Counted from the first letter of the stretch, positions 1-64,000 are shown. The stretch: DNA of 64,000 bases from Marsupella aquatica (GCA_973895155.1 OZ316892.1:5984476-6048475), one strand, 5' to 3'. The notes: generated from the letters alone by a model not told the origin. A program made the numbers and translations.

Positions 1-676
1 CATTTTTTGAGCCGGTAAAGCATTACGAAATTCTCTCTTTTGTGCCAACTGGTTCAGAAGTACAGACTGTAATTAATTGAAGTGTTTGGCAACTTTGCTG
101 ATTGACACGGACTTTGATACTTAGAAGCTCTTCTGTGCCGAACGAATGGTTCAACTTGGGAAGTTCGTCATTCAGCATGAAATCAAGATAATTAGAAAGT
201 GGAAGCATCTGAGTGTGCTAAGCTCCACTACCTTGAATCCCTGAGTTTGGTGGTAAATTGATCACGCTTGTTTACAGGTCCACCCCCAAGCACCAGCGTC
301 ACCGTCTAGAGTCTTCGAATCACTCTCGACAATCCTAGCTTTCAATTACTTTGCAGTAGATACTAGCCTGGTTACCGCGTCCGTGAACTAAATAGAGATG
401 AGACCAAAAAAGTGTTTGGAAAAAAATAATTCCTTATTTCTTCCTGTTCATTTCTGCCCCCATCTATGTTTTCTGTATAATGCTTTCAATTATCTCCTCC
501 TCTTCATTGTGCCCCCATCAATGTTTTGTGTATGCACTTTGAATTATCTCCTTAGAGTCATTGACTAGCGGTTCCCTCTAGACAATGGCGACTGCCGAGT
601 AGGTTTTGATACTTAGCCCTTTACTAGTAGCATAGTGTCTCATTAAAAATCCAAGAATGAAAATGCTGCTGCAGAT

Positions 677-894
677 GTGAAGAGCCTCACTTAATAAATG
701 GTGTCTTACATCAAGCATGACTGTTCTGGGTCATAAACACCCTAAAACAAAATTCCTTTTAGTGCTCTACATTGGAATAAAAAGCCTCCATGATTTTTAC
801 AGAAATTTAAAAGATTTCCACTTCACTCACAAAAATAAATTATTATATTAATTTGCAAGTGATGAGTAGGAAGAACACAATTGAGGACCCAGGG
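677..894. mobile_element. Degenerate MITE of the P-like TIR family
   Basis: Ends GTGAAGAGCCTCACT and ATTGAGGACCCAGGG resemble the family TIR; flanks CTGCAGAT/CTCCAGAT give a 7/8 TSD match; AT-rich interior. Confidence 0.55.
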
Positions 895-1440
895 CTCCAG
901 ATGCAATGATTTCTATTACATCTTACTAAGAGTATATATTATGCACAAAGAATGAGCACGCCTTGATTAAAAGGGGCTTTACAAGAACTAGGAGGCAGGT
1001 TTTATTTTTCCTAAGTATGTTTGAGATACAATAGTAGTCATTCAAATGTGTGGACATGCATGCCAATTGAAACTTCACTTTGCATGGAATGAAATTCGAA
1101 GAAAATATAGCAAAACAGTTCCCAATCCCAGTCACCTAATAGTGGGTGCTTTAGTTCTTGCTGATGTGGCCAAGCATGCTTTTCTGTCAAATTAAACCTT
1201 AGACCACATCTTGAGCTAGTTGGTCTGACTAAGAATGGACAACTTGGCCCATTCCTATTCAGGTTCTTGCATTTATTTTCTTTAGGGCTCACACCTTTAG
1301 CTCAGGCACTTTGACTTTTGAGTACACATGGACCTCATGTTGAAATGGGTGAACAGTGGCCACTTGTGCCCCAAATTGTTGTAAAACCCCCCTAATTACT
1401 TAGGTCGTTTGTCCCAACAGGCTTGACCATGCATTTGTGG

Positions 1441-1542
1441 CCCCGAGTTCTTGTAAAGCCCCTCTAATCACTTGAATTCCGACTTTGCCCCCAAGTTCTT
1501 GTCGAGCCCCTTTAATCACTTGAGTTCCTACTTTGCCCCAAG
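1441..1542. repeat. Short imperfect tandem duplication (~48-bp unit)
   Basis: cccc(g/a)agttcttgt..agcccct.taatcacttga.ttcc.actttgcccc occurs twice. Confidence 0.7.
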
Positions 1543-1924
1543 TCATGATCCAGGGAAAGTGTGAATCGAAAACTTCTGGAGGTTGCAAATTGGATGCTTG
1601 ATGCACTAGCACACTGCAGGTGCATGATTATGCAGCCTTGAACTTGCAGAATGACGCAGTGAGGACCCGCATTCTACCAGCTGTTGACTTTGGTGGAATA
1701 GGACCCCCTGCCACTCAACAATTACATTTTGGTTGTTTGCAAACAAATTCCATCCTTGAAGTAAGGGAAAAGGACCAATTTACTAGACAGATGGACACAA
1801 ACTTTTGACATGACCAGAAAGTTAGTCTCTATGTAAACTAAGTAGTACTATAATTATGTACTGGCATCTAGCATAGCTAGTCCCTTATATATACCTATAT
1901 ACTTCTTGTTACTTAAAGCAAATA

Positions 1925-2221
1925 CTCGGGGGTTTCACTTCCACAAAAATGGCATATCACGTGCGACGAAGGATAGGGTCATTTTATTGGTTCTAAGGGA
2001 AGACTTAAATTTTTTTGTAGAAGAACAATATGATCTTTTAAATTCATTTTTGAGACTTATAAGAAGATTAGGGTCTTTTTAATCCAATTTTTAGAATATT
2101 CCAAGAATATTCCAACTTTATAGGGTTAAAAAAATAAAATAAAAATCTTACATTTTAGGGGGTCCGAGGCCTAAAAACGTCGCAGGTGATGGGGAGGTCC
2201 CCATATAGTGAGGCCCCTGAG
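1925..2221. mobile_element. MITE (297 bp) of the P-like element at 47141-57919, in opposite orientation
   Basis: TIRs CTCGGGGGTTTCACT...AGTGAGGCCCCTGAG; exact 8-bp TSD AGCAAATA (1917-1924, 2222-2229); both subterminal regions align by eye to the reverse complement of the autonomous element's ends. Confidence 0.9.
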
Positions 2222-2888
2222 AGCAAATATAATCTTGGGCATCCCTTTTGAGTCTTGGATTCAGTCTGAGAGTCAATCCAAGTGTGTCAAAAACCCTAGA
2301 ATACATCTGAAAGTAATGCGGTGTCCATTCATTTTTCAAGTTGAAGTTTGCAACCAGACCAATGATTGTAGTATTTTGGCAGGATCCCATATATATCATA
2401 GTGATTGATTAGTTATTTACAGAATTACATTGGAATAGCACTTTTGTGCCTTATCACCCGCCGATCTGTAATTGGCTTAGTCACTTGCTTTGATACCATT
2501 TATGCTCCTATGTAGTGGAAGTAAGTAGTACCTTAATTTGGTCTCCTCTTAGTTAATCTTGGATATCGTCGAGTAACTCTCCTCTGACTAGTTTCTCTCA
2601 ATTTAAATGATCTCTTTGTGCTCAGATTACTAATTTCTTCCACAGTACCCTGGCTCTCATAATCATGTGCGAGCTTGGAAACAACTTACTCCTAGTCTTT
2701 GGTATAACTCAAAGCATCATAGATGGGATGCTGGCCTTCACCTGGATGGTAGGGAAAAAAATGCATGCCTACAGGGAGGGAGGGTCAGTATATGGAGGCC
2801 CCCCATATCACCTGTGACATTTTTTAGGGATGAATCGCCCTACAAACTACAGGAACTACTTTTTGGAAATTGTTTAACCTCTATGGAA

Positions 2889-3193
2889 TGCGGGGGCCTC
2901 ACTCTTAAGGGGGTCTTGTAACACGCTTGACGTTTTTAGCTATAAAACACCCTAAAAAATAAGAAAGAATTTGTTTTTTGGAATTATTTTTCTACCTCTA
3001 TCTTTTTGGAATATTCTAAAAATATTTCCAAAATCATTTCTAAGACACTATCTTCTATTATAATTCTCAAAATTGTATTTTTAAAACCCTAATGTTCTTT
3101 TGCATAAATTTAAAAGTATTCTTCTCAACCCAATAAACAAACCCTATACTTACTTTCACGTGGGGTAGAAAGGAAATAAGTGAGGACCCCGGG
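2889..3193. mobile_element. MITE (305 bp) of the P-like TIR family
   Basis: TIRs TGCGGGGGCCTCACT...AGTGAGGACCCCGGG; exact 8-bp TSD CTATGGAA (2881-2888, 3194-3201). Confidence 0.85.
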
Positions 3194-3555
3194 CTATGGA
3201 AGTGATGTTAGATATTGCTCTAGTCTTGTGACTCATGAGCTAACCACAGTTAGTCTAACTCAGGTTAGGACTTAGCTAATGTTAGCGGTAGTGCTGTTGT
3301 GCATATAGCCAGGGCTGATACCAGACCCTGGTGAAACTTAATTAGGCTCATTGTTATGGAGCTAGTTGAGAGATAGGGAGAGCTTGTGCTGTGGATGCTT
3401 GGTATGGCCGGTCGGCCTAGAGTGCAGTAAAGCTCTTGTGTGTTCTCGTGAACGTAGCCTCATGTGGAGGTGAACCACATATATCTCTATGTCAACTCTT
3501 GTACGTTGGATGGTTCATGGGCTTGCAGTTGCGAATATTGTCTATGCTCAACAAG

Positions 3556-3567
3556 TGGTATCAGAGC
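3556..3567 (+). promoter_or_regulatory. Primer binding site (tRNA-iMet) of the copia element
   Basis: TGGTATCAGAGC two bases after the LTR end CAACA. Confidence 0.9.
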
Positions 3568-4751
3568 ATGCCTGGGAGGTGACGAGGTTTTTTTGTGACG
3601 GGTTTTTCCAGCATTCATTGTCGATGGAACATTTGGAGTTTTGTCGCATGAAACTCGAATGTGTGTGGTTGAGCGGATAGGTTAGTGAGAGGGCTTTCTA
3701 ACGGTGGTTAGAACTCGCTGATCGACATCCGTGGTGTGGAGGAATCGATATTTGCGTTGTTCAGGTTTTATTCATGTTCAACGGCTTTTCGGGGGAGAGA
3801 CCAGAGTTTGCATTTTTCAACGGTGTGAGCTGTGCAGTGCGGGAGGGATCACACATTATAGCTCAAGTTGAAGGTTGAAGCAAGCTGGTCATTTTGGTAG
3901 CTGGATTGCTGCCGAGTTATCTGAGTGCAACGTGGCGAGTGAAGGAGACGTTCAGTTTTTTCACAAGCTATGGAGCTTGTTCCCATCTAAACCGGGTTTC
4001 TCTTCGTGACGTCCGACTCGGTGGAAGAGATGCGAAGTGCTACTGCTCAACGGTTTGATCGCGGTGAGGCAGTCATTTTGAGCCCGGGATTGGTACTTGA
4101 CACGGAGTGAAGGCGACACGGTGGAATTTTTTTACTCTGCTGGAGCTGCAGACTGAGCCGGTGCAATTCGTCAACATTTCCCGTCGGTGGCGTTCACTTA
4201 TAGGCAACGCGGATGCGCCTTTTTTTATACTTGTATTTTTGCTAAGGGGCACTAACCACCCCTTTAAGGCCCATTTTTATGCCATTTTTATCCTCCTTAT
4301 TTTACTTGGTGTCGGGACCTGCCGCCCTCCGTTTTAACCACTTGGATAGGGGGAACGCCCCCCTGTGAGACCTGTCGGATTGTGCAAGAATATTCCCAAA
4401 AAACAAAGAGTTGTTTCTCGGCCGTCCAACAAAGACTCCGTCCGCCAAACGGTAAATTTTTTGGTTCTTTTTTGGCGAGGACGTAGCCATTGAAGTTTGC
4501 AACGTGACGCACCAATCAAATTGCAATTCTGAAGACGGGTTGTACTTGGTATTTCAGTTATTCCCTGAGGTGGTCAAAACGGGGGAGTTTCCCAAGGTTT
4601 TACCCACCCTGACCAAAATTTGAATAACTTTTTCGTCGAATTTTGATTTTTTTCAGTATTGGACTCCTAGCTTTGTGGGCTACGCGGCAGTGTTGAGTTT
4701 TGAGTTTTATGAGATGTTTTGAAAAAAGACCTTTTTTCGTGATTGTTTCAT

Positions 4752-7700
4752 ATGAGTGACTCGGAGGATACTAGAAGAATTGGTGTCAATGGAGCTTCAG
4801 GATCGCGACGGTCAGACGGAGAGTGTGAGGAAGAGCTGCTACTGTTTGAGGAAGAACTTGTATCACCGGTACGATCATCGGTGCGGCGTGCAATGGAGGA
4901 AGCTGTACTACTACCAAAGCTGTTGGTAGTAGGGAAGAAGAGGGAGATGACTAGATTTGGAGGAGTGAAGTTTGAGGTGGAGAAGTACGATGGTCGTATT
5001 GGTTACTTGCTCTGGGACAAGCAAGTGAAGGGTGTTCTACGGGCCATGGGCTTAGCTCATCTACTTTCTTCGCGAGAGCAGTATGATGGAGAGGAGGAGA
5101 TCTCAGAGAAGCAGTGGAGACAAGAGCAGGTGATTGCTGTCAATGCAGTGATGCTTTATCTCAAGCCGCACATCATCAAGAAGTTGGATGATTATGTGGA
5201 TTGCGCGTCACTGGTCAAGGCTCTAAGAGAGAAGTACTACCGGGAAGATGCGTCAGACCGGCTGTACAAGAAGTCTCTCTTGATGAGCCTCAAGCTCAAG
5301 GAAAGGAGCAAGCTGCAGGATCACCTAGATGAATTTGACAATCAAGCGGTGGATCTGTCAAACCTGGGAAAAGGAGTTGAAGATGAGGATAAGGCCTTGC
5401 TTCTACTAAGCTCCTTACCGCCGTCATATCAAGGCTTGAAACAAGTGCTCTTGTACAGAGATCTGAAGTCCATTTTGTATAATGAGGTGGTTGTTGAGCA
5501 TAGACGACATTCGTAACGGCAAGCCCATGCCCTGGGCCCCCACTCCTTTCTAATATGGGGAGGACGTGAGAACCATTCAAGTGTCATTTTTATCCCTTCG
5601 GCGGTAATTTTTATATTTTTCTTATAATTTCGCAACCTCCACATATATACCGAAACCACTTTGAATTTTGCAAGATCCCTTGAAATGACATCCTTCTTAC
5701 TTTTGTGAAAGGGTAAATCAATAGGTAGCAACACGCGAAAGGGAAATCGCAAGAGAGAAAGCCTCTTGCTTGTTGGAATTGTGGCAAGCCTGGCCACATG
5801 AAAAGGGATTGTCGAGTAAAGGACCCTACTGCATCTGCTAACGCGGCATTTCAAGAGCTCGCAGGAGGTAGATTTGCTCGATGATGATGACATATTGTGA
5901 TGCCAAGGTTATGCTCTCAACGTAGTGTCAAATCCAGGTAGTGATGACTGGATTCTAGATAGTGCATGTACTTTTATGTTTGCTCTAGAAGAGATTTTTT
6001 CAGTCCTTACACGGATTCCAACAGTTCAGTGTTGATAGGAAATGGCATCCCATGTCAAGTGGTTGGACTTGGATCTATTAGATTTCAAATGTTTGATGGT
6101 GCTGTAAGAACGTTGAGGAATGTGAGACACATTCCCAACATGATGAAAAATCTCATTTCACTTGTTTTAGAAGCAAATGGCCATCACTGGAGTTCTGCTA
6201 ACGGTGTCCTTCAGGTTTTAACTAGTACTAAAGTTGTATTGAAGGGAAAGAGACATAACAATCTATACGTTTTGGAGGGCAGTGTAGTTTGTGATGAAGC
6301 CAATGTAACCTTATCTCATGAGGAGATGGCCCGTCTGCGGCACTTCCGTTTGGGCCACATGAGTGAAAAAGGTTTGGTTATTCTTTAGAAGAAAGGATTA
6401 CTTTTGGGATTACTTTCTAATTTGCAATCTTGTAAGTTGGAATTTTGTGAGCACTATGTACTTAGGAAGCAGCACAAGAAACCCTTCGGAGTTGGAACTC
6501 ACACCAGCAAGGAGGTACTTGAGTATGTACATAGTGATGTGTGGGGTCCAGCCCCTACTCCCTCACATTCTGGACGGTTGTACTATGTCACGTTCATAGA
6601 TAATTATTCAAGGTATGTGTGGATATACTTTCTACACAATAAGTCTGATGTTTTTGCCACTTTTAAGGAATGAAAAGCCCAAGTTGAGAATTAGACTGGT
6701 AATAAGGTGAGATATCTTTGATTAGATAACGGCAGTGAATACAATTCCGGGGAATTTGGTACGTATTGTAAGGAGCAGTGGATTACCCGTCATCTCACAA
6801 CAAGTTATACTCCTCAGCAGAATAGTGTTTCTGAGAGACTCAACCGAACACTATTGGACCGCTCGAGGAGTATGTTGAGTCAATCATGCTTATCACATGA
6901 GTTTTGGGCTGAAGCTGTCAACACTGTAGCTAATTTGGTAAATTTTTCTCCATCCAATTTTATTGGATTCAAGACTCCATTTGAAATGATGTACGGGCGT
7001 CCAACAGATTACTCACATCTGAGGATTTTTGGATGTGATGCTTATGTGCTTACACCTTCTCAGCTTCGATCCAAGTTGGAGTCCAAGTCGAAGAAGTGCA
7101 TTTTCCTTGGCTATCAGAAAGGTGTGAAGGGTTATAGGTTATGAGATCCAATAACCTGTAAACTAATTGTTAGTAGAGATGTGTCCTTTAATGAATCCAG
7201 ATCATCAAAGGAGGGGGAGAGTTCTCAAGACTCCAATACTGACAAGGAGAAATCTCCCATCCCGGACCGGGTTGAGGGGAGATTAGTCATGATGTTGTTC
7301 TTGACAGGAGAGATGGAGAAGCTCTAGGCTTGGAGCTGGTTCCTGTGATGGAACAAGAGGAGCAGATTGTTGCTGGGGTACCTCAAATTCAACCAGCAGC
7401 AGCAGTAGATCAACCTCAGTCATCTACTAGAAGAACTTCCAATTATTATACTAGAGCTCCTACCAGGTATGGTCAATGGGCAGACTCATCTAAGCTAGAT
7501 GATATTGACATTGCACCTGATGATGATGATATGGCTTTGATCTTGGAAGAAGGAGAGCCTTCTTCGTACAGTGAGGCTTGTGCTTCCCAGCAAAAGCATG
7601 AGTGGAATGCAGCAATGTAGAGGGAGTTGCAATCTTTGAGTGACGACAAGACATGGGAGCTGGTGGAGCTTTCAAGAGGTCAGCAAGTGGATTTACAAGT

Positions 7701-8300
7701 TGAAGGACAGTCCTTCAGAGGGTGGAGATAAGATCTACAAGGCAAGGCTTGGTGCCAAGGGGTCCACTCAAGAGAAAGGAGTGGACTACAATGAGGTCTT
7801 TTTACCGGTGGCTAAGTATTCAACAATTCGGATCTTGTGTCAGCTTGTTGTGTTTTTTGGTCTGGTTTTGGATCAAATGAATGTTGTTATTGCTTTTCTC
7901 TATGACAACTTGGAAGAGTTGATCTTCATGAGACAACCACTAGGCTTTATGAAGAAGGGCCAAGAGAACTTAGTTTGCAGATTGCTCAAGTCCTTGTATG
8001 GATTGAAGCAATCTCCCAGATAGTGGAACAAGCGGTTTGTTGATTTCATGCTTGCTCAAGGTTTTACAAGGATGGTATTTGATCCTTGTGTGTATACGAA
8101 ATCAATCAAGAATGATGTATTTGGTTTCATCATTCTGGTTATCTATGTGGATGACATGCTGATTGTGGCTAAAGATCAATCTGAGGTTGACAAACTCGAG
8201 ACAAAATTGAGTTCTAAATTCAGGATGAAGGATCTTGGTAAGGCCAAGAGGATCTTAGGGATGGAGATTTTTAGAAACTCTGATACTGGACAGTTGTGCC
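4752..8300 (+). pseudogene. Copia gag-pol pseudogene
   Basis: Gag (KALLLLSSLPPSY), zinc knuckle CWNCGKPGHMKRDC, protease WILDS, integrase (HFRLGH, YVHSDVWGP, FWAEAVNT), RT (KSLYGLKQSPR, YVDDML); many stops and frameshifts. Confidence 0.92.
5530..5705. mobile_element. One-ended fragment of the P-like family inserted in copia gag
   Basis: Starts CCCTGGGCCCCCACT...TAATATGGGGAGGACGTG, matching the left end of the 9133-10127 element; no right TIR; end coordinate approximate. Confidence 0.6.
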
Positions 8301-8799
8301 TCTTGTCTTCTTTTATTAGTCTCAAAATTGATTACAGATACCCTAAGGTTCTTTCACATAAATTTCTAATTTTCTTTGTTTTCTTTGAAAATAATTTTAA
8401 AAATCTATTTTTGTTCATACAAGATCGATGGGTTAAGGGTTTAAATTTTGATGTGCGCTCGCAGTTACCGGACCCTGTAAATGACTTGCATTAAACTCTT
8501 GTCATTACATTGGACATAATATCATGCAATATCTTATATAGTACTTCTTATGGATGGTTATGGGAAGACTTGATCTTCCTGCAATAGTCATTTTCCTTGC
8601 TTAGAAAAGCCTCCATTCACTTTTTCACTCACACCACATATAATAATTCCCTTTCTAGTTTCGTCCTTCCACTTTTTCTAGTTTGGATTTTTTCCACCAC
8701 CTAATTCCCTTTTTGGTTTCTTCCTTCCACGTTTTCTAGTTTAATTTTTTTCACCGCCAATTTTGAAAGATGACAAGGGTATGAAAGAGAGCAACCTTG

Positions 8800-10672
8800 T
8801 ATTGTGTTTTTGTTTTTGTTTTTGCGGAGCCTTGAGAAACTAAAGCAGGCCCATCCAACAGAGTATACTTAGGCATGTATCCGGCTTTGAAGAATGCATT
8901 CAATTTTATGTAGAGTAACCACAATCTGAGGACAATATTATGGTTTGTTTGTTTTTTGCCTTGAAAACCAAAGCAGGCCCATCCAGCAGAGATAGACGTC
9001 TTGCTCAAGAGCATGCAATTTTATGTAGAGTAACCACAAGGGAACAATATCCAGGGATCCGACAAGGACCCAGACCAGGAGGGAGAAAGGGTTAAACCAA
9101 GAGGATACTTAATAGACATCCTGCTATGGAGCCCCTGGGCCCTCAGCGTTACTAATACAGGGAGGACGTGCGAACAACGCAAGGGTATTTTTAATGTAAT
9201 ACAAACATATTTTTATAATAATTTTTAAAGTAGGCAACATCCCTGTATATACATTCATCACAATATTAGTAATAAGGCTCTTATCAAATACATGTCACAT
9301 TATTCTTACGCAAGGGTACCCAAAATGCCAAGTACACGCGTCACTATATGGTTGGGACACATACAGTCATCACCTCATTTGCACACGTGTTCATATAGTA
9401 AATCAGACATTTAATTATTTGTTGTCTTAATGCAAGTTTAGTTTTGTGGGACCCTTTATAGTGGGACAAATGGTTTTGGGTAGACGTGTTTACCCACATG
9501 TTTAGGAGTTAAGTCGGGAGTTGAGTAAATGTTGGGAATCTGGGATTGATGGGGATTCATGGATCAACCCCACATGGACGAACAAGATTACTTTTGAATT
9601 CTCTTGAATCAAACAGCTAGGTATGAGGCTAGATGTGTTTGCGTGTGTAGGGGGGTATCGGGTGCTCAACCAATGTTTGTTATAGTTGGTTCAGACTTTG
9701 GAGTATTATCCCTCGATTATACATATAGTACTCATGAAACCAGAAGTTTAGAGGCACTGTTGCGAACACTAAGAGGAGAGTGCATGCCTCTTTGTATACT
9801 ATAGGAAGAACTATTCTTGTAGTGTATTAATTTTGTTCATCTATATAAAATATGTATCCTGAACATTGGGCGTAACAGCCATACAAGTCCCCTATGCAGT
9901 CTCATCTATTTCAGTATGATATTTGCAATTTTAAAAATTCAAGGGTGTTTTCAATTCCTTGAAAAACTCTATTATAATTTACAAAAGGATAAAATTTAAT
10001 AGAAAATTTAATATTTTTACATTAACAAGGAGATTTTTTTTGTGAACAAAAATATTAAGAAGGGGTACACGGGGGGTGTCTGTTCTCATGGGGGTTCACT
10101 TAATATAGTAAGAGTGAGGGCCCAGGGTATGGAGCATGTAATTCTATGTGGGGTAACCACAAGAGTACAATATTATGTTTGTTGTTTTAATTTTGCCTTG
10201 AAAACTGAAGCAGGCCCATCCAATAGAGGATAGATGTACGCTCTAGAGCATGCATGCAATTCTATGTAGGGCAACCACAATAGAACATACAATACCCAGA
10301 GATCCGACAAGGACCCAGACTAGGAGGGATCGAGAGAAGATTAAACCAGGCCCCAGAGCGGGCAACCAGGGGCCAAGGAACCAATACTTCCACCACTACA
10401 CCTATCCACACCCCTTGTGTGTGGAGGGGGTATCCACTCCCCCTCGAGTGTGGGGGCCCCCTCTTCCTTGAGTGTGGAGGGGTATTGAGAGGGGCTGAGG
10501 AACCAATACTTCCACCACTACACCTATCCACACCCCTTGTGTGTGTCCCCCTTGAGTATGGAGGGGTATTGAATGTGGGACCTCTTGGTTCTAGGCTCCC
10601 CGTGTGTGTCCCCCTTGAGTATGGAGGGGTATTGAATGTGGGACCTCTTGGTTCTAGGCTCCCCTGGCCTAG
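8800..10672 (-). mobile_element. Cluster of tRNA-like SINE copies with internal tandem duplications, interrupted by a MITE
   Basis: Reverse complement matches the 28390-28831 SINE in head (AGCCTAGAACC..ATTCAAT) and body (CTCCCTCCT.GTCTGGGTC, CTCT.TTGGATGGG); ~62-bp head duplication 10539-10663; T-rich tail near 8800. Confidence 0.6.
9133..10127. mobile_element. Non-autonomous P-like family element (995 bp)
   Basis: TIRs CCCTGGGCCCTCA...TGAGGGCCCAGGG; exact 8-bp TSD TATGGAGC (9125-9132, 10128-10135). Confidence 0.88.
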
Positions 10673-11539
10673 TATTATCTGTTTGATTCTTGGGGACCAG
10701 ATGTATTATTTGTATGATCCAACAAGGTACCAGTATTGCTATTATATTGCGAGTTGATGTCGGTGGCCTTCAGGACGGAGAACATCTGCTATCACGGCGA
10801 TGGCGACAGCAAAACGAGCAGTGAAAGACTCATACACAAATCCGAATTGTGCATAGTCCGATTCACACTCTACAACCTGTGTACGGATACCTCGACGGGG
10901 GCGTTGTTTTAATGAGCGGCAAGTGAGATTGAACTAATAAACTAGTAATGGACCGGATTGCTAACTAAATTGAACATCCAATGTTCGAACGAAGGTAGAG
11001 CATTGATTTCTTCTTAGTTAGAAAACTGCTGGATTGAAGTTCCAATCTGAATTGATTTGGGGAAGATAACATGAAGATTCTGAGCTGTTTATTATTAAAA
11101 GCGGAGGAAGCTCGCTCACGTTTGACCGGATCAGGTCTGGTCTGATGATTGATCGACAGTGGCGCTTTAAGCGGAGGAAGCTGGTTCACGTGGACCCACT
11201 CTTGTAGTGGTAAGAATTGATCGAATCCACATCATACGCTTCACAAAAGGTTCATTCAATTAATATTAATATGTATTCTAGATGACGTGAGGTTGATCAA
11301 AGCAAGTCGAAGAATATCCTGGGCAATTGAAAAGATAAGTTCCTCGAAAGTTGAATTGTAGCTGTATCGTCCAGATTTTGGCCTTCACTAAGACCCTTTA
11401 TTGGAAATTGAACTAGAAAGCGTAACTAAAGAACTCGTCCCCTACGTACCTCTTGCTTGTCGATATATATCAAAATGTGCTGGTAGTTCGAGATCATTCA
11501 GCCCAGTATTCAGCTCTAAGTTACGGGCCGGTCTCTCGC

Positions 11540-12500
11540 AGTCTCGCATACCAGGCTAGCTTTGAAAGGAGTCCTTTCCGTAGGATGGGGATCGGAGATC
11601 GGATCATGGAGTCTCTGGCTAGTAGTGCGAGCCCGTTTCCACATTTTGGTGCATCCGGCGCTGTGAGCGATACTACAAAGGGTTAGAACTATTTCACACT
11701 ACTCTTCCCTAAGTACCGTTGTTTCGGGGTTTGACACGATTGTGCTGCCTGGAGTTGAATGTTTCAGGTCGAGTTTACAGTTCGCCAGGGATATCAATCG
11801 AAGTTGTACGTATATGGTCCATTTGGAAGAGGATCATAGAGGTCTTAATAATGTCTATCTCGCTCTCTACAGGGACTGCCAGGAGAGCTTTCTGTAACAT
11901 GGGGATGAAATTTCGAATCATGGAGTCTTTGGCAAAAAAGAGCCTGAGTAAGAAAATTATACTTTCTTTAAGCGCTGTGGATGATGCAAAGGGTAAGAAA
12001 ACTCGTCTCTTTAAGACATGTTAATTTGACATGTGCTGGCAGACTTCCTATCGATCATCTATTCAGCTATAGTGCCGGAGGGATATAGAAGTTGCAGGGG
12101 TTCTTCTCTGGATAGATATTTTAATCTCGCTCGTTTTTACATACAACAGGGTCTGAATGGAGAGCTTTCTGCAAGATGGTGATCCAGTGTGATCGAGTCA
12201 TGGAGTCTCATGCTACTGATAATAGCCTAAGTGGTAGAAAATGCTTCCGTTTCCAAATTTTGGGGCATGCCTTATGAGCGGTACAAAGAGTAAGAACTCT
12301 TTCGAGCCTAACTATTCGTTTCGGCAACTTGAAATGCGCTGGTAGGACTTCGATCTGTGGAATGTAGTGCTCTAATTTAGATTGTCCGAGAAACAAAGTT
12401 GTCGGTTTCAATTAGCTCTGGAGAAGCATAGATGCTTAAATATTTCTTTCCCACTCTAAACAGGGTCTGAAAGGAGAGCTTTCTGTACGATGGGGACCGA
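11540..12500 (+). repeat. Four diverged ~300-bp tandem units, each with splice acceptor and ATG (units 1-3 also with a donor), upstream of the 2OGD gene
   Basis: Recurrent CAG|G...GGAG...TTTC.G.A..ATGG.GA motif with ATGs at 11585, 11899, 12176 and 12490. Confidence 0.75.
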
Positions 12501-14728
12501 AAATCAAATCTTTGAGCCTCTGCAGGATCTGGAGTTCAGCACCCCTTCCATTTTTTACGGCAGGGATCCTACGTTCGTCCTAGAGCCACAGTTTCGACCA
12601 ACAACGAAACACAATGATTTCGTAGAGCCTCTGGGCGACCAAATTCCTAGTATTGACCTTTCCCCTATCCATCAAAAGGATGCCGAAGGTTTGAAGAAGC
12701 TTGTTAAAGAAGTAGAGAAAGCAGCTCAGGAGTGGGGTTTCTTTGAAGTCGTAAATCATGGAGTACCTCTGAGTCTGATTGACACATTGGAGAAGGAGGC
12801 TCTGGCCTTTTTCTCATTGCCACTTGATGGAAAGAGCAAAATTCTCCGAACTTCTGAACGACCTTTCGGGTACTTTTATCAGGAGCTGACGAAGAATCGC
12901 AGAGACTGGAAGGAGGTGTTTGATTTTCTCGTCAAAGAGGGTGTCTCCTTTTCAAGCGCGGATGGTTCTCTTGACGTGCACAGGATAACCAGCCAGTGGC
13001 CAGAAGAACCAATAGGCCTACGGTATTGAGTCTGATCGATTTCTCGTAATTTTGCTCTGATCTTCGTTCTGCTCTTGTGTTGGACAGGAATTTTAAATTA
13101 TAAATGCCTGGCTTGCATTTTGACGACAAAGTTCATTTTGCTGACCTTGAGAAGTTTAATATAGTTGCAGCTAACTGTTAATCCCTAGTTTAAAACTCAC
13201 ATGAGATTGTTCTCAGTGTGACCTATATATTTATATAGCTAATGGCAATATAGCAAAAGTTGGGGTCTAGGTTTGTAGAGTGAAGCATGATTCTAGAATT
13301 ACACCAAAATTTATGTGGATGAAAATAATGACATATTATGTATATCCAATTGAGTATCATGATTAATTATTTTTTTCGTCATTTCTTACTATTAATTCAA
13401 TCTATTAACCTGGGCATTCAGGCTCGTATAAAACTCTCAATGGTGGTATAAAGTACTCTCAATGGTCAGGGAGCTTAATATGGTTGCGTCTTTGCGTTGG
13501 GCTGCGATGACTCAGACAGTACGTGAGTATTGGTTTCCTTGCTAACTAAGGCGTAACTTTGCTGAGCAAAAAGAAACCTCTTGAAGGCTAATTGTGTCTC
13601 AAGCGAGTACGTTGCTCGTCATTCTTGTTCAGAGATGCCTGCCAGCAATACGCACGAGCAACAGAGAAATTGGGTTTCGAGCTGTTGGGCCTTCTCTCTC
13701 AGAGCCTTGGTTTGGGACCAGAGTATTTTCACAAGCACTTCAGCAACCAAACCTCTTCTATCCGTGTAAACCACTACCCACCTTGTCCAATCCCGGACCT
13801 TGTCCTCGGGGTTGGCGGGCATAGGGATCCGACTGCTCTCACGATCCTAGCGCAGGACAAGGTGGGAGGTCTTCAAGTGAGACGCAAGGATGGAGAATGG
13901 ATTGGGGTGAAGCCCAGGGGCAATGCATTCGTCATCAACCTAGGTGACCAGTTTCAGGTATTACGCTTGCTGTTTATTATTTGGCTGTGTGTTCAGCAAA
14001 CCACTTAGACTGAAAGATCTCCAGGACTTTTATCTATGTGAACGTCAGAGAAACATTAGAGTTGCATGGTCAATGAGAATACCTTTCCAAAAAAGCACTT
14101 TCAGTCCACAGTTCTCAGAGTGCATGGTATGCCGGTATACTTTAGAGAGAAGGTGTACATCTTTAATGGGCGTCCTTGCAACTTTCCACTGACCGACCAG
14201 TGTAACAATTTTCTAGTGCGAAATGCTTACTTTAATGCAAATCGTAAACAACATTCAATTGGGAATCCAGAGTGCTAGCTAGCTTTTCCCTGGACGTTGC
14301 AATAAGAGTCCAGGGTTTTAGATTCTGCAATTCTGGCGGTATATATGGACGATCTCGTTTTTCATCTCGAACATCTTACACTATATAAAGAGACTTCATT
14401 TGTGCATGTTATTACATCATCTCAACTTTCAGAGAGCTTCTACCACCCTGCATACGTTGTCCTCTCGATCTTGCAGGTCTGGACCAACAAGAAGTACCGC
14501 AGTATTGAGCACCGAGTGGTGGTGAACCAGAACTACGCAAGGCTCTCGTGTGCGGTTTTCATGGGTCCTGGAATAACAACAGACGTTTATCCTCTACCAG
14601 AATTGCTGCAAGGCCAGCCGCCCAAGTACAGTCGCTACAATTACGGACACTTCATCAGCAGGAGGGTGGCAGGGAACATCCAGCAACTTGCAAGGACGGT
14701 TCAGATAGATGACTATGAAATCAATTAA
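12490..14728 (+). CDS. 2-oxoglutarate/Fe(II)-dependent dioxygenase (DOXC class; At3g19000/At3g19010-like), exons 12490-13022, 13633-13957, 14477-14728, 369 aa
   Basis: IPSIDLS, EWGFFEVVNHGV, TKNRRDWKEVFDF, NHYPPCP, Fe ligands HRD...H (EHRVVVN), RxS (RLS); GT-AG introns keep the frame. Confidence 0.93.
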
Positions 14729-14961
14729 ATGCCTTCTGTACTTAACTTGACAATTGGTTGCCAAACAAGGAATAAAAGTCTAAGTCGATATGAAAGGAGG
14801 ATCTACCCAAGTCTCAAGATGAATGCAGGGCCGGTCTGATAATCTACATTCGACCCAGATCTCTTGCAATGGCATGACTTCTCTTCCCCCCTACTCTAAC
14901 AGTTCTCATTTTCTCTCGTTTTGTTTTTTTGGGGCCCAGAGAGGCATGACTTTGTGATACC

Positions 14962-15060
14962 CCACTTGAGTAGAGACTGAGTAGGTCTTGGGTCTTGGGT
15001 TTAATTATTGTATTTTGAATGTGATACTCCACTTGAGTAGAGACTGAGTAGGTCTTGGGT
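14962..15060. repeat. Direct repeat, 32 bp
   Basis: CCACTTGAGTAGAGACTGAGTAGGTCTTGGGT occurs twice. Confidence 0.8.
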
Positions 15061-16081
15061 TTAACTATTGTGTTTGAATTTTCCTTTTCTGTGGGGTTTC
15101 ATCTATTTCCCTTCAATAATCTTTTTATTTTCAAAAAGGGAAACTGTCCCACCATTTATTCCAAACCAGCGGGAAAAAACCATGACGCCAATTATTAGAT
15201 GGGTAATAGGAAGAGCCTTAAAATGTGTCATCCAGGTCAGAGTGGCCGCAAAGCCTACTCCTGCAGGTTGTCCCCTTGTGAGCAGGACTCCCCCCCCCCC
15301 ATTTGCACACCTAGTCATATAAAAGGCCCCCTGGCCTGCCAGGCTACTGTTCATTCCTGCATGCCAGAAGTGAATAGTGGAGCCTAGTACCTTAAAACGT
15401 GGAGCTCACCTTTAAAAGTTTTCCTTAGCTAGATATGCACATCTAAGAGCTACCTCTTAAAAATCCGATAAAGACATCATCAAGGCAACTTGCATTTGTC
15501 TTGTTTTGAAAGATATGACCCTAAAGAGGAGTCTGGCTTCTTGGGGACTTCTTTTGACTGGCTCATTTTTTTGGTTTATGGGACCTTTACTGATGCTCCC
15601 ATGGTCCCCTTGACCCATTCCGCTTCTGTGGACCGTGATATCTTTCACACCCTCACTCCAGGGAATTGGCTCTTCTTGGGCTCAGCAAATTGAAGCAATT
15701 TAGAAAGCTGTTTCCAGCAAGTTCATATTTCTAGTTTTCACAAAGAAATGCACAACTAGATTTTGTTGCGTCGGATGCTAACAATACCTCCTCATAATCG
15801 TCGTTAATATAATTTACGACTTCCATGACTACGTTTATAACTACGTCCGATGTAACTAAGATGTCAGAGAAATCTTAGTGCCCATTGCCCCCATTTTAAC
15901 ATCGCTGGAAACATGTTTAAAATTAACGTCTCTGGATGAGCTGTCCTAAACGTCGTTCTGGTCGTCGTTCAATATTAACGTCGTAGTCGAGGACGTAATG
16001 TGTTTAGGGTATCACGACGTCAATGTTTACGTCATAAAGGGAGCCGTTAAAGTGGTAACGTAGCTCTGTACAACGTTCCAA

Positions 16082-16847
16082 ATGAATCAAGCCATGTTAG
16101 ACGTTGAGTACATTGGTGTGGCTGACTTGAATGAGGAGTAGTCCATGCTGACTCGAGTATAGCTTGGGTTTTCTACGGGAGGATTTTGGTTTAAGAGTGC
16201 TGAGACCAAAGTAGGCTTGCGTTTGTGATTTTTGGAGAATGCACTCTTCCTGAGTACAGAGAAATTGCAATGTGGGATCAGTGTTCAGTCATGGTGCGCA
16301 AGTTCTTCAAGGATGTGCATTGTTGCTTCCTTCCACTTGGTGAAGAGGACAAGACTATACATGGGTTCTTTTGTCGGGGAGGTGTTATTGAGAAGTTGTG
16401 TACGAAACAGACTACTTGCTGGCCTATACGTGGAAAAACGTTGTTGAGCACTTCAGTGACTACCATGGATTGATCGAGCACTTTGCAGAGACAGTTCATT
16501 TCATTTCTATCCGTTGGGTAGAGTGCTCAATTCTGGCCAACAAACAGTTGGATCCAGGAGACTTCCTGCTGCATCCAGGTGATGATCAGATGTTGGATGA
16601 GGCGCCCAACCCAGATGATGGGGAGGCATATCCACCTACATTGCCCAAATGTGAGCTGTCTCCGACTGAGCTTCACATTGTCTTGTATGATTACAAGGAA
16701 AGTTGTGCAGCTGAGGTTGAGGCTGAAAGGCTAAAGACTGGGGAAGAGGTCGTCCGGAAGAAATGGAACCAGAGGCAGAGGCGTGATTCTTACAAAAGAA
16801 GGAAGGCAGATGAGGAGTACTACTGGTCTGGTGAAGGAACTCCTTAA
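16082..16847 (+). pseudogene. Frameshifted ORF of unknown function inside the CACTA, convergent with the transposase
   Basis: Overlapping ORFs 16225-16473 and 16398-16847 form a coding-like island between ACGT-rich noncoding blocks; basic C-terminus RKKWNQRQRRDSYKRRK. Confidence 0.45.
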
Positions 16848-17373
16848 GTAGCAACAATCTGGATGTCAGTGGATGAGGCAGTTTAGTGATTCGGCTAGGT
16901 TATAGTCGCTTTGTGGTGGACATGCAATACAGTGCTTTGTAGGACCTTTGTATCTCTATATCATACTGAATCTGAATAAAGACTCCCTCATGTTTTTCAT
17001 TTTGAATGCATGTGCCAATTAATGTCACCACTGTCATTAACGTCGCACGGATATATTTATATAGTAACATTGCAATACATGACGTCTTTGGTTTAATACG
17101 TACCCTAAAACAACGTAAGTTAGTGTAACGTCGTTGTATGTGGAGAATCAACGTCGTGTGGAATAAAGTAAACTGGGTCGTGGGTAAATTAATGTCGTTT
17201 AGGGCTCAATAAAATGACGTTAATTGGAATTAACGTCTGCCTAGTACGACGTAGTTTGTAGATACATTGGTCTACCAGACGTAGTAGTCATACAACGACG
17301 TTACCCACAAATGCTACAAACCCACATGAAGGTGGCCATAACGAATATATACATGCACTGAATACATTTATGG

Positions 17374-20300
17374 TCATGGATCCATATCATCTACAATTAC
17401 TGATACCATCAAACCCTTCCTCCATCGTGGGAAGATGGGAATGACGATGAACCATCCTCTCATAGTGTGCATCGGAACCATAATACACTGATCCACCTGG
17501 CTAGGAAATACTATAGTGTCACTAACCTCAGTCCCGGATGGTGCTACACGAGTCGTGTCTACCCGATAGAACCCACACTCATCTTTCACCATGGTGGCTC
17601 TATGTGGAGGTGACATGATGGATTTGTGCCACCGCACCTCTAACACAGTAGTATTAAATGACCCAAAGTGAACGTCTAAAATATCCAATACAGTGCCACA
17701 ATAGGGAATCTCAACATCACCTGGGTCTGTCAACATGAACACTCCTGAGTTACATGTACTCTTCTTCATGTGATCTGTCCTCCAAGTGCGAAAGTGGTGC
17801 CTTGACTCATACATGTGTGTATGGGTCGTTGCCCACAACCCTGGTCCCCTAATGATGTTCTGTACATCAATGGGAATGGATAAGGGTCCATGCTCTGCAA
17901 GGAGCCTATCCATGCGCTCCAATGCCCATACGCAAAATAATGCACACCGTCGTGGAACTATCGGTTGCTGCTCCAAGAATGCACTGCAAAAAATGTATGA
18001 ATCCATGAGAATATTGCACAATCCAAAGAAGTGCTACTTGAACCCACTCTAACTTCTACACACATAGAATGTAGAACAACATCTACTGTTAGATTAACAT
18101 ATATAGAGAGTTGCATATATGTACCTATGCAACTCCCTCCACTGAGACATCTCTGGGCGATTTCCCAACACATAATTGTGGATATGTAGGCGAAGTATGT
18201 CGTCATGTAGTGAACGCTTTTTTGATGCACCAATCAAACGCAACCCACCATTGTCATCATCTTGTGCCTCTTCCCAAGCTGTGGGAAATTCTATGTCCAA
18301 ACTCCCTATCATCCCTCCGGAATAAAAGAGGCACTCCGACATGATATACCCCGTTGCCATACTTCCCTCTGGTCGAGCTGGTTGACGCACCATGGACTTG
18401 AGCACTTTCATGAAGCGCTCTACCCAATACATCCAACGTGCATGGATAGGACCAGCAATCGCGACCTCATCCACCAAGTGACATAGTAAATGCAATTGCA
18501 TGTCAAATATGCATGGGGGAAACACCTTCTCCACATTGCACATCACGCGAGCTGACCTCTCCCTCATCAAAGGAATCTCAGACTCCTTTATCTCCTTAGT
18601 GCATACCCACCTATGTTCCTCCTCAAAACCATCAAAGATTTTGTATATCAGATCCAAATAGGGCCATAGAAAAATGAGTTTGAAATACTTGTTGAATTAC
18701 AGGGCTCCTCCAGCGGTAACAAGAACTTGCAAGAGAGCAATGGGAGAGATTTTGGTTATCATACCTGAAAATGGAGCACATCTCATATATAGTCAGACGG
18801 AGTAAACGACGCTCCCGAGAATCATCACAACAACACAAGATTGCTGGTAGCACATGTTGTATCAACTTGTGATAATCATGAGACTTCAACCCTATTGGGG
18901 GTATGTGATCATTCCTTGTAGTGCACCCACAAAAACCAGCTCCGTAATGGCTAGGGAACTTCATCTCGCTTATCATCCCATTCATGTCCCTCAAAACCTC
19001 TCTTGGCAAAATCCAAGGACCAGGAGGTTTCTCCCCAGTACATGTTATCCAACAACTCTTCACTACTCCAACCCTCTCAGCATCCTCTCGGACTCCACGA
19101 GTGTCATTCGTCCCATAAATGTGCTTCACCAAGTTCTTAGCAACATTCACTTCAATGTGCATGGGGTCCAACAACCATCGAACCTGGAGTCTCTGGAAAT
19201 TGAAATAACATATTGAATCAGTTGCAATCTCTAAATTAAGCATTTTATTGGTCTAATTTGCTGTAAAGGAACCATGCACTTCTATCACTTACCCTCCAAT
19301 AAGGCGAGTCCCACATAGCTAAGCGTCGGTTTACTCCACAATCCTTGGGTTTCAGTAACTTTGCTTCCACCTTCTCTGCCATTTGAATTTGTCCTTCAGC
19401 TGAAGGGCCATTAGGACATGGCCGCACTTCAGTCTCTGCCCAATGTGTTGTGTTTTGTCGCAAGTGGTCATCCATTGCCAAACGGACCCTACTGCTCTCA
19501 TATGTGGTTTTGTGCAGTAGTCTTGAGTACCTCCCACGCAACTCTGGGCCACATGAAGGGCAAGCTGAAAAACCTGCCACCTTCAGGCCAGATATTGTCC
19601 CCGTACCTGCCATTTCATTGAACCATGTTCAGACCACAAATAACCCCAACACTTGCATTGTACATGACATTGTGCAAACAATAGCCATTGGGTTGCCCAA
19701 TGAATTACCTGGACCATCTGTGGTGCAATGAGTGATCATCACCCTCATATTGAAGGTCCTGCCATTGCCTGCTTCACGAGTGACATCTGTTGTCACTGCT
19801 CCAACCTCCCACAGATTATGTAGCTCTTCATAAGCTGGAGCCAAACAGATATCAGGATTCTTACGGGCCTTGGGTCCAGGAATTATAGCTAATAGAAGCA
19901 CATGACCCTTCTTCATTGCCAACCATGGAGGGATGTTCTGATTTATCAAAAGAACAGGCCAGATGGACTTAGGCTTCCGTCGTTGTTTATATGGGTTCAC
20001 TCCATCGATTGCCAACCCCAAACAAACATTTCTTGGCTCCTGGGAAAATTTGGCCAAGTGGCATCAATGTGCTTCCACGCTGGACTATCTTGGTGGTATT
20101 GCATTATCCCTGGTGGGGATTTGTTCTCCACATGCCAAGTCTGTAGTGTGGATAAGTGCTTTTGTCAGTAGAGATGCTGAAGTCGGGGAGTGATTGGGAA
20201 ATAACAAAAAACCTGCCAGATCCAATGTAACGTCGTCAATTCGACGACAATCACACTAAACGTCCTTCCACACTACGTATTATTAAAACTAACATCATGG

Positions 20301-23011
20301 AGGGCAACGTTTCTTACATATGATGTACCATGCAACGTTCGTTACTGCATCTCATACGACATAAAAACAAAAAAAATGTCAAGTGGAAAGACGTAAATTG
20401 AGATGGACGACATAAATTAATCAATTACAACGTCATGTACGATGTTGTTTGAAAGAATGCAACGTTAAAAGTCGGACTTTCTTGTTCTCACATTGCGTTG
20501 AGGAAAACATTACCTTTTCTGCAATCTTGTCTCCAATGGTGTCTGGTCGATACCGTGGAAGCCTACAGTGCTCCTCTGGGCAGTGAGTGTGATCCTTGTA
20601 CACCCCTCTATACAAGATGCACCCACCTGGGCACATGTGGATAGTCTCTAAAGCCAATCCAATTGAGGCTAACAACTTTTTAGCCTCCCTCACACATCCA
20701 GGGAGAGTGTTTGGTTGGGGCAAGAGTTTGTCGTGGAACAATTGGAAGAGTGCATCTGTATGGACATCCGAACCATTGAAAACTCCTTGCAAATTCAACA
20801 TCAACAAAGTTGCACCCAACCTGGATTTGCAAAACACAAACACCAGACTTTTTGCAGTTAGTCCAAGTAGCTAGATGGCATGCTTGGCACTACAACTTAG
20901 ACTGCCCAATATTCACTGGATGAAATTCCAGAGTTGTGATAATTTTAGGACAACCTTACCGTGAGGATGGAGATCCCTCAAATAGTGGTGTTCTGGCTTC
21001 AGTCTCCAACTAATCCCAATCTTCTTGATCCACTTCCATGATAGGGTGCTCGGCGTCAGGTGCATGAGGTCCAAAGTGAATGTCAACAAGGTGGGCAAAG
21101 GCATCTTCTTCAAGCATAGGGTCATCTCCCTCATCTCCCTCATCGTCAACATCATCATCCAACTCTCCATCATATGCATCATGGTACTCCTCATCCTCAT
21201 CGTCCATCTCATCATGGTCAAGGGGCCAGCGACCCTCAGCATCCTCCTCGTCTGAGAAATGTAAGGTGGCATGTACGTGAAAGGCACAGGCTGATGTAGT
21301 CATCATTGATGGGTCAGGTGTGGGAGTAATATGTACACCATCCTAGAGTTTTCAATATGCAATAACAGATCACAATTAGAGAAAGGGTTTCCGTGATAAA
21401 GCTTACAATGAAACATCAATAATGAAAAATGCAAGGGTCACCCCATAATGGATATGTCATGTACACATGTAAACATCAATGCCAATCATAATCTACAAGA
21501 ATCTCTTCCCCTGCTCTAATGGTGCGGGTAGCATGTGTCAAGATGTAATGCGTGCATGCTATAGGCAAACAAGGGCGACTCTGGTCATGGTTCCAACTCG
21601 TGCCACTCAGCGTTTGGCCTAAACCCTAAACGCCGAGAACCAATAGTGTTGTTGATGTAACTCACCAAGTTCCCCGTGCGAGGTGGGTAACCATCAATAT
21701 GAGCATACCTAGGGTCCAACTTTAGTGACATGCCATATCGACTAAAGGTTGGGCACTGTCGGGACAAAATGCGCCATCTCGCGGCCGAATACTTGGGCCC
21801 ATAGAATGGAAACAACTGAGGAAAATCATCGGGTGCACAACCGGTAGGGACCACGATATCCACAAGAGAAAATACTCCAAGTCCTACATGAGTCCCCAAT
21901 GTGGAGGGGAGGATGACCCATGGGCGGTCCCAAAGTATAATAGGCTCCCGAAGCGGGAGGTCCATAGGGAGTCCAAACTGGGCTGGGAAGGAGTCCTTTA
22001 AGATGTCCAAGGCTCTCCCTCGCAACTATCTCGGTGCCCGGGACACCGATGCATCAAGAAAAGGGCATCGGGGCGGAACAATCCTAGGTGGACGGGACTC
22101 AATCGATCGGGGTCTAGTGGTCACCACTACTCCCCTCTCAATAGGGTGCATCCTAAACACTCTCCTCCTCCTATGAAATACACGGTCTATCTCCCTCAAT
22201 GTGGCTGGCAAATCGGATGGATGGATGAGTGGTGCGAGTGCACGATATGCAATGTCTCTCAAGCGGTCCACAGGCAAAGATCGCACTACAATAGGAATCG
22301 GTTCCACATGTTCACCAAAACAAGTTCAGAATATGACAATCAAAAAATAATTCAAGGAAGGAGATGTTATCATAATTGCAATACCCAACAAAATTGTATT
22401 ACCTCTCGGGTCGGGGGGGTGTAACAACCATGGATCCCTAAATGGCTAAGGACAGTGGTCCTCTTGTGTAAGACAACACCCTTGCATCGTCTGCAAGGGC
22501 AAGGCATCTTGCAAACTTGCCCAATCCCCTGAAGAGCAGCCATGGCCTCTCCAAATCCATCAGCACGATGGGGGCTCCGGCCTCTACTGCCCTCGGAACG
22601 ATGTCTACGTCGATGACGCCTGGATCGGTGACGCCTAGATCGATCATACATGTCTGGTGAGTAATCTCTCTCTCGGTCCGACAGGTTGTCTCTCCCCCTA
22701 TGATGATGGTCATCTCTGCGTCGGGTGTAAGTACCCCCACCATGGTCCTCATAGGATGAGTCATCCCTCCTCCTCCCTCCCTCGTCATCCCTCCTCTGCC
22801 GCTCGTCATTGCTCCTATAGCCCGATGAAGCTGAACTCCCCCTATGCCGATGATGGTGTCTATGTCGGTGAGAACTACAGCCATGCTCATCGTCATCATC
22901 ACACGAGTCATCCCTTCGCCTATCCGACTCATCATACGTCCCCCTATGATGATGATGGTATCTGTGCCGACGATGCCTGCCCCCATCATGGTCCGATGCA
23001 TAGGTTGCCAT
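17374..23011 (-). pseudogene. tnpD: CACTA TnpD-type transposase, multi-exon, disrupted
   Basis: Transposase-associated CPCRRC..HL..HG; IHMCPGGCILY; Transposase_21 EPRNVCLGLAIDGVNP; GLKSHDYH; DUF4218 FPPCIFDMQLHLLCHLV, RWMYWVERFMKVLK, PEGSM; DUF4216-like C-terminus; in-frame TAG at 21010 and frameshift near 20050. Confidence 0.92.
21476..22307 (-). pseudogene. SET-domain protein gene nested in the first transposase intron; one in-frame stop (22026-22028) and a disruption near 21585 (TGA followed by a frame change)
   Basis: SET motifs in order: PSTLG..GLGVFSLVDI, FYGP, IDGYPPRTGNLVSYINN, RPNAEW, then ATRTIRAGEEILVDYDW in the next frame. Confidence 0.8.
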
Positions 23012-23439
23012 GTCCTTTGTGATCAAATTTACAAAGGCCCCCACAACATATTAAACCCCAAGCATAAACGTGTCCCGCTACGTTAACCAAACTAACGTCC
23101 ATCCAAACGACGTTCTTCTCAAATTAACGTTGTTGTTTAGGTTGCGGGGAACAAGCCAAATTTAGTTTACGTAGTTACGTACGACGTACAACGTACTTAA
23201 TAAGTTAACATCGTTTGGTATGCTATAATTATGTGTAACATCGTGACTAAACCCTACACCCCTGGTTAACGTTGTGATTAGCGACGTTAAATTAGGGTAA
23301 CGGCGGGTCTCCAAGGTTTGTGGGCTGCGGCTGTTTTCCTTTAACAAAACATCGGGAAGTGACTCGAATGTGACTCACATTCAACATTCAACACTTCCCC
23401 TCGCCCCCTCTTGACCTCCTATCTTAACAGTGAGTGACT

Positions 23440-25344
23440 ATGGCTCATCCAAGCTATCTCCCTTCCAGTGGAGATTTTGATGCAGACTTGGTGGCTATGG
23501 ATGATCCAGGGGAGTTAGAAAAGGTGCGTAAAGCTATGCAATCGACACATTTGCTGATACATGCTTTCAACCAGAGTTGGAAGTTCTTGGGAGGAAAAGG
23601 AAGCAAGGAGTCTCAGTTTCTGGAGTACCTGGAAAATATAGAAGCCAATGCTCCTGCCCTCGATGATTATGTGGAAACTAAGAATGCAAGGCTCTTGGGG
23701 GAGGGTGGGGGGCCTTCGATTGATGCTCTCAACTCCTTCCCGTCCCTACTAGATGATGGGTGGGACGATCCTGCCTTCAATGGAATGCAGCCTCATTCTC
23801 AGGCACCTAGTGGGACCCCAATCAAGAGCGTGGTCAGGGTAGCACATGACAAATTCCAACCTGATCAGGATCGGGACTCTCGCAGCCCGGGTCTCGCAGG
23901 CGGAGGAGGCATCGTGATAGAACACACAACAACAATAGCAGCCTTGATGAGAGAAGACGGAAGGGGAAAGGGAAGGAGTATAGAGATGCAGATCCACACA
24001 GAGGGAGATGCAAGGGCAGATAGAAGAGAGAGGTACTCACCTCAGCGTGAACGTCACTCCCACAAAAAGCGACAACCTTCTCCTGTGCGACCTGTAACTA
24101 TTGCTGTGAGTCGAGACAAACTCCCAACCATCACCTTGGATGCGTTTGATGCTAGGCCGGATGTTCTGGATGAGAAGGCCCTCACAAATCGAGTGCAGAC
24201 GTGTTGTGCCAAGCATTGTCCTGGTTGGACAACTTGGAAGGATCTCGCCCAGAACCCAAAGAAGTTTCAGCTCCTCCTAAACAATGTACAAGCTGGGTTT
24301 AGGAACGGCCGTGAAATAGACTATAGGCACATCAGACAGAAGATCGTAGGCTACCTTGCAGATCGGAGGTTTAGATGGAGAAACAAGGTTAAAAAAATGA
24401 GATGCCCAAGGACAGAGCAATACCTGAAACTAGATGGAATGAGCGACGCCGACTTCAAGTTGATCGTGGCTGAGTTGGAAGCAGCACCTGACACCCCAAT
24501 AGGCAAGCGAGTGCACATGGGGGACAAAGCTGCTGCAGCCCGCAAATCAAATGGCCGCCTGCGTGTGACCAATTTTTGGGGCCAGGGAGGATGGCGAGGC
24601 TTCCTTGCAACCTATGTAAGTCCCCCACCCTCTTCAAAGCACAGCTTGTTCATGCTTCGGCCGCTGCGGTGAGAACATTGAATTAACGTCATTTTTCTCC
24701 TCTAACATTGCAAGTTCTCAATTTTATGTCTACCCCCTATGTTCACCCTACCTAACGTCGTCTCTCACGATGTTACATTTAATTAACGTCCTTTGTGCAT
24801 TGTTAATATGGCGGTTCCACTATAAACAACATCTTGGACGACGTTAATTAGGAAACGTCGTTATGTACAATCATTGTAATTAACGACGGTGGTAACGACA
24901 TTCTACAATTTCCTGTAGAAATGCAAGTTTGGAGCCAACGCCAAGCCAAGTGAGCAGGAGCGGCTCTATTCAAAACACTATGGCCCGGAGGCCCTATGGG
25001 CTAAGCTGGACTCTGTCCCGGAGGACCACCCAGTGGTAAGTTACATAGTCAGGTTAGGTTCCTTCTATACTAAGTTTTGCATCCACTATTTGCAGGGAGG
25101 TAAACTGATCCCTTATGTCATGTGCAGGAGGATTGGAGTCCTCCAGAGGGGTTAGTGGCACGGCCCATTGCGAAAGATGAGGAGGCAGATCATGGAGGGG
25201 AGGAGCCTGATACGCAGGAGGAGGCCTTAGTAGACTGTGGGCAGGAGGGCAGTTTAGGTACACACGGCCGGTCATCTTCTGACCTCTCCCCTCCAATGGA
25301 GACTGATAGGGGTCATACCAACCATAGACGACGGAGAGAGAGAA

Positions 25345-25377
<33 letters not shown>

Positions 25378-25640
25378 AGAGGGGGGGAGGGAGGGAGAGA
25401 CATAGAGAGAGGAAGAGGAGCCGTGTCAAGAGGGATACCACTAGGGGACACAGTGGCACTAGAGATGTAGTCCCCAGGAGTAGAGGCAAGGGAGCTGCGG
25501 AGTTGGTGTCTGGTAGTAGTAGTTCAGACGAGGATCCACTTCGGTACGAGTTGCGGCCCCGAGGCAAACAGTCGGAGGCACCGCCACGTATTTCTGTTCA
25601 CAGGTCTGGACGTGATAGGAGCCGCTCTCAGTGGCATTAG
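23440..25640 (+). CDS. CACTA second gene (TnpA/ORF2-like), exons 23440-24615, 24919-25035, 25128-25640, ~601 aa
   Basis: GT-AG introns all in phase 0 give an uninterrupted frame; KAAAARKSN...NFWGQGGW resembles the Transposase_24-type motif; R/E-rich tail; divergent from tnpD. Confidence 0.65.
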
Positions 25641-28389
25641 GGTATACCATGCATGACTAGGTGGACGTCCACTTGCATTTTGTACATTTTTGGCAAAAAC
25701 TTTTGACGCCACCCATTTATAGTGGCATTCCGGACTTCATATGTCTATTTTATGTGTATTCCGAGTGTATATGAACCTAAACCTAAAGCCCACCCAACTA
25801 AGGTAGCCTAGAAGGATGTTCCATACAAGATTAATGTTTACCACAAACGGCACTCCATTCACATCTCTCCATTCTTGGTACTATTTTCAAATGTTCTCGT
25901 TAACACCATTTTTACCAAGCCTCACACGACTTACTACTCATACGTCCTGGACAGACTCATCATTAACAAAGTCACAAACTACGTAATATTAATCTGACAT
26001 TAACGTCGTTTTAAATGATGTTATCTGCTGATTTGCCTGTTCAATCTGCGTCCAGAATAACATCTTTACTTACGACGTTAATATGTAACGTAGTATGTAC
26101 TGACGTATGTAACGACATTTTGGACGATGTAAACTGTAACCTTTGTTACTTCGTACAAAACGTGCCCTGATTCACGTCGAGTGTGTCGCCTTTCTTTAGC
26201 AGCAAGGAGACATCGGGCTTAACGCCTTCATGTAACATGTAAAAAGTCCTGATAATGTAGTTGTGATGAGAGAGCTGTGAATTTCTAAAGATCGCTCCAC
26301 CACCCAATGTCCACACTTTTTGTTTTCAAAAGTTTTTTAACGGTAGCGACATTTGGTATATCTCTCTATGACCAATGGAATATTACTTTCTTCGGTTGCT
26401 AGATTCCCAGGTATGCAACTCCCCTTTTTATAAAGCAAGTTTTTAATTCCTTATAATGGCCTTATATCCTAGAGCTCATTTTAGTCTACTAAAGTCTTGT
26501 ACCTTTCAACTCAAGGAATCCAAAAATGTAACTTAAAAAAAAACTGAACATGTTTTGATATATACAAAGTCCATCAAAACCAAATTATATGGATTTTTTT
26601 TTAATACAGGGGTGTACAGCCAAACTAGCCAACTTTTTAGGATTTTTATTAAAAAAAATTAAATCTTTTAACAAAAACTACAACACGTATAGGAATATTT
26701 TTTAATTTCATATGGAAAAAGAAGAGAACCAAACCTTTTATATGACTTGACAAATTTGGTAATTGTGATCTAGAGCCCTCCTTTCCAAGTCTACTACTGT
26801 AGGAGGAAGTAGAGCCTTGATACAAGCTAGCGCCGCAATTGGGCCAGCAAATTTAACAAAGAACTCCATGCAATCAAATAATATGTTGGGCAATGCATAG
26901 CAAATAAAATAAGTAAATGAGGGCCAAAAAGAAGTATTGTGCAAGAATGAATCACCTTGCCACAACAATTTTCCCACACACAAAATTGGAAAAGAAAAGA
27001 AAGTTCATCTCACCTCCAAACATGCATGTAGGAAGGTGGGAGGTGGATCAAGGGCAAGGATTCATCTTCAGTGGTCCCATGAATTTGACCCAAACCCAAG
27101 AGAAAATAATAATACCACTCCCATCCTTCCAACACTATTGAAAAGATAAGAAAATCAGGAGTAATAAACCAACAAAGAAACCTAAACAAATCAAAATTCA
27201 TCTATTCTCCACATCATAATTCTCCCACCCATGCTTCATATGTATACTTTCAATGTTATTAGTTAGGTACAACCATGAGATATAGGTGTCCCAATAGGTG
27301 TATCACTTGTAATACTGGGGTAATATCATATTATTAATATATCATGGTACAACCATACACTTATCTCCTATTTTAGTAGTATCTCCCCAAAAGGTTATAG
27401 GCCCACTGTAGGGCAGCCAATAAGCTGGGAGTAAAGGGTTTTACTATTTATGGGTTTATGTTTTCTGGACAACTTCAGAGCCGGAGTGCAAAAAACGATT
27501 GCTAAATACCCATAATCTCTTGTCCAGAAACTCTTGATCAATAACTTTTTCCAGGTCAGTTATTACATACTATGAAGGAGGTCTGGGGCAGGGGTTCTAG
27601 CCTGAACTGTGCTCCCTTAATGCTTGGAAAAGCTTCCTGCATGGCTGCCACCGTCCAGCATTTACTCACTTCAAACTATTACTGGAATTGTGAAAAAGAT
27701 TGGAAAATCTTGTCCAAGAATGCAATAGCCCTGTACCACATTTTTCCATTGTTTTATTGAATCAGATTGAACCATGTTTGTATTCTGATTATTTCTTCAA
27801 TCTAAGTGAACAATGGGGACCACTCTCTAAGCCTAAGTATTCCTCAATCACCAATAGCACACAAGTACTGTGAGGGAAAGGTGAAAGAACCCTCATACCT
27901 GCTACTAACCCCAGCCAATATGTGCTATCCTATACATAATTCCCCCTGTCAAGAAAACAGACCCTGCTTGAGGACCAGCACACAATCCTAGCAATCACAA
28001 AAAAACCTCAACAGTGCATTTGACAGTTTTATTTTGTTGGCTCCTTTCAATTTTGTCTATTCCAATAGTTGATATATTTCTTTCTGACAGCTCAAGTGCC
28101 TAGGATATGTCCCTCGTGAGTTGGTTCAACTTTGGGAGGTGTGTCACCTGTGGCCTGTGACACATTTTATCTGTATCTTTACATCTTCCTAGATTTTAGG
28201 ACAACCATTGCAAGTAAGCTAAAGAAAACTCTTATCTACTAAACAAGTATAGGGGTAGTAAGGGAGATGACTAATTTTGTCCAGCTTCTTGCCTTTGCAT
28301 AAGTAGCCACCCAAAATCTTGGTAACAAGTTGGCAAAAAATACACACTGTCTAGCTACATTGAACATTAGAACTTGACCCTAAAACCAC

Positions 28390-28472
28390 CTAGCTTTGGT
28401 CAGCTGGCCAGGGGGGTTAGCCTAGAACCCATAGCCCCAGATTCAATCCTCCACATGCAAGGGTTGTGGAGG

Positions 28473-28505
<33 letters not shown>

Positions 28506-28831
28506 GTGTAGTAGTGGGAGTCCTGGTTTCTCCTCAGCCCTTGGCTGGTCCGCTTTGGGGCTCTGGTTCAACCCTCTCCCTCCTGGTCTGGGTCATGACC
28601 CCCTTGTGGCTACCCTACCAGGTGCATGCTCTGGAGTTGATGGCCTATCCTCTGTTGGATGGGTCAGCTCTGGGTCATGACCCCCTTGTGGCTACCCTAC
28701 ACCGAGGTGCATGCTCCGGAGTTGATAGACCCTCGGAGTTGATGGTCTATCCTCTGTTGGATGGGTTGATGGTCTATCCTCTCCTCTGTTGGATGGGTCA
28801 GCTTGCTTTTTGATTGCAGGGCAAAAAACAA
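28390..28831 (+). mobile_element. tRNA-like SINE
   Basis: A-box-like TGGTCAGCTGG and B-box-like GATTCAATCC; A-rich tail; 21-bp TSD AGAACTTGACC(CT/AG)AAAACCAC (28369-28389, 28832-28852); internal (GT)n and duplications. Confidence 0.75.
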
Positions 28832-31800
28832 AGAACTTGACCAGAAAACCACTTTGGCTAGAAAAAACACAATGAAGGGCCTCAAATTACACAACACAGA
28901 ATCAAGAAGCTCCGTTGAGCTGGCAGGCAGAACAGAGTCTGCCCATAAAGTTGCCTTGCAGCCAACCAGGTGCCCAAATTACTCTCCAGCACGGCAATTC
29001 CTAAGCAAAAGTTGCTCACTCTAGTGACGAGCTACAGGAGTCCCTGCTCTGGAGCAATTGGGCGCTTTCAACGGCGCTCTACAAATTTCCTAAGTCGTAA
29101 ATCACACAATCTGCAGCTCGCGGAGCTGCAGGGTCGTCAAACCTTATCCAATTCCTTGCATCCTCCGTTCCTCATTGGCCTTCTCCAGTCCTCCTCCTCC
29201 ATCCATGCATCCAGCTTGCCATTGAGCCAGCCAGCCGCCCAGGAAGTTACTCGATGGCACTGCTTACAGTTCTCTTCCTTTACCTCTCTCCTCACTGCTT
29301 CTGGTGCGTCCTGATCAGGAACCTCCTTGTAGCCTTCTCGTAGCCTTCTCTCCTGATCCGCTGAGGAGATCGTGAGGGATTATCTCGAATTTCTTGCTGT
29401 GCTTCAATTGGACTGTTAGGTCCTGAAATCTGGGGATTCACTTTCTCTTCTCTCTGTGGGAGGTGTGAATCTAGACCCTGAATCAGTGCAGTGGATCAGA
29501 CATGCTAACCATTTTGTGGATCTGCTTCTTCATCCAATTTCAGGTTCATTACCTGAGGGTGTTGCGGATATTTCTGAGGTGCTCCTGACCTTGGTCGGTC
29601 AGCTTCAAGAGAGAGAGAGAGGCTCCTGACCTCGGCTACATGCAGCACCCTAGAATTTCAGGGAGTGGAGTTTGGCAATTGGGTTTTCAGGAATTGGGCC
29701 AGAGATGGGCGGCGGCGAGATGTTGACGAAGTTGAGCAGAGTTGCAGTGATGAATCCATCTCTGGGTCGGGATTGGGTTGCGATCCAACATGTAGCACAA
29801 CCCAATTCAGGACGTGATCTCACATGACAGCTGCTGAGCAAAGACACGTCTCGGTAAGTACGTTCTTCGTGCTTCTCACTCAATTGGATTCTTGATTCTG
29901 AACTGTTGATGAACTGCTGGCTGGGGACATGTTTAACCATTTGTGGTGCAAGAGTGGGAAACAAATGGTTGTCCGGTCTTGAGGAGCCAATTTCACCCTT
30001 GTTCCCCACCACACTCGATGCTTGGGCTAAGTTGATAATTTAAAGTGCAAGAAGAACAACGATTGTTAACGATGAACTGGACCTTCTCAGCCAAAGCAAA
30101 TCAGTGTCAGGTCCTGTCCAGAAACAAGTTTACCAGTCTACCTTACACGCCACGCAAAACCTTGTCACTACTATGTTCGGCTTGCATGTCTTATCCGGGC
30201 CATCATTGGATGCAAAACTATCGAAAGGGAGCTATTGGCGGTACAAGTGGGGCACAAACGTTCATCTCGTGAACCAGTTAAAGGAGAGATTTCTAAGCAC
30301 AATATCTGACCAGGTTCGCCCAGACATGTAACGTAAGAAGACTTTAGTGAGCCTGTAGTTTTTGCTCCATAAATTTGTGTGAAATCCTTTACAAGGAATG
30401 GACGGCGAGTTGGTCTTATGTGAGAGAGGATCTTTCACCTGTCGACGACTCAATTCGGTGAGATTTGACTTTCGAGTAGGGTTTTATGTGTGAATTGAGT
30501 AAACGATGATGATCAACGAGTCAAGCTGCTGAAGAAGGAAGCAAAGCTTGGAATTCAAATCACTTTGAAACCCACCGAGAAGATGGTCAATGACGTTTTC
30601 GTCGAGTAGTGACGGACCTGGAGATAAAGCACGATGCGCAGACCACTCAATTTGGAAGTATCTGAATCTCTGTACCGTTTCTATATGTACAGGCAGTGGG
30701 GCAGGTGAAGATAGTGTAGGAAATGGAAGTTAAGTGCGAGGGGAGGGACATATATGCCGCATGCTGCAGGGGGATAAGACTTGACTGATCATTAGAGGTA
30801 TGAGAGCAACTTGAATATGGCATGGAGAGGACGCCCCGTGTTTGGAATAGTGAACCTAGTTGACTGGGTTGAAGTGGAACAAAACCGGAAAGAGAACGAA
30901 AAAACAATTCAGCTAATGAGCAGGATTAAGCTTGCCGTGTATAGAGGAAATTGACACCAATGTTGGATTGGAATTACTAGAGCTCTGTATTGAATTCAGC
31001 GTAGTCCTCTGCTCCCCAGTACGAAACGTCTGTGGTCTACAGTAGGTACTTCTCAAATTTGTGGATCTTGGGCACAGGCTTTTGTGAGCCGCATCTTAGA
31101 CCAAAAGTGTAGATTTGAGATTGGGAGGGTGAACACTATACATCCAAATTGACACTTCGAAGGAAGGGTTTGTTAATTAAAAAATACAGGGATGTAAATT
31201 TTAGAACTGGAAATCGACGTGTGGCAAGGCTCAACGAGAAGATTGGAACAAATATGGAAAGGGTATCAAGAGAAAGCATAGAATACTATCTAGAGATACT
31301 GGACAGTAACTGGCTTTGCGAACAGACTCTAAAGTTACCTCTAGACTTCAGTATCAATATCGAGAAAAAGCTGATACATCGAGAGGTTTGCAAACATATA
31401 AAGGTCGTGAATTAACTACAAAGTCCTTAACCAAATTCAAGTTGGAAAGGAAATAGTTCTCGATATATTTGTGTTTGAATCCTTCTCCGCTCTCAACTCC
31501 ACTATTCTGCTCCTTCTTTGAAATCCACTCCCTGCAGTGATTTGAAATTGCTCATGTGATTTATTGGAAGGTAGTTGGAGGCTGGAATCTAAAATTTAGC
31601 GAGACCATGGCATAGCACATGGAACCATATCTTTCCAGGAGACACAGAAAGTACAGGAGTTTTGCTCCACAGCTTGAGTAAAACCATATCGTGTTAACCT
31701 CCCAAGAGGACTGGTCAAATTTCCATCTAACCTGGCCATGTGAATTGCACATGTAGAAAGCTGAGAGTCTTTTTCACCCTAGCGGTGCAGATTGTAGTAA

Positions 31801-32391
31801 ATACACATGCTCCCTGCTCTAGTAATCTATCTTCAGCTATCAGTTTCTAGCAGTAGAATGTTCAAGATAAGCCAATGCTTATGAACGACCGACAGCATGG
31901 CTGCCTCTATGTGAGATTGGTGCTGGATTAGTGATAGTTGTGTCTTCTTCCACCCTTTACCCTCCTACTGTCATCCAAGTTTCCTTAATGAGATATTGCT
32001 ACAATACTTTCCTCGGAATGCATTCTTTCGGACTAATCGTGCGTTCGTTATGCGGAGTCGTTGGTTGAGGAAGTTCCAACCGGTTCTGCTGTACGAGCTT
32101 GTGTAAGGAAGCCACCCTTGTCTATGATTAAGTCCCTTAAGATAAATGACAGGGAGATCGTGCGAGCGTTGCAAAATGCTGAAGCGCTTCTTCAACGCTG
32201 GAAGTGAGATAGGGAATGGATGAATGAGTGGAACTTGATTTTACAAGGTCTTAACTAGATACAGCTTTGATGTGGCTTTTAGAGTATGACCAAGTCGTGG
32301 CTCTGTTGTCCTGTAAAAAACTTTTTGCTACGAATCGACGGTGATGAGGAATTTGGTCCAGTCATTTTGATTTTAATATGCTTGGTGGCGG

Positions 32392-33285
32392 ATGGTGGCT
32401 CTTGTGATGAACGTTGACCTTGGTGTTATTTTGGGTGCTTCCCTCCAGTCCTATAACAGCATGCGGGAGCTAGTCCACGTTCTTCTGCGAGTTCTACCAT
32501 GGCTCATGACCACAGTTTCTGCCAATGTGATTCACTACTTCTCATTATTGATCGCCAAAGAAGAAGCCCACAGGCAAGTACTAGAAGCTGCAACTCCCAC
32601 GACTGGCAGACGTGGGAGATGGTACCCGGGAAGTGACCCCGAGGAGCATGAGCGCCTGTCGTTTGATCTGATGAACTCTCCAGCCATGAGAAAGGCAAGG
32701 TACCTGGTCAAGCTGGTTCGCTACGGATGCACCTTATTGTATGTCGCACTATTTTGTGACTTTTTGCCAGAGCTTAGCATTGAAACTTTCTCCCCTGGAT
32801 TGGGCACGATAGAAGCACTTGTTGTGGGAGTGCTGGGTGGATTGGTGACCTTGTATTTGAATGAGAATGGGGACTTTGATATAAGGACTTGTTGGAGACC
32901 TGACGTGGACTTTGGCTCCGAGTTCTGGGGTTGGCTATGGGATGGTATCCGGATTGCTGGGGCGTTTGCCACTCCAGTTGAGGATTCACTGATGTATCAT
33001 TCCTGGATATACAGGTCACTCACTTGTTATCTTACAAGAAACTCATACAACAGTTTCATAGACGTTCCATTCTTGGATTGGAATTGGGTAGCATGCATTG
33101 CATCAAATGGCGTGTTTGCTTTGTATAATGGGAAGGAGTGGCGGAGCTCTGGGTTGATAGGAATTCTCTCATTGTGGGTTACAAGCAGGAGAGGCCAGTT
33201 GCTTGATGGAATTCTGGCTCATGGACTCTGTAGAGTGACCATCAGTACCTGGGTTTTGTATACCGGACAACGGCAATATTGGTGA
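32392..33285 (+). CDS. CPBP/Abi (CAAX-protease-like) multi-pass membrane protein with degenerate catalytic motifs; true start may be ATG 32461
   Basis: Intronless ORF with hydrophobic helices; IRIAGAFATPVEDSLMYHS, FIDVPFLDWNW, GQLLDGILAHG..., WVLYTGQRQYW resemble bacterial CAAX prenyl protease-related proteins; splice acceptor at 32448. Confidence 0.7.
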   Translation: MVALVMNVDLGVILGASLQSYNSMRELVHVLLRVLPWLMTTVSANVIHYFSLLIAKEEAHRQVLEAATPTTGRRGRWYPGSDPEEHERLSFDLMNSPAMRKARYLVKLVRYGCTLLYVALFCDFLPELSIETFSPGLGTIEALVVGVLGGLVTLYLNENGDFDIRTCWRPDVDFGSEFWGWLWDGIRIAGAFATPVEDSLMYHSWIYRSLTCYLTRNSYNSFIDVPFLDWNWVACIASNGVFALYNGKEWRSSGLIGILSLWVTSRRGQLLDGILAHGLCRVTISTWVLYTGQRQYW

Positions 33286-35501
33286 CAGTGCTTGTCGCGA
33301 GGCTTGCGTTATTCAGGAGGGAATACATAGAATGTTTGAGAACTCTTCAAAACTCATTTCAAACTAAACGGGAGATTTCACTGTGCCCAGGATGTGGCAT
33401 TCATTTGCTCAAGACCTAGCTCGAGATTGTTCTAAACTCCTAATATCACGACCCTGCATGCCAAGACATCTCCCGACTGCCTCAACTTTGTAATGCTTAA
33501 TAGCGTGCATCCTGCCGTACTTATTGGTTTCGACCAAGAATTGGGCTGACGTATGAATGCTGGTACTTCTGTTGTTTACTTTTCTTATTGCGAGTATCTC
33601 CGTCGCATTTTTTTCCAACCATTGAACCATGAATTCGAGCACCATGGAGGGTTGGGTGTGCTGCATGTCTTCCATTATGGTCAACAACGCTGGTTACTCT
33701 GGAGTCTTGTCTTAGATGTATGAGGGGCATGGATCTTTGGTCACTGACATAAACTGTGAAACGAGAAACAATTCAAGAGCCTAACACAACATCTCTATGA
33801 CTTCATCATCTTAGTTTGCTTTCTAACCACAGACATACACCTGATAAGGCATCAGTTAAGGATTCTAGCATTGCAACCTTAACGAGCCCAGTTTAAGGGC
33901 AGCTATTTTTCTCCCTGAGGATATCTTCCAACGGAGGAATGCCACGATTGGGTCAGCTCAGTAACGACTGACTGGTTGAGATTGAACAACTCACTGAATT
34001 TGTCAAACCTCTTATTAGTGCACAGTTTCAGCATCAAGAGTCTACTCCTAAAGATAAACACAAACTTCCAAAGATAAAATCTCAAATTGCAGACCAACTA
34101 GTGGAAGGACTGCTTCGACTGAGGAGCCCAATCCACGCATACAGTGTACTAGTGTAACAAATCATGAACGAGTAAGTCGGTTAATTGGGTAGGACTCACA
34201 AAGAATTACTCGAGTAGACTGAAATGCGCCTAAAAGGGATTTCCAAGAAACCATGTTAAATTACTCATGAAACAGATTAGAAAAGAGTTTCCTTTTGAGT
34301 CCTCAAAGTCAGCAAGAACTATCACTTGAACATATGCATTTAGTTTTCAAGATGTCTCCAGATAAGGTTCATACTCTCAAGTTGAAATCCCTTGAAGTGT
34401 GCCCTTGCATCAGCCTGCAATGCAAGAGAGCGCTGTAAGTCACCCAAGTAGGACAACTATCCTATCTTGCAGTAACATGGAAATATGATTAAGGAACCCT
34501 AATGAGAAAGCGTTCCTTAGAGAGGCAACGGTGAAACCAAAATTATCTCTGGGAATGGGGAAGACCCATTGAGTTTATTTACAAGAAAAAGAACCAAGGT
34601 CACAAAGGCCCAAACAGAATGAGGGTTTAGGGTTTACTTAAACAGCATTCTTGATCATATATTACTTGAACCCACAATGTTACTTCCTTAATTCAGTTCT
34701 CAAAAACCATCACTATTGGGTACTCGCTCACCCCAAACAAATCCCTTAGTAGATGGCCTTAATCGTTAGTTTTACAACATTGCCACCGATATCATGCACT
34801 GACAATTATGACCCTAGTTTATTCAAAATTCATGATCTCAAATGCATTCATCTATAGTTGAGCTTCTGAGATTTTGTAAATTTTTGTTTTGCCAGTTTGA
34901 AGACGGTCTTGAAATTAGCCCATTAGAGAAGTAATGTCAGCAGTGCCAACCTTTATTTCTGTTTAGAAATTTTCTAATCCTTTTGACACATGGGCAGTAA
35001 GAAATATATCAGGGACACACAAAGACCATAGTTCTACACAATCACTGCAAACAGAATCTCGTGACTTGTACGATATTTCCGTTCTGAATCAGCGCCCTTT
35101 GGCCGTTGCCTTTGTTCTCCATGGAATTATGGTTCTAATTAATGACACACATGAAACATGTACACTTCATCATAGACACGTAGGAAGACAGCGTACAGAC
35201 TTCAGAACTTCTTGTAACTTGAAAGTTGAAACCAACTTCCTGTGATGCATCAGTAACGTTTCCCATTATTGTTCTCGAGGGAGTCGTCAGTTTTGCTTTA
35301 ATTTTTGGTGTACCTGCTTGGGATCCAGGCGAGGCTATGGCCTATGGGACAATCCCATCTCTCCCCACTCCTCCCACTCCCTAGGTCCCAGGATCTACCT
35401 GGACTAGCCTCGGTACCTAGGATTGATTAACTGGTAACGTGAGTGCACGGACGATTATTAGAGTACTGCACTGCACTGAGCTGAAGGAGTACCGCCCTCA
35501 T

Positions 35502-35690
35502 CACTGAAGCAACAGCAGCTATTTACTAGCAAAGCTGAATCAGAGCTCAGCTCTAACACGCGATCGAGCCGTGACAGGCAGAATGGGGCACACTGAAGCA
35601 ACAGCAGCTGCTATTCACTGGCAAAGTTGAATCAGAGCTCAGCTCTAAACACGCGATGGAGCTGGGACAGGCAGAATAGGGCACACTGCC
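35502..35690. repeat. Tandem duplication (~90 bp)
   Basis: CACTGAAGCAACAGCAGCT...GAATCAGAGCTCAGCTCTAA...GACAGGCAGAAT occurs twice. Confidence 0.8.
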
Positions 35691-36299
35691 ACAGTAGCAC
35701 AGGAGCATTGTGGCCGGTCCAGAATTATAGTCCAGACTCCAGAAAAGGAATATATTAATGCTACATCACCGAGAGCAGGAAGGAGCTCACCATACTTACT
35801 ACTGACGGCATCAGTGCTTGATTTGAAGCTTGCGTGAAAATCCTAAATGCTTGTAGATGCCTGCCCCCATTGCTTGCCCCCATTTGCAAGCAATTTAGGC
35901 ACGCACAGCAGAGCAGTGTACGACGGGGCGAGGATGAATTGCCCTGCAGCTCCACGCAGAGACAGGCTGCCCTTCTGTAGCTCGAGCACGAGCTCGTCCA
36001 TGTATAGGTTGCAAGGACACATAGAGACAGGCTGCCCTACTGATTGGGGCTACTTCTACCCTAGTGCCATCTAGTTTGAGGAAAAGATAATCAATTATTT
36101 CAATTTTAGACCTGGCTGGCAAATTATAGGTTGCTTGTGAAACCTTAAATGAATTTCAGGAGAAATTTAAGAACACAGAAGTTTTCATTAAGTGAAAATT
36201 TTACTATAGCCGTACACTGGTCAAATTTTTCTAGAACTACAGTAGTGTACTCAGACACGGAGTAGTAATGTCCACCAAGGTTTCAAGGCACAGAATGCC

Positions 36300-36710
36300 C
36301 TGTTCAGTCCCCAGCCAATGTTTCTACGAATAAAGGTCCCCACATATACAAACAAAAATGTAGCTACTGTGTTCCCAGTAAGGTGAGGGCTCTAGACAAA
36401 ACAATAGTGTTAAGTGAGGGCTCTAGACAATGTTCAGCCATGATTGTTTCTTGGAATGAAGGTCTCCAAAATTACAAACAAAAAAACTAGGGGAGTGCTC
36501 CCGAGCTAAGGGAGGGCATAGACAATCCCCAGCCAATGTTTCTCTGAATGAAGGTCTCCAAATATACAAACAGAATTAGAGAAGTGTTCCCTATCTAAGC
36601 GAGAGCTCTCTAAACAATCCCCAGCACATGTTTTTTTTCTGAAAAAAGGGGTCCAAATGTACACACACAAATTTTGGGTAGTGTTCCAGAGCTAAGTGAG
36701 GGCTCTACAG
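36300..36710. repeat. Degenerate minisatellite, ~100-120-bp unit, about 4 copies
   Basis: Recurrent CAGCCA.TG.TT...AAGGTC.CCA.AT..ACAAACA...AAGTGAGGGCTCTA. Confidence 0.7.
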
Positions 36711-36821
36711 TAGACAGACAAATTAATAAATTATTGGCTATTTGTATGTGGAACATAGGGAGAACCAAAGGGTGATCATGAATTTACCAAGTGACATGAA
36801 AGTCCCTGCAAGAACCTAGAG

Positions 36822-37450
36822 CTTTGAACCTAGAGCTTTGGTCAGTTGTCCAGGGGATGAGCCTAGAACTGAGAGGTCTCAGATTGAATCCCCCCTCCAC
36901 ACACAAGGGGTGTGAAGTGTATAATTATGTGTGTATAGGGTGTAGTGGTGAAAATATTGGTTATCTCCTCAGCTCCTGGCCCTGGGGAATCACTCATTGG
37001 ATTATTAGAATGAGGTGCGAACAAATGAATGTTATTTTTAATCTTGTCGGGCTAATAATTATAATCAAAAATTTATACTAAAAACATTTAAAAATACAAT
37101 CTTGGTAAAAATATTATTTTTTTAATTTAGCAAAGGTAATTAAAAAAATTTCAAAAGGTTTATAATAAAAGCAAAAGTATTTTTTATTTATTTTTATTTT
37201 TTAATTTATTTTTTCAAATTTCAGTGATTTGTTTTCATGTGTTTTAGAGGTTTTATTCTAAGTGGATTTTACTCTAAGTGATTCCCTGGTTGCCAGCTTT
37301 GGGCCCCTGTTTTAACCTTCTCTCCCTCCCTCCTAGTCTGGGTCAGATCCTTGGGTAGGGATCCCTCCTGGCTATCATACATAGAATTGCATGATCTAGA
37401 GGGACTTTTATCCTCTGTTGGATGGGGTATTCAAGGCAGAAAACAAATTA
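36822..37450 (+). mobile_element. tRNA-like SINE with an AT-rich internal insertion
   Basis: Same head and body as the 28390 copy; exact 16-bp TSD CTGCAAGAACCTAGAG (36806-36821, 37451-37466). Confidence 0.75.
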
Positions 37451-37584
37451 CTGCAAGAACCTAGAGTGACAAGGGAAGTGGCCAAGTGAAACTAAATGTC
37501 CATAATCTGTATGGCCTAGCGGGGCCCGGTTTGACCTTGCCCGTCAAACTGGGCGTTTGAGAGCGGCAAATTGACAACCCGGCA

Positions 37585-38140
37585 CCCGGGTTCGGAAGCA
37601 GTCCGGGAAAGGAAACGTCCGGTTCGGGGTTCGGGTTCGGGAGGAGGTTCGGGAGAGGTTCGGGTGGGGGTCCGGGTGACTAATCGGGTCCGGGTCCGGG
37701 TCCGGGTCCGGGGCGGAGGCGCTCGGTGGGGGCTCGGGGTGGGGTCCGGGTGGGGTTCGGGTCCGCTCGGTGGGGGTTCGGGGTGGGGTCCGGGTGCGGC
37801 TCGGGTCCGGGAGGAGGAGGTGCGGGGGGTTCGGGTGGGGGTCCGGGTGGGGTTCGGGTCCGGGTCCGAGGGGTTCGGGTTCGGGAGGTACGGGGGGTTC
37901 GGGTGGGGTCCGGGCCCGGGGCGGAGGCGCTCGGTGGGGGTTCGGGGTGGGGTCCGGGTGGGGTTCGGGTCCGGGAGGCCGGGGTGGGTCCGGGTGGGGA
38001 TCGGGGTTCGGGGTCCGGTTCGGGGTTCGGGGTCCGGTTCGGGGTTTGGAAGTTCGGGTTCGGGATTGAGGCTCGGAGAATTAGGGTTTCGCAATTTAGG
38101 GTTGGAGGATGGGGCCGGCCGGGAAAGGGTCGGGGGCTCG
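37585..38140. repeat. Left subterminal GC-rich repeats (GGGTTCG/GGGTCCG) of the hAT element
   Basis: Dozens of GGGT(T/C)CGG motifs. Confidence 0.85.
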
Positions 38141-38409
38141 GGAGAGGATAAAAGGAGGAGATCCCTCCTCTCCCTCCTCATTTTCGGTTTTGCAGAAAGG
38201 AGGAGAGGAGGAGAGGAGGAAGAGGAGAGGAGAGGAGGAGGAGGAGGAGAGGAGGTGGAGGAGGAGGAGGAGGAGAGGAGGAGGAGGAGGAGGTAAGTGT
38301 TTGGTTTTGGTTTTTATTTTTTATTTTTGGTTTGTTTTTATTTGTTTGTGTTTTGTTTTGTGATTTTTTAAGTTTTTTTTGTGTTTTAAACCTTAACCTT
38401 AGAGCCAAA

Positions 38410-38780
38410 TGGAGGGATATAAAGAAACACTTGTACGCACACGCTTTGAGCCTCGGTTCAGTTTGCGATACTCCGTACAAGAATTTCTTAATATCACCTT
38501 AACAATTTAGTCTCCTTTGTTCATTAAGTAAAACATTTGCGGAGATAGAGGAATCCATGTACGCATGCTTAGAGTTTTGGCTCGGTCTGCGATACTTTGC
38601 ATGGATACCACGATTCGTCGAGAATGTTTTTACTTGAATTACAAATGAGTGTTAAGTTATAGACACCAAATCACATATGTCGAAGCAGGAATATAACAAC
38701 TTTGAAAGAAAAGAACACTTTTGTGCGCATGCTTTGAGCGTCCACTCGGTCTGCGATATTTCACAAGTGTTGTCTTTCTC
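38410..38780 (+). repeat. Left arm of a ~370-bp imperfect inverted repeat (partner 58620-58985), containing three GCATGCTTTGAG..CTCGGTCTGCGATA-like motifs
   Basis: 38411-38510 aligns to the reverse complement of ~58885-58983. Confidence 0.8.
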
Positions 38781-38985
38781 TTTTATTGTTGTTATATAGA
38801 AAGGTAATTAAAATCATGTGTGCAATAAAAATACATAATGCATGGGAGAAATAAACCGGGAAAAGATAATAACAATACGACTTGTAATTTTCAGGTTGGT
38901 CGTTGAATCCTTATTGGAAGGATTTTATTTAAATCCCAGTAAGATCTTGTTCCTCCCTCACATATTCCTTTTGTGAAGGGAAAAC

Positions 38986-40641
38986 ATGGTCATCGAAAAT
39001 TTTAGTTTAGAGTATAGGCAAGTGTTGAAGATGATCACAAAACATGTGAATGAGGGATATGAGCCGAATCTTGTTGCTCTGGATGCATTGAAGAACGCTC
39101 GAAACACTCTCGAACATGCTAGGAATTCTAGCAAAGTGGCCGGGAAATGAAAACGGAAGGGGGCAAACGAAGAGGCAAAACAGGTTCGACACAATGTGGT
39201 AGTGTCGATATGGAAAGAGATACTTTATCGCTACACTCAACCGAAACAGTATGGGGTGGACGGGTTCGAGAGGGAGTTCACAAGACACGGAGAGAAAGGA
39301 TACAAGAACTTTCTTGGTGAGATAACCCGTTGTATGCGGGAAAGTGTACAAAAGGAGGACAATTTCACACGAGAGCAAATGAAGTCATTTGAAGATGAAA
39401 CTGAGAAACCGGGAGGATTTCTGGAAAATTTGGCACTCAACTTGGAGAAGCATGTTTGGGATAATTTGGCAGCCAAAGTGGAAGAGGGTGACACTACATT
39501 GCTTGGAAACCCCGGGATGTACACACACAAGAGAGAATTGCTAGTGAAGTGGAGTAAGGAGTTGGCAATGGCAAAATCTGATAGCAATGTCAAATATGCT
39601 AACGAGATTGTGCACTTTGGGGATGTCAGCATCAAAAGTGCTCGAAAAGGAACACGTCCATCGCGTGTAGTTCCAGAGGTTAGGAGTATCCATTTTCTTA
39701 AACCTGAGCAGGTGCACAACACACGTCGCATTGGGAAAGGAATCCAAGGAGAGGTATACACTTGTCGTATATTACATTGTCCTCTCATTCCCGTCAACGT
39801 GACCTTAGTCGCAAAGCGGTTCAAGGATGGAGACAAGCATAAGAGACGAACTGACGCATTACAAGAAGTGCTTATGGGAGGACTGAATCATAAGGGAATC
39901 GTTGGAGCTCTTGCGTTGACTATTGAGGATCCGCCAAAACTTATTTACGATCACTATAATGGAGGTGACTTGGGTAGCTTTATTGATAAGTGCAGCATAT
40001 CGTCAAAGAGCAAGGGGAAGGCACAGATCACGATGGACCTTGATTTCAAGTTTATTTCGGAGAAGAAACTCTTGTTGGAGAACCGGTTGGGAATCGCCTT
40101 GGCTTTGCTGGAGACACTGCAATACTTGCATGAGCATGATCGATTTCATTGTGATCTTCACTTTGGAAACATCCTTCTTCATTTCGATCACGAGCACGAT
40201 GTGGCTATTAAGGTGTATGTTGGTTTATGTGATTTTGGCTTGTCTAAGCATAAATCACAGTGCAAATTACCAGCTAATCGGATGTGGCCCACAGCAACAG
40301 AAAAAGCAGCAACATACCAAAAACAATTTCCACAGTTGGCTCCGGAGCTTGTTCAACCTACCCCTGTCGAGTTTAGTGAAAGTACCGATATATATGCTTT
40401 GGGGAATATTTTTGAGACATTGTTGACAGAGAATTGGGATGGAATGTCTAAGGGTTCACGGTTTTTGGGGAGGGGTTGGAGTGCACAAGTGCATGGCCCC
40501 AAATTGGATATCATAATCAGTGAAATGATGGCCACGGATGCCAAGAAAAGAATGGATTGTGCTTTTTGGAGTTTGAAGATAGTTCGAATGTTTCCAGATT
40601 GCACATTGCATTTGCACAACAGTCCATATCTTAGAGATTAG
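38986..40641 (+). CDS. hAT cargo: protein kinase (non-RD). The ORF from ATG 38986 has one in-frame TGA at 39148-39150; the kinase domain itself is intact
   Basis: IGKGIQGEVY, VAKRF, HCDLHFGNIL, DFGLSK, LAPE, DIYALG; ATG 38986 is in frame with ORF 39196-40641. Confidence 0.85.
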
Positions 40642-40770
40642 GGTTTACACAATTTTGTAAAGGTCACCTTAACGATTATATGTTTATTCATTGTATGTCA
40701 ATTACAATGTTCTGCATTTTGTTGATAATATTCTATCAAACTTTGTCGTGAATGCCCAAAATTGTGCTAA

Positions 40771-42720
40771 ATGTGTTTGTACATTGTCAAATATCGCAGA
40801 TCTTTTGTACACATCGCAAACATGGGACGATGGGAATTGTCTTCTGATGATGAAGACAAAGAGTTCACGACACAACATCTTACCATGCAAGATGGTCAAG
40901 GATCCTATTGTGACGATGAAGCTCTTCGTAATAATGTGTTGGATAATCTTACAACCATTGGCATTCACTATGAGGCTAAACCCAAGGTTGATGGAACACC
41001 GGCGCCAAACACAAGAAGATGGGAAGATGAGGGTATGAAGGATGAATGGAGTATATTAACGCCCAATGTAAATCCTCCCCATGACGAATGGGCCATGAAT
41101 GCAAAGGAATTGGAGATGTTGATGCCAAAGAAAGACTTTTGGCCATTAGCACAACAAGTTTTTCACGATCCGGATCTTTGGGCAACAAGATCATGGGCGC
41201 AAGAAAAATTCACCATGTCCAAAGTAACACATGCAGGTGTTAAATCACATTGGCAGCAACAATATCGAGAGTTTGCTCCACACAAAGCCCAAACGAAAAT
41301 GAGTTCCGTTTACCCTCCTTTTATCCGATGTCTGATTGCTGAATTCATTCTCAAGTGGAAGGTGGATTACCGTTGGGAAAACAGTGCTGGCAAGCTGACT
41401 CATCAGGTGCATCCATCAGTGGTTGCGATTGCAACGAATAGGAATACAACTATTGCAAAGGACCCTTCAATGGAGACTTCCAACAAGGGATCCAAAAGAA
41501 AGCTAGATGACACTGGGGAGGGATATGCGCATGAGAAGGGGAAAGCGGCTGTACTTCCTCGAGTCTCCATGCCTGACCGTGCAGCACCACCAACCAATGT
41601 GGAGTCAACGCACACCAAAAAACCAATCCTTGTAGGTGTTGGGAGTAGAACTCCACATGCAAAGAACAACAATGTTACTGATGCTAACAAGGATAAGTTC
41701 AACCTGCACAACATATGCAAGAGCTTGGGGGCAGATGTTGCAGAGGTGATTGAGACAAATCTCCGCACGAAGTATGTAGTGGAGCTATGTGAATGTGGCA
41801 GCATCGAAAAGTTCAAGTCACAATTGCAACAAGCTGATATAAAGATGAGATCACTTGAGAAGAAGCAGAACGAGCCGACGACCAATTCGGAAGTGATGTT
41901 GTACAAGTGTCAATTGTTTGACAAGATGGAAGAAATCAATAAGCTGACAAAACAACTTGCTGAAAAAGAGCGTCAATGCAATGAACTGGCACGACTTGAG
42001 GAGAAGGACAAGATCATTAATGATCTTAAAAGTGAACTTGCAACGCAAGCAATCATCATATCAAATCTTCACGAAGAGGTGCAAGAATTTAACAATGGTG
42101 CTTTGGGGATGAGGTCAAACAAAGGGCAAGGTGAATTATCGTCGCCAAATTTTGTTAACATGCAAATCATAGATCCTACAGGGCACAGCAACCTTTTTCC
42201 AGATGTGGAGGTTGACGCGGAAGGTATTGATAGGTTTTTTGATAAGTGGAAAAAGGATGAAACTATGACAGCATTTGTTCGTGAAAAGGATGACAAGTGT
42301 ACTTGGTGCCTATATCCTTGGGGCCCTGAATCTGTTTCCATGTTGGGAACCTGCGGTCATATATGGCATCATGCTTGCTTGTCTAAATGGTTGAAGAAAA
42401 GCCGAAAATGTTGGTGTCGCACACCATTTCATGAACGTGAGTATGAGCAACGAGGATTGTTGAAGCAAATGCCATCAATAGAGACTCAACAAAATACTGA
42501 AGATATGACTGAAGATATGACTGAAGATACTATACCGGCGATGCAAATAGATGAAACTCCCATTGAACATTTCACAATCAATGAATATAATTTGTCAGAT
42601 GGGGAATTTGACAGGTTGTTATTCAGTGGTCGACTCGATGAGTGGAAACAATATGCGGCAGCCAACCAGCCATCAATAGATGAGCAAAATTTGCAACGAT
42701 CCATTTGGCGCCATCGATGA
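40771..42720 (+). CDS. hAT cargo: coiled-coil plus RING-H2-type zinc finger protein (putative E3 ligase); likely start at MGRWELSS
   Basis: 649-aa open frame; heptad-like region KMEEINKLTKQLAEKERQCNEL; CTWC-x14-CGHIWHHAC-x10-CWC. Confidence 0.75.
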   Translation: MCLYIVKYRRSFVHIANMGRWELSSDDEDKEFTTQHLTMQDGQGSYCDDEALRNNVLDNLTTIGIHYEAKPKVDGTPAPNTRRWEDEGMKDEWSILTPNVNPPHDEWAMNAKELEMLMPKKDFWPLAQQVFHDPDLWATRSWAQEKFTMSKVTHAGVKSHWQQQYREFAPHKAQTKMSSVYPPFIRCLIAEFILKWKVDYRWENSAGKLTHQVHPSVVAIATNRNTTIAKDPSMETSNKGSKRKLDDTGEGYAHEKGKAAVLPRVSMPDRAAPPTNVESTHTKKPILVGVGSRTPHAKNNNVTDANKDKFNLHNICKSLGADVAEVIETNLRTKYVVELCECGSIEKFKSQLQQADIKMRSLEKKQNEPTTNSEVMLYKCQLFDKMEEINKLTKQLAEKERQCNELARLEEKDKIINDLKSELATQAIIISNLHEEVQEFNNGALGMRSNKGQGELSSPNFVNMQIIDPTGHSNLFPDVEVDAEGIDRFFDKWKKDETMTAFVREKDDKCTWCLYPWGPESVSMLGTCGHIWHHACLSKWLKKSRKCWCRTPFHEREYEQRGLLKQMPSIETQQNTEDMTEDMTEDTIPAMQIDETPIEHFTINEYNLSDGEFDRLLFSGRLDEWKQYAAANQPSIDEQNLQRSIWRHR

Positions 42721-43285
42721 CGTCAACAACAGGCAGAGGTGAAAACAGAAGTTGTTGACAATAACAACAAAAGGAACTAAAACCAATAGTCTCTACATTT
42801 TGATGTTATTTTCATGTAGTTACTATTAGAGACATTTTGTTAAAATAGAAGCGGCATATCCTCTTTGACAATTATTTTCAACTTGTAATTGGTAAAGAGA
42901 TTTTGGAGTGACATTACATTGCATATCTCGTTGAGTACATATATTTTTCATTGGGGGCATGGCGTCGCCTTTTGGAGAATGTGTATTTTCGTAAGAATAT
43001 TCCATCCTCCAATCAGCCATAGGTTTTGGAAGCATATTGTCGGGCTCACAATCATATTTTTGGACAAGTATGAGGAAAATAGACGTGATGAGAGACGGTA
43101 GCACAGTAGACTCAGGTACTGATCCTTCTCTGAAATCATTTCCAAAAGGAGATCGTGTAGCACAATGAGTTCAACAAAGTCAACATCGCAATGGTTTTAG
43201 CCGCCCAAGTTGAGAATGATTTTGTAGAAGGATGTATACCTAAGTCCACTCACTTTTCCTGTCTTTCATAATTTTTTCCGCTATT

Positions 43286-44610
43286 GCTGCTACGGCCAAT
43301 GACATTCATGCACATGCGAACCGAGGCCAACGCCTACTCCTTTGCCCACCGCAAAAATGGGCCCTCATTACAACTTGAAGTTGAACGGAGTTTATTTGAG
43401 TACGAGAGAAGTTCTGAAAGCAAATGCACTCTCAGGTCAAATTTTCAGGTCCTTCGAGCAAAAAATTACTGAGTATGTCATCGATCCGTTGGTTTCACAA
43501 CTTCTCTCGTACTCAAATAAACTCTGTTCAACTTCAAGTAGCGTAGCTGCTACGACCAATGACATTCATGGGCATGCAAACCGAGGCCAACGCCTCTACA
43601 TTTGCCTACCCCAAAAATGGGCCCTGATTAGAACTTGAAGTTGAACAGAGTTTTTTTCATTATGAGAAGGTTTATTCAAGCAATGGCACTCTCAGGTCAA
43701 TATTTCAGGTCCTCCTGACTTTGTTATTATTGAATATGTTCGTGCTCCGTTGCTTGAATAAATCTTCTGATAATGAAATGAACTGACCAATTACTGGAGT
43801 ACGGCTGCTACGGCCTATGACATTAATTCGCACAATTGCATGTTTATATCCTCTCCTTTCCGAATTCCAATTCGAGCTTGGACATCCTCTCGTCAGCTGG
43901 TCTCCACCATTGCAGTTGCTCTTCACGCAAACCAAGATAGCAGTCTCTAGAATCCTCGAACCTATTTTATTTCAATGCATCATTCATAGTGTTTGAGGAA
44001 TCCAGAGGTTCGCATGAGGAGCAACTGAAAGGGTGGAGACCTGCTGACGAGAGGGTGTCCAAGCTCGAATTGGAATTCGGACAGGAGAGGATATAAACGG
44101 GTGAACTTTGACTTGAAATTGGTGACTGTATTTTGCGTCTGCATATCAATTTGGTGACCGATCTTGCGGAATCCCCGTGACCGTGTCTGATCATCATCAT
44201 GACATTGCTCTCCTTGGCCACCAATGGGCCCTCATTACAACTTCAAGTTGAACGGGGTTTATATGATTATGAGAAGGTTACTGATTATGTAGGCGATGTG
44301 TTCATTTCACAACTTCTCTCATAGTCATATAAACTCTGCCCAACTTCAAGTAGTGCAGCTGCTACGGTCAACGACATTCACCCACCCCAAAAATGGGCCC
44401 TCATTACAACTTCAAGTTCAACTAAGTTTATTTTATTACGAGAAGGTTTATTCAAGCAATGACATTCTCAGGTCCAATAATGAGGTCCTCTCGACCTCAT
44501 TATTATTGAATATGACGGTGCTCTATTGCTGGACTAAATCTTCGCATAGTGAAATGAACTAACCAATTAATGGAGGGGGCTAGTATGGACTACGGCTGCT
44601 ATGGCCAACA
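43286..44610. repeat. Degenerate ~260-bp tandem repeats inside the hAT element
   Basis: Recurrent GCTGCTACGG..A..GACATT and AATGGGCCCTCATTACAACTT.AAGTT.AAC. Confidence 0.8.
43842..44098. ncRNA. Long fold-back hairpin, candidate miRNA/hpRNA precursor
   Basis: Arms 43842-43933 and 44007-44098 are reverse-complementary at 84/92 positions, plus an inner stem; no TSD; expression unknown. Confidence 0.5.
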
Positions 44611-44847
44611 ACAAGGTACTTTGAAATAGTCAGTGTTGGAGATTTGGAAAACATGTTGCGTTGGTGTGTCTCTATGGCATTCTCAAATGCAAATACAAAT
44701 AAATTATTCAATCATTGTACAATAATAAACACACTGGAAGACAATACAATCATGTTACAAAAAATATAATTGTTTATAATTTTGTCTATGTCAGATACGA
44801 CAATATAAGAGTAGCAACACTTGATATTATCCTAATGAAAAGATGCT

Positions 44848-47140
44848 TCAAGGCTGTGAAGAGAAATTTCGTGCATTGTTGTTAAGATTTTTGCACAAAA
44901 GCGCATTCCACTCGTCTTGTTTGTCTCCCCAACTGAGTGGATCACGATTGTGTGACTGAACATTGTGCGATGTTTCTTGAAATGATGATATTCCTCGAAA
45001 CCCACCAAGGCCAATAGGCCTGTTCGACGTATATGGATTCATGACACTTGGCCCTGCATACGCATTCAAGGGTGGACCTGCATGGTGTTGCCAGTTTGCA
45101 TGTGGGTCGTTTGAAGTTTGACCTTCATGATTGTTGTATCCATGAAAAAAGGTTGATGTCCTTCCATTCGTCGGATGCCCTGCTGTGCCTGTGCGTTGCT
45201 CGTTGAAATATGGTCTGCTTGTGTCAACATCATTCGCAAAGTTCGACCAAGGTGACCTTGGTTGGGAAGGCATCATAAAGTTTATGTCCAGTGATGCATC
45301 TTCCTCGTCTTGGATTTGCGATTCATCAATTGTAGGATACATCTCCAAATCCATTTCATTCTCCCATTCCTCTGCAGCAGTGATGTCTGTATCTGGTGGA
45401 ATACGAGTCAAGAACTCACTATCCTTATCCAGTGAAAATCCGTGTAGCAATTCATCAGCATCATCAATTGTATCATAATCTTCGACATCTTCTTCACCAA
45501 GAGCCGCACGTGTTGCATCGTACTCTTCATTGCTGCACAACTCCATGGAGATAGGTCTAGGTCCATCATTTGTTCTTCTTCTTTGGTCATAACGTTCATA
45601 TATAAACGTATGCGGGTTTCGAACATTTGTGAGCCCTTTCTCTACCCTCATGTTTGTAAATACAAACACCAAATCTTTTGCTCGATCATTTGTCAATCGA
45701 TTGCGACTTTTGGAATGTATAAATCCATACGAACTCCAGTTTCGCTCGCAAGCTGATGCGCACACTTTTTGGTGTAAGATTCTTCGCGCCAGGATTCTCA
45801 AATATTTATAATCTGCACCATACGCATGCCACCACTCTGCTGGACTGACATTACCTATACTTGATTGGGCGGCTCCCATCGCTATTGATGTGTTGGGATT
45901 TTTTTTGGGCGTCAATGGCTTGACTGTGGATGGCAGAAATAAGTTCTCTGACGTCGCGATCATGGTTGATCCCCTCCTTCACCTGTTGTTCTGAATATCT
46001 AGCAATGTATTCACTGAAACCCCTGTAGAGTTCTGGATCTCCAGCGACATCTATGTCCTCATCAAAAAACATTTGGGGATTGAGATATGTTGTCGCTAGC
46101 ATGAAATCAGTGGTAAGAGATTTTTTTCGATCCAAATACACTTTTAGTATCTTCGGTTTCAATACCTCTGTTACCAATGGACAATCCTCCATGCTTGCTT
46201 TCAAAACATCAATCCCTCTTTTCAAACTCCAATACAACCAACCTGATTGCGGAGAATCACCATCAAATTCTCGCAACATCTTGACCAACGGAGTAAAGAA
46301 TTTAACTATATCCTTCACTTCAACCCAAAATGTATCTTGCTGTATCCACATTTTAAGTTCGTCTGCCTTTCCCCTCGTCATGTGTCCAGCTGATTTTGGT
46401 CGCAATGGAAGTCTATCACGATAAGACTGCCAATTATCATCAATGACCATCTGTTGTAAAGCTCCTCTTAGCTCCAACGCTCTTTGTGCCATTAGGAAAT
46501 TGGTCGCAAATCTAGTTGCATTTGGATTCAACAGTTTTTTGTCAGGAGATTTTCTTGCAAATATTGCAGAAAGCTTTTGCGATGATGAAACTGCTTTTAC
46601 TATCCACCTCAACTGTTTAAAAATCTTTTGGAATGGATTCTGTCCAGCATCATCTAGCACTACACGCTTGTGACCACACATATCCTCTAGCAGCAAATTA
46701 AACACGTGGGCAGCACACCAGCTCCAAGTGACATGAGGATACTTTTTCATGACTACCTCACAACCTGCTACGCGATTTGCGGGTGCTCCATCAGTTACAA
46801 TTTGAATAATATGATCTGCACCAATATCCTCAATGTATTTCAACCACATGTCGCCAAGATATTTCCCATCTTTCTTGTCAGCTTGCGCAGCATTCCAACT
46901 ATCCAAGAAGAAGTCACCTTTAGAAGTCAACAACATGACATTCATCAAAGGTTCTCTTCGGACGTTTTCCCATCCATCTGAAGAAAGAGAATACCCATAA
47001 GGTTTTGCCTCCTTTAAAGTTTGCATCATGTCCTTTGTGAGATCCTCCTTACTGTCTTCCAATAATTTCAATCGCAAACTTCGCATCGTAGGTAGAGAAT
47101 AACCATTGACAATCCCTTTTGAAGTCTCTATGACTGCTTC
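44848..47140 (-). pseudogene. hAT transposase, catalytic and dimerisation part
   Basis: DUF659-type SDGW, IVTDGA, CAAH, TRFATNF; WWHAYG, SACERNWS, RNRL; frameshift in the T8 run at 45899-45906. Confidence 0.92.
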
Positions 47141-47697
47141 CTCGGGGGTCTCACTATATGGAGGACCCCCCCATCACCTGCGACGTTTTCATGCCTAGAC
47201 CCCCATACTTATTAAGTTGAATTTTTTTTTTCCTCCCTCTTTCTTTCTTCTAAGAGTCTAAAATCCAAATTGTATTGCCCCTATAATTTGTGAAGTAAAG
47301 TGTCACATATCAATATAAAATGCCTAGAAAGAAAAGATAAGTCTATGTCAGTACCTTGTGAAGTCGTATGTCAGACATGGCACGCCCTGCAACAGTTCTT
47401 GCACCTTTGTCAACCTTAAACTTTGATCATTTCAATGCATCATTTATATTGTGTACCTAAAAGGTCATCCCAATATAAACCTTACGTGCATAAGTGGGAT
47501 GGCCTTTAAGGTCACAACATAAATAATCCATTCCACCCATTGATCACCAATCCCATGCTCCATCCATACTCCATTTAAAACTTATGTTGAGAGATGTAAC
47601 ATGTGACGGAGGGGAATTGAACCCCTAATTGAGAAAGGATCTCAAGTTGCCAATCCGTCACCCCCTATCCTATCCCACTACACCCACTAATATTAAC

Positions 47698-47775
47698 AAA
47701 ATAAAACATATATACAGACTCTCAAAAACTAAACAACAAAATAAAACATATATACAGACTCTCAAAAACTAAACA
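47698..47775. repeat. 40-bp tandem duplication
   Basis: AAATAAAACATATATACAGACTCTCAAAAACTAAACA occurs twice. Confidence 0.85.
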
Positions 47776-47787
47776 GTAACATGATAT

Positions 47788-50700
47788 TCATACCATTGTT
47801 TGAAGATACTGATCCAAAGCACGTCTATCTATTGGATCCAACACATAGATACGATCCATAACCCCTTCTTTCATGGTTAAACTAACACTAGCAATGACCA
47901 TTTCAATATCCATCCATTTCAAATCAGTGGTATCATATCTGAATTCACTTTTGCTCTTACCAATAGGACTATACCAATTTAACAACAGTTCACAAATGTT
48001 ACCTGATTGCCCTGCAAGTGGATTTGGCCTATCCATCAAATCAATTGGTGACCGACAATTGCCCCACCTACTGCCATACTTCTGTCTCATTTGGACAATC
48101 CGACCCAACCAAAAATATTTCTTACCTGCTGAGATTGCCTCCACCACAACCTTATTCTTTCCTCCCTTTCTTTTTCCAGATCTAGTACTTGGAGCAGGAC
48201 TATCATCAGACTCAAATGCAATTGCACAATCAGTGCCAACATCAACAAAACATGAGTTAGGATTGACTTCTTGCACTTTTCTCTTGCCAGTACTATAGTA
48301 TAGCACTTGTTTCACCCTTGTCAGCCTATCTTTTGACAAATGCGGATTTCCTACCAACTGGCTTACCAGAGTGGATTTGTAAATCACCTTGCCTTCATAA
48401 GTAACAGTAGGCACTACCTTGGTACGATTCTGTACATTAGTTACAGCATGGACAACTGATCCAAACACATGCCGAACTTCATGACCTAATGTCTCAAGCT
48501 CATCTGAGGGGTCTACATCAAACTGTATATCATCTCTGTGTACATCATCTGAATGCATCTCAGGAACAACAATGGGATCTGGTTCTGTTAACCATGCATC
48601 TATTCTATTCAGATCATCCTCAGGATCTTCCAATTCATGAAAATCTCCAGTTGGGCGAGGACCTATGTCTGGTGGTTGGTGCTCTACTTGCTCCTCAGAA
48701 TCATTGCAAACAATTGCTTCCTTCAGAACCACCTCTAGTGGCCAGGTCTCACTTTCCACAACCCAAGGACATGTCCACCATCTCTTTCTAGCTGCTGGTA
48801 AGGAACTTCGTGGAGACATCTGCAATTGATGCATAAGATCCTTAGCAGCAACAAAACCTTCTTTAAGGGCTGCAACCACTAATTCATTAGTCTCAATGAG
48901 AGAATAGTCAAGTAGATTTGGTGCTTCCTCCCCTTCCCCTATAGGATGAATCTTCCCCCATACATGATCTTGTTTCTTATGTGAACGACCTATCTTCAAG
49001 CCTTCTGGTCCATATTCTAGGGCAGCAAGCCGGTTCAGTCCAACAGCACTATCCAACAGAGAGCCAAAATCATAATTCCGCTCATGGCCACTCATGCCTC
49101 CTACCTTGCTGAAGAAAATCTCACAACAATCTGAACCTAGCAAGTGGAAGGGAACACCTAGATGTGGGAACTTATCTCGAAAGGCACAAATTAACAGCAC
49201 AATGAAATGACATGACATGTTAACATCATGAAAAGCCTGAATAGACATCATGTCTTTCTCAGTGTGTGCTGCAAAGTTCCCACCCACTGAATGGTCACCA
49301 AACCTCAACCACAATCTCCACAAACGTAGAAAGAATGAAACCTTGGATGCTAACACAATACGGGACCTCAAATCATGAACTGGAGAAAAGAAAATATCTA
49401 AGTAATCTGCACAAATCTCCAAGTACAACTGAGTTCCTAAACTTCGTTCATGTTGTACATCTCTCCTCTCATACATATCTTTTAGACATTGCTGCACTCT
49501 TCTTGCTGCTATTCGTTGTGGACCTGCCCAATTCTGCCGGTCAGTCCTATTCACATCATCCCAAGCCATGCCATGTTCATGAATTGGATAATGATTGTAG
49601 ACATTAGCTACATAAGATAAAGATGCATGTTGATCTCCTAGCACCAGTAAAGAAGACACTCTGTCTAAGGGGTTTATCATCTTTTTCCCATTATGAGGTT
49701 GGTCTTGGTCACCAAAGCCATACAAATCTCCATTTGGTAGAATTGAAACAGAGTATGTCCACCCTTCCCACCCAACTCCGTACCTTGGGTATGATCCATT
49801 CTGCCCTCTGTAATCTTCCAGCATCAGCTTTCGGCGACGTGCATCACCATCACTAGCATGTCCAAGCAAAGGGCCTACCATAGCTCTACAATATTCATCC
49901 CAAAAAGCCTTTAACTGGACCCAATGCTCTCGTACCCGGCCAAGAAGCTGTGAACTTATTACAAGTTGGAAGTGCACACACAGCCAATTTAGGTAAGGAC
50001 TCATGCAGAGGATTCACAATCACAACTCGGGCATACATGCACTTGGGGCATTGTTCAAATGTACTTACAATTTTATCATACCCCTCATCACCTTCACCAA
50101 CTAGAATTTCCAAACCATAGGAGCATACATGCTGCTCTGAAGGTCCACAGAAACCAATGAGAGTATCATACTTTGCCTCCCACCTGAAACACAGACATGC
50201 AATTTTTCAATATCACAGCAATTCCAGCCAAGTGCTACTTGTAAAGTCATTAAAAAAACAATTGGAAAAATGTCCAGTTCCAATTACCTAGGGCGTTCTT
50301 TGATCCTTGTTTCATCCTCAGCAAAGATAACAGGCACATCCCCCTCAATGCCCAATGAGTGCTTTGCAGCAGACAACACTCTAGCAATCTCCTGAAAGGT
50401 TTCCTTCCGTAACCCGGTTCGAAAAGGTGTGAGTTTTGCTCTATCACGTTTTAGGGTCACAAGGCTAGGGGCTGTCAAGTTTCGTGCAAAACAATGAGCA
50501 ACTTGACGGCCCCCAAATTGGAACATAGCCTGAGCAATAGCTCGAGTCCTATTACTGTAACGATTACCTTTTGGCTTCCTGCCTAAATTGCGAGCTACAT
50601 CCTTCAAGAAATCCCACAAACCCTCCTTACCACCAAATGCACCATTCCTGTGTCCATTCAAAATACTCCTAAGAAACAATCTCAAATCCTTCCTGTCTGC

Positions 50701-52368
50701 TGCAACTCCTAACAACTCCTCTAGTTTACGTTTCCTGGTGCTCAAGGCACATACTTTCTGAGCCTGCAAAGCTAACAACCAACGCTCTTTTCGTCGCACA
50801 GAGTTCAGGTTGTGCACTTGATCTCTTAACTCTGTGTTGGTCAAATAATCCAAACGTATACCACCAGCAGTGGTTCGGCTCCCTCTGTGGACTACTGCTT
50901 CCGCTTCCCTGTGCACCCGTCCACGAAAATCATCTTCTAGTGTTATAGAATCACATTCACTACAAGTTAGATTTTCAAATCCTCCTCCATTCTGTGATAA
51001 CCTCAAGCAATCCTTGTCTCTAAAACAGCCTGCTATACTCACAACACTCTCTCTACTTGGATGGAAAACATCCAAGCAACAACTTGGCTCACAATGCCAT
51101 GTAATTCCCCCAGACTGATCATCTAAAATGCCAGAAATATCATAAGATATACCCTTCCATAACAGTCGAGGCACACCTCTCTCTACCCATAATCCCCAGC
51201 AAAGCAAACTCAGACCAAGATCAACAAATTCACACACACCTGAACCTGAACCTGAACTGCTGCCTGTCCGGGACCCATCATCTTTAAAGAACTTCAAAAT
51301 CCCGCTCTGACCAGGATGTAGGTCCCTAGAATCAGTCCTCTTTGGCCTGCCCCTCTTCCCAGACCTCAAGGCAAGCATTTTTGTGTCATGCCTAGTCTCC
51401 AATGCATCCAAGTGATCTCGACTCACTAAGTGTGTCCTCAAATTGGGCTCCAAGGTAAGCTTCTTGGGGCACAAGTCAGTGTGAAGCATTCCACAGACAG
51501 TGCAGCGAACCTTAAATAGGAAAGACCTGTTTACATACTCAGGAGTACTGGGATCAGGAACAATAGAGAATAGTTTGCCATCATCCCCAAGCTCAGCATT
51601 CAATCGCTGAACTATCTCAACACCTACTTTGATGGCGTCTGCATGATCATATTCTGGCTTCTCAGAGATGTCTGCTACCTGAACCAAAGTAGAAGGAATG
51701 CCCCTTCTCCGACAATAGTTATCCTTGTGCTTATTGAAGACCAAGTGTTTGGTCTTAAAATTACTAAAGCAATTGGAGATGGATTTAGGGTTCTGAGAGT
51801 TGTCTGCATTGCCATAAGTTTCCCTACATTCAAGACACTCCAGATGCCCTCGAACATCTGTCCCCTCATCCCAGGTACGAATTCTCCAATTGTGATCACC
51901 ATAACCCTTCTTATGTACCCATTTCTCTAACCTCATCCACTCATCTTTCCATAGCTTTGATGGGACATCTCCCATCAATTGTGACTCAAAAGAAGCCCTT
52001 ACAGGGGAGGGTGCTAGTGCTGTTGGCCTCAGTTGTGGTGTCTCAGTATTTGGACCCAATGATGCAGGAGTGCAAGGATGACAGGGTACTGGTGGGATCC
52101 TCCCACCATCTCCAAGTTCTTGTTGTACAACAATAACTCTTCCATCCAGCTCAGACAGATCAATTAATTTCTCATGTACAAGTTTCACTCGACCAGGAAG
52201 TCTCTCATCCCAAAAATCGAAGTCAAAGTCTAGAGTAGAGGCAATACGAGCCCTAAAATCATGTAGGGTGTGTCCTTCTTTGAATGACAAAACACAGATT
52301 GGTAAATCAGCCTTGTCATCCCCAACTTTGCGTATTAATTTAACAGAGTTGGGTTTAGGGGCTGCCAT
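47788..52368 (-). pseudogene. P-element-like DDE transposase (~1490 aa), exons 52368-50288 and 50183-47788, one frameshift near 49937
   Basis: AEDETRIK (D1), GHASDGD (D2), DQPHNGKKMIN (DxxH motif), GSDCCEIFFSKVGG (E); two N-terminal C2H2-like fingers and an AT-hook KRGRPKR; 104-nt GT-AG intron. Confidence 0.78.
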
Positions 52369-52867
52369 TGCAATACAAATCTAGAACATGCATAGCACCA
52401 TTGCTTTTGGAGTCGATAACAGAAAGACCTGCACAAATACATTTGAAATACACACAAGGGAAACACATTAGGATCTTCAAGAGATGCAATGACAACATAC
52501 ACATTCTCATGTCAGTAATGTACATAATGTCAGCATACATTTAACAATAGAAGTGCTAATAGGCCAAAACACTTTATAATGCAATCCATCATACATGCAA
52601 ATGTATTCAGTGAAAATCATGATATACCGTTAAAGTTGGATAAAATATCTTTAGAAAAAATATCCTTTTTGCCTAGTTTTCTAACAATTCCTGAGGTTTA
52701 GTGCTTTTGCTCATCAAAATGCAGCACTATTAGTGACCGTAATTATGACAAAATGTCAACACTAATAAAATTGGGTACTACCACCCATGATGCAGCTTAA
52801 GTATATGCCTTGCTCATACCCCACTAAGACGTTGAAACCTAAGTAATAGGTTTGTTCATTATTCAGA

Positions 52868-53527
52868 TCACTGGAGCCATGAAATGTGGTCCCTGATTGG
52901 AGTCTTCAGGTGTGGATCAATAGGATGACGGGGGCAATAAAACATCTGTCGCTGTTGTCCATGTGCTTCATGTTCCCAGATGTCCCTATCATGAGCAAAC
53001 CCTTTGCTTTTGATCATCTGGAGACAATCTGTATGCCAGGCATTTGGACATCGTAAACATTGTACCATGTTCTTGACCATCTGACCCTCAAGACTCTGAT
53101 AACATGTCACACATGTATGCAGTGGGCAGGACTTTGCAGCAGCTACCAAACACCCAAAGCAATAAAATCGTACACAAAAATGATCAGAGCATTTTCGCAC
53201 AATTGTAGGTGACGGTCCCACAGTGCGGCACCCATAACACATGGCCTGGTCCTGGTTACAATTTGGGCAAAACCATGGCTTCCCTCCATGATGGAGGGGA
53301 AGGACTACACAGGGGCAAGAGTCATTAGGGGCTTCATCTCCAACCACATAATGAAATTGCCTGTGACATGGCCCATCACAAATTACCAACTTCCCACCAT
53401 GCTCACAAATTGCACAAACATGAGGGCTGGTTTGTAGAATCTCTTGCTCAGAGAACAAGGGAATACACAATACCTCTTCTAAAGAGGATTGTGTTGCTTT
53501 CTTTATGTTTGAAGTCCTTGTCGGCAT
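52868..53527 (-). CDS. P-like element cargo: stand-alone EDM2/NSD-type composite PHD finger protein (~219 aa)
   Basis: CAICEHGGKLVICDGPCHRQFH, WFCPNC, CYGC, CPLHTCVTC, CLRCPNAWHTDCL, YCPRHPIDPHLKTPIRDHI. Confidence 0.82.
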   Translation of the reverse strand: MPTRTSNIKKATQSSLEEVLCIPLFSEQEILQTSPHVCAICEHGGKLVICDGPCHRQFHYVVGDEAPNDSCPCVVLPLHHGGKPWFCPNCNQDQAMCYGCRTVGPSPTIVRKCSDHFCVRFYCFGCLVAAAKSCPLHTCVTCYQSLEGQMVKNMVQCLRCPNAWHTDCLQMIKSKGFAHDRDIWEHEAHGQQRQMFYCPRHPIDPHLKTPIRDHISWLQ

Positions 53528-53869
53528 GGTTACAACTGAAATCATCACAAAGCACATCACATATGAGAGGGACATGTATGATACTGGGCAATCCATAGAA
53601 CTTGGAGAAATCCACATTTGAAGTAGTTACAAACCTGCTCCAATGATCTGCAAACCTCCCTCCCAGATGAAGTCAACTACACAGTGCAGCCTGGACACCC
53701 ACCAACCAAGACATACATAAATACAATGCCAGCTTGCGAAACTTTGCCACATAATGGGAATGAAAATTATTCTCATATATCATGGATGGTACAATTGCAG
53801 CCTTGCAAACAAAGGCCTAGTCATCCCGGACCTCAAGTCATGAACAACGCATCCATGTACTATCAGGGA

Positions 53870-54268
53870 CTACAATGTCAAGCATCCATGGGCTGTAACC
53901 TTAGCTTGACCTGGAATACTATCTGGGGCTACAATATCAAGCTCAGTTATATGTGGAATACTATCTAGGACTACAATGTCAAGCGTGTCCGGGATGACAA
54001 TCTTGCGTAAAAGACACTCATTTTGAGGCCAAATGGTTGGCCTTATACAAGAGCACCTCCAGCGACGTGTGACAACTTTGCCATGCTTTCCCATGTATGT
54101 CCTAGTAACAAGTCTTCCACGCATTTTCAAGCAGAAGCAATGGAACCATTCAAAATTGCCATCACCAACCCTGCACTTCACACAAGATTCGCACCAGCAG
54201 CATTCATCTGGATGCTGCAAAAGGAGCTTCTCATAATTCGCTTCTAATGTAATGCCCAATTTAGCCAT
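53870..54268 (-). CDS. Small Cys-rich ORF with a PHD-like EWFHxxC motif (possible second cargo gene or exon)
   Basis: CCWCESCVKC...FEWFHCFCL...WRCSC. Confidence 0.4.
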   Translation of the reverse strand: MAKLGITLEANYEKLLLQHPDECCWCESCVKCRVGDGNFEWFHCFCLKMRGRLVTRTYMGKHGKVVTRRWRCSCIRPTIWPQNECLLRKIVIPDTLDIVVLDSIPHITELDIVAPDSIPGQAKVTAHGCLTL

Positions 54269-56439
54269 GGCACTATTTTTTTTACTCGGTGAATGGCCAG
54301 GCGATCAGACGTGCAATGACAGGCAACTTACAATTCACTAGGTACAGTATGTGCTCTAGCAAACTGCTTCACCGCAAGTGCTGGTGCTCACAGCTACAAG
54401 CACTGATTGCTTTTGCAACCTGTGAACAAAATTAAAACCACCAGTTCAATAAGTTTCAAATGCTGCAAGCACTGAAGACAACCAATTGGCCATGATGCAT
54501 GTTACGACAGCAATAAACAAATAATTGGGCTCAACAGACCTGAATAGCTAACCTGAATAGCTAACCTGAATAGGATCATGGACCTCTCATAGCTATGGTG
54601 TCCTTCCTACATTACACATTGGTCTAATTTATGCAGTGTTTCACTATGATTGTGTTCCATAGAAGAGCATCCAATCTGGCTGACCATTGGAGGAAGCTTG
54701 GGCTGGGTCATAGCTACAGCAATTACTCCTCTGCAAATGCTATTTGTTGGTAACACATGTTTACTCATCAGTAGATGAATGAAGCATCTGAGGTTTTTGA
54801 AACTTGTGCTCTGATGAGGGAGTGAGTGACGTGGGAGCCATGATAATCATAGATTCAATGCAAAAGCAAAATCCGTGCTCAAAGGCAAACGTGGCAAAAT
54901 TGGGTATATGTTCTTCACTGCCAAAGCTTCTGTTTGCGCAGCAAAATCCACGAAAGGAATGAAGGAACAAGGGGGAACTCCAGACTCAAGAGCCTCAATT
55001 GCTGCATTGTGGAAACGCGTTGCGTGGGAGAAGTCATTGGCTTGTAGAAGAAGTAAAAGTGTGCTGGTGAAGGATTTTGTGGTCGGGGTGCATCATAAGG
55101 TTGACACAGAGAAGAGAGAGGTGTGGAGAGGCGAGGAGAGGAGCAGAAAAGTAGGAAAGGCCGTGTAAGGCAGTCGATAAAAAGCGAGTTAGGTTTGGAG
55201 TGTCCTCTCGACAGCAAAGGATTTCGTGTGTGCTGAATTTGTTGCTGGTCCAAATTCCAGGAGCCAGTCAGTAACGGAATAGTGGAATTTTGGGAATAGC
55301 AGATGCTCATCAGTCGCAGCATCTGCGTATGTTTTGTCATCTGGGGAGAATTCAATGAGGTTTGTGGTTTTGGGGAAGGCTGCTGTGAAGAGTTTGTGTT
55401 CGTGTGGAGGGATTGGTGGCAAATTTTGATTGGTGCAGGGCAGAAGTAGCAAGAGATGGGAGAGTGACAGGATGTGGAGATCGGTTGGCCGTAACCAAGG
55501 CAGCGCCAATGACGACGAGGAGCGCGAAGAGGCAAAGGCGGAGGAAGATGAGGAGGTAGAAGAACCAGACCACCAAATAGAGAATTTACTACATCAAAGA
55601 CACTACAGAGATGAGCGCATCAATGGGCTACAACATATTCAAGTGTGGATCCCTTTTTTGCAATCAACTCACGGAAATAGAGGATTTACACTTACTTGCC
55701 CCACCACAAATCATTCTTGGAAGTGTCTTCCTTGACAACACGTTTGTCCTTCGGAGATCGGCCAGTTTTCGCCCCGGAAAGCGTGGCAAGAGCCCCTGTC
55801 CAGGTGATGTACAAACTCTTCTCGTGCTTCAGAGCCTGTTCGTAAAGCGCTGCAAAGAGAAACGGCAAAAACTTTAGTCATTATAATTGAATCAGAACAT
55901 GGGAACAGACAGAGACAGCTTCCAAACGCTCAACTAAATCCTGAAGCAACAACCATGACGATCGCGACCCATATGCGGCGAATGGACACAACTATGCTAG
56001 GACAGGACACAACGAGAGGGCACCGATCACCGTATCTAGAGAGCTGATTTATTCGTCTCCTACAAATCATAAGTCGCACAGTAGAGTTTCTACGCATCTT
56101 AACGTAGGAACGAAGGTAAAAGGTAGTTTTTTTACCAGGCATCCTTGGAAATGAAAGCAACTTTTGAACTATCGACATGATGTGACAGAGTACAAGAAAG
56201 GCCTTCAGTGCATGTGAAACAGAAATGCTAGAACTACTCATGAGTTCACATGAAACACAATTCCCCGGTCTAACTACTTTCAAATCTCGATGGGCAAATC
56301 TAATGCATATGACTTGCGCAAGCAATGTCTATGGAACACATCGGCTACGACCGCTACCAGATAAGGTGTGCCATGCGTGGTACATATGGGCTTCAAACAG
56401 TAGCAAGCAAGCATGATTGAGCGTCAAACAATAGCAAGC

Positions 56440-57370
56440 AAGCAAGCACGATCGTCAAAGCAGGAAGCGCCCACCTCCTGGTTGAGCAACACAGCAATGC
56501 TGGCAGTAGCCCTCGCAATCCTGTTTGAGCAAGCAACAATGCAACACTCTCGCTCCCGTTTCAGCAAGCTAGTAGCTCCCGTTTCAGCAAGGTAGCAGCT
56601 TCCGTTTCAACAAGCAGCAACGCCACACTCCCGGCACCCACCTCTTGTTTGAGCAGCTGCAACGCAGCACTTGCAACAGCCACACTCCCGCCCGCACTCC
56701 CTGTTTGAGCAACAACACAGCAGTCACATAAACTTTCCTATCATTTCAGCAACAGGAACGTAGCACACTCCCTCAACCAAGACAATAGCGCACCTATACA
56801 CTCCAACCTTGCAGCGCAACACTCTCGCCTAATCCTTCATTCCCGGGTTCACTCCAAGCAGCAGTGCAACCGAGAAGTCTCGCTCTCCCCTTTACTCTAA
56901 GCAGCAGCGCAGCTGAGAAGTCTCGCTCTCCCCTTCACTCTAAGCAGCAGTGCAGCTGAGAAGTCTCGCTCTCCCCTTCACTCTAAGCAGCAGCGTAGCC
57001 AAGAACGACCTTGATCCTTCACTCCCAAGTAGCAGCGCGCAGTCGAGAACTCTGGGTTGATCCTTCACTTCAAGCAGCAACAGCAGCAACGCAGCCGAGA
57101 GCGCAACACTCTCGCTCTCCTCTTCACTCCAAGGCGCAGCCAACAACTCTCGCTCGATCCTTCGCTCTAAGCAGCAGTGCAGCCAATAAATGTTGCTTGA
57201 TCCTTCACTCCAAGCAGCCGTAGCAGCAGCGCAGGCGAGACCACAACACTCTCGCTCGATCCTTCTTCACTCACAGCCGAGAGCACAACACTCTCGCTTG
57301 ATCCATCTTCACTCGCATCCGAGGTCACAACACTCTCTCTCAATCCTTCTTTGCTCCAAGCAGCAGCACA
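56440..57370. repeat. Minisatellite inside the P-like element (43-bp core unit, degenerate flanks)
   Basis: CTCTAAGCAGCAG(C/T)GCAGCTGAGAAGTCTCGCTCTCCCCTT repeated; related units on both sides. Confidence 0.85.
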
Positions 57371-57919
57371 CTCGTTTAGACCCCCGTTTACACCATTTGC
57401 TGCAAGGTACAAACAAAAGAGTCTCTCATCCCAAACAGCGGGTGGGGCCAAAGGGATATTGGAGGGAAATGACACGGGAGGAGACTAAGAAGGGCGGCCA
57501 ATTGAGGGAAACTAGACATGTTAAACGGAACAATTTCAAACTTAATCCCACTCAAACCCTAAACGTGAGTCCCCAAAAAACCAGACCCACTTAAATCATT
57601 CTCAAATTAGAATCCATGTTAAAATAAACATGACTTAGGAAAATATATTGAGAATGTTATGTGTGCCATGTGTACCAATGATATAGTGACACGTGTAATT
57701 TACATAGTCCGACACAAAGACCCCCTAACTTCCTTGTATGCCTTCCATCTACATAGTCAAAAATATTAATATCCCTATTATTCTTACAAGTTGTCCAACA
57801 TATAAAATTGACCCTATTGTTCTTACACAAATCTTCTTAAGTCTTCCGAGAAACCCAATTAACGGACCCTATACTTAGTCGCACGTGATATGAGATTTTC
57901 GCGAAGTGAGACCCCCGAG

Positions 57920-58539
57920 ACTGCTTCTCGAAAAAAAGGATTATTTGAAACATTGAATGGAATACCACTGGTGTAGAAAGCTTTCGCCCAAAGCTTATCC
58001 AAATTTGTTCTATTTGGAATTTGATAGGCATCCATAATTGGGTTAGGAAGATTTACTGGCCTATCTCCTTCCCTTACATGTGTATCATCCATGTCAACAT
58101 AGTTTGACCCTCGTGTGGATGCTTGCGAATATGAACTTCCAACGCTTGGCCTACGACCTCTCACATCCCGCAAGATATGACTTCCATCTCGTCGTTTGTA
58201 CTTTAAGGTCGGTGGAACCTTTATCACATTGTACATAATGTTGATGGCATCCAAATCGACGACACCATAGAGTTGCATGCAAGGGGGCGCATCCCCTTTT
58301 TGGATGTTTCCCATCAAATGCGCCTTTGCTCGTGTTGCATGATGAGTAACGTATGTTAAACAATACTTGCATCTTCGATAGATACGATTGACATCATGAC
58401 ATGTTGAAGGCGCATCACATCGTTCAAAATATCTCCACACTGGAGATTGTTTTGAAGGGTGTTCTTGCACACGAGTTGGACCAGGCCTGGGAGTAGTGGA
58501 ATGATATCCAGTTTCATGCGAATCCTCTTCATCGGACAT
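57920..58539 (-). pseudogene. hAT transposase N-terminus with BED zinc finger
   Basis: SPVWRYF...CKYC...RAKAHL..C; WAKAFYTSGIPFNVSNNPFFREAV joins in frame to IETSKG at 47131 and below. Confidence 0.9.
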
Positions 58540-58619
58540 TGTTACGACTCTCAATGGTAAAAAAATAAAAGGGTTGATTCTTTTGATTTTGTGAATATAA
58601 CAAATATAGTACAATGGGT

Positions 58620-58985
58620 TACTTTCCTGAATTATCGCAGACTGGGCCTAAGCTCAAAGCATGCGCAGGAAAGTTTCCCAAATTCTTATATTTGTCAACA
58701 TCCCTACTTCAACCTATGTTATGTAATATCTATAACTTCACAATAGTTTATCTTTGAAGTGAACATATGTACGAGAAATCGTGATACCCATATGAAATGT
58801 CATAGACCGAGCCAAAGCTCTAAGCATATGCACATGGGTATCTCTTTACTCGCAAGTAGTTCACTTTCAAACAAAACAATGATGCAAAGTTGTTAAGGCG
58901 ATATAAGGAACTTCTCGTACGAATTATCGCAGACCGAGCCGAGCTCAAAGCATGCGCGTACAAGAGTTCCAATGTATCCCTCCGA
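58620..58985 (-). repeat. Right arm of the ~370-bp imperfect inverted repeat
   Basis: Three TCGCAGAC.G.GCC.AGCTC.AAGCAT-like motifs; reverse complement of 38410-38780. Confidence 0.8.
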
Positions 58986-59179
58986 TCTCTCCCTAATGCT
59001 AAACCACAAGAGAGAGAAACACAATGAGACTGTGGATTAGTGAAATGAATTAGTTATTCCTACTTATACTAAATCATCTACTTCTTATCCTCTCTTAAAA
59101 CTCTTAATCTTTGATCCTAACCCTAATTGCGCCTCCCTTAACCCTAATCTCGCGCCCCTAACCCTAATCCCGCCTCTAA

Positions 59180-59650
59180 CTCTTCCCCGGCCACCAATTC
59201 CCGAGCCCCGTCCCCGAACCCCGCACCCCGTTCCCCGAACCCCGCACCCCGTTCCCCGAACCCCGTTCCCCGCATCCCCGAACCCCCTACCTCGTTCCCC
59301 GAACCCCGTTCCCCAAATCCTCGAATCCCGGCCCCCCTTTCCCGCCCCCCCTTCCCCGGTTCCCCGAATCCTCTTCCCCGAATGCCCCCCGTCCCCGGTT
59401 CCCCGAATCCCGTCCCCCGGGCCACCTTTACCCCGGCCGGCCCCGGAAGGGTCCGGGCAGGGTTTGGGTGGGGGTCCGGGGAGGGTTCGGGAAAGGCCCG
59501 AGAGTCCGGGGAGTGTTCGGGGGAGGGTCCGGGGAGGGTCCGGGAAGGGCCCGGGAGTCCGGGTTCGGGTCAGGGGGAGTTCGGGTTCAGGTCCGGGGTG
59601 CTCGGGAGGTGTTCGCGAAAGGTCCGGGGAAGTCGGGGTTCGTTCGGGAG
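59180..59650. repeat. Right subterminal GC-rich repeats (CCCCGAA/CCCCGTT, then GGGTCCGGG) of the hAT element
   Basis: Dense short-motif array that switches orientation near 59445. Confidence 0.85.
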
Positions 59651-60012
59651 AATCTTCAGGAATATACGTCAAATTGCGTGTTTTCGGGCCGTCATTTGAC
59701 GATTTGACGTGCCCGACAAGGCGTCAAGGTGCCTGTCAGATTAAACCGGGTAGCGGGGTGTAACAATTTACATGCAGCATAGATAGAAGTCGTCTATAAA
59801 GGTCTCCAAAATATATTGAATAAAATTTACGAAAGTTCTTAGGAGTACCTGATGGTTGCCTTCAATATGCTAGTCCAGAACGTGCCTGAAAAGGTGCTGG
59901 CCAAAAAGGTGCAATATAGCATGCTCATCCTGGAACATGTTTTACTTTTTGTCTTGTAGTGATATTAAGTGGACAAAATTAAAGAGTAAGACTAGAATAC
60001 ATATTAAATGTG

Positions 60013-60212
60013 AATGAAATCAAATAATATAAATAAAGTACATGCAATAAAAGCACATAGTGACCAATGGAAAGTACAATTTCATTACACAAAGTTGCTA
60101 TGAGTTGTGCACAATGAAATCAAATAATATAAATAAACCACATGCAATAAAAGCACATAGTGACCAATGAAAAGTACAATTCTATTACACAAAGATCCTA
60201 CCAGTTGTGCAC
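60013..60212. repeat. ~100-bp tandem duplication
   Basis: AATGAAATCAAATAATATAAATAAA...CATGCAATAAAAGCACATAGTGACCAATG occurs twice. Confidence 0.85.
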
Positions 60213-60532
60213 ATATTTCAGTGTGTATTATTAATGACTCTTATTCAATAAAAACCATAAACTTAGGAAAGAAAGCCACAAGGGGAGCTTAAGACAGGAT
60301 TTGCTGACATTTTTTAGAATCATTCCTCTCACTCATGAGTATACTTAAAAGGGGTAGAAAATGAAACCCTTAGTTTCTCTCTAGGACTTAACAAAGTTTA
60401 CAAATTATACAAATTAAGGGGGCTGACAAAATAAATTTCAAACACTATAGAATACCAAAAATTTAAAGGGGTCCAAAAATGAATTAAAAGTCTATATGAT
60501 ACAAAGAATGCCCCTTGTTAAGGTACATTCAA

Positions 60533-60629
60533 ATAAAAATTCATGATACACAAATATGAATAAGACAAAACATGAGAGTTAATAAAAATTCATGATACAC
60601 AAATATGAATAAGACAAAACATGAGAGTT
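60533..60629. repeat. ~48-bp tandem duplication
   Basis: ATAAAAATTCATGATACACAAATATGAATAAGACAAAACATGAGAGTT occurs twice. Confidence 0.85.
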
Positions 60630-61409
60630 GGATTCACCATATAGCAGCTTCAAAAATATCAAGAAAGGGCTCAAGATTTGGTCTACGAGAAGGATTGGCT
60701 GCTATGAGAGTAAAGGTCGTCCAGAGAGTTGCATTGCATGCATAGTAGAGGCTAGAGGCCCAATGGTAAGTATCATCAGGAACGTGTGAGGTTGCCTTCA
60801 GCTCGTTGCCTTCAGCTGTGGCCTTCCTCTCTACTAGGATTGGGTGCTTGCGAGAGAACTTATGAAAAGCAGTTTGGCGAACGACGATCGGCCATGATAG
60901 CAACGACCACTGTGCCATGTTCGGGGACCACCGTGCATGCTTGATGACGGCGTCCCCAGGCTTCCGCGATCATCATCGATTGCGAGTGACCTCCACTCCA
61001 CAGTTCACAGTCAAGGTGGATCCAGTATAGGTTGAGGAAAAAGACCCCCACACTGAACGGGACAGTCCTAACACTACATTCCAGACTTCATTCCAGACTT
61101 CTGCAGAGGTACGCATGGGGCAGGGCAGAGTGCTGGGACCGAGACTAGCTTTACGTGCTGTAATGAAGAGCAGTTACTGCGATGACGGGAGTGTGGTGCT
61201 ACTTGCAAAGTCATTCCGGCTATAAGTTTCTACTGGGTGGACGTAAAGCAGGGGAGGATGTAGCCAATACGATGCTTCATGGGATGTTTTCAAGACAATT
61301 TTTGTCCATGCAGATAGTACCACCATGGAAGGTCGGCTAGTGCATGAACAGAATTGCCGATTACTGTACTTCATATACGTAAATCGGGACTTTATCATCT
61401 CTTGATAGG

Positions 61410-61566
61410 AGTGAGAGCACGAGCTTAGTATACTTGGTAATTCCAACCTGTCGATAATACTTCATATTCGATGAATTTAGGAAGATAGTGAGAGCACGAG
61501 CTTAGTATACTTGGTAATTCCAACCTGTCGATAATACTTCATATTCGATGAATTTAGGAAGATAGT
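61410..61566. repeat. ~78-bp exact tandem duplication
   Basis: GTGAGAGCACGAGCTTAGTATAC...GAATTTAGGAAGATAG occurs twice. Confidence 0.85.
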
Positions 61567-62461
61567 TTGGAGTACGATAGTTCCGTCTCTAAAGTCCGCT
61601 GTTCGAGTTCTCAACGTTGGAAAGCTGCACGAATTTATCCTCCCTACTTAATTTCTACTTCGTAATGCGCTATTCGAAGCAAAGTAACTACGGAATTCAT
61701 CGCCATTTCAATAACAATTGGTGGAAACCGTCCAATGTTTGAAGAGTAGACTTTATTTACCAGCAGCACTTTCTTTGCGGTGCTCAATAACTGCAAACTG
61801 TCAAAACTTATTATTTTTATATTTTAGCAACTTCCTCACACTTGCGAATAGAATTCGAAGTGAAATTCACATTCCTGAGACACAGCATGAAGTGAAATTA
61901 TACTGGAACGAGAACTTTGCCTTGACAAAACTTTTATTCAACATATATGGAGCGAATATATACACTCTGGCCAGCAGTACGGAAAGAGGGCAGCGCAACA
62001 ATGCGCTACGCTTGCCAGCATTAATATTTGAAGTTTCATTCAATACGAATGAGGACCCCTCGTAGAACGGACAATTGATCGGAACAAGATCGTCGACGAA
62101 CAGAAGCTTGTTGTTTAATCGGTCGGAGAGAGAAACCTTCCGATAACAACTCCAGAAAGAGATTTCTGCGGGTGAGACAGAAATACATCGTCGACAGATC
62201 TCAGGAATACTGAACCATAACTTTAACTTCGAAGGGAAGTCCCCTATTTATTGGTTACATCTCCACTGTAGGAATCAATATCTGTCTGAAGCTAACAACG
62301 TTAACTACAAATTAACATCGCGATGGCGTTGTCTTCAAATAGGGTACCGGCTCCATGTTCCAACCGAATCACGAACCCCGCTCCTGTATTTGAACCGTGT
62401 ACACACAGCTCCAAATCGGAGAGCATCATCGAGTTGGTAGGAGCCACGACGAAGTGACGAT

Positions 62462-63333
62462 TTACATCGGGGCTGCGGCGGTGGCGATGAGACGGCGAGA
62501 AGCAATGAGCTGAGCACGCCTCTGCTCGCCGCAAAATTCGGAAAGAGTAAGACCTTCACCGGCAATGATGTTGCTGTAAATGTCGACCAGATTCACGCAG
62601 TTATTTCTGCAGTCTTTGGAGCACATCTTGCTGATGAAAGCATGGGACGTCAGCTCGTCAGTGGAGAAACCAACGGTCATTCTCTCCACTCCGCAGGCTG
62701 CGACGCACTCGTTGGACTCGATGTATTCAATTGGAGAATCTTCTCCGGCCTTCACGTTGGAGGTCTGCATGGCACGAGAAAACGTCAGCAGACAGCCTAG
62801 CGACATCAATTTCTTAAGCCACGCACCCACACATTCCAGACTGCAGCAACAAATCAAGGGTCCGGCCACTGGTACAATTCACCGAAAATTAAACCATATG
62901 CATGTTGCCCAGGGAATGAACGCAGCAGTAACAGGAACGCAGCAGTAATTGGACCCTAGGGGTCACTCTATGTACCGAATACCGAACGGCATGCTTAAGG
63001 CAAAGCATGCAAAGAGTAAGGTCCCCAGTTGAGAATCATTCATGAACAATCTTAGTACAACCAGAAAGTACTAACAGCTGATGACTTACTCCGTGTTACA
63101 AAACGAGCCCATCATTCATAACACGCGGCAGGAGGAATAGTGATATGTACCTCGCAGACATAGAGGTCAGAACCGACAGTCTTTTCGAGGACACATCGGT
63201 GGCCGGAGTAGGAAACGGCGAAAGCGCACTCCTCAGCTGGGAGCATAGGGCATTCCAGCTGGAAATCAGCCTGAGCCAAAGGAACCACCACGAGGGCAAC
63301 GAATAGAGCCAAGATAGCGTGCTGGAAAGCCAT
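62462..63333 (-). CDS. PAR1: PAR1-family secreted Cys-rich protein, exons 63333-63151 and 62764-62462, 161 aa
   Basis: Signal peptide; ECAFAVSYSGHRCVLE, YIESNECVAACGVER.TVGFSTD, CSKDCRNNCVNLVDIY.N..AGEG; phase-0 GT-AG intron. Confidence 0.9.
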
Positions 63334-64000
63334 TGCTACGATTCGTGTGGGTTGCAAACACTGCCATAACAGGACCCATATTAGCCACGCGACTTCTAAA
63401 CGGCATCATAACTTTAAAATTCTGCTACTGTCCACTCGACAACTACCTCTCGAAAAATCCAGCAGAGGCAGAGCAGATTCAGTTGACAATATTATCTAAC
63501 GCTACAACATGCAGAAATTTTAAGCTCCCCCCTACACAAGACAGTGCAGCTTTTCAACTCTCGAACATCAATAATATATCCATTAGATGAACCTCCTCTC
63601 CACCAGACTGTCGTCTGATGACGACCTCTCTCATCCTCATTGGTATTGGCTCACTTTGGTAGGATGTAACTTCTCGTAACAAAAATCGGCGTGCAGAAAC
63701 ACAACGAGTCCAAGTAGACGTAAATTAGGAATGGAGCTCATCATGAGTTGAAGCCAGGAAACTGGCGTATCATATTGTGCTGTCATCCACTATTTTGAGT
63801 CTACCCTGGCACGAAACAGAGGTACAAAGCCCCAAGTGATGCCTCAGCGCTGCAGCAAATTAACTTCAGACCCTCAATTATCATCCAACCCTCACTTCAC
63901 TCGACGTATCTATCTGGAAGCAGGAAGCTGGAAGCAGGATATGTGACTCCACGCACTATAATCATCAATCTACTGCCCATCTGCCTGAGACTTGGCAACA

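Follow-up and report, generated by a model that had tools for sequence, protein, structure and literature searches.

We analysed a 64,000-nucleotide stretch of Marsupella aquatica DNA (hereafter the window) and identified a hAT element, at 37525–59750, which encloses a kinase gene and a RING-H2 gene and measures 22,226 bp including a nested transposon, or 11,439 bp (~11.4 kb) without it. The assignment of the two genes to the hAT is supported by a cassette without boundaries of its own, by equal depth and by conservation beyond this genome. Together with a cluster of hairpins, the kinase and the RING protein may form a set of accessory functions, working in the nucleus, by which host silencing is weakened and the element can spread; to this reading we give an even chance. 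The features are listed below.

37517–37524, no strand: left TSD TAGCGGGG, 8 bp, with its twin at 59751–59758
37525–37532, plus strand: left TIR CCCGGTTT, 8 exact positions, 13/20 with the right end
37580–38300, plus strand: GC-rich GGGTTC/GGGTCC repeats, GA-rich predicted leader exon and donor GTAAGT at 38293 (putative promoter and donor roles)
38411–38763, plus strand: left subterminal repeat, in which a GCGCATGCTTTGAGC..CGGTCTGCGATA-type motif occurs three times; the sequence preceding the kinase of metagenomic locus L002 is collinear with this repeat
38986–40641, plus strand: kinase gene (551 codons) for a protein with a helical N-terminal stretch that includes a basic cluster, followed by a non-RD kinase domain; nonsense change at codon 55
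40642–40821, plus strand: AT-rich spacer, its single YAG, ending at 40799, being the acceptor predicted from sequence
40822–42780, plus strand: RING-H2 gene, ending at 42720 here and at 42780 by the X1 allele
43345–44570, plus strand: five hairpins, four related and one long and unrelated (43842–44098), candidate small-RNA precursors
44848–47140, minus strand: 3′ part of the hAT transposase (DUF659 and dimerisation domain), with a frameshift in the T run 45899–45906
47141–57919, minus strand: nested separate DNA transposon, 10,779 bp, TIR CTCGGGGGTCTCACT, TSD ACTGCTTC at 47133–47140 and 57920–57927
57928–58539, minus strand: 5′ part of the hAT transposase, whose reading frame continues into the 3′ part once the insertion is removed
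58628–58983, minus strand: right subterminal repeat with three motif copies, an inverted match to the left repeat
59743–59758, no strand: right TIR (59743–59750) and right TSD (59751–59758), from the boundary search

The element is a hAT, as shown by its 8-bp TSD, short TIRs, subterminal repeats and a transposase with a dimerisation domain. The TSD 8-mer TAGCGGGG occurs only twice in the whole window with both strands counted, at the two element ends, and TSD and TIR bracket the kinase and RING genes, as the initial annotation had placed them. GC-rich repeats run inward from both ends, with two telo-box-like TTAGGGTT motifs at 38081 and 38096 in the left one, and the two subterminal repeats show a degenerate inverted match (72% over 359 bp). 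The usual hAT terminal consensus, (C/T)A(A/G)NG, is a tendency rather than a strict criterion; the ends of this element, CCCGGTTT, begin with CCCGG and depart from it. The transposase starts at 58539 on the minus strand, opposite to the kinase and RING genes, and its matches to DUF659 (PF04937, E 2.4e-30) and Dimer_Tnp_hAT (PF05699, E 1.3e-10) bear out the convergent arrangement described earlier. It contains SSDGW, QIVTD, CxAH and ACERNWS, which we take to be the catalytic motifs of hAT transposases. Plant DUF659-type hATs share the 8-bp TSD, short TIRs, subterminal repeats and the DUF659 and dimerisation domains, whereas the element described here adds two conserved genes and a hairpin cluster and starts its TIR with CCCGG.

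A cassette with TIR/TSD or LTR boundaries of its own had been named as the observation that would speak against its belonging to the hAT. No such pair was found in a search of the cassette surroundings: the inverted 10-mer matches were 4, at chance level and all lacking a TSD, and there were no 14-mer direct repeats.

We compared the window with contigs of two runs from one study, X1 and X2, of which 84 and 392, respectively, mapped on 38950–46100 at at least 95%; runs X5 and X6 gave small shares only and were excluded from support. The nested transposon has a TIR of 15 bp and is flanked by an 8-bp TSD of its own; it proved to be a separate element, since 3 X1 contigs join 47140 directly to 57928 (the empty site) and 14 others have different flanks at 47141. 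Its ORFs matched nothing in Pfam or PDB.

This copy carries four lesions, namely a nonsense change in the kinase, another in the RING gene, the transposase frameshift and the nested insertion, so that the kinase TGA is not the only lesion of the element as had been assumed. X1 contigs are free of all four. The guess that the TGA (39148–39150) derives from CGA was right: position 39148 is C in the single covering X1 contig (X2 does not reach this position), and the codon stands for Arg in homologs. At the RING stop (42718), the X1 contig reads CGA and the lone X2 contig has the window's T; the X1 allele extends the protein by 20 residues to a stop at 42780, matching homologs P0012 and P0028. 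For the transposase T run, X1 and X2 both have an additional TT at 45898. Over 38950–46100, X1 differs from the window by 21 substitutions, the change being A>G or T>C in 16 cases. As 10/11 coding differences are non-synonymous or nonsense and 6/11 fall at CpG, this copy decayed after insertion, and its many CpG transitions indicate methylation of the family, at any rate following insertion.

Depth of the 8 listed X1 pieces over the same interval ranged from 183.5 to 235.5, flat over the kinase, RING and transposase and about 11–13 times that of diverged contigs (15.9–18.6 in 3 X1 pieces). The pieces overlap or abut at the junctions of subterminal repeat and kinase, kinase stop and RING, RING and hairpins, and hairpins and transposase, with no single contig spanning the whole unit. 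Were the diverged pieces single copy, near-identical copies with all parts would number about a dozen, contig depth not being a copy number and X1 perhaps being the window's own sample. Given this flat, equal depth, the kinase and RING cargo was likely amplified together with the hAT element.

The kinase ORF runs from the ATG at 38986 to the stop at 40641 with no coding introns, and was matched by PK_Tyr_Ser-Thr of Pfam (E 1.6e-16). The glycine loop, beta3 Lys, alphaC Glu, catalytic Asp/Asn, DFG, APE and subdomain IX Asp are all present, and Lys and Glu are invariant in our kinase alignment (A1). The earlier statement that the catalytic residues are kept was thus borne out, and the protein is predicted to be active. 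The HCDLHFGN loop is indeed there, but rather than an oddity of this copy it is a family signature: HxD[LMF]H..N was found in 10/10 relatives whose alignment row covers it. A basic cluster lies near residues 42–58 (142 in the N-extended P0006) in 7/10 kinases scanned; that of the window's own kinase is interrupted by its nonsense stop.

Eleven relatives, at 47–82% identity, were recovered among 7,994 scored candidates, two of them from Calypogeia fissa, which points to a liverwort or other bryophyte as host. In a profile search of 1.84 billion representatives the kinase gave 976 matches, 16 of them at 1e-30 or better. A quick tree of 118/160 matched domains (at least 190 residues), midpoint-rooted and built without named host kinases, placed the family as one clade (SH-aLRT 99) within a wider HxDL[HS] set, including a Riccia fluitans protein, which separated from HRDLK kinases with a support of only 86. 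The top PDB sequence matches were Roco4 and receptor tyrosine kinases (E about 5e-8). The structure model (pLDDT 64) matched the fold of many kinases equally (Z 10–11), in a search dominated by the kinase domain and barely covering the N-terminal helical region. Judged from these matches, the kinase is TKL-like, with no identifiable parent. Among viral proteins, the fold search recovered nothing but generic kinases (11–19% identity), the ESM Atlas returned generic kinase clusters for P0016, and no kinase relatives were found among 44 candidate stretches of viral contigs. Prokaryote genomes likewise gave none among 9. Neither the protein candidate searches nor the kinase profile search revealed a close host parent gene of the cargo.

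In 3/3 between-family comparisons, which include L001, a second metagenomic locus, and L002, pS was 0.72–0.76 against a pN of 0.26–0.33, giving a dN/dS of at most about 0.13 with dS saturated; by these ratios the kinase is old cargo under purifying selection. We regard it as very improbable that the two genes are neutral passengers, i.e. captured host genes amplified with no benefit to the element. Histone H3 in fungal hATs offers a precedent, as far as the available text goes (PMC6710886), and this copy is broken, as are most of the Calypogeia kinase models, which lie on 10 different contigs and are mostly truncated or split. However, the low dN/dS across families, the open full-length relatives (540–553 aa), a C-terminus (LRD-stop) common to 7/8 full-length kinases, the conserved position behind the subterminal repeat and the lack of a close parent outside the family (in the profile search, E-values drop beyond the family, other full kinase domains reaching 1e-22 at best) argue against it, and for the kinase this reading is already largely refuted. 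Pack-type or transduplicated cargo, made of decaying host fragments, was also considered; the cargo here consists of whole ORFs under purifying selection instead.

The RING ORF (40771/40822–42720) likewise has no coding introns. Its product shows a conserved N-terminal domain, long predicted helices, a RING-H2 domain and conserved C-terminal helices. The zf-RING_2 match (E 6.4e-6) scored 26.8 bits, slightly below the 27.3 cut-off, and all eight C3H2C3 ligands are present. The pattern C-x2-C-x14-C-x-H-x2-H-x2-C-x10-C-x-C occurs in the window, P0012 and P0028; the last ligand pair, CWC, is not the canonical C-x2-C, and the usual Pro is absent. RING-H2 E3s were the top PDB matches of the profile (RNF165/Arkadia, E 1e-5), and the protein is likely, by its domain, a ubiquitin ligase. 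Four relatives were found, 3/5,207 candidates and 1/138 short candidates (a search of 30–193 aa); two are from Calypogeia. A full-length cluster member (632 aa) was found in addition; identity to it peaks at residues 161–200 (85%) and 481–560 (80–82%), so that conservation of the N-terminal domain equals that of the RING. Residues 60–230 found no usable match in the ESM Atlas, the structure model was unusable (pLDDT 38.7, from 4 sequences), and none of 605 candidate stretches of viral contigs held a relative. Domain searches of the kinase and the RING protein found no DNA- or chromatin-binding domain.

The two genes are co-oriented and, measured from the kinase stop, lie 129 bp from the first in-frame ATG of the RING gene and 180 bp from the ATG shared with homologs, in agreement with the 130–180 bp estimated before. 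The spacer is 69–70% AT in the window, L001 and L002, with a YAG 158–171 nt past the kinase stop; the YAG near 160–170 nt is the sole YAG of the window spacer but comes second in L001 and fourth in L002, and its conservation is thus partly the analyst's choice. A polycistronic or spliced fusion transcript had been suggested. A kinase-RING fusion protein appears unlikely, because the LRD-stop of the kinases and the MG[RK]W start of the RING protein (3/3 homologs extending that far) are shared; instead, the RING mRNA is predicted to come from alternative splicing of a single leader, whose strong donor at 38293 could pair with acceptors at 38894 and 40799. Complex prediction for the two proteins gave a score of 0.00, the partner's fold being uncertain, which counts neither for nor against an interaction.

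L001 and L002 were the loci obtained from 97 candidate stretches in a metagenome scan for the kinase. The first 544 bases of L002 align with the window's left subterminal region at a local score of 61 (300 shuffles: mean 21, maximum 36), and this collinearity includes the motif copies and the predicted acceptor, with kinases 47% identical. The L002 kinase is intact, and the next gene encodes DUF6729 (E 2.1e-11), not a RING; the locus ends at 5.8 kb, and the DUF6729 gene may be a nested transposon with a RING gene beyond it. L001 begins within the kinase, which makes an upstream comparison impossible there, and its downstream peptide (33 aa), from an ORF too short for a gene assignment, compared with RING N-termini at a shuffle p of 0.04–0.20. 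No hAT transposase was seen in L001 or L002, so linkage of kinase and transposase is shown only for the window's family. In Calypogeia, neither of 2 RING models neighbours any of 11 kinase accessions, in an incomplete sample. The expectation that other copies carry the cassette stands for the near-identical X1 contigs of equal depth, but in L002 the next slot is occupied by DUF6729. On this thin evidence, the kinase looks constant throughout the clade, whereas the slot behind it looks exchangeable; the pair does not look obligate, as the L002 kinase precedes a DUF6729 gene. With a fixed kinase and an exchangeable second slot, phosphorylation followed by ubiquitination of one target need not be strictly coupled, and we consider such strict coupling unlikely.

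Locus L002 also bears on whether the cargo could be a toxin and its antidote, or a spore killer, in which one product poisons cells or spores lacking the element and the other neutralises it, giving drive in a haploid-dominant plant. The tight linkage of kinase and RING and the selection on both genes would fit, as would the state of this copy, where the kinase is fully knocked out and the RING protein lost only 20 residues, but this kinase-first decay is a single observation. In L002, the DUF6729 gene behind the kinase has motifs that we take to be nuclease- or transposase-like, whereas no nuclease domain was detected by Pfam in the window's cargo, and the intact L002 kinase has no adjacent RING gene up to the end of the locus. 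A dispersed multicopy element would also profit less from drive than a single locus. The available text on Spok attributes resistance to a predicted kinase domain and killing to a nuclease (PMC6660238). Spok drivers and CRN effectors (PMC5289972) are, in the parts of these sources covered, similarly divergent kinases of selfish or conflict systems; they differ as single proteins fusing nuclease and kinase, and Pfam, the sole comparison made, indicated no homology with the window's cargo. All considered, we judge a toxin-antidote pair to have a small chance.

Between the 3′ ends of the RING gene and the transposase, the five hairpins fold far more stably than shuffled sequences (30 per hairpin), with plus-strand z-scores between −6.3 and −16.8; they had been missed by the initial annotation. 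Only sub-threshold miRNA matches were found in Rfam, and the translated arm of the long hairpin gave nothing in PDB or Pfam. With up to 4 mismatches allowed, the hairpin arms matched nothing in the coding regions of kinase, RING and hAT transposase, which favours host targets. This weighs against the cargo regulating its own element, the kinase activating and the RING protein turning over the transposase so as to time or limit transposition. Self-regulation would agree with a kinase position that is constant across 47% identity, with the lack of a close host paralog in our searches and with mirror-image promoter regions, which suggest co-expression; however, to our knowledge ordinary DUF659 hATs function without kinase or RING genes. 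We hold it to be distinctly unlikely.

We favour weakening of host silencing. The cargo is selected yet travels only with the element, which implies a benefit to the element, and anti-silencing is the best-precedented benefit; the basic, likely nuclear, signal and the outward-pointing hairpins are in keeping with it. The case for it is argued from precedent, and the lack of a DNA- or chromatin-binding domain match in either protein, the non-canonical last ligand pair and sub-cut-off score of the RING, and the CpG transitions of this copy weigh against it. The two element ends would be promoters in mirror image, with the transposase transcribed from the right end and the cargo from the left. 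The leader exon, from its donor at 38293, would join 38894 to give the kinase mRNA or 40799 to give the RING mRNA; the hairpins would lie towards the 3′ end of the cargo transcription unit. The kinase, active and nuclear, would phosphorylate a host chromatin or silencing protein, the N-terminal domain of the RING protein would recruit a substrate for ubiquitination, and the hairpins would yield small RNAs against host genes. A bolder version, which we put forward with low confidence, is that of an old bryophyte hAT clade with a private kinase family and a virus-like counter-defence of three layers (the kinase, a small-RNA cluster and an effector that can be exchanged, for instance a RING E3) in one alternatively spliced transcript, where in the present case the kinase marks a silencing factor and the RING protein destroys it.

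Precedents for anti-silencing cargo include, as far as the available texts go, VANC (PMC5735166), miR820 in CACTA elements (PMC3459959), TET/JBP in fungal transposons including hAT7 (PMC12730594) and the accessory genes in 10.1101/2025.02.11.637652. Like VANDAL/VANC of Arabidopsis and the Plavaka PAG genes of red algae treated in the first and last of these, the element has selected accessory genes and repeated non-coding motifs, here in its subterminal repeats, whereas those systems are Mutator and EnSpm elements encoding DNA-binding or DNA/histone-modifying proteins rather than a kinase and a ubiquitin ligase. Rice miR820 likewise comprises hairpin precursors within a DNA transposon; the window's element has five hairpins, which are candidate precursors. 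The fungal TET/JBP (hAT7) and IS3EU transposons (PMC12730594) are DNA transposons with stable enzyme cargo, and in IS3EU the kinase gene is also opposite to the transposase; they differ in being fungal and in an alpha-kinase against the Hanks-type kinase here, and "RING" has 0 occurrences in the text searched. As judged from the titles and abstract beginnings of listed papers, a scope outside which Repbase and subscription journals lie, a hAT with a kinase or RING gene has not been described. Within that scope, the set of kinase, RING and hairpins appears new for a hAT, kinase cargo being already known in fungal IS3EU.

Accessory genes of transposons are called rare in the available text of 10.1101/2025.02.11.637652, and the characterised ones in the cited literature, as far as its text was available, act on DNA, histones or RNA. 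A transposon in which selection maintains a kinase together with a probable ubiquitin ligase would, in the manner of viruses, target proteins of the host. Because the family was recently amplified and its frames are apparently open, it gives direct access to the question of how plant DNA transposons escape silencing. Counts of bryophyte kinases may include transposon cargo. As a minor observation, 73–75% of the cassette's words were present under a second organism label.

The transposase gene of the hAT element was found to carry an insertion of a separate, multicopy DNA transposon, and the features of this nested element, its short derivative and the rest of the window are as follows.

Features of the window
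47141-57919: nested multicopy transposon, 10.8 kb, with 8-bp TSD and 15-bp TIR
52868-53626: NSD-type PHD ORF in the nested element (PF23004, E 1e-7)
1925-2221: MITE-like derivative of the nested element, ~300 bp, both TIRs present
43345-44570: five pre-miRNA-like hairpins (candidate precursors) inside the hAT element
16392-25640: CACTA-like element remnants (DUF4218, E 7e-29, at 18097-18696)
4743-8494: decayed copia retrotransposon (gag, PF14223)
12460-13029: host-like gene, 2OG dioxygenase exon (DIOX_N)
32377-33285: host-like gene, CAAX-protease-like ORF (Rce1-like, weak)

The nested element, which is strongly CpG-depleted (o/e 0.25–0.32), has a large, fragmented transposase-like gene at 52380-47788 that showed no match in Pfam or PDB; its DETRIK, ASDGD, DQPHNGKK and DCCEIFF motifs may be reminiscent of P-element/THAP9 transposases. 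Close to its right end lies a tandem repeat array (56848-57307). The MITE-like derivative is flanked by the 8-bp TSD AGCAAATA.

Among the hairpins, a long one (43842-44098) has one coding-like arm. The CACTA-like remnant holds additional ORFs on both strands.

In L002, a metagenome locus with a related kinase, apparently intact DUF6729 and DDE-like ORFs (2350-5822) immediately follow the kinase and may be cargo of an alternative kind or else a transposon nested there.

The kinase-relative searches also revealed a large set of non-RD kinases (P0053-P0133), one of them from the liverwort Riccia fluitans, with HNDLS, HNDLH and HCDLH loops and a YxNGG motif; possibly, these are additional transposon-borne families.
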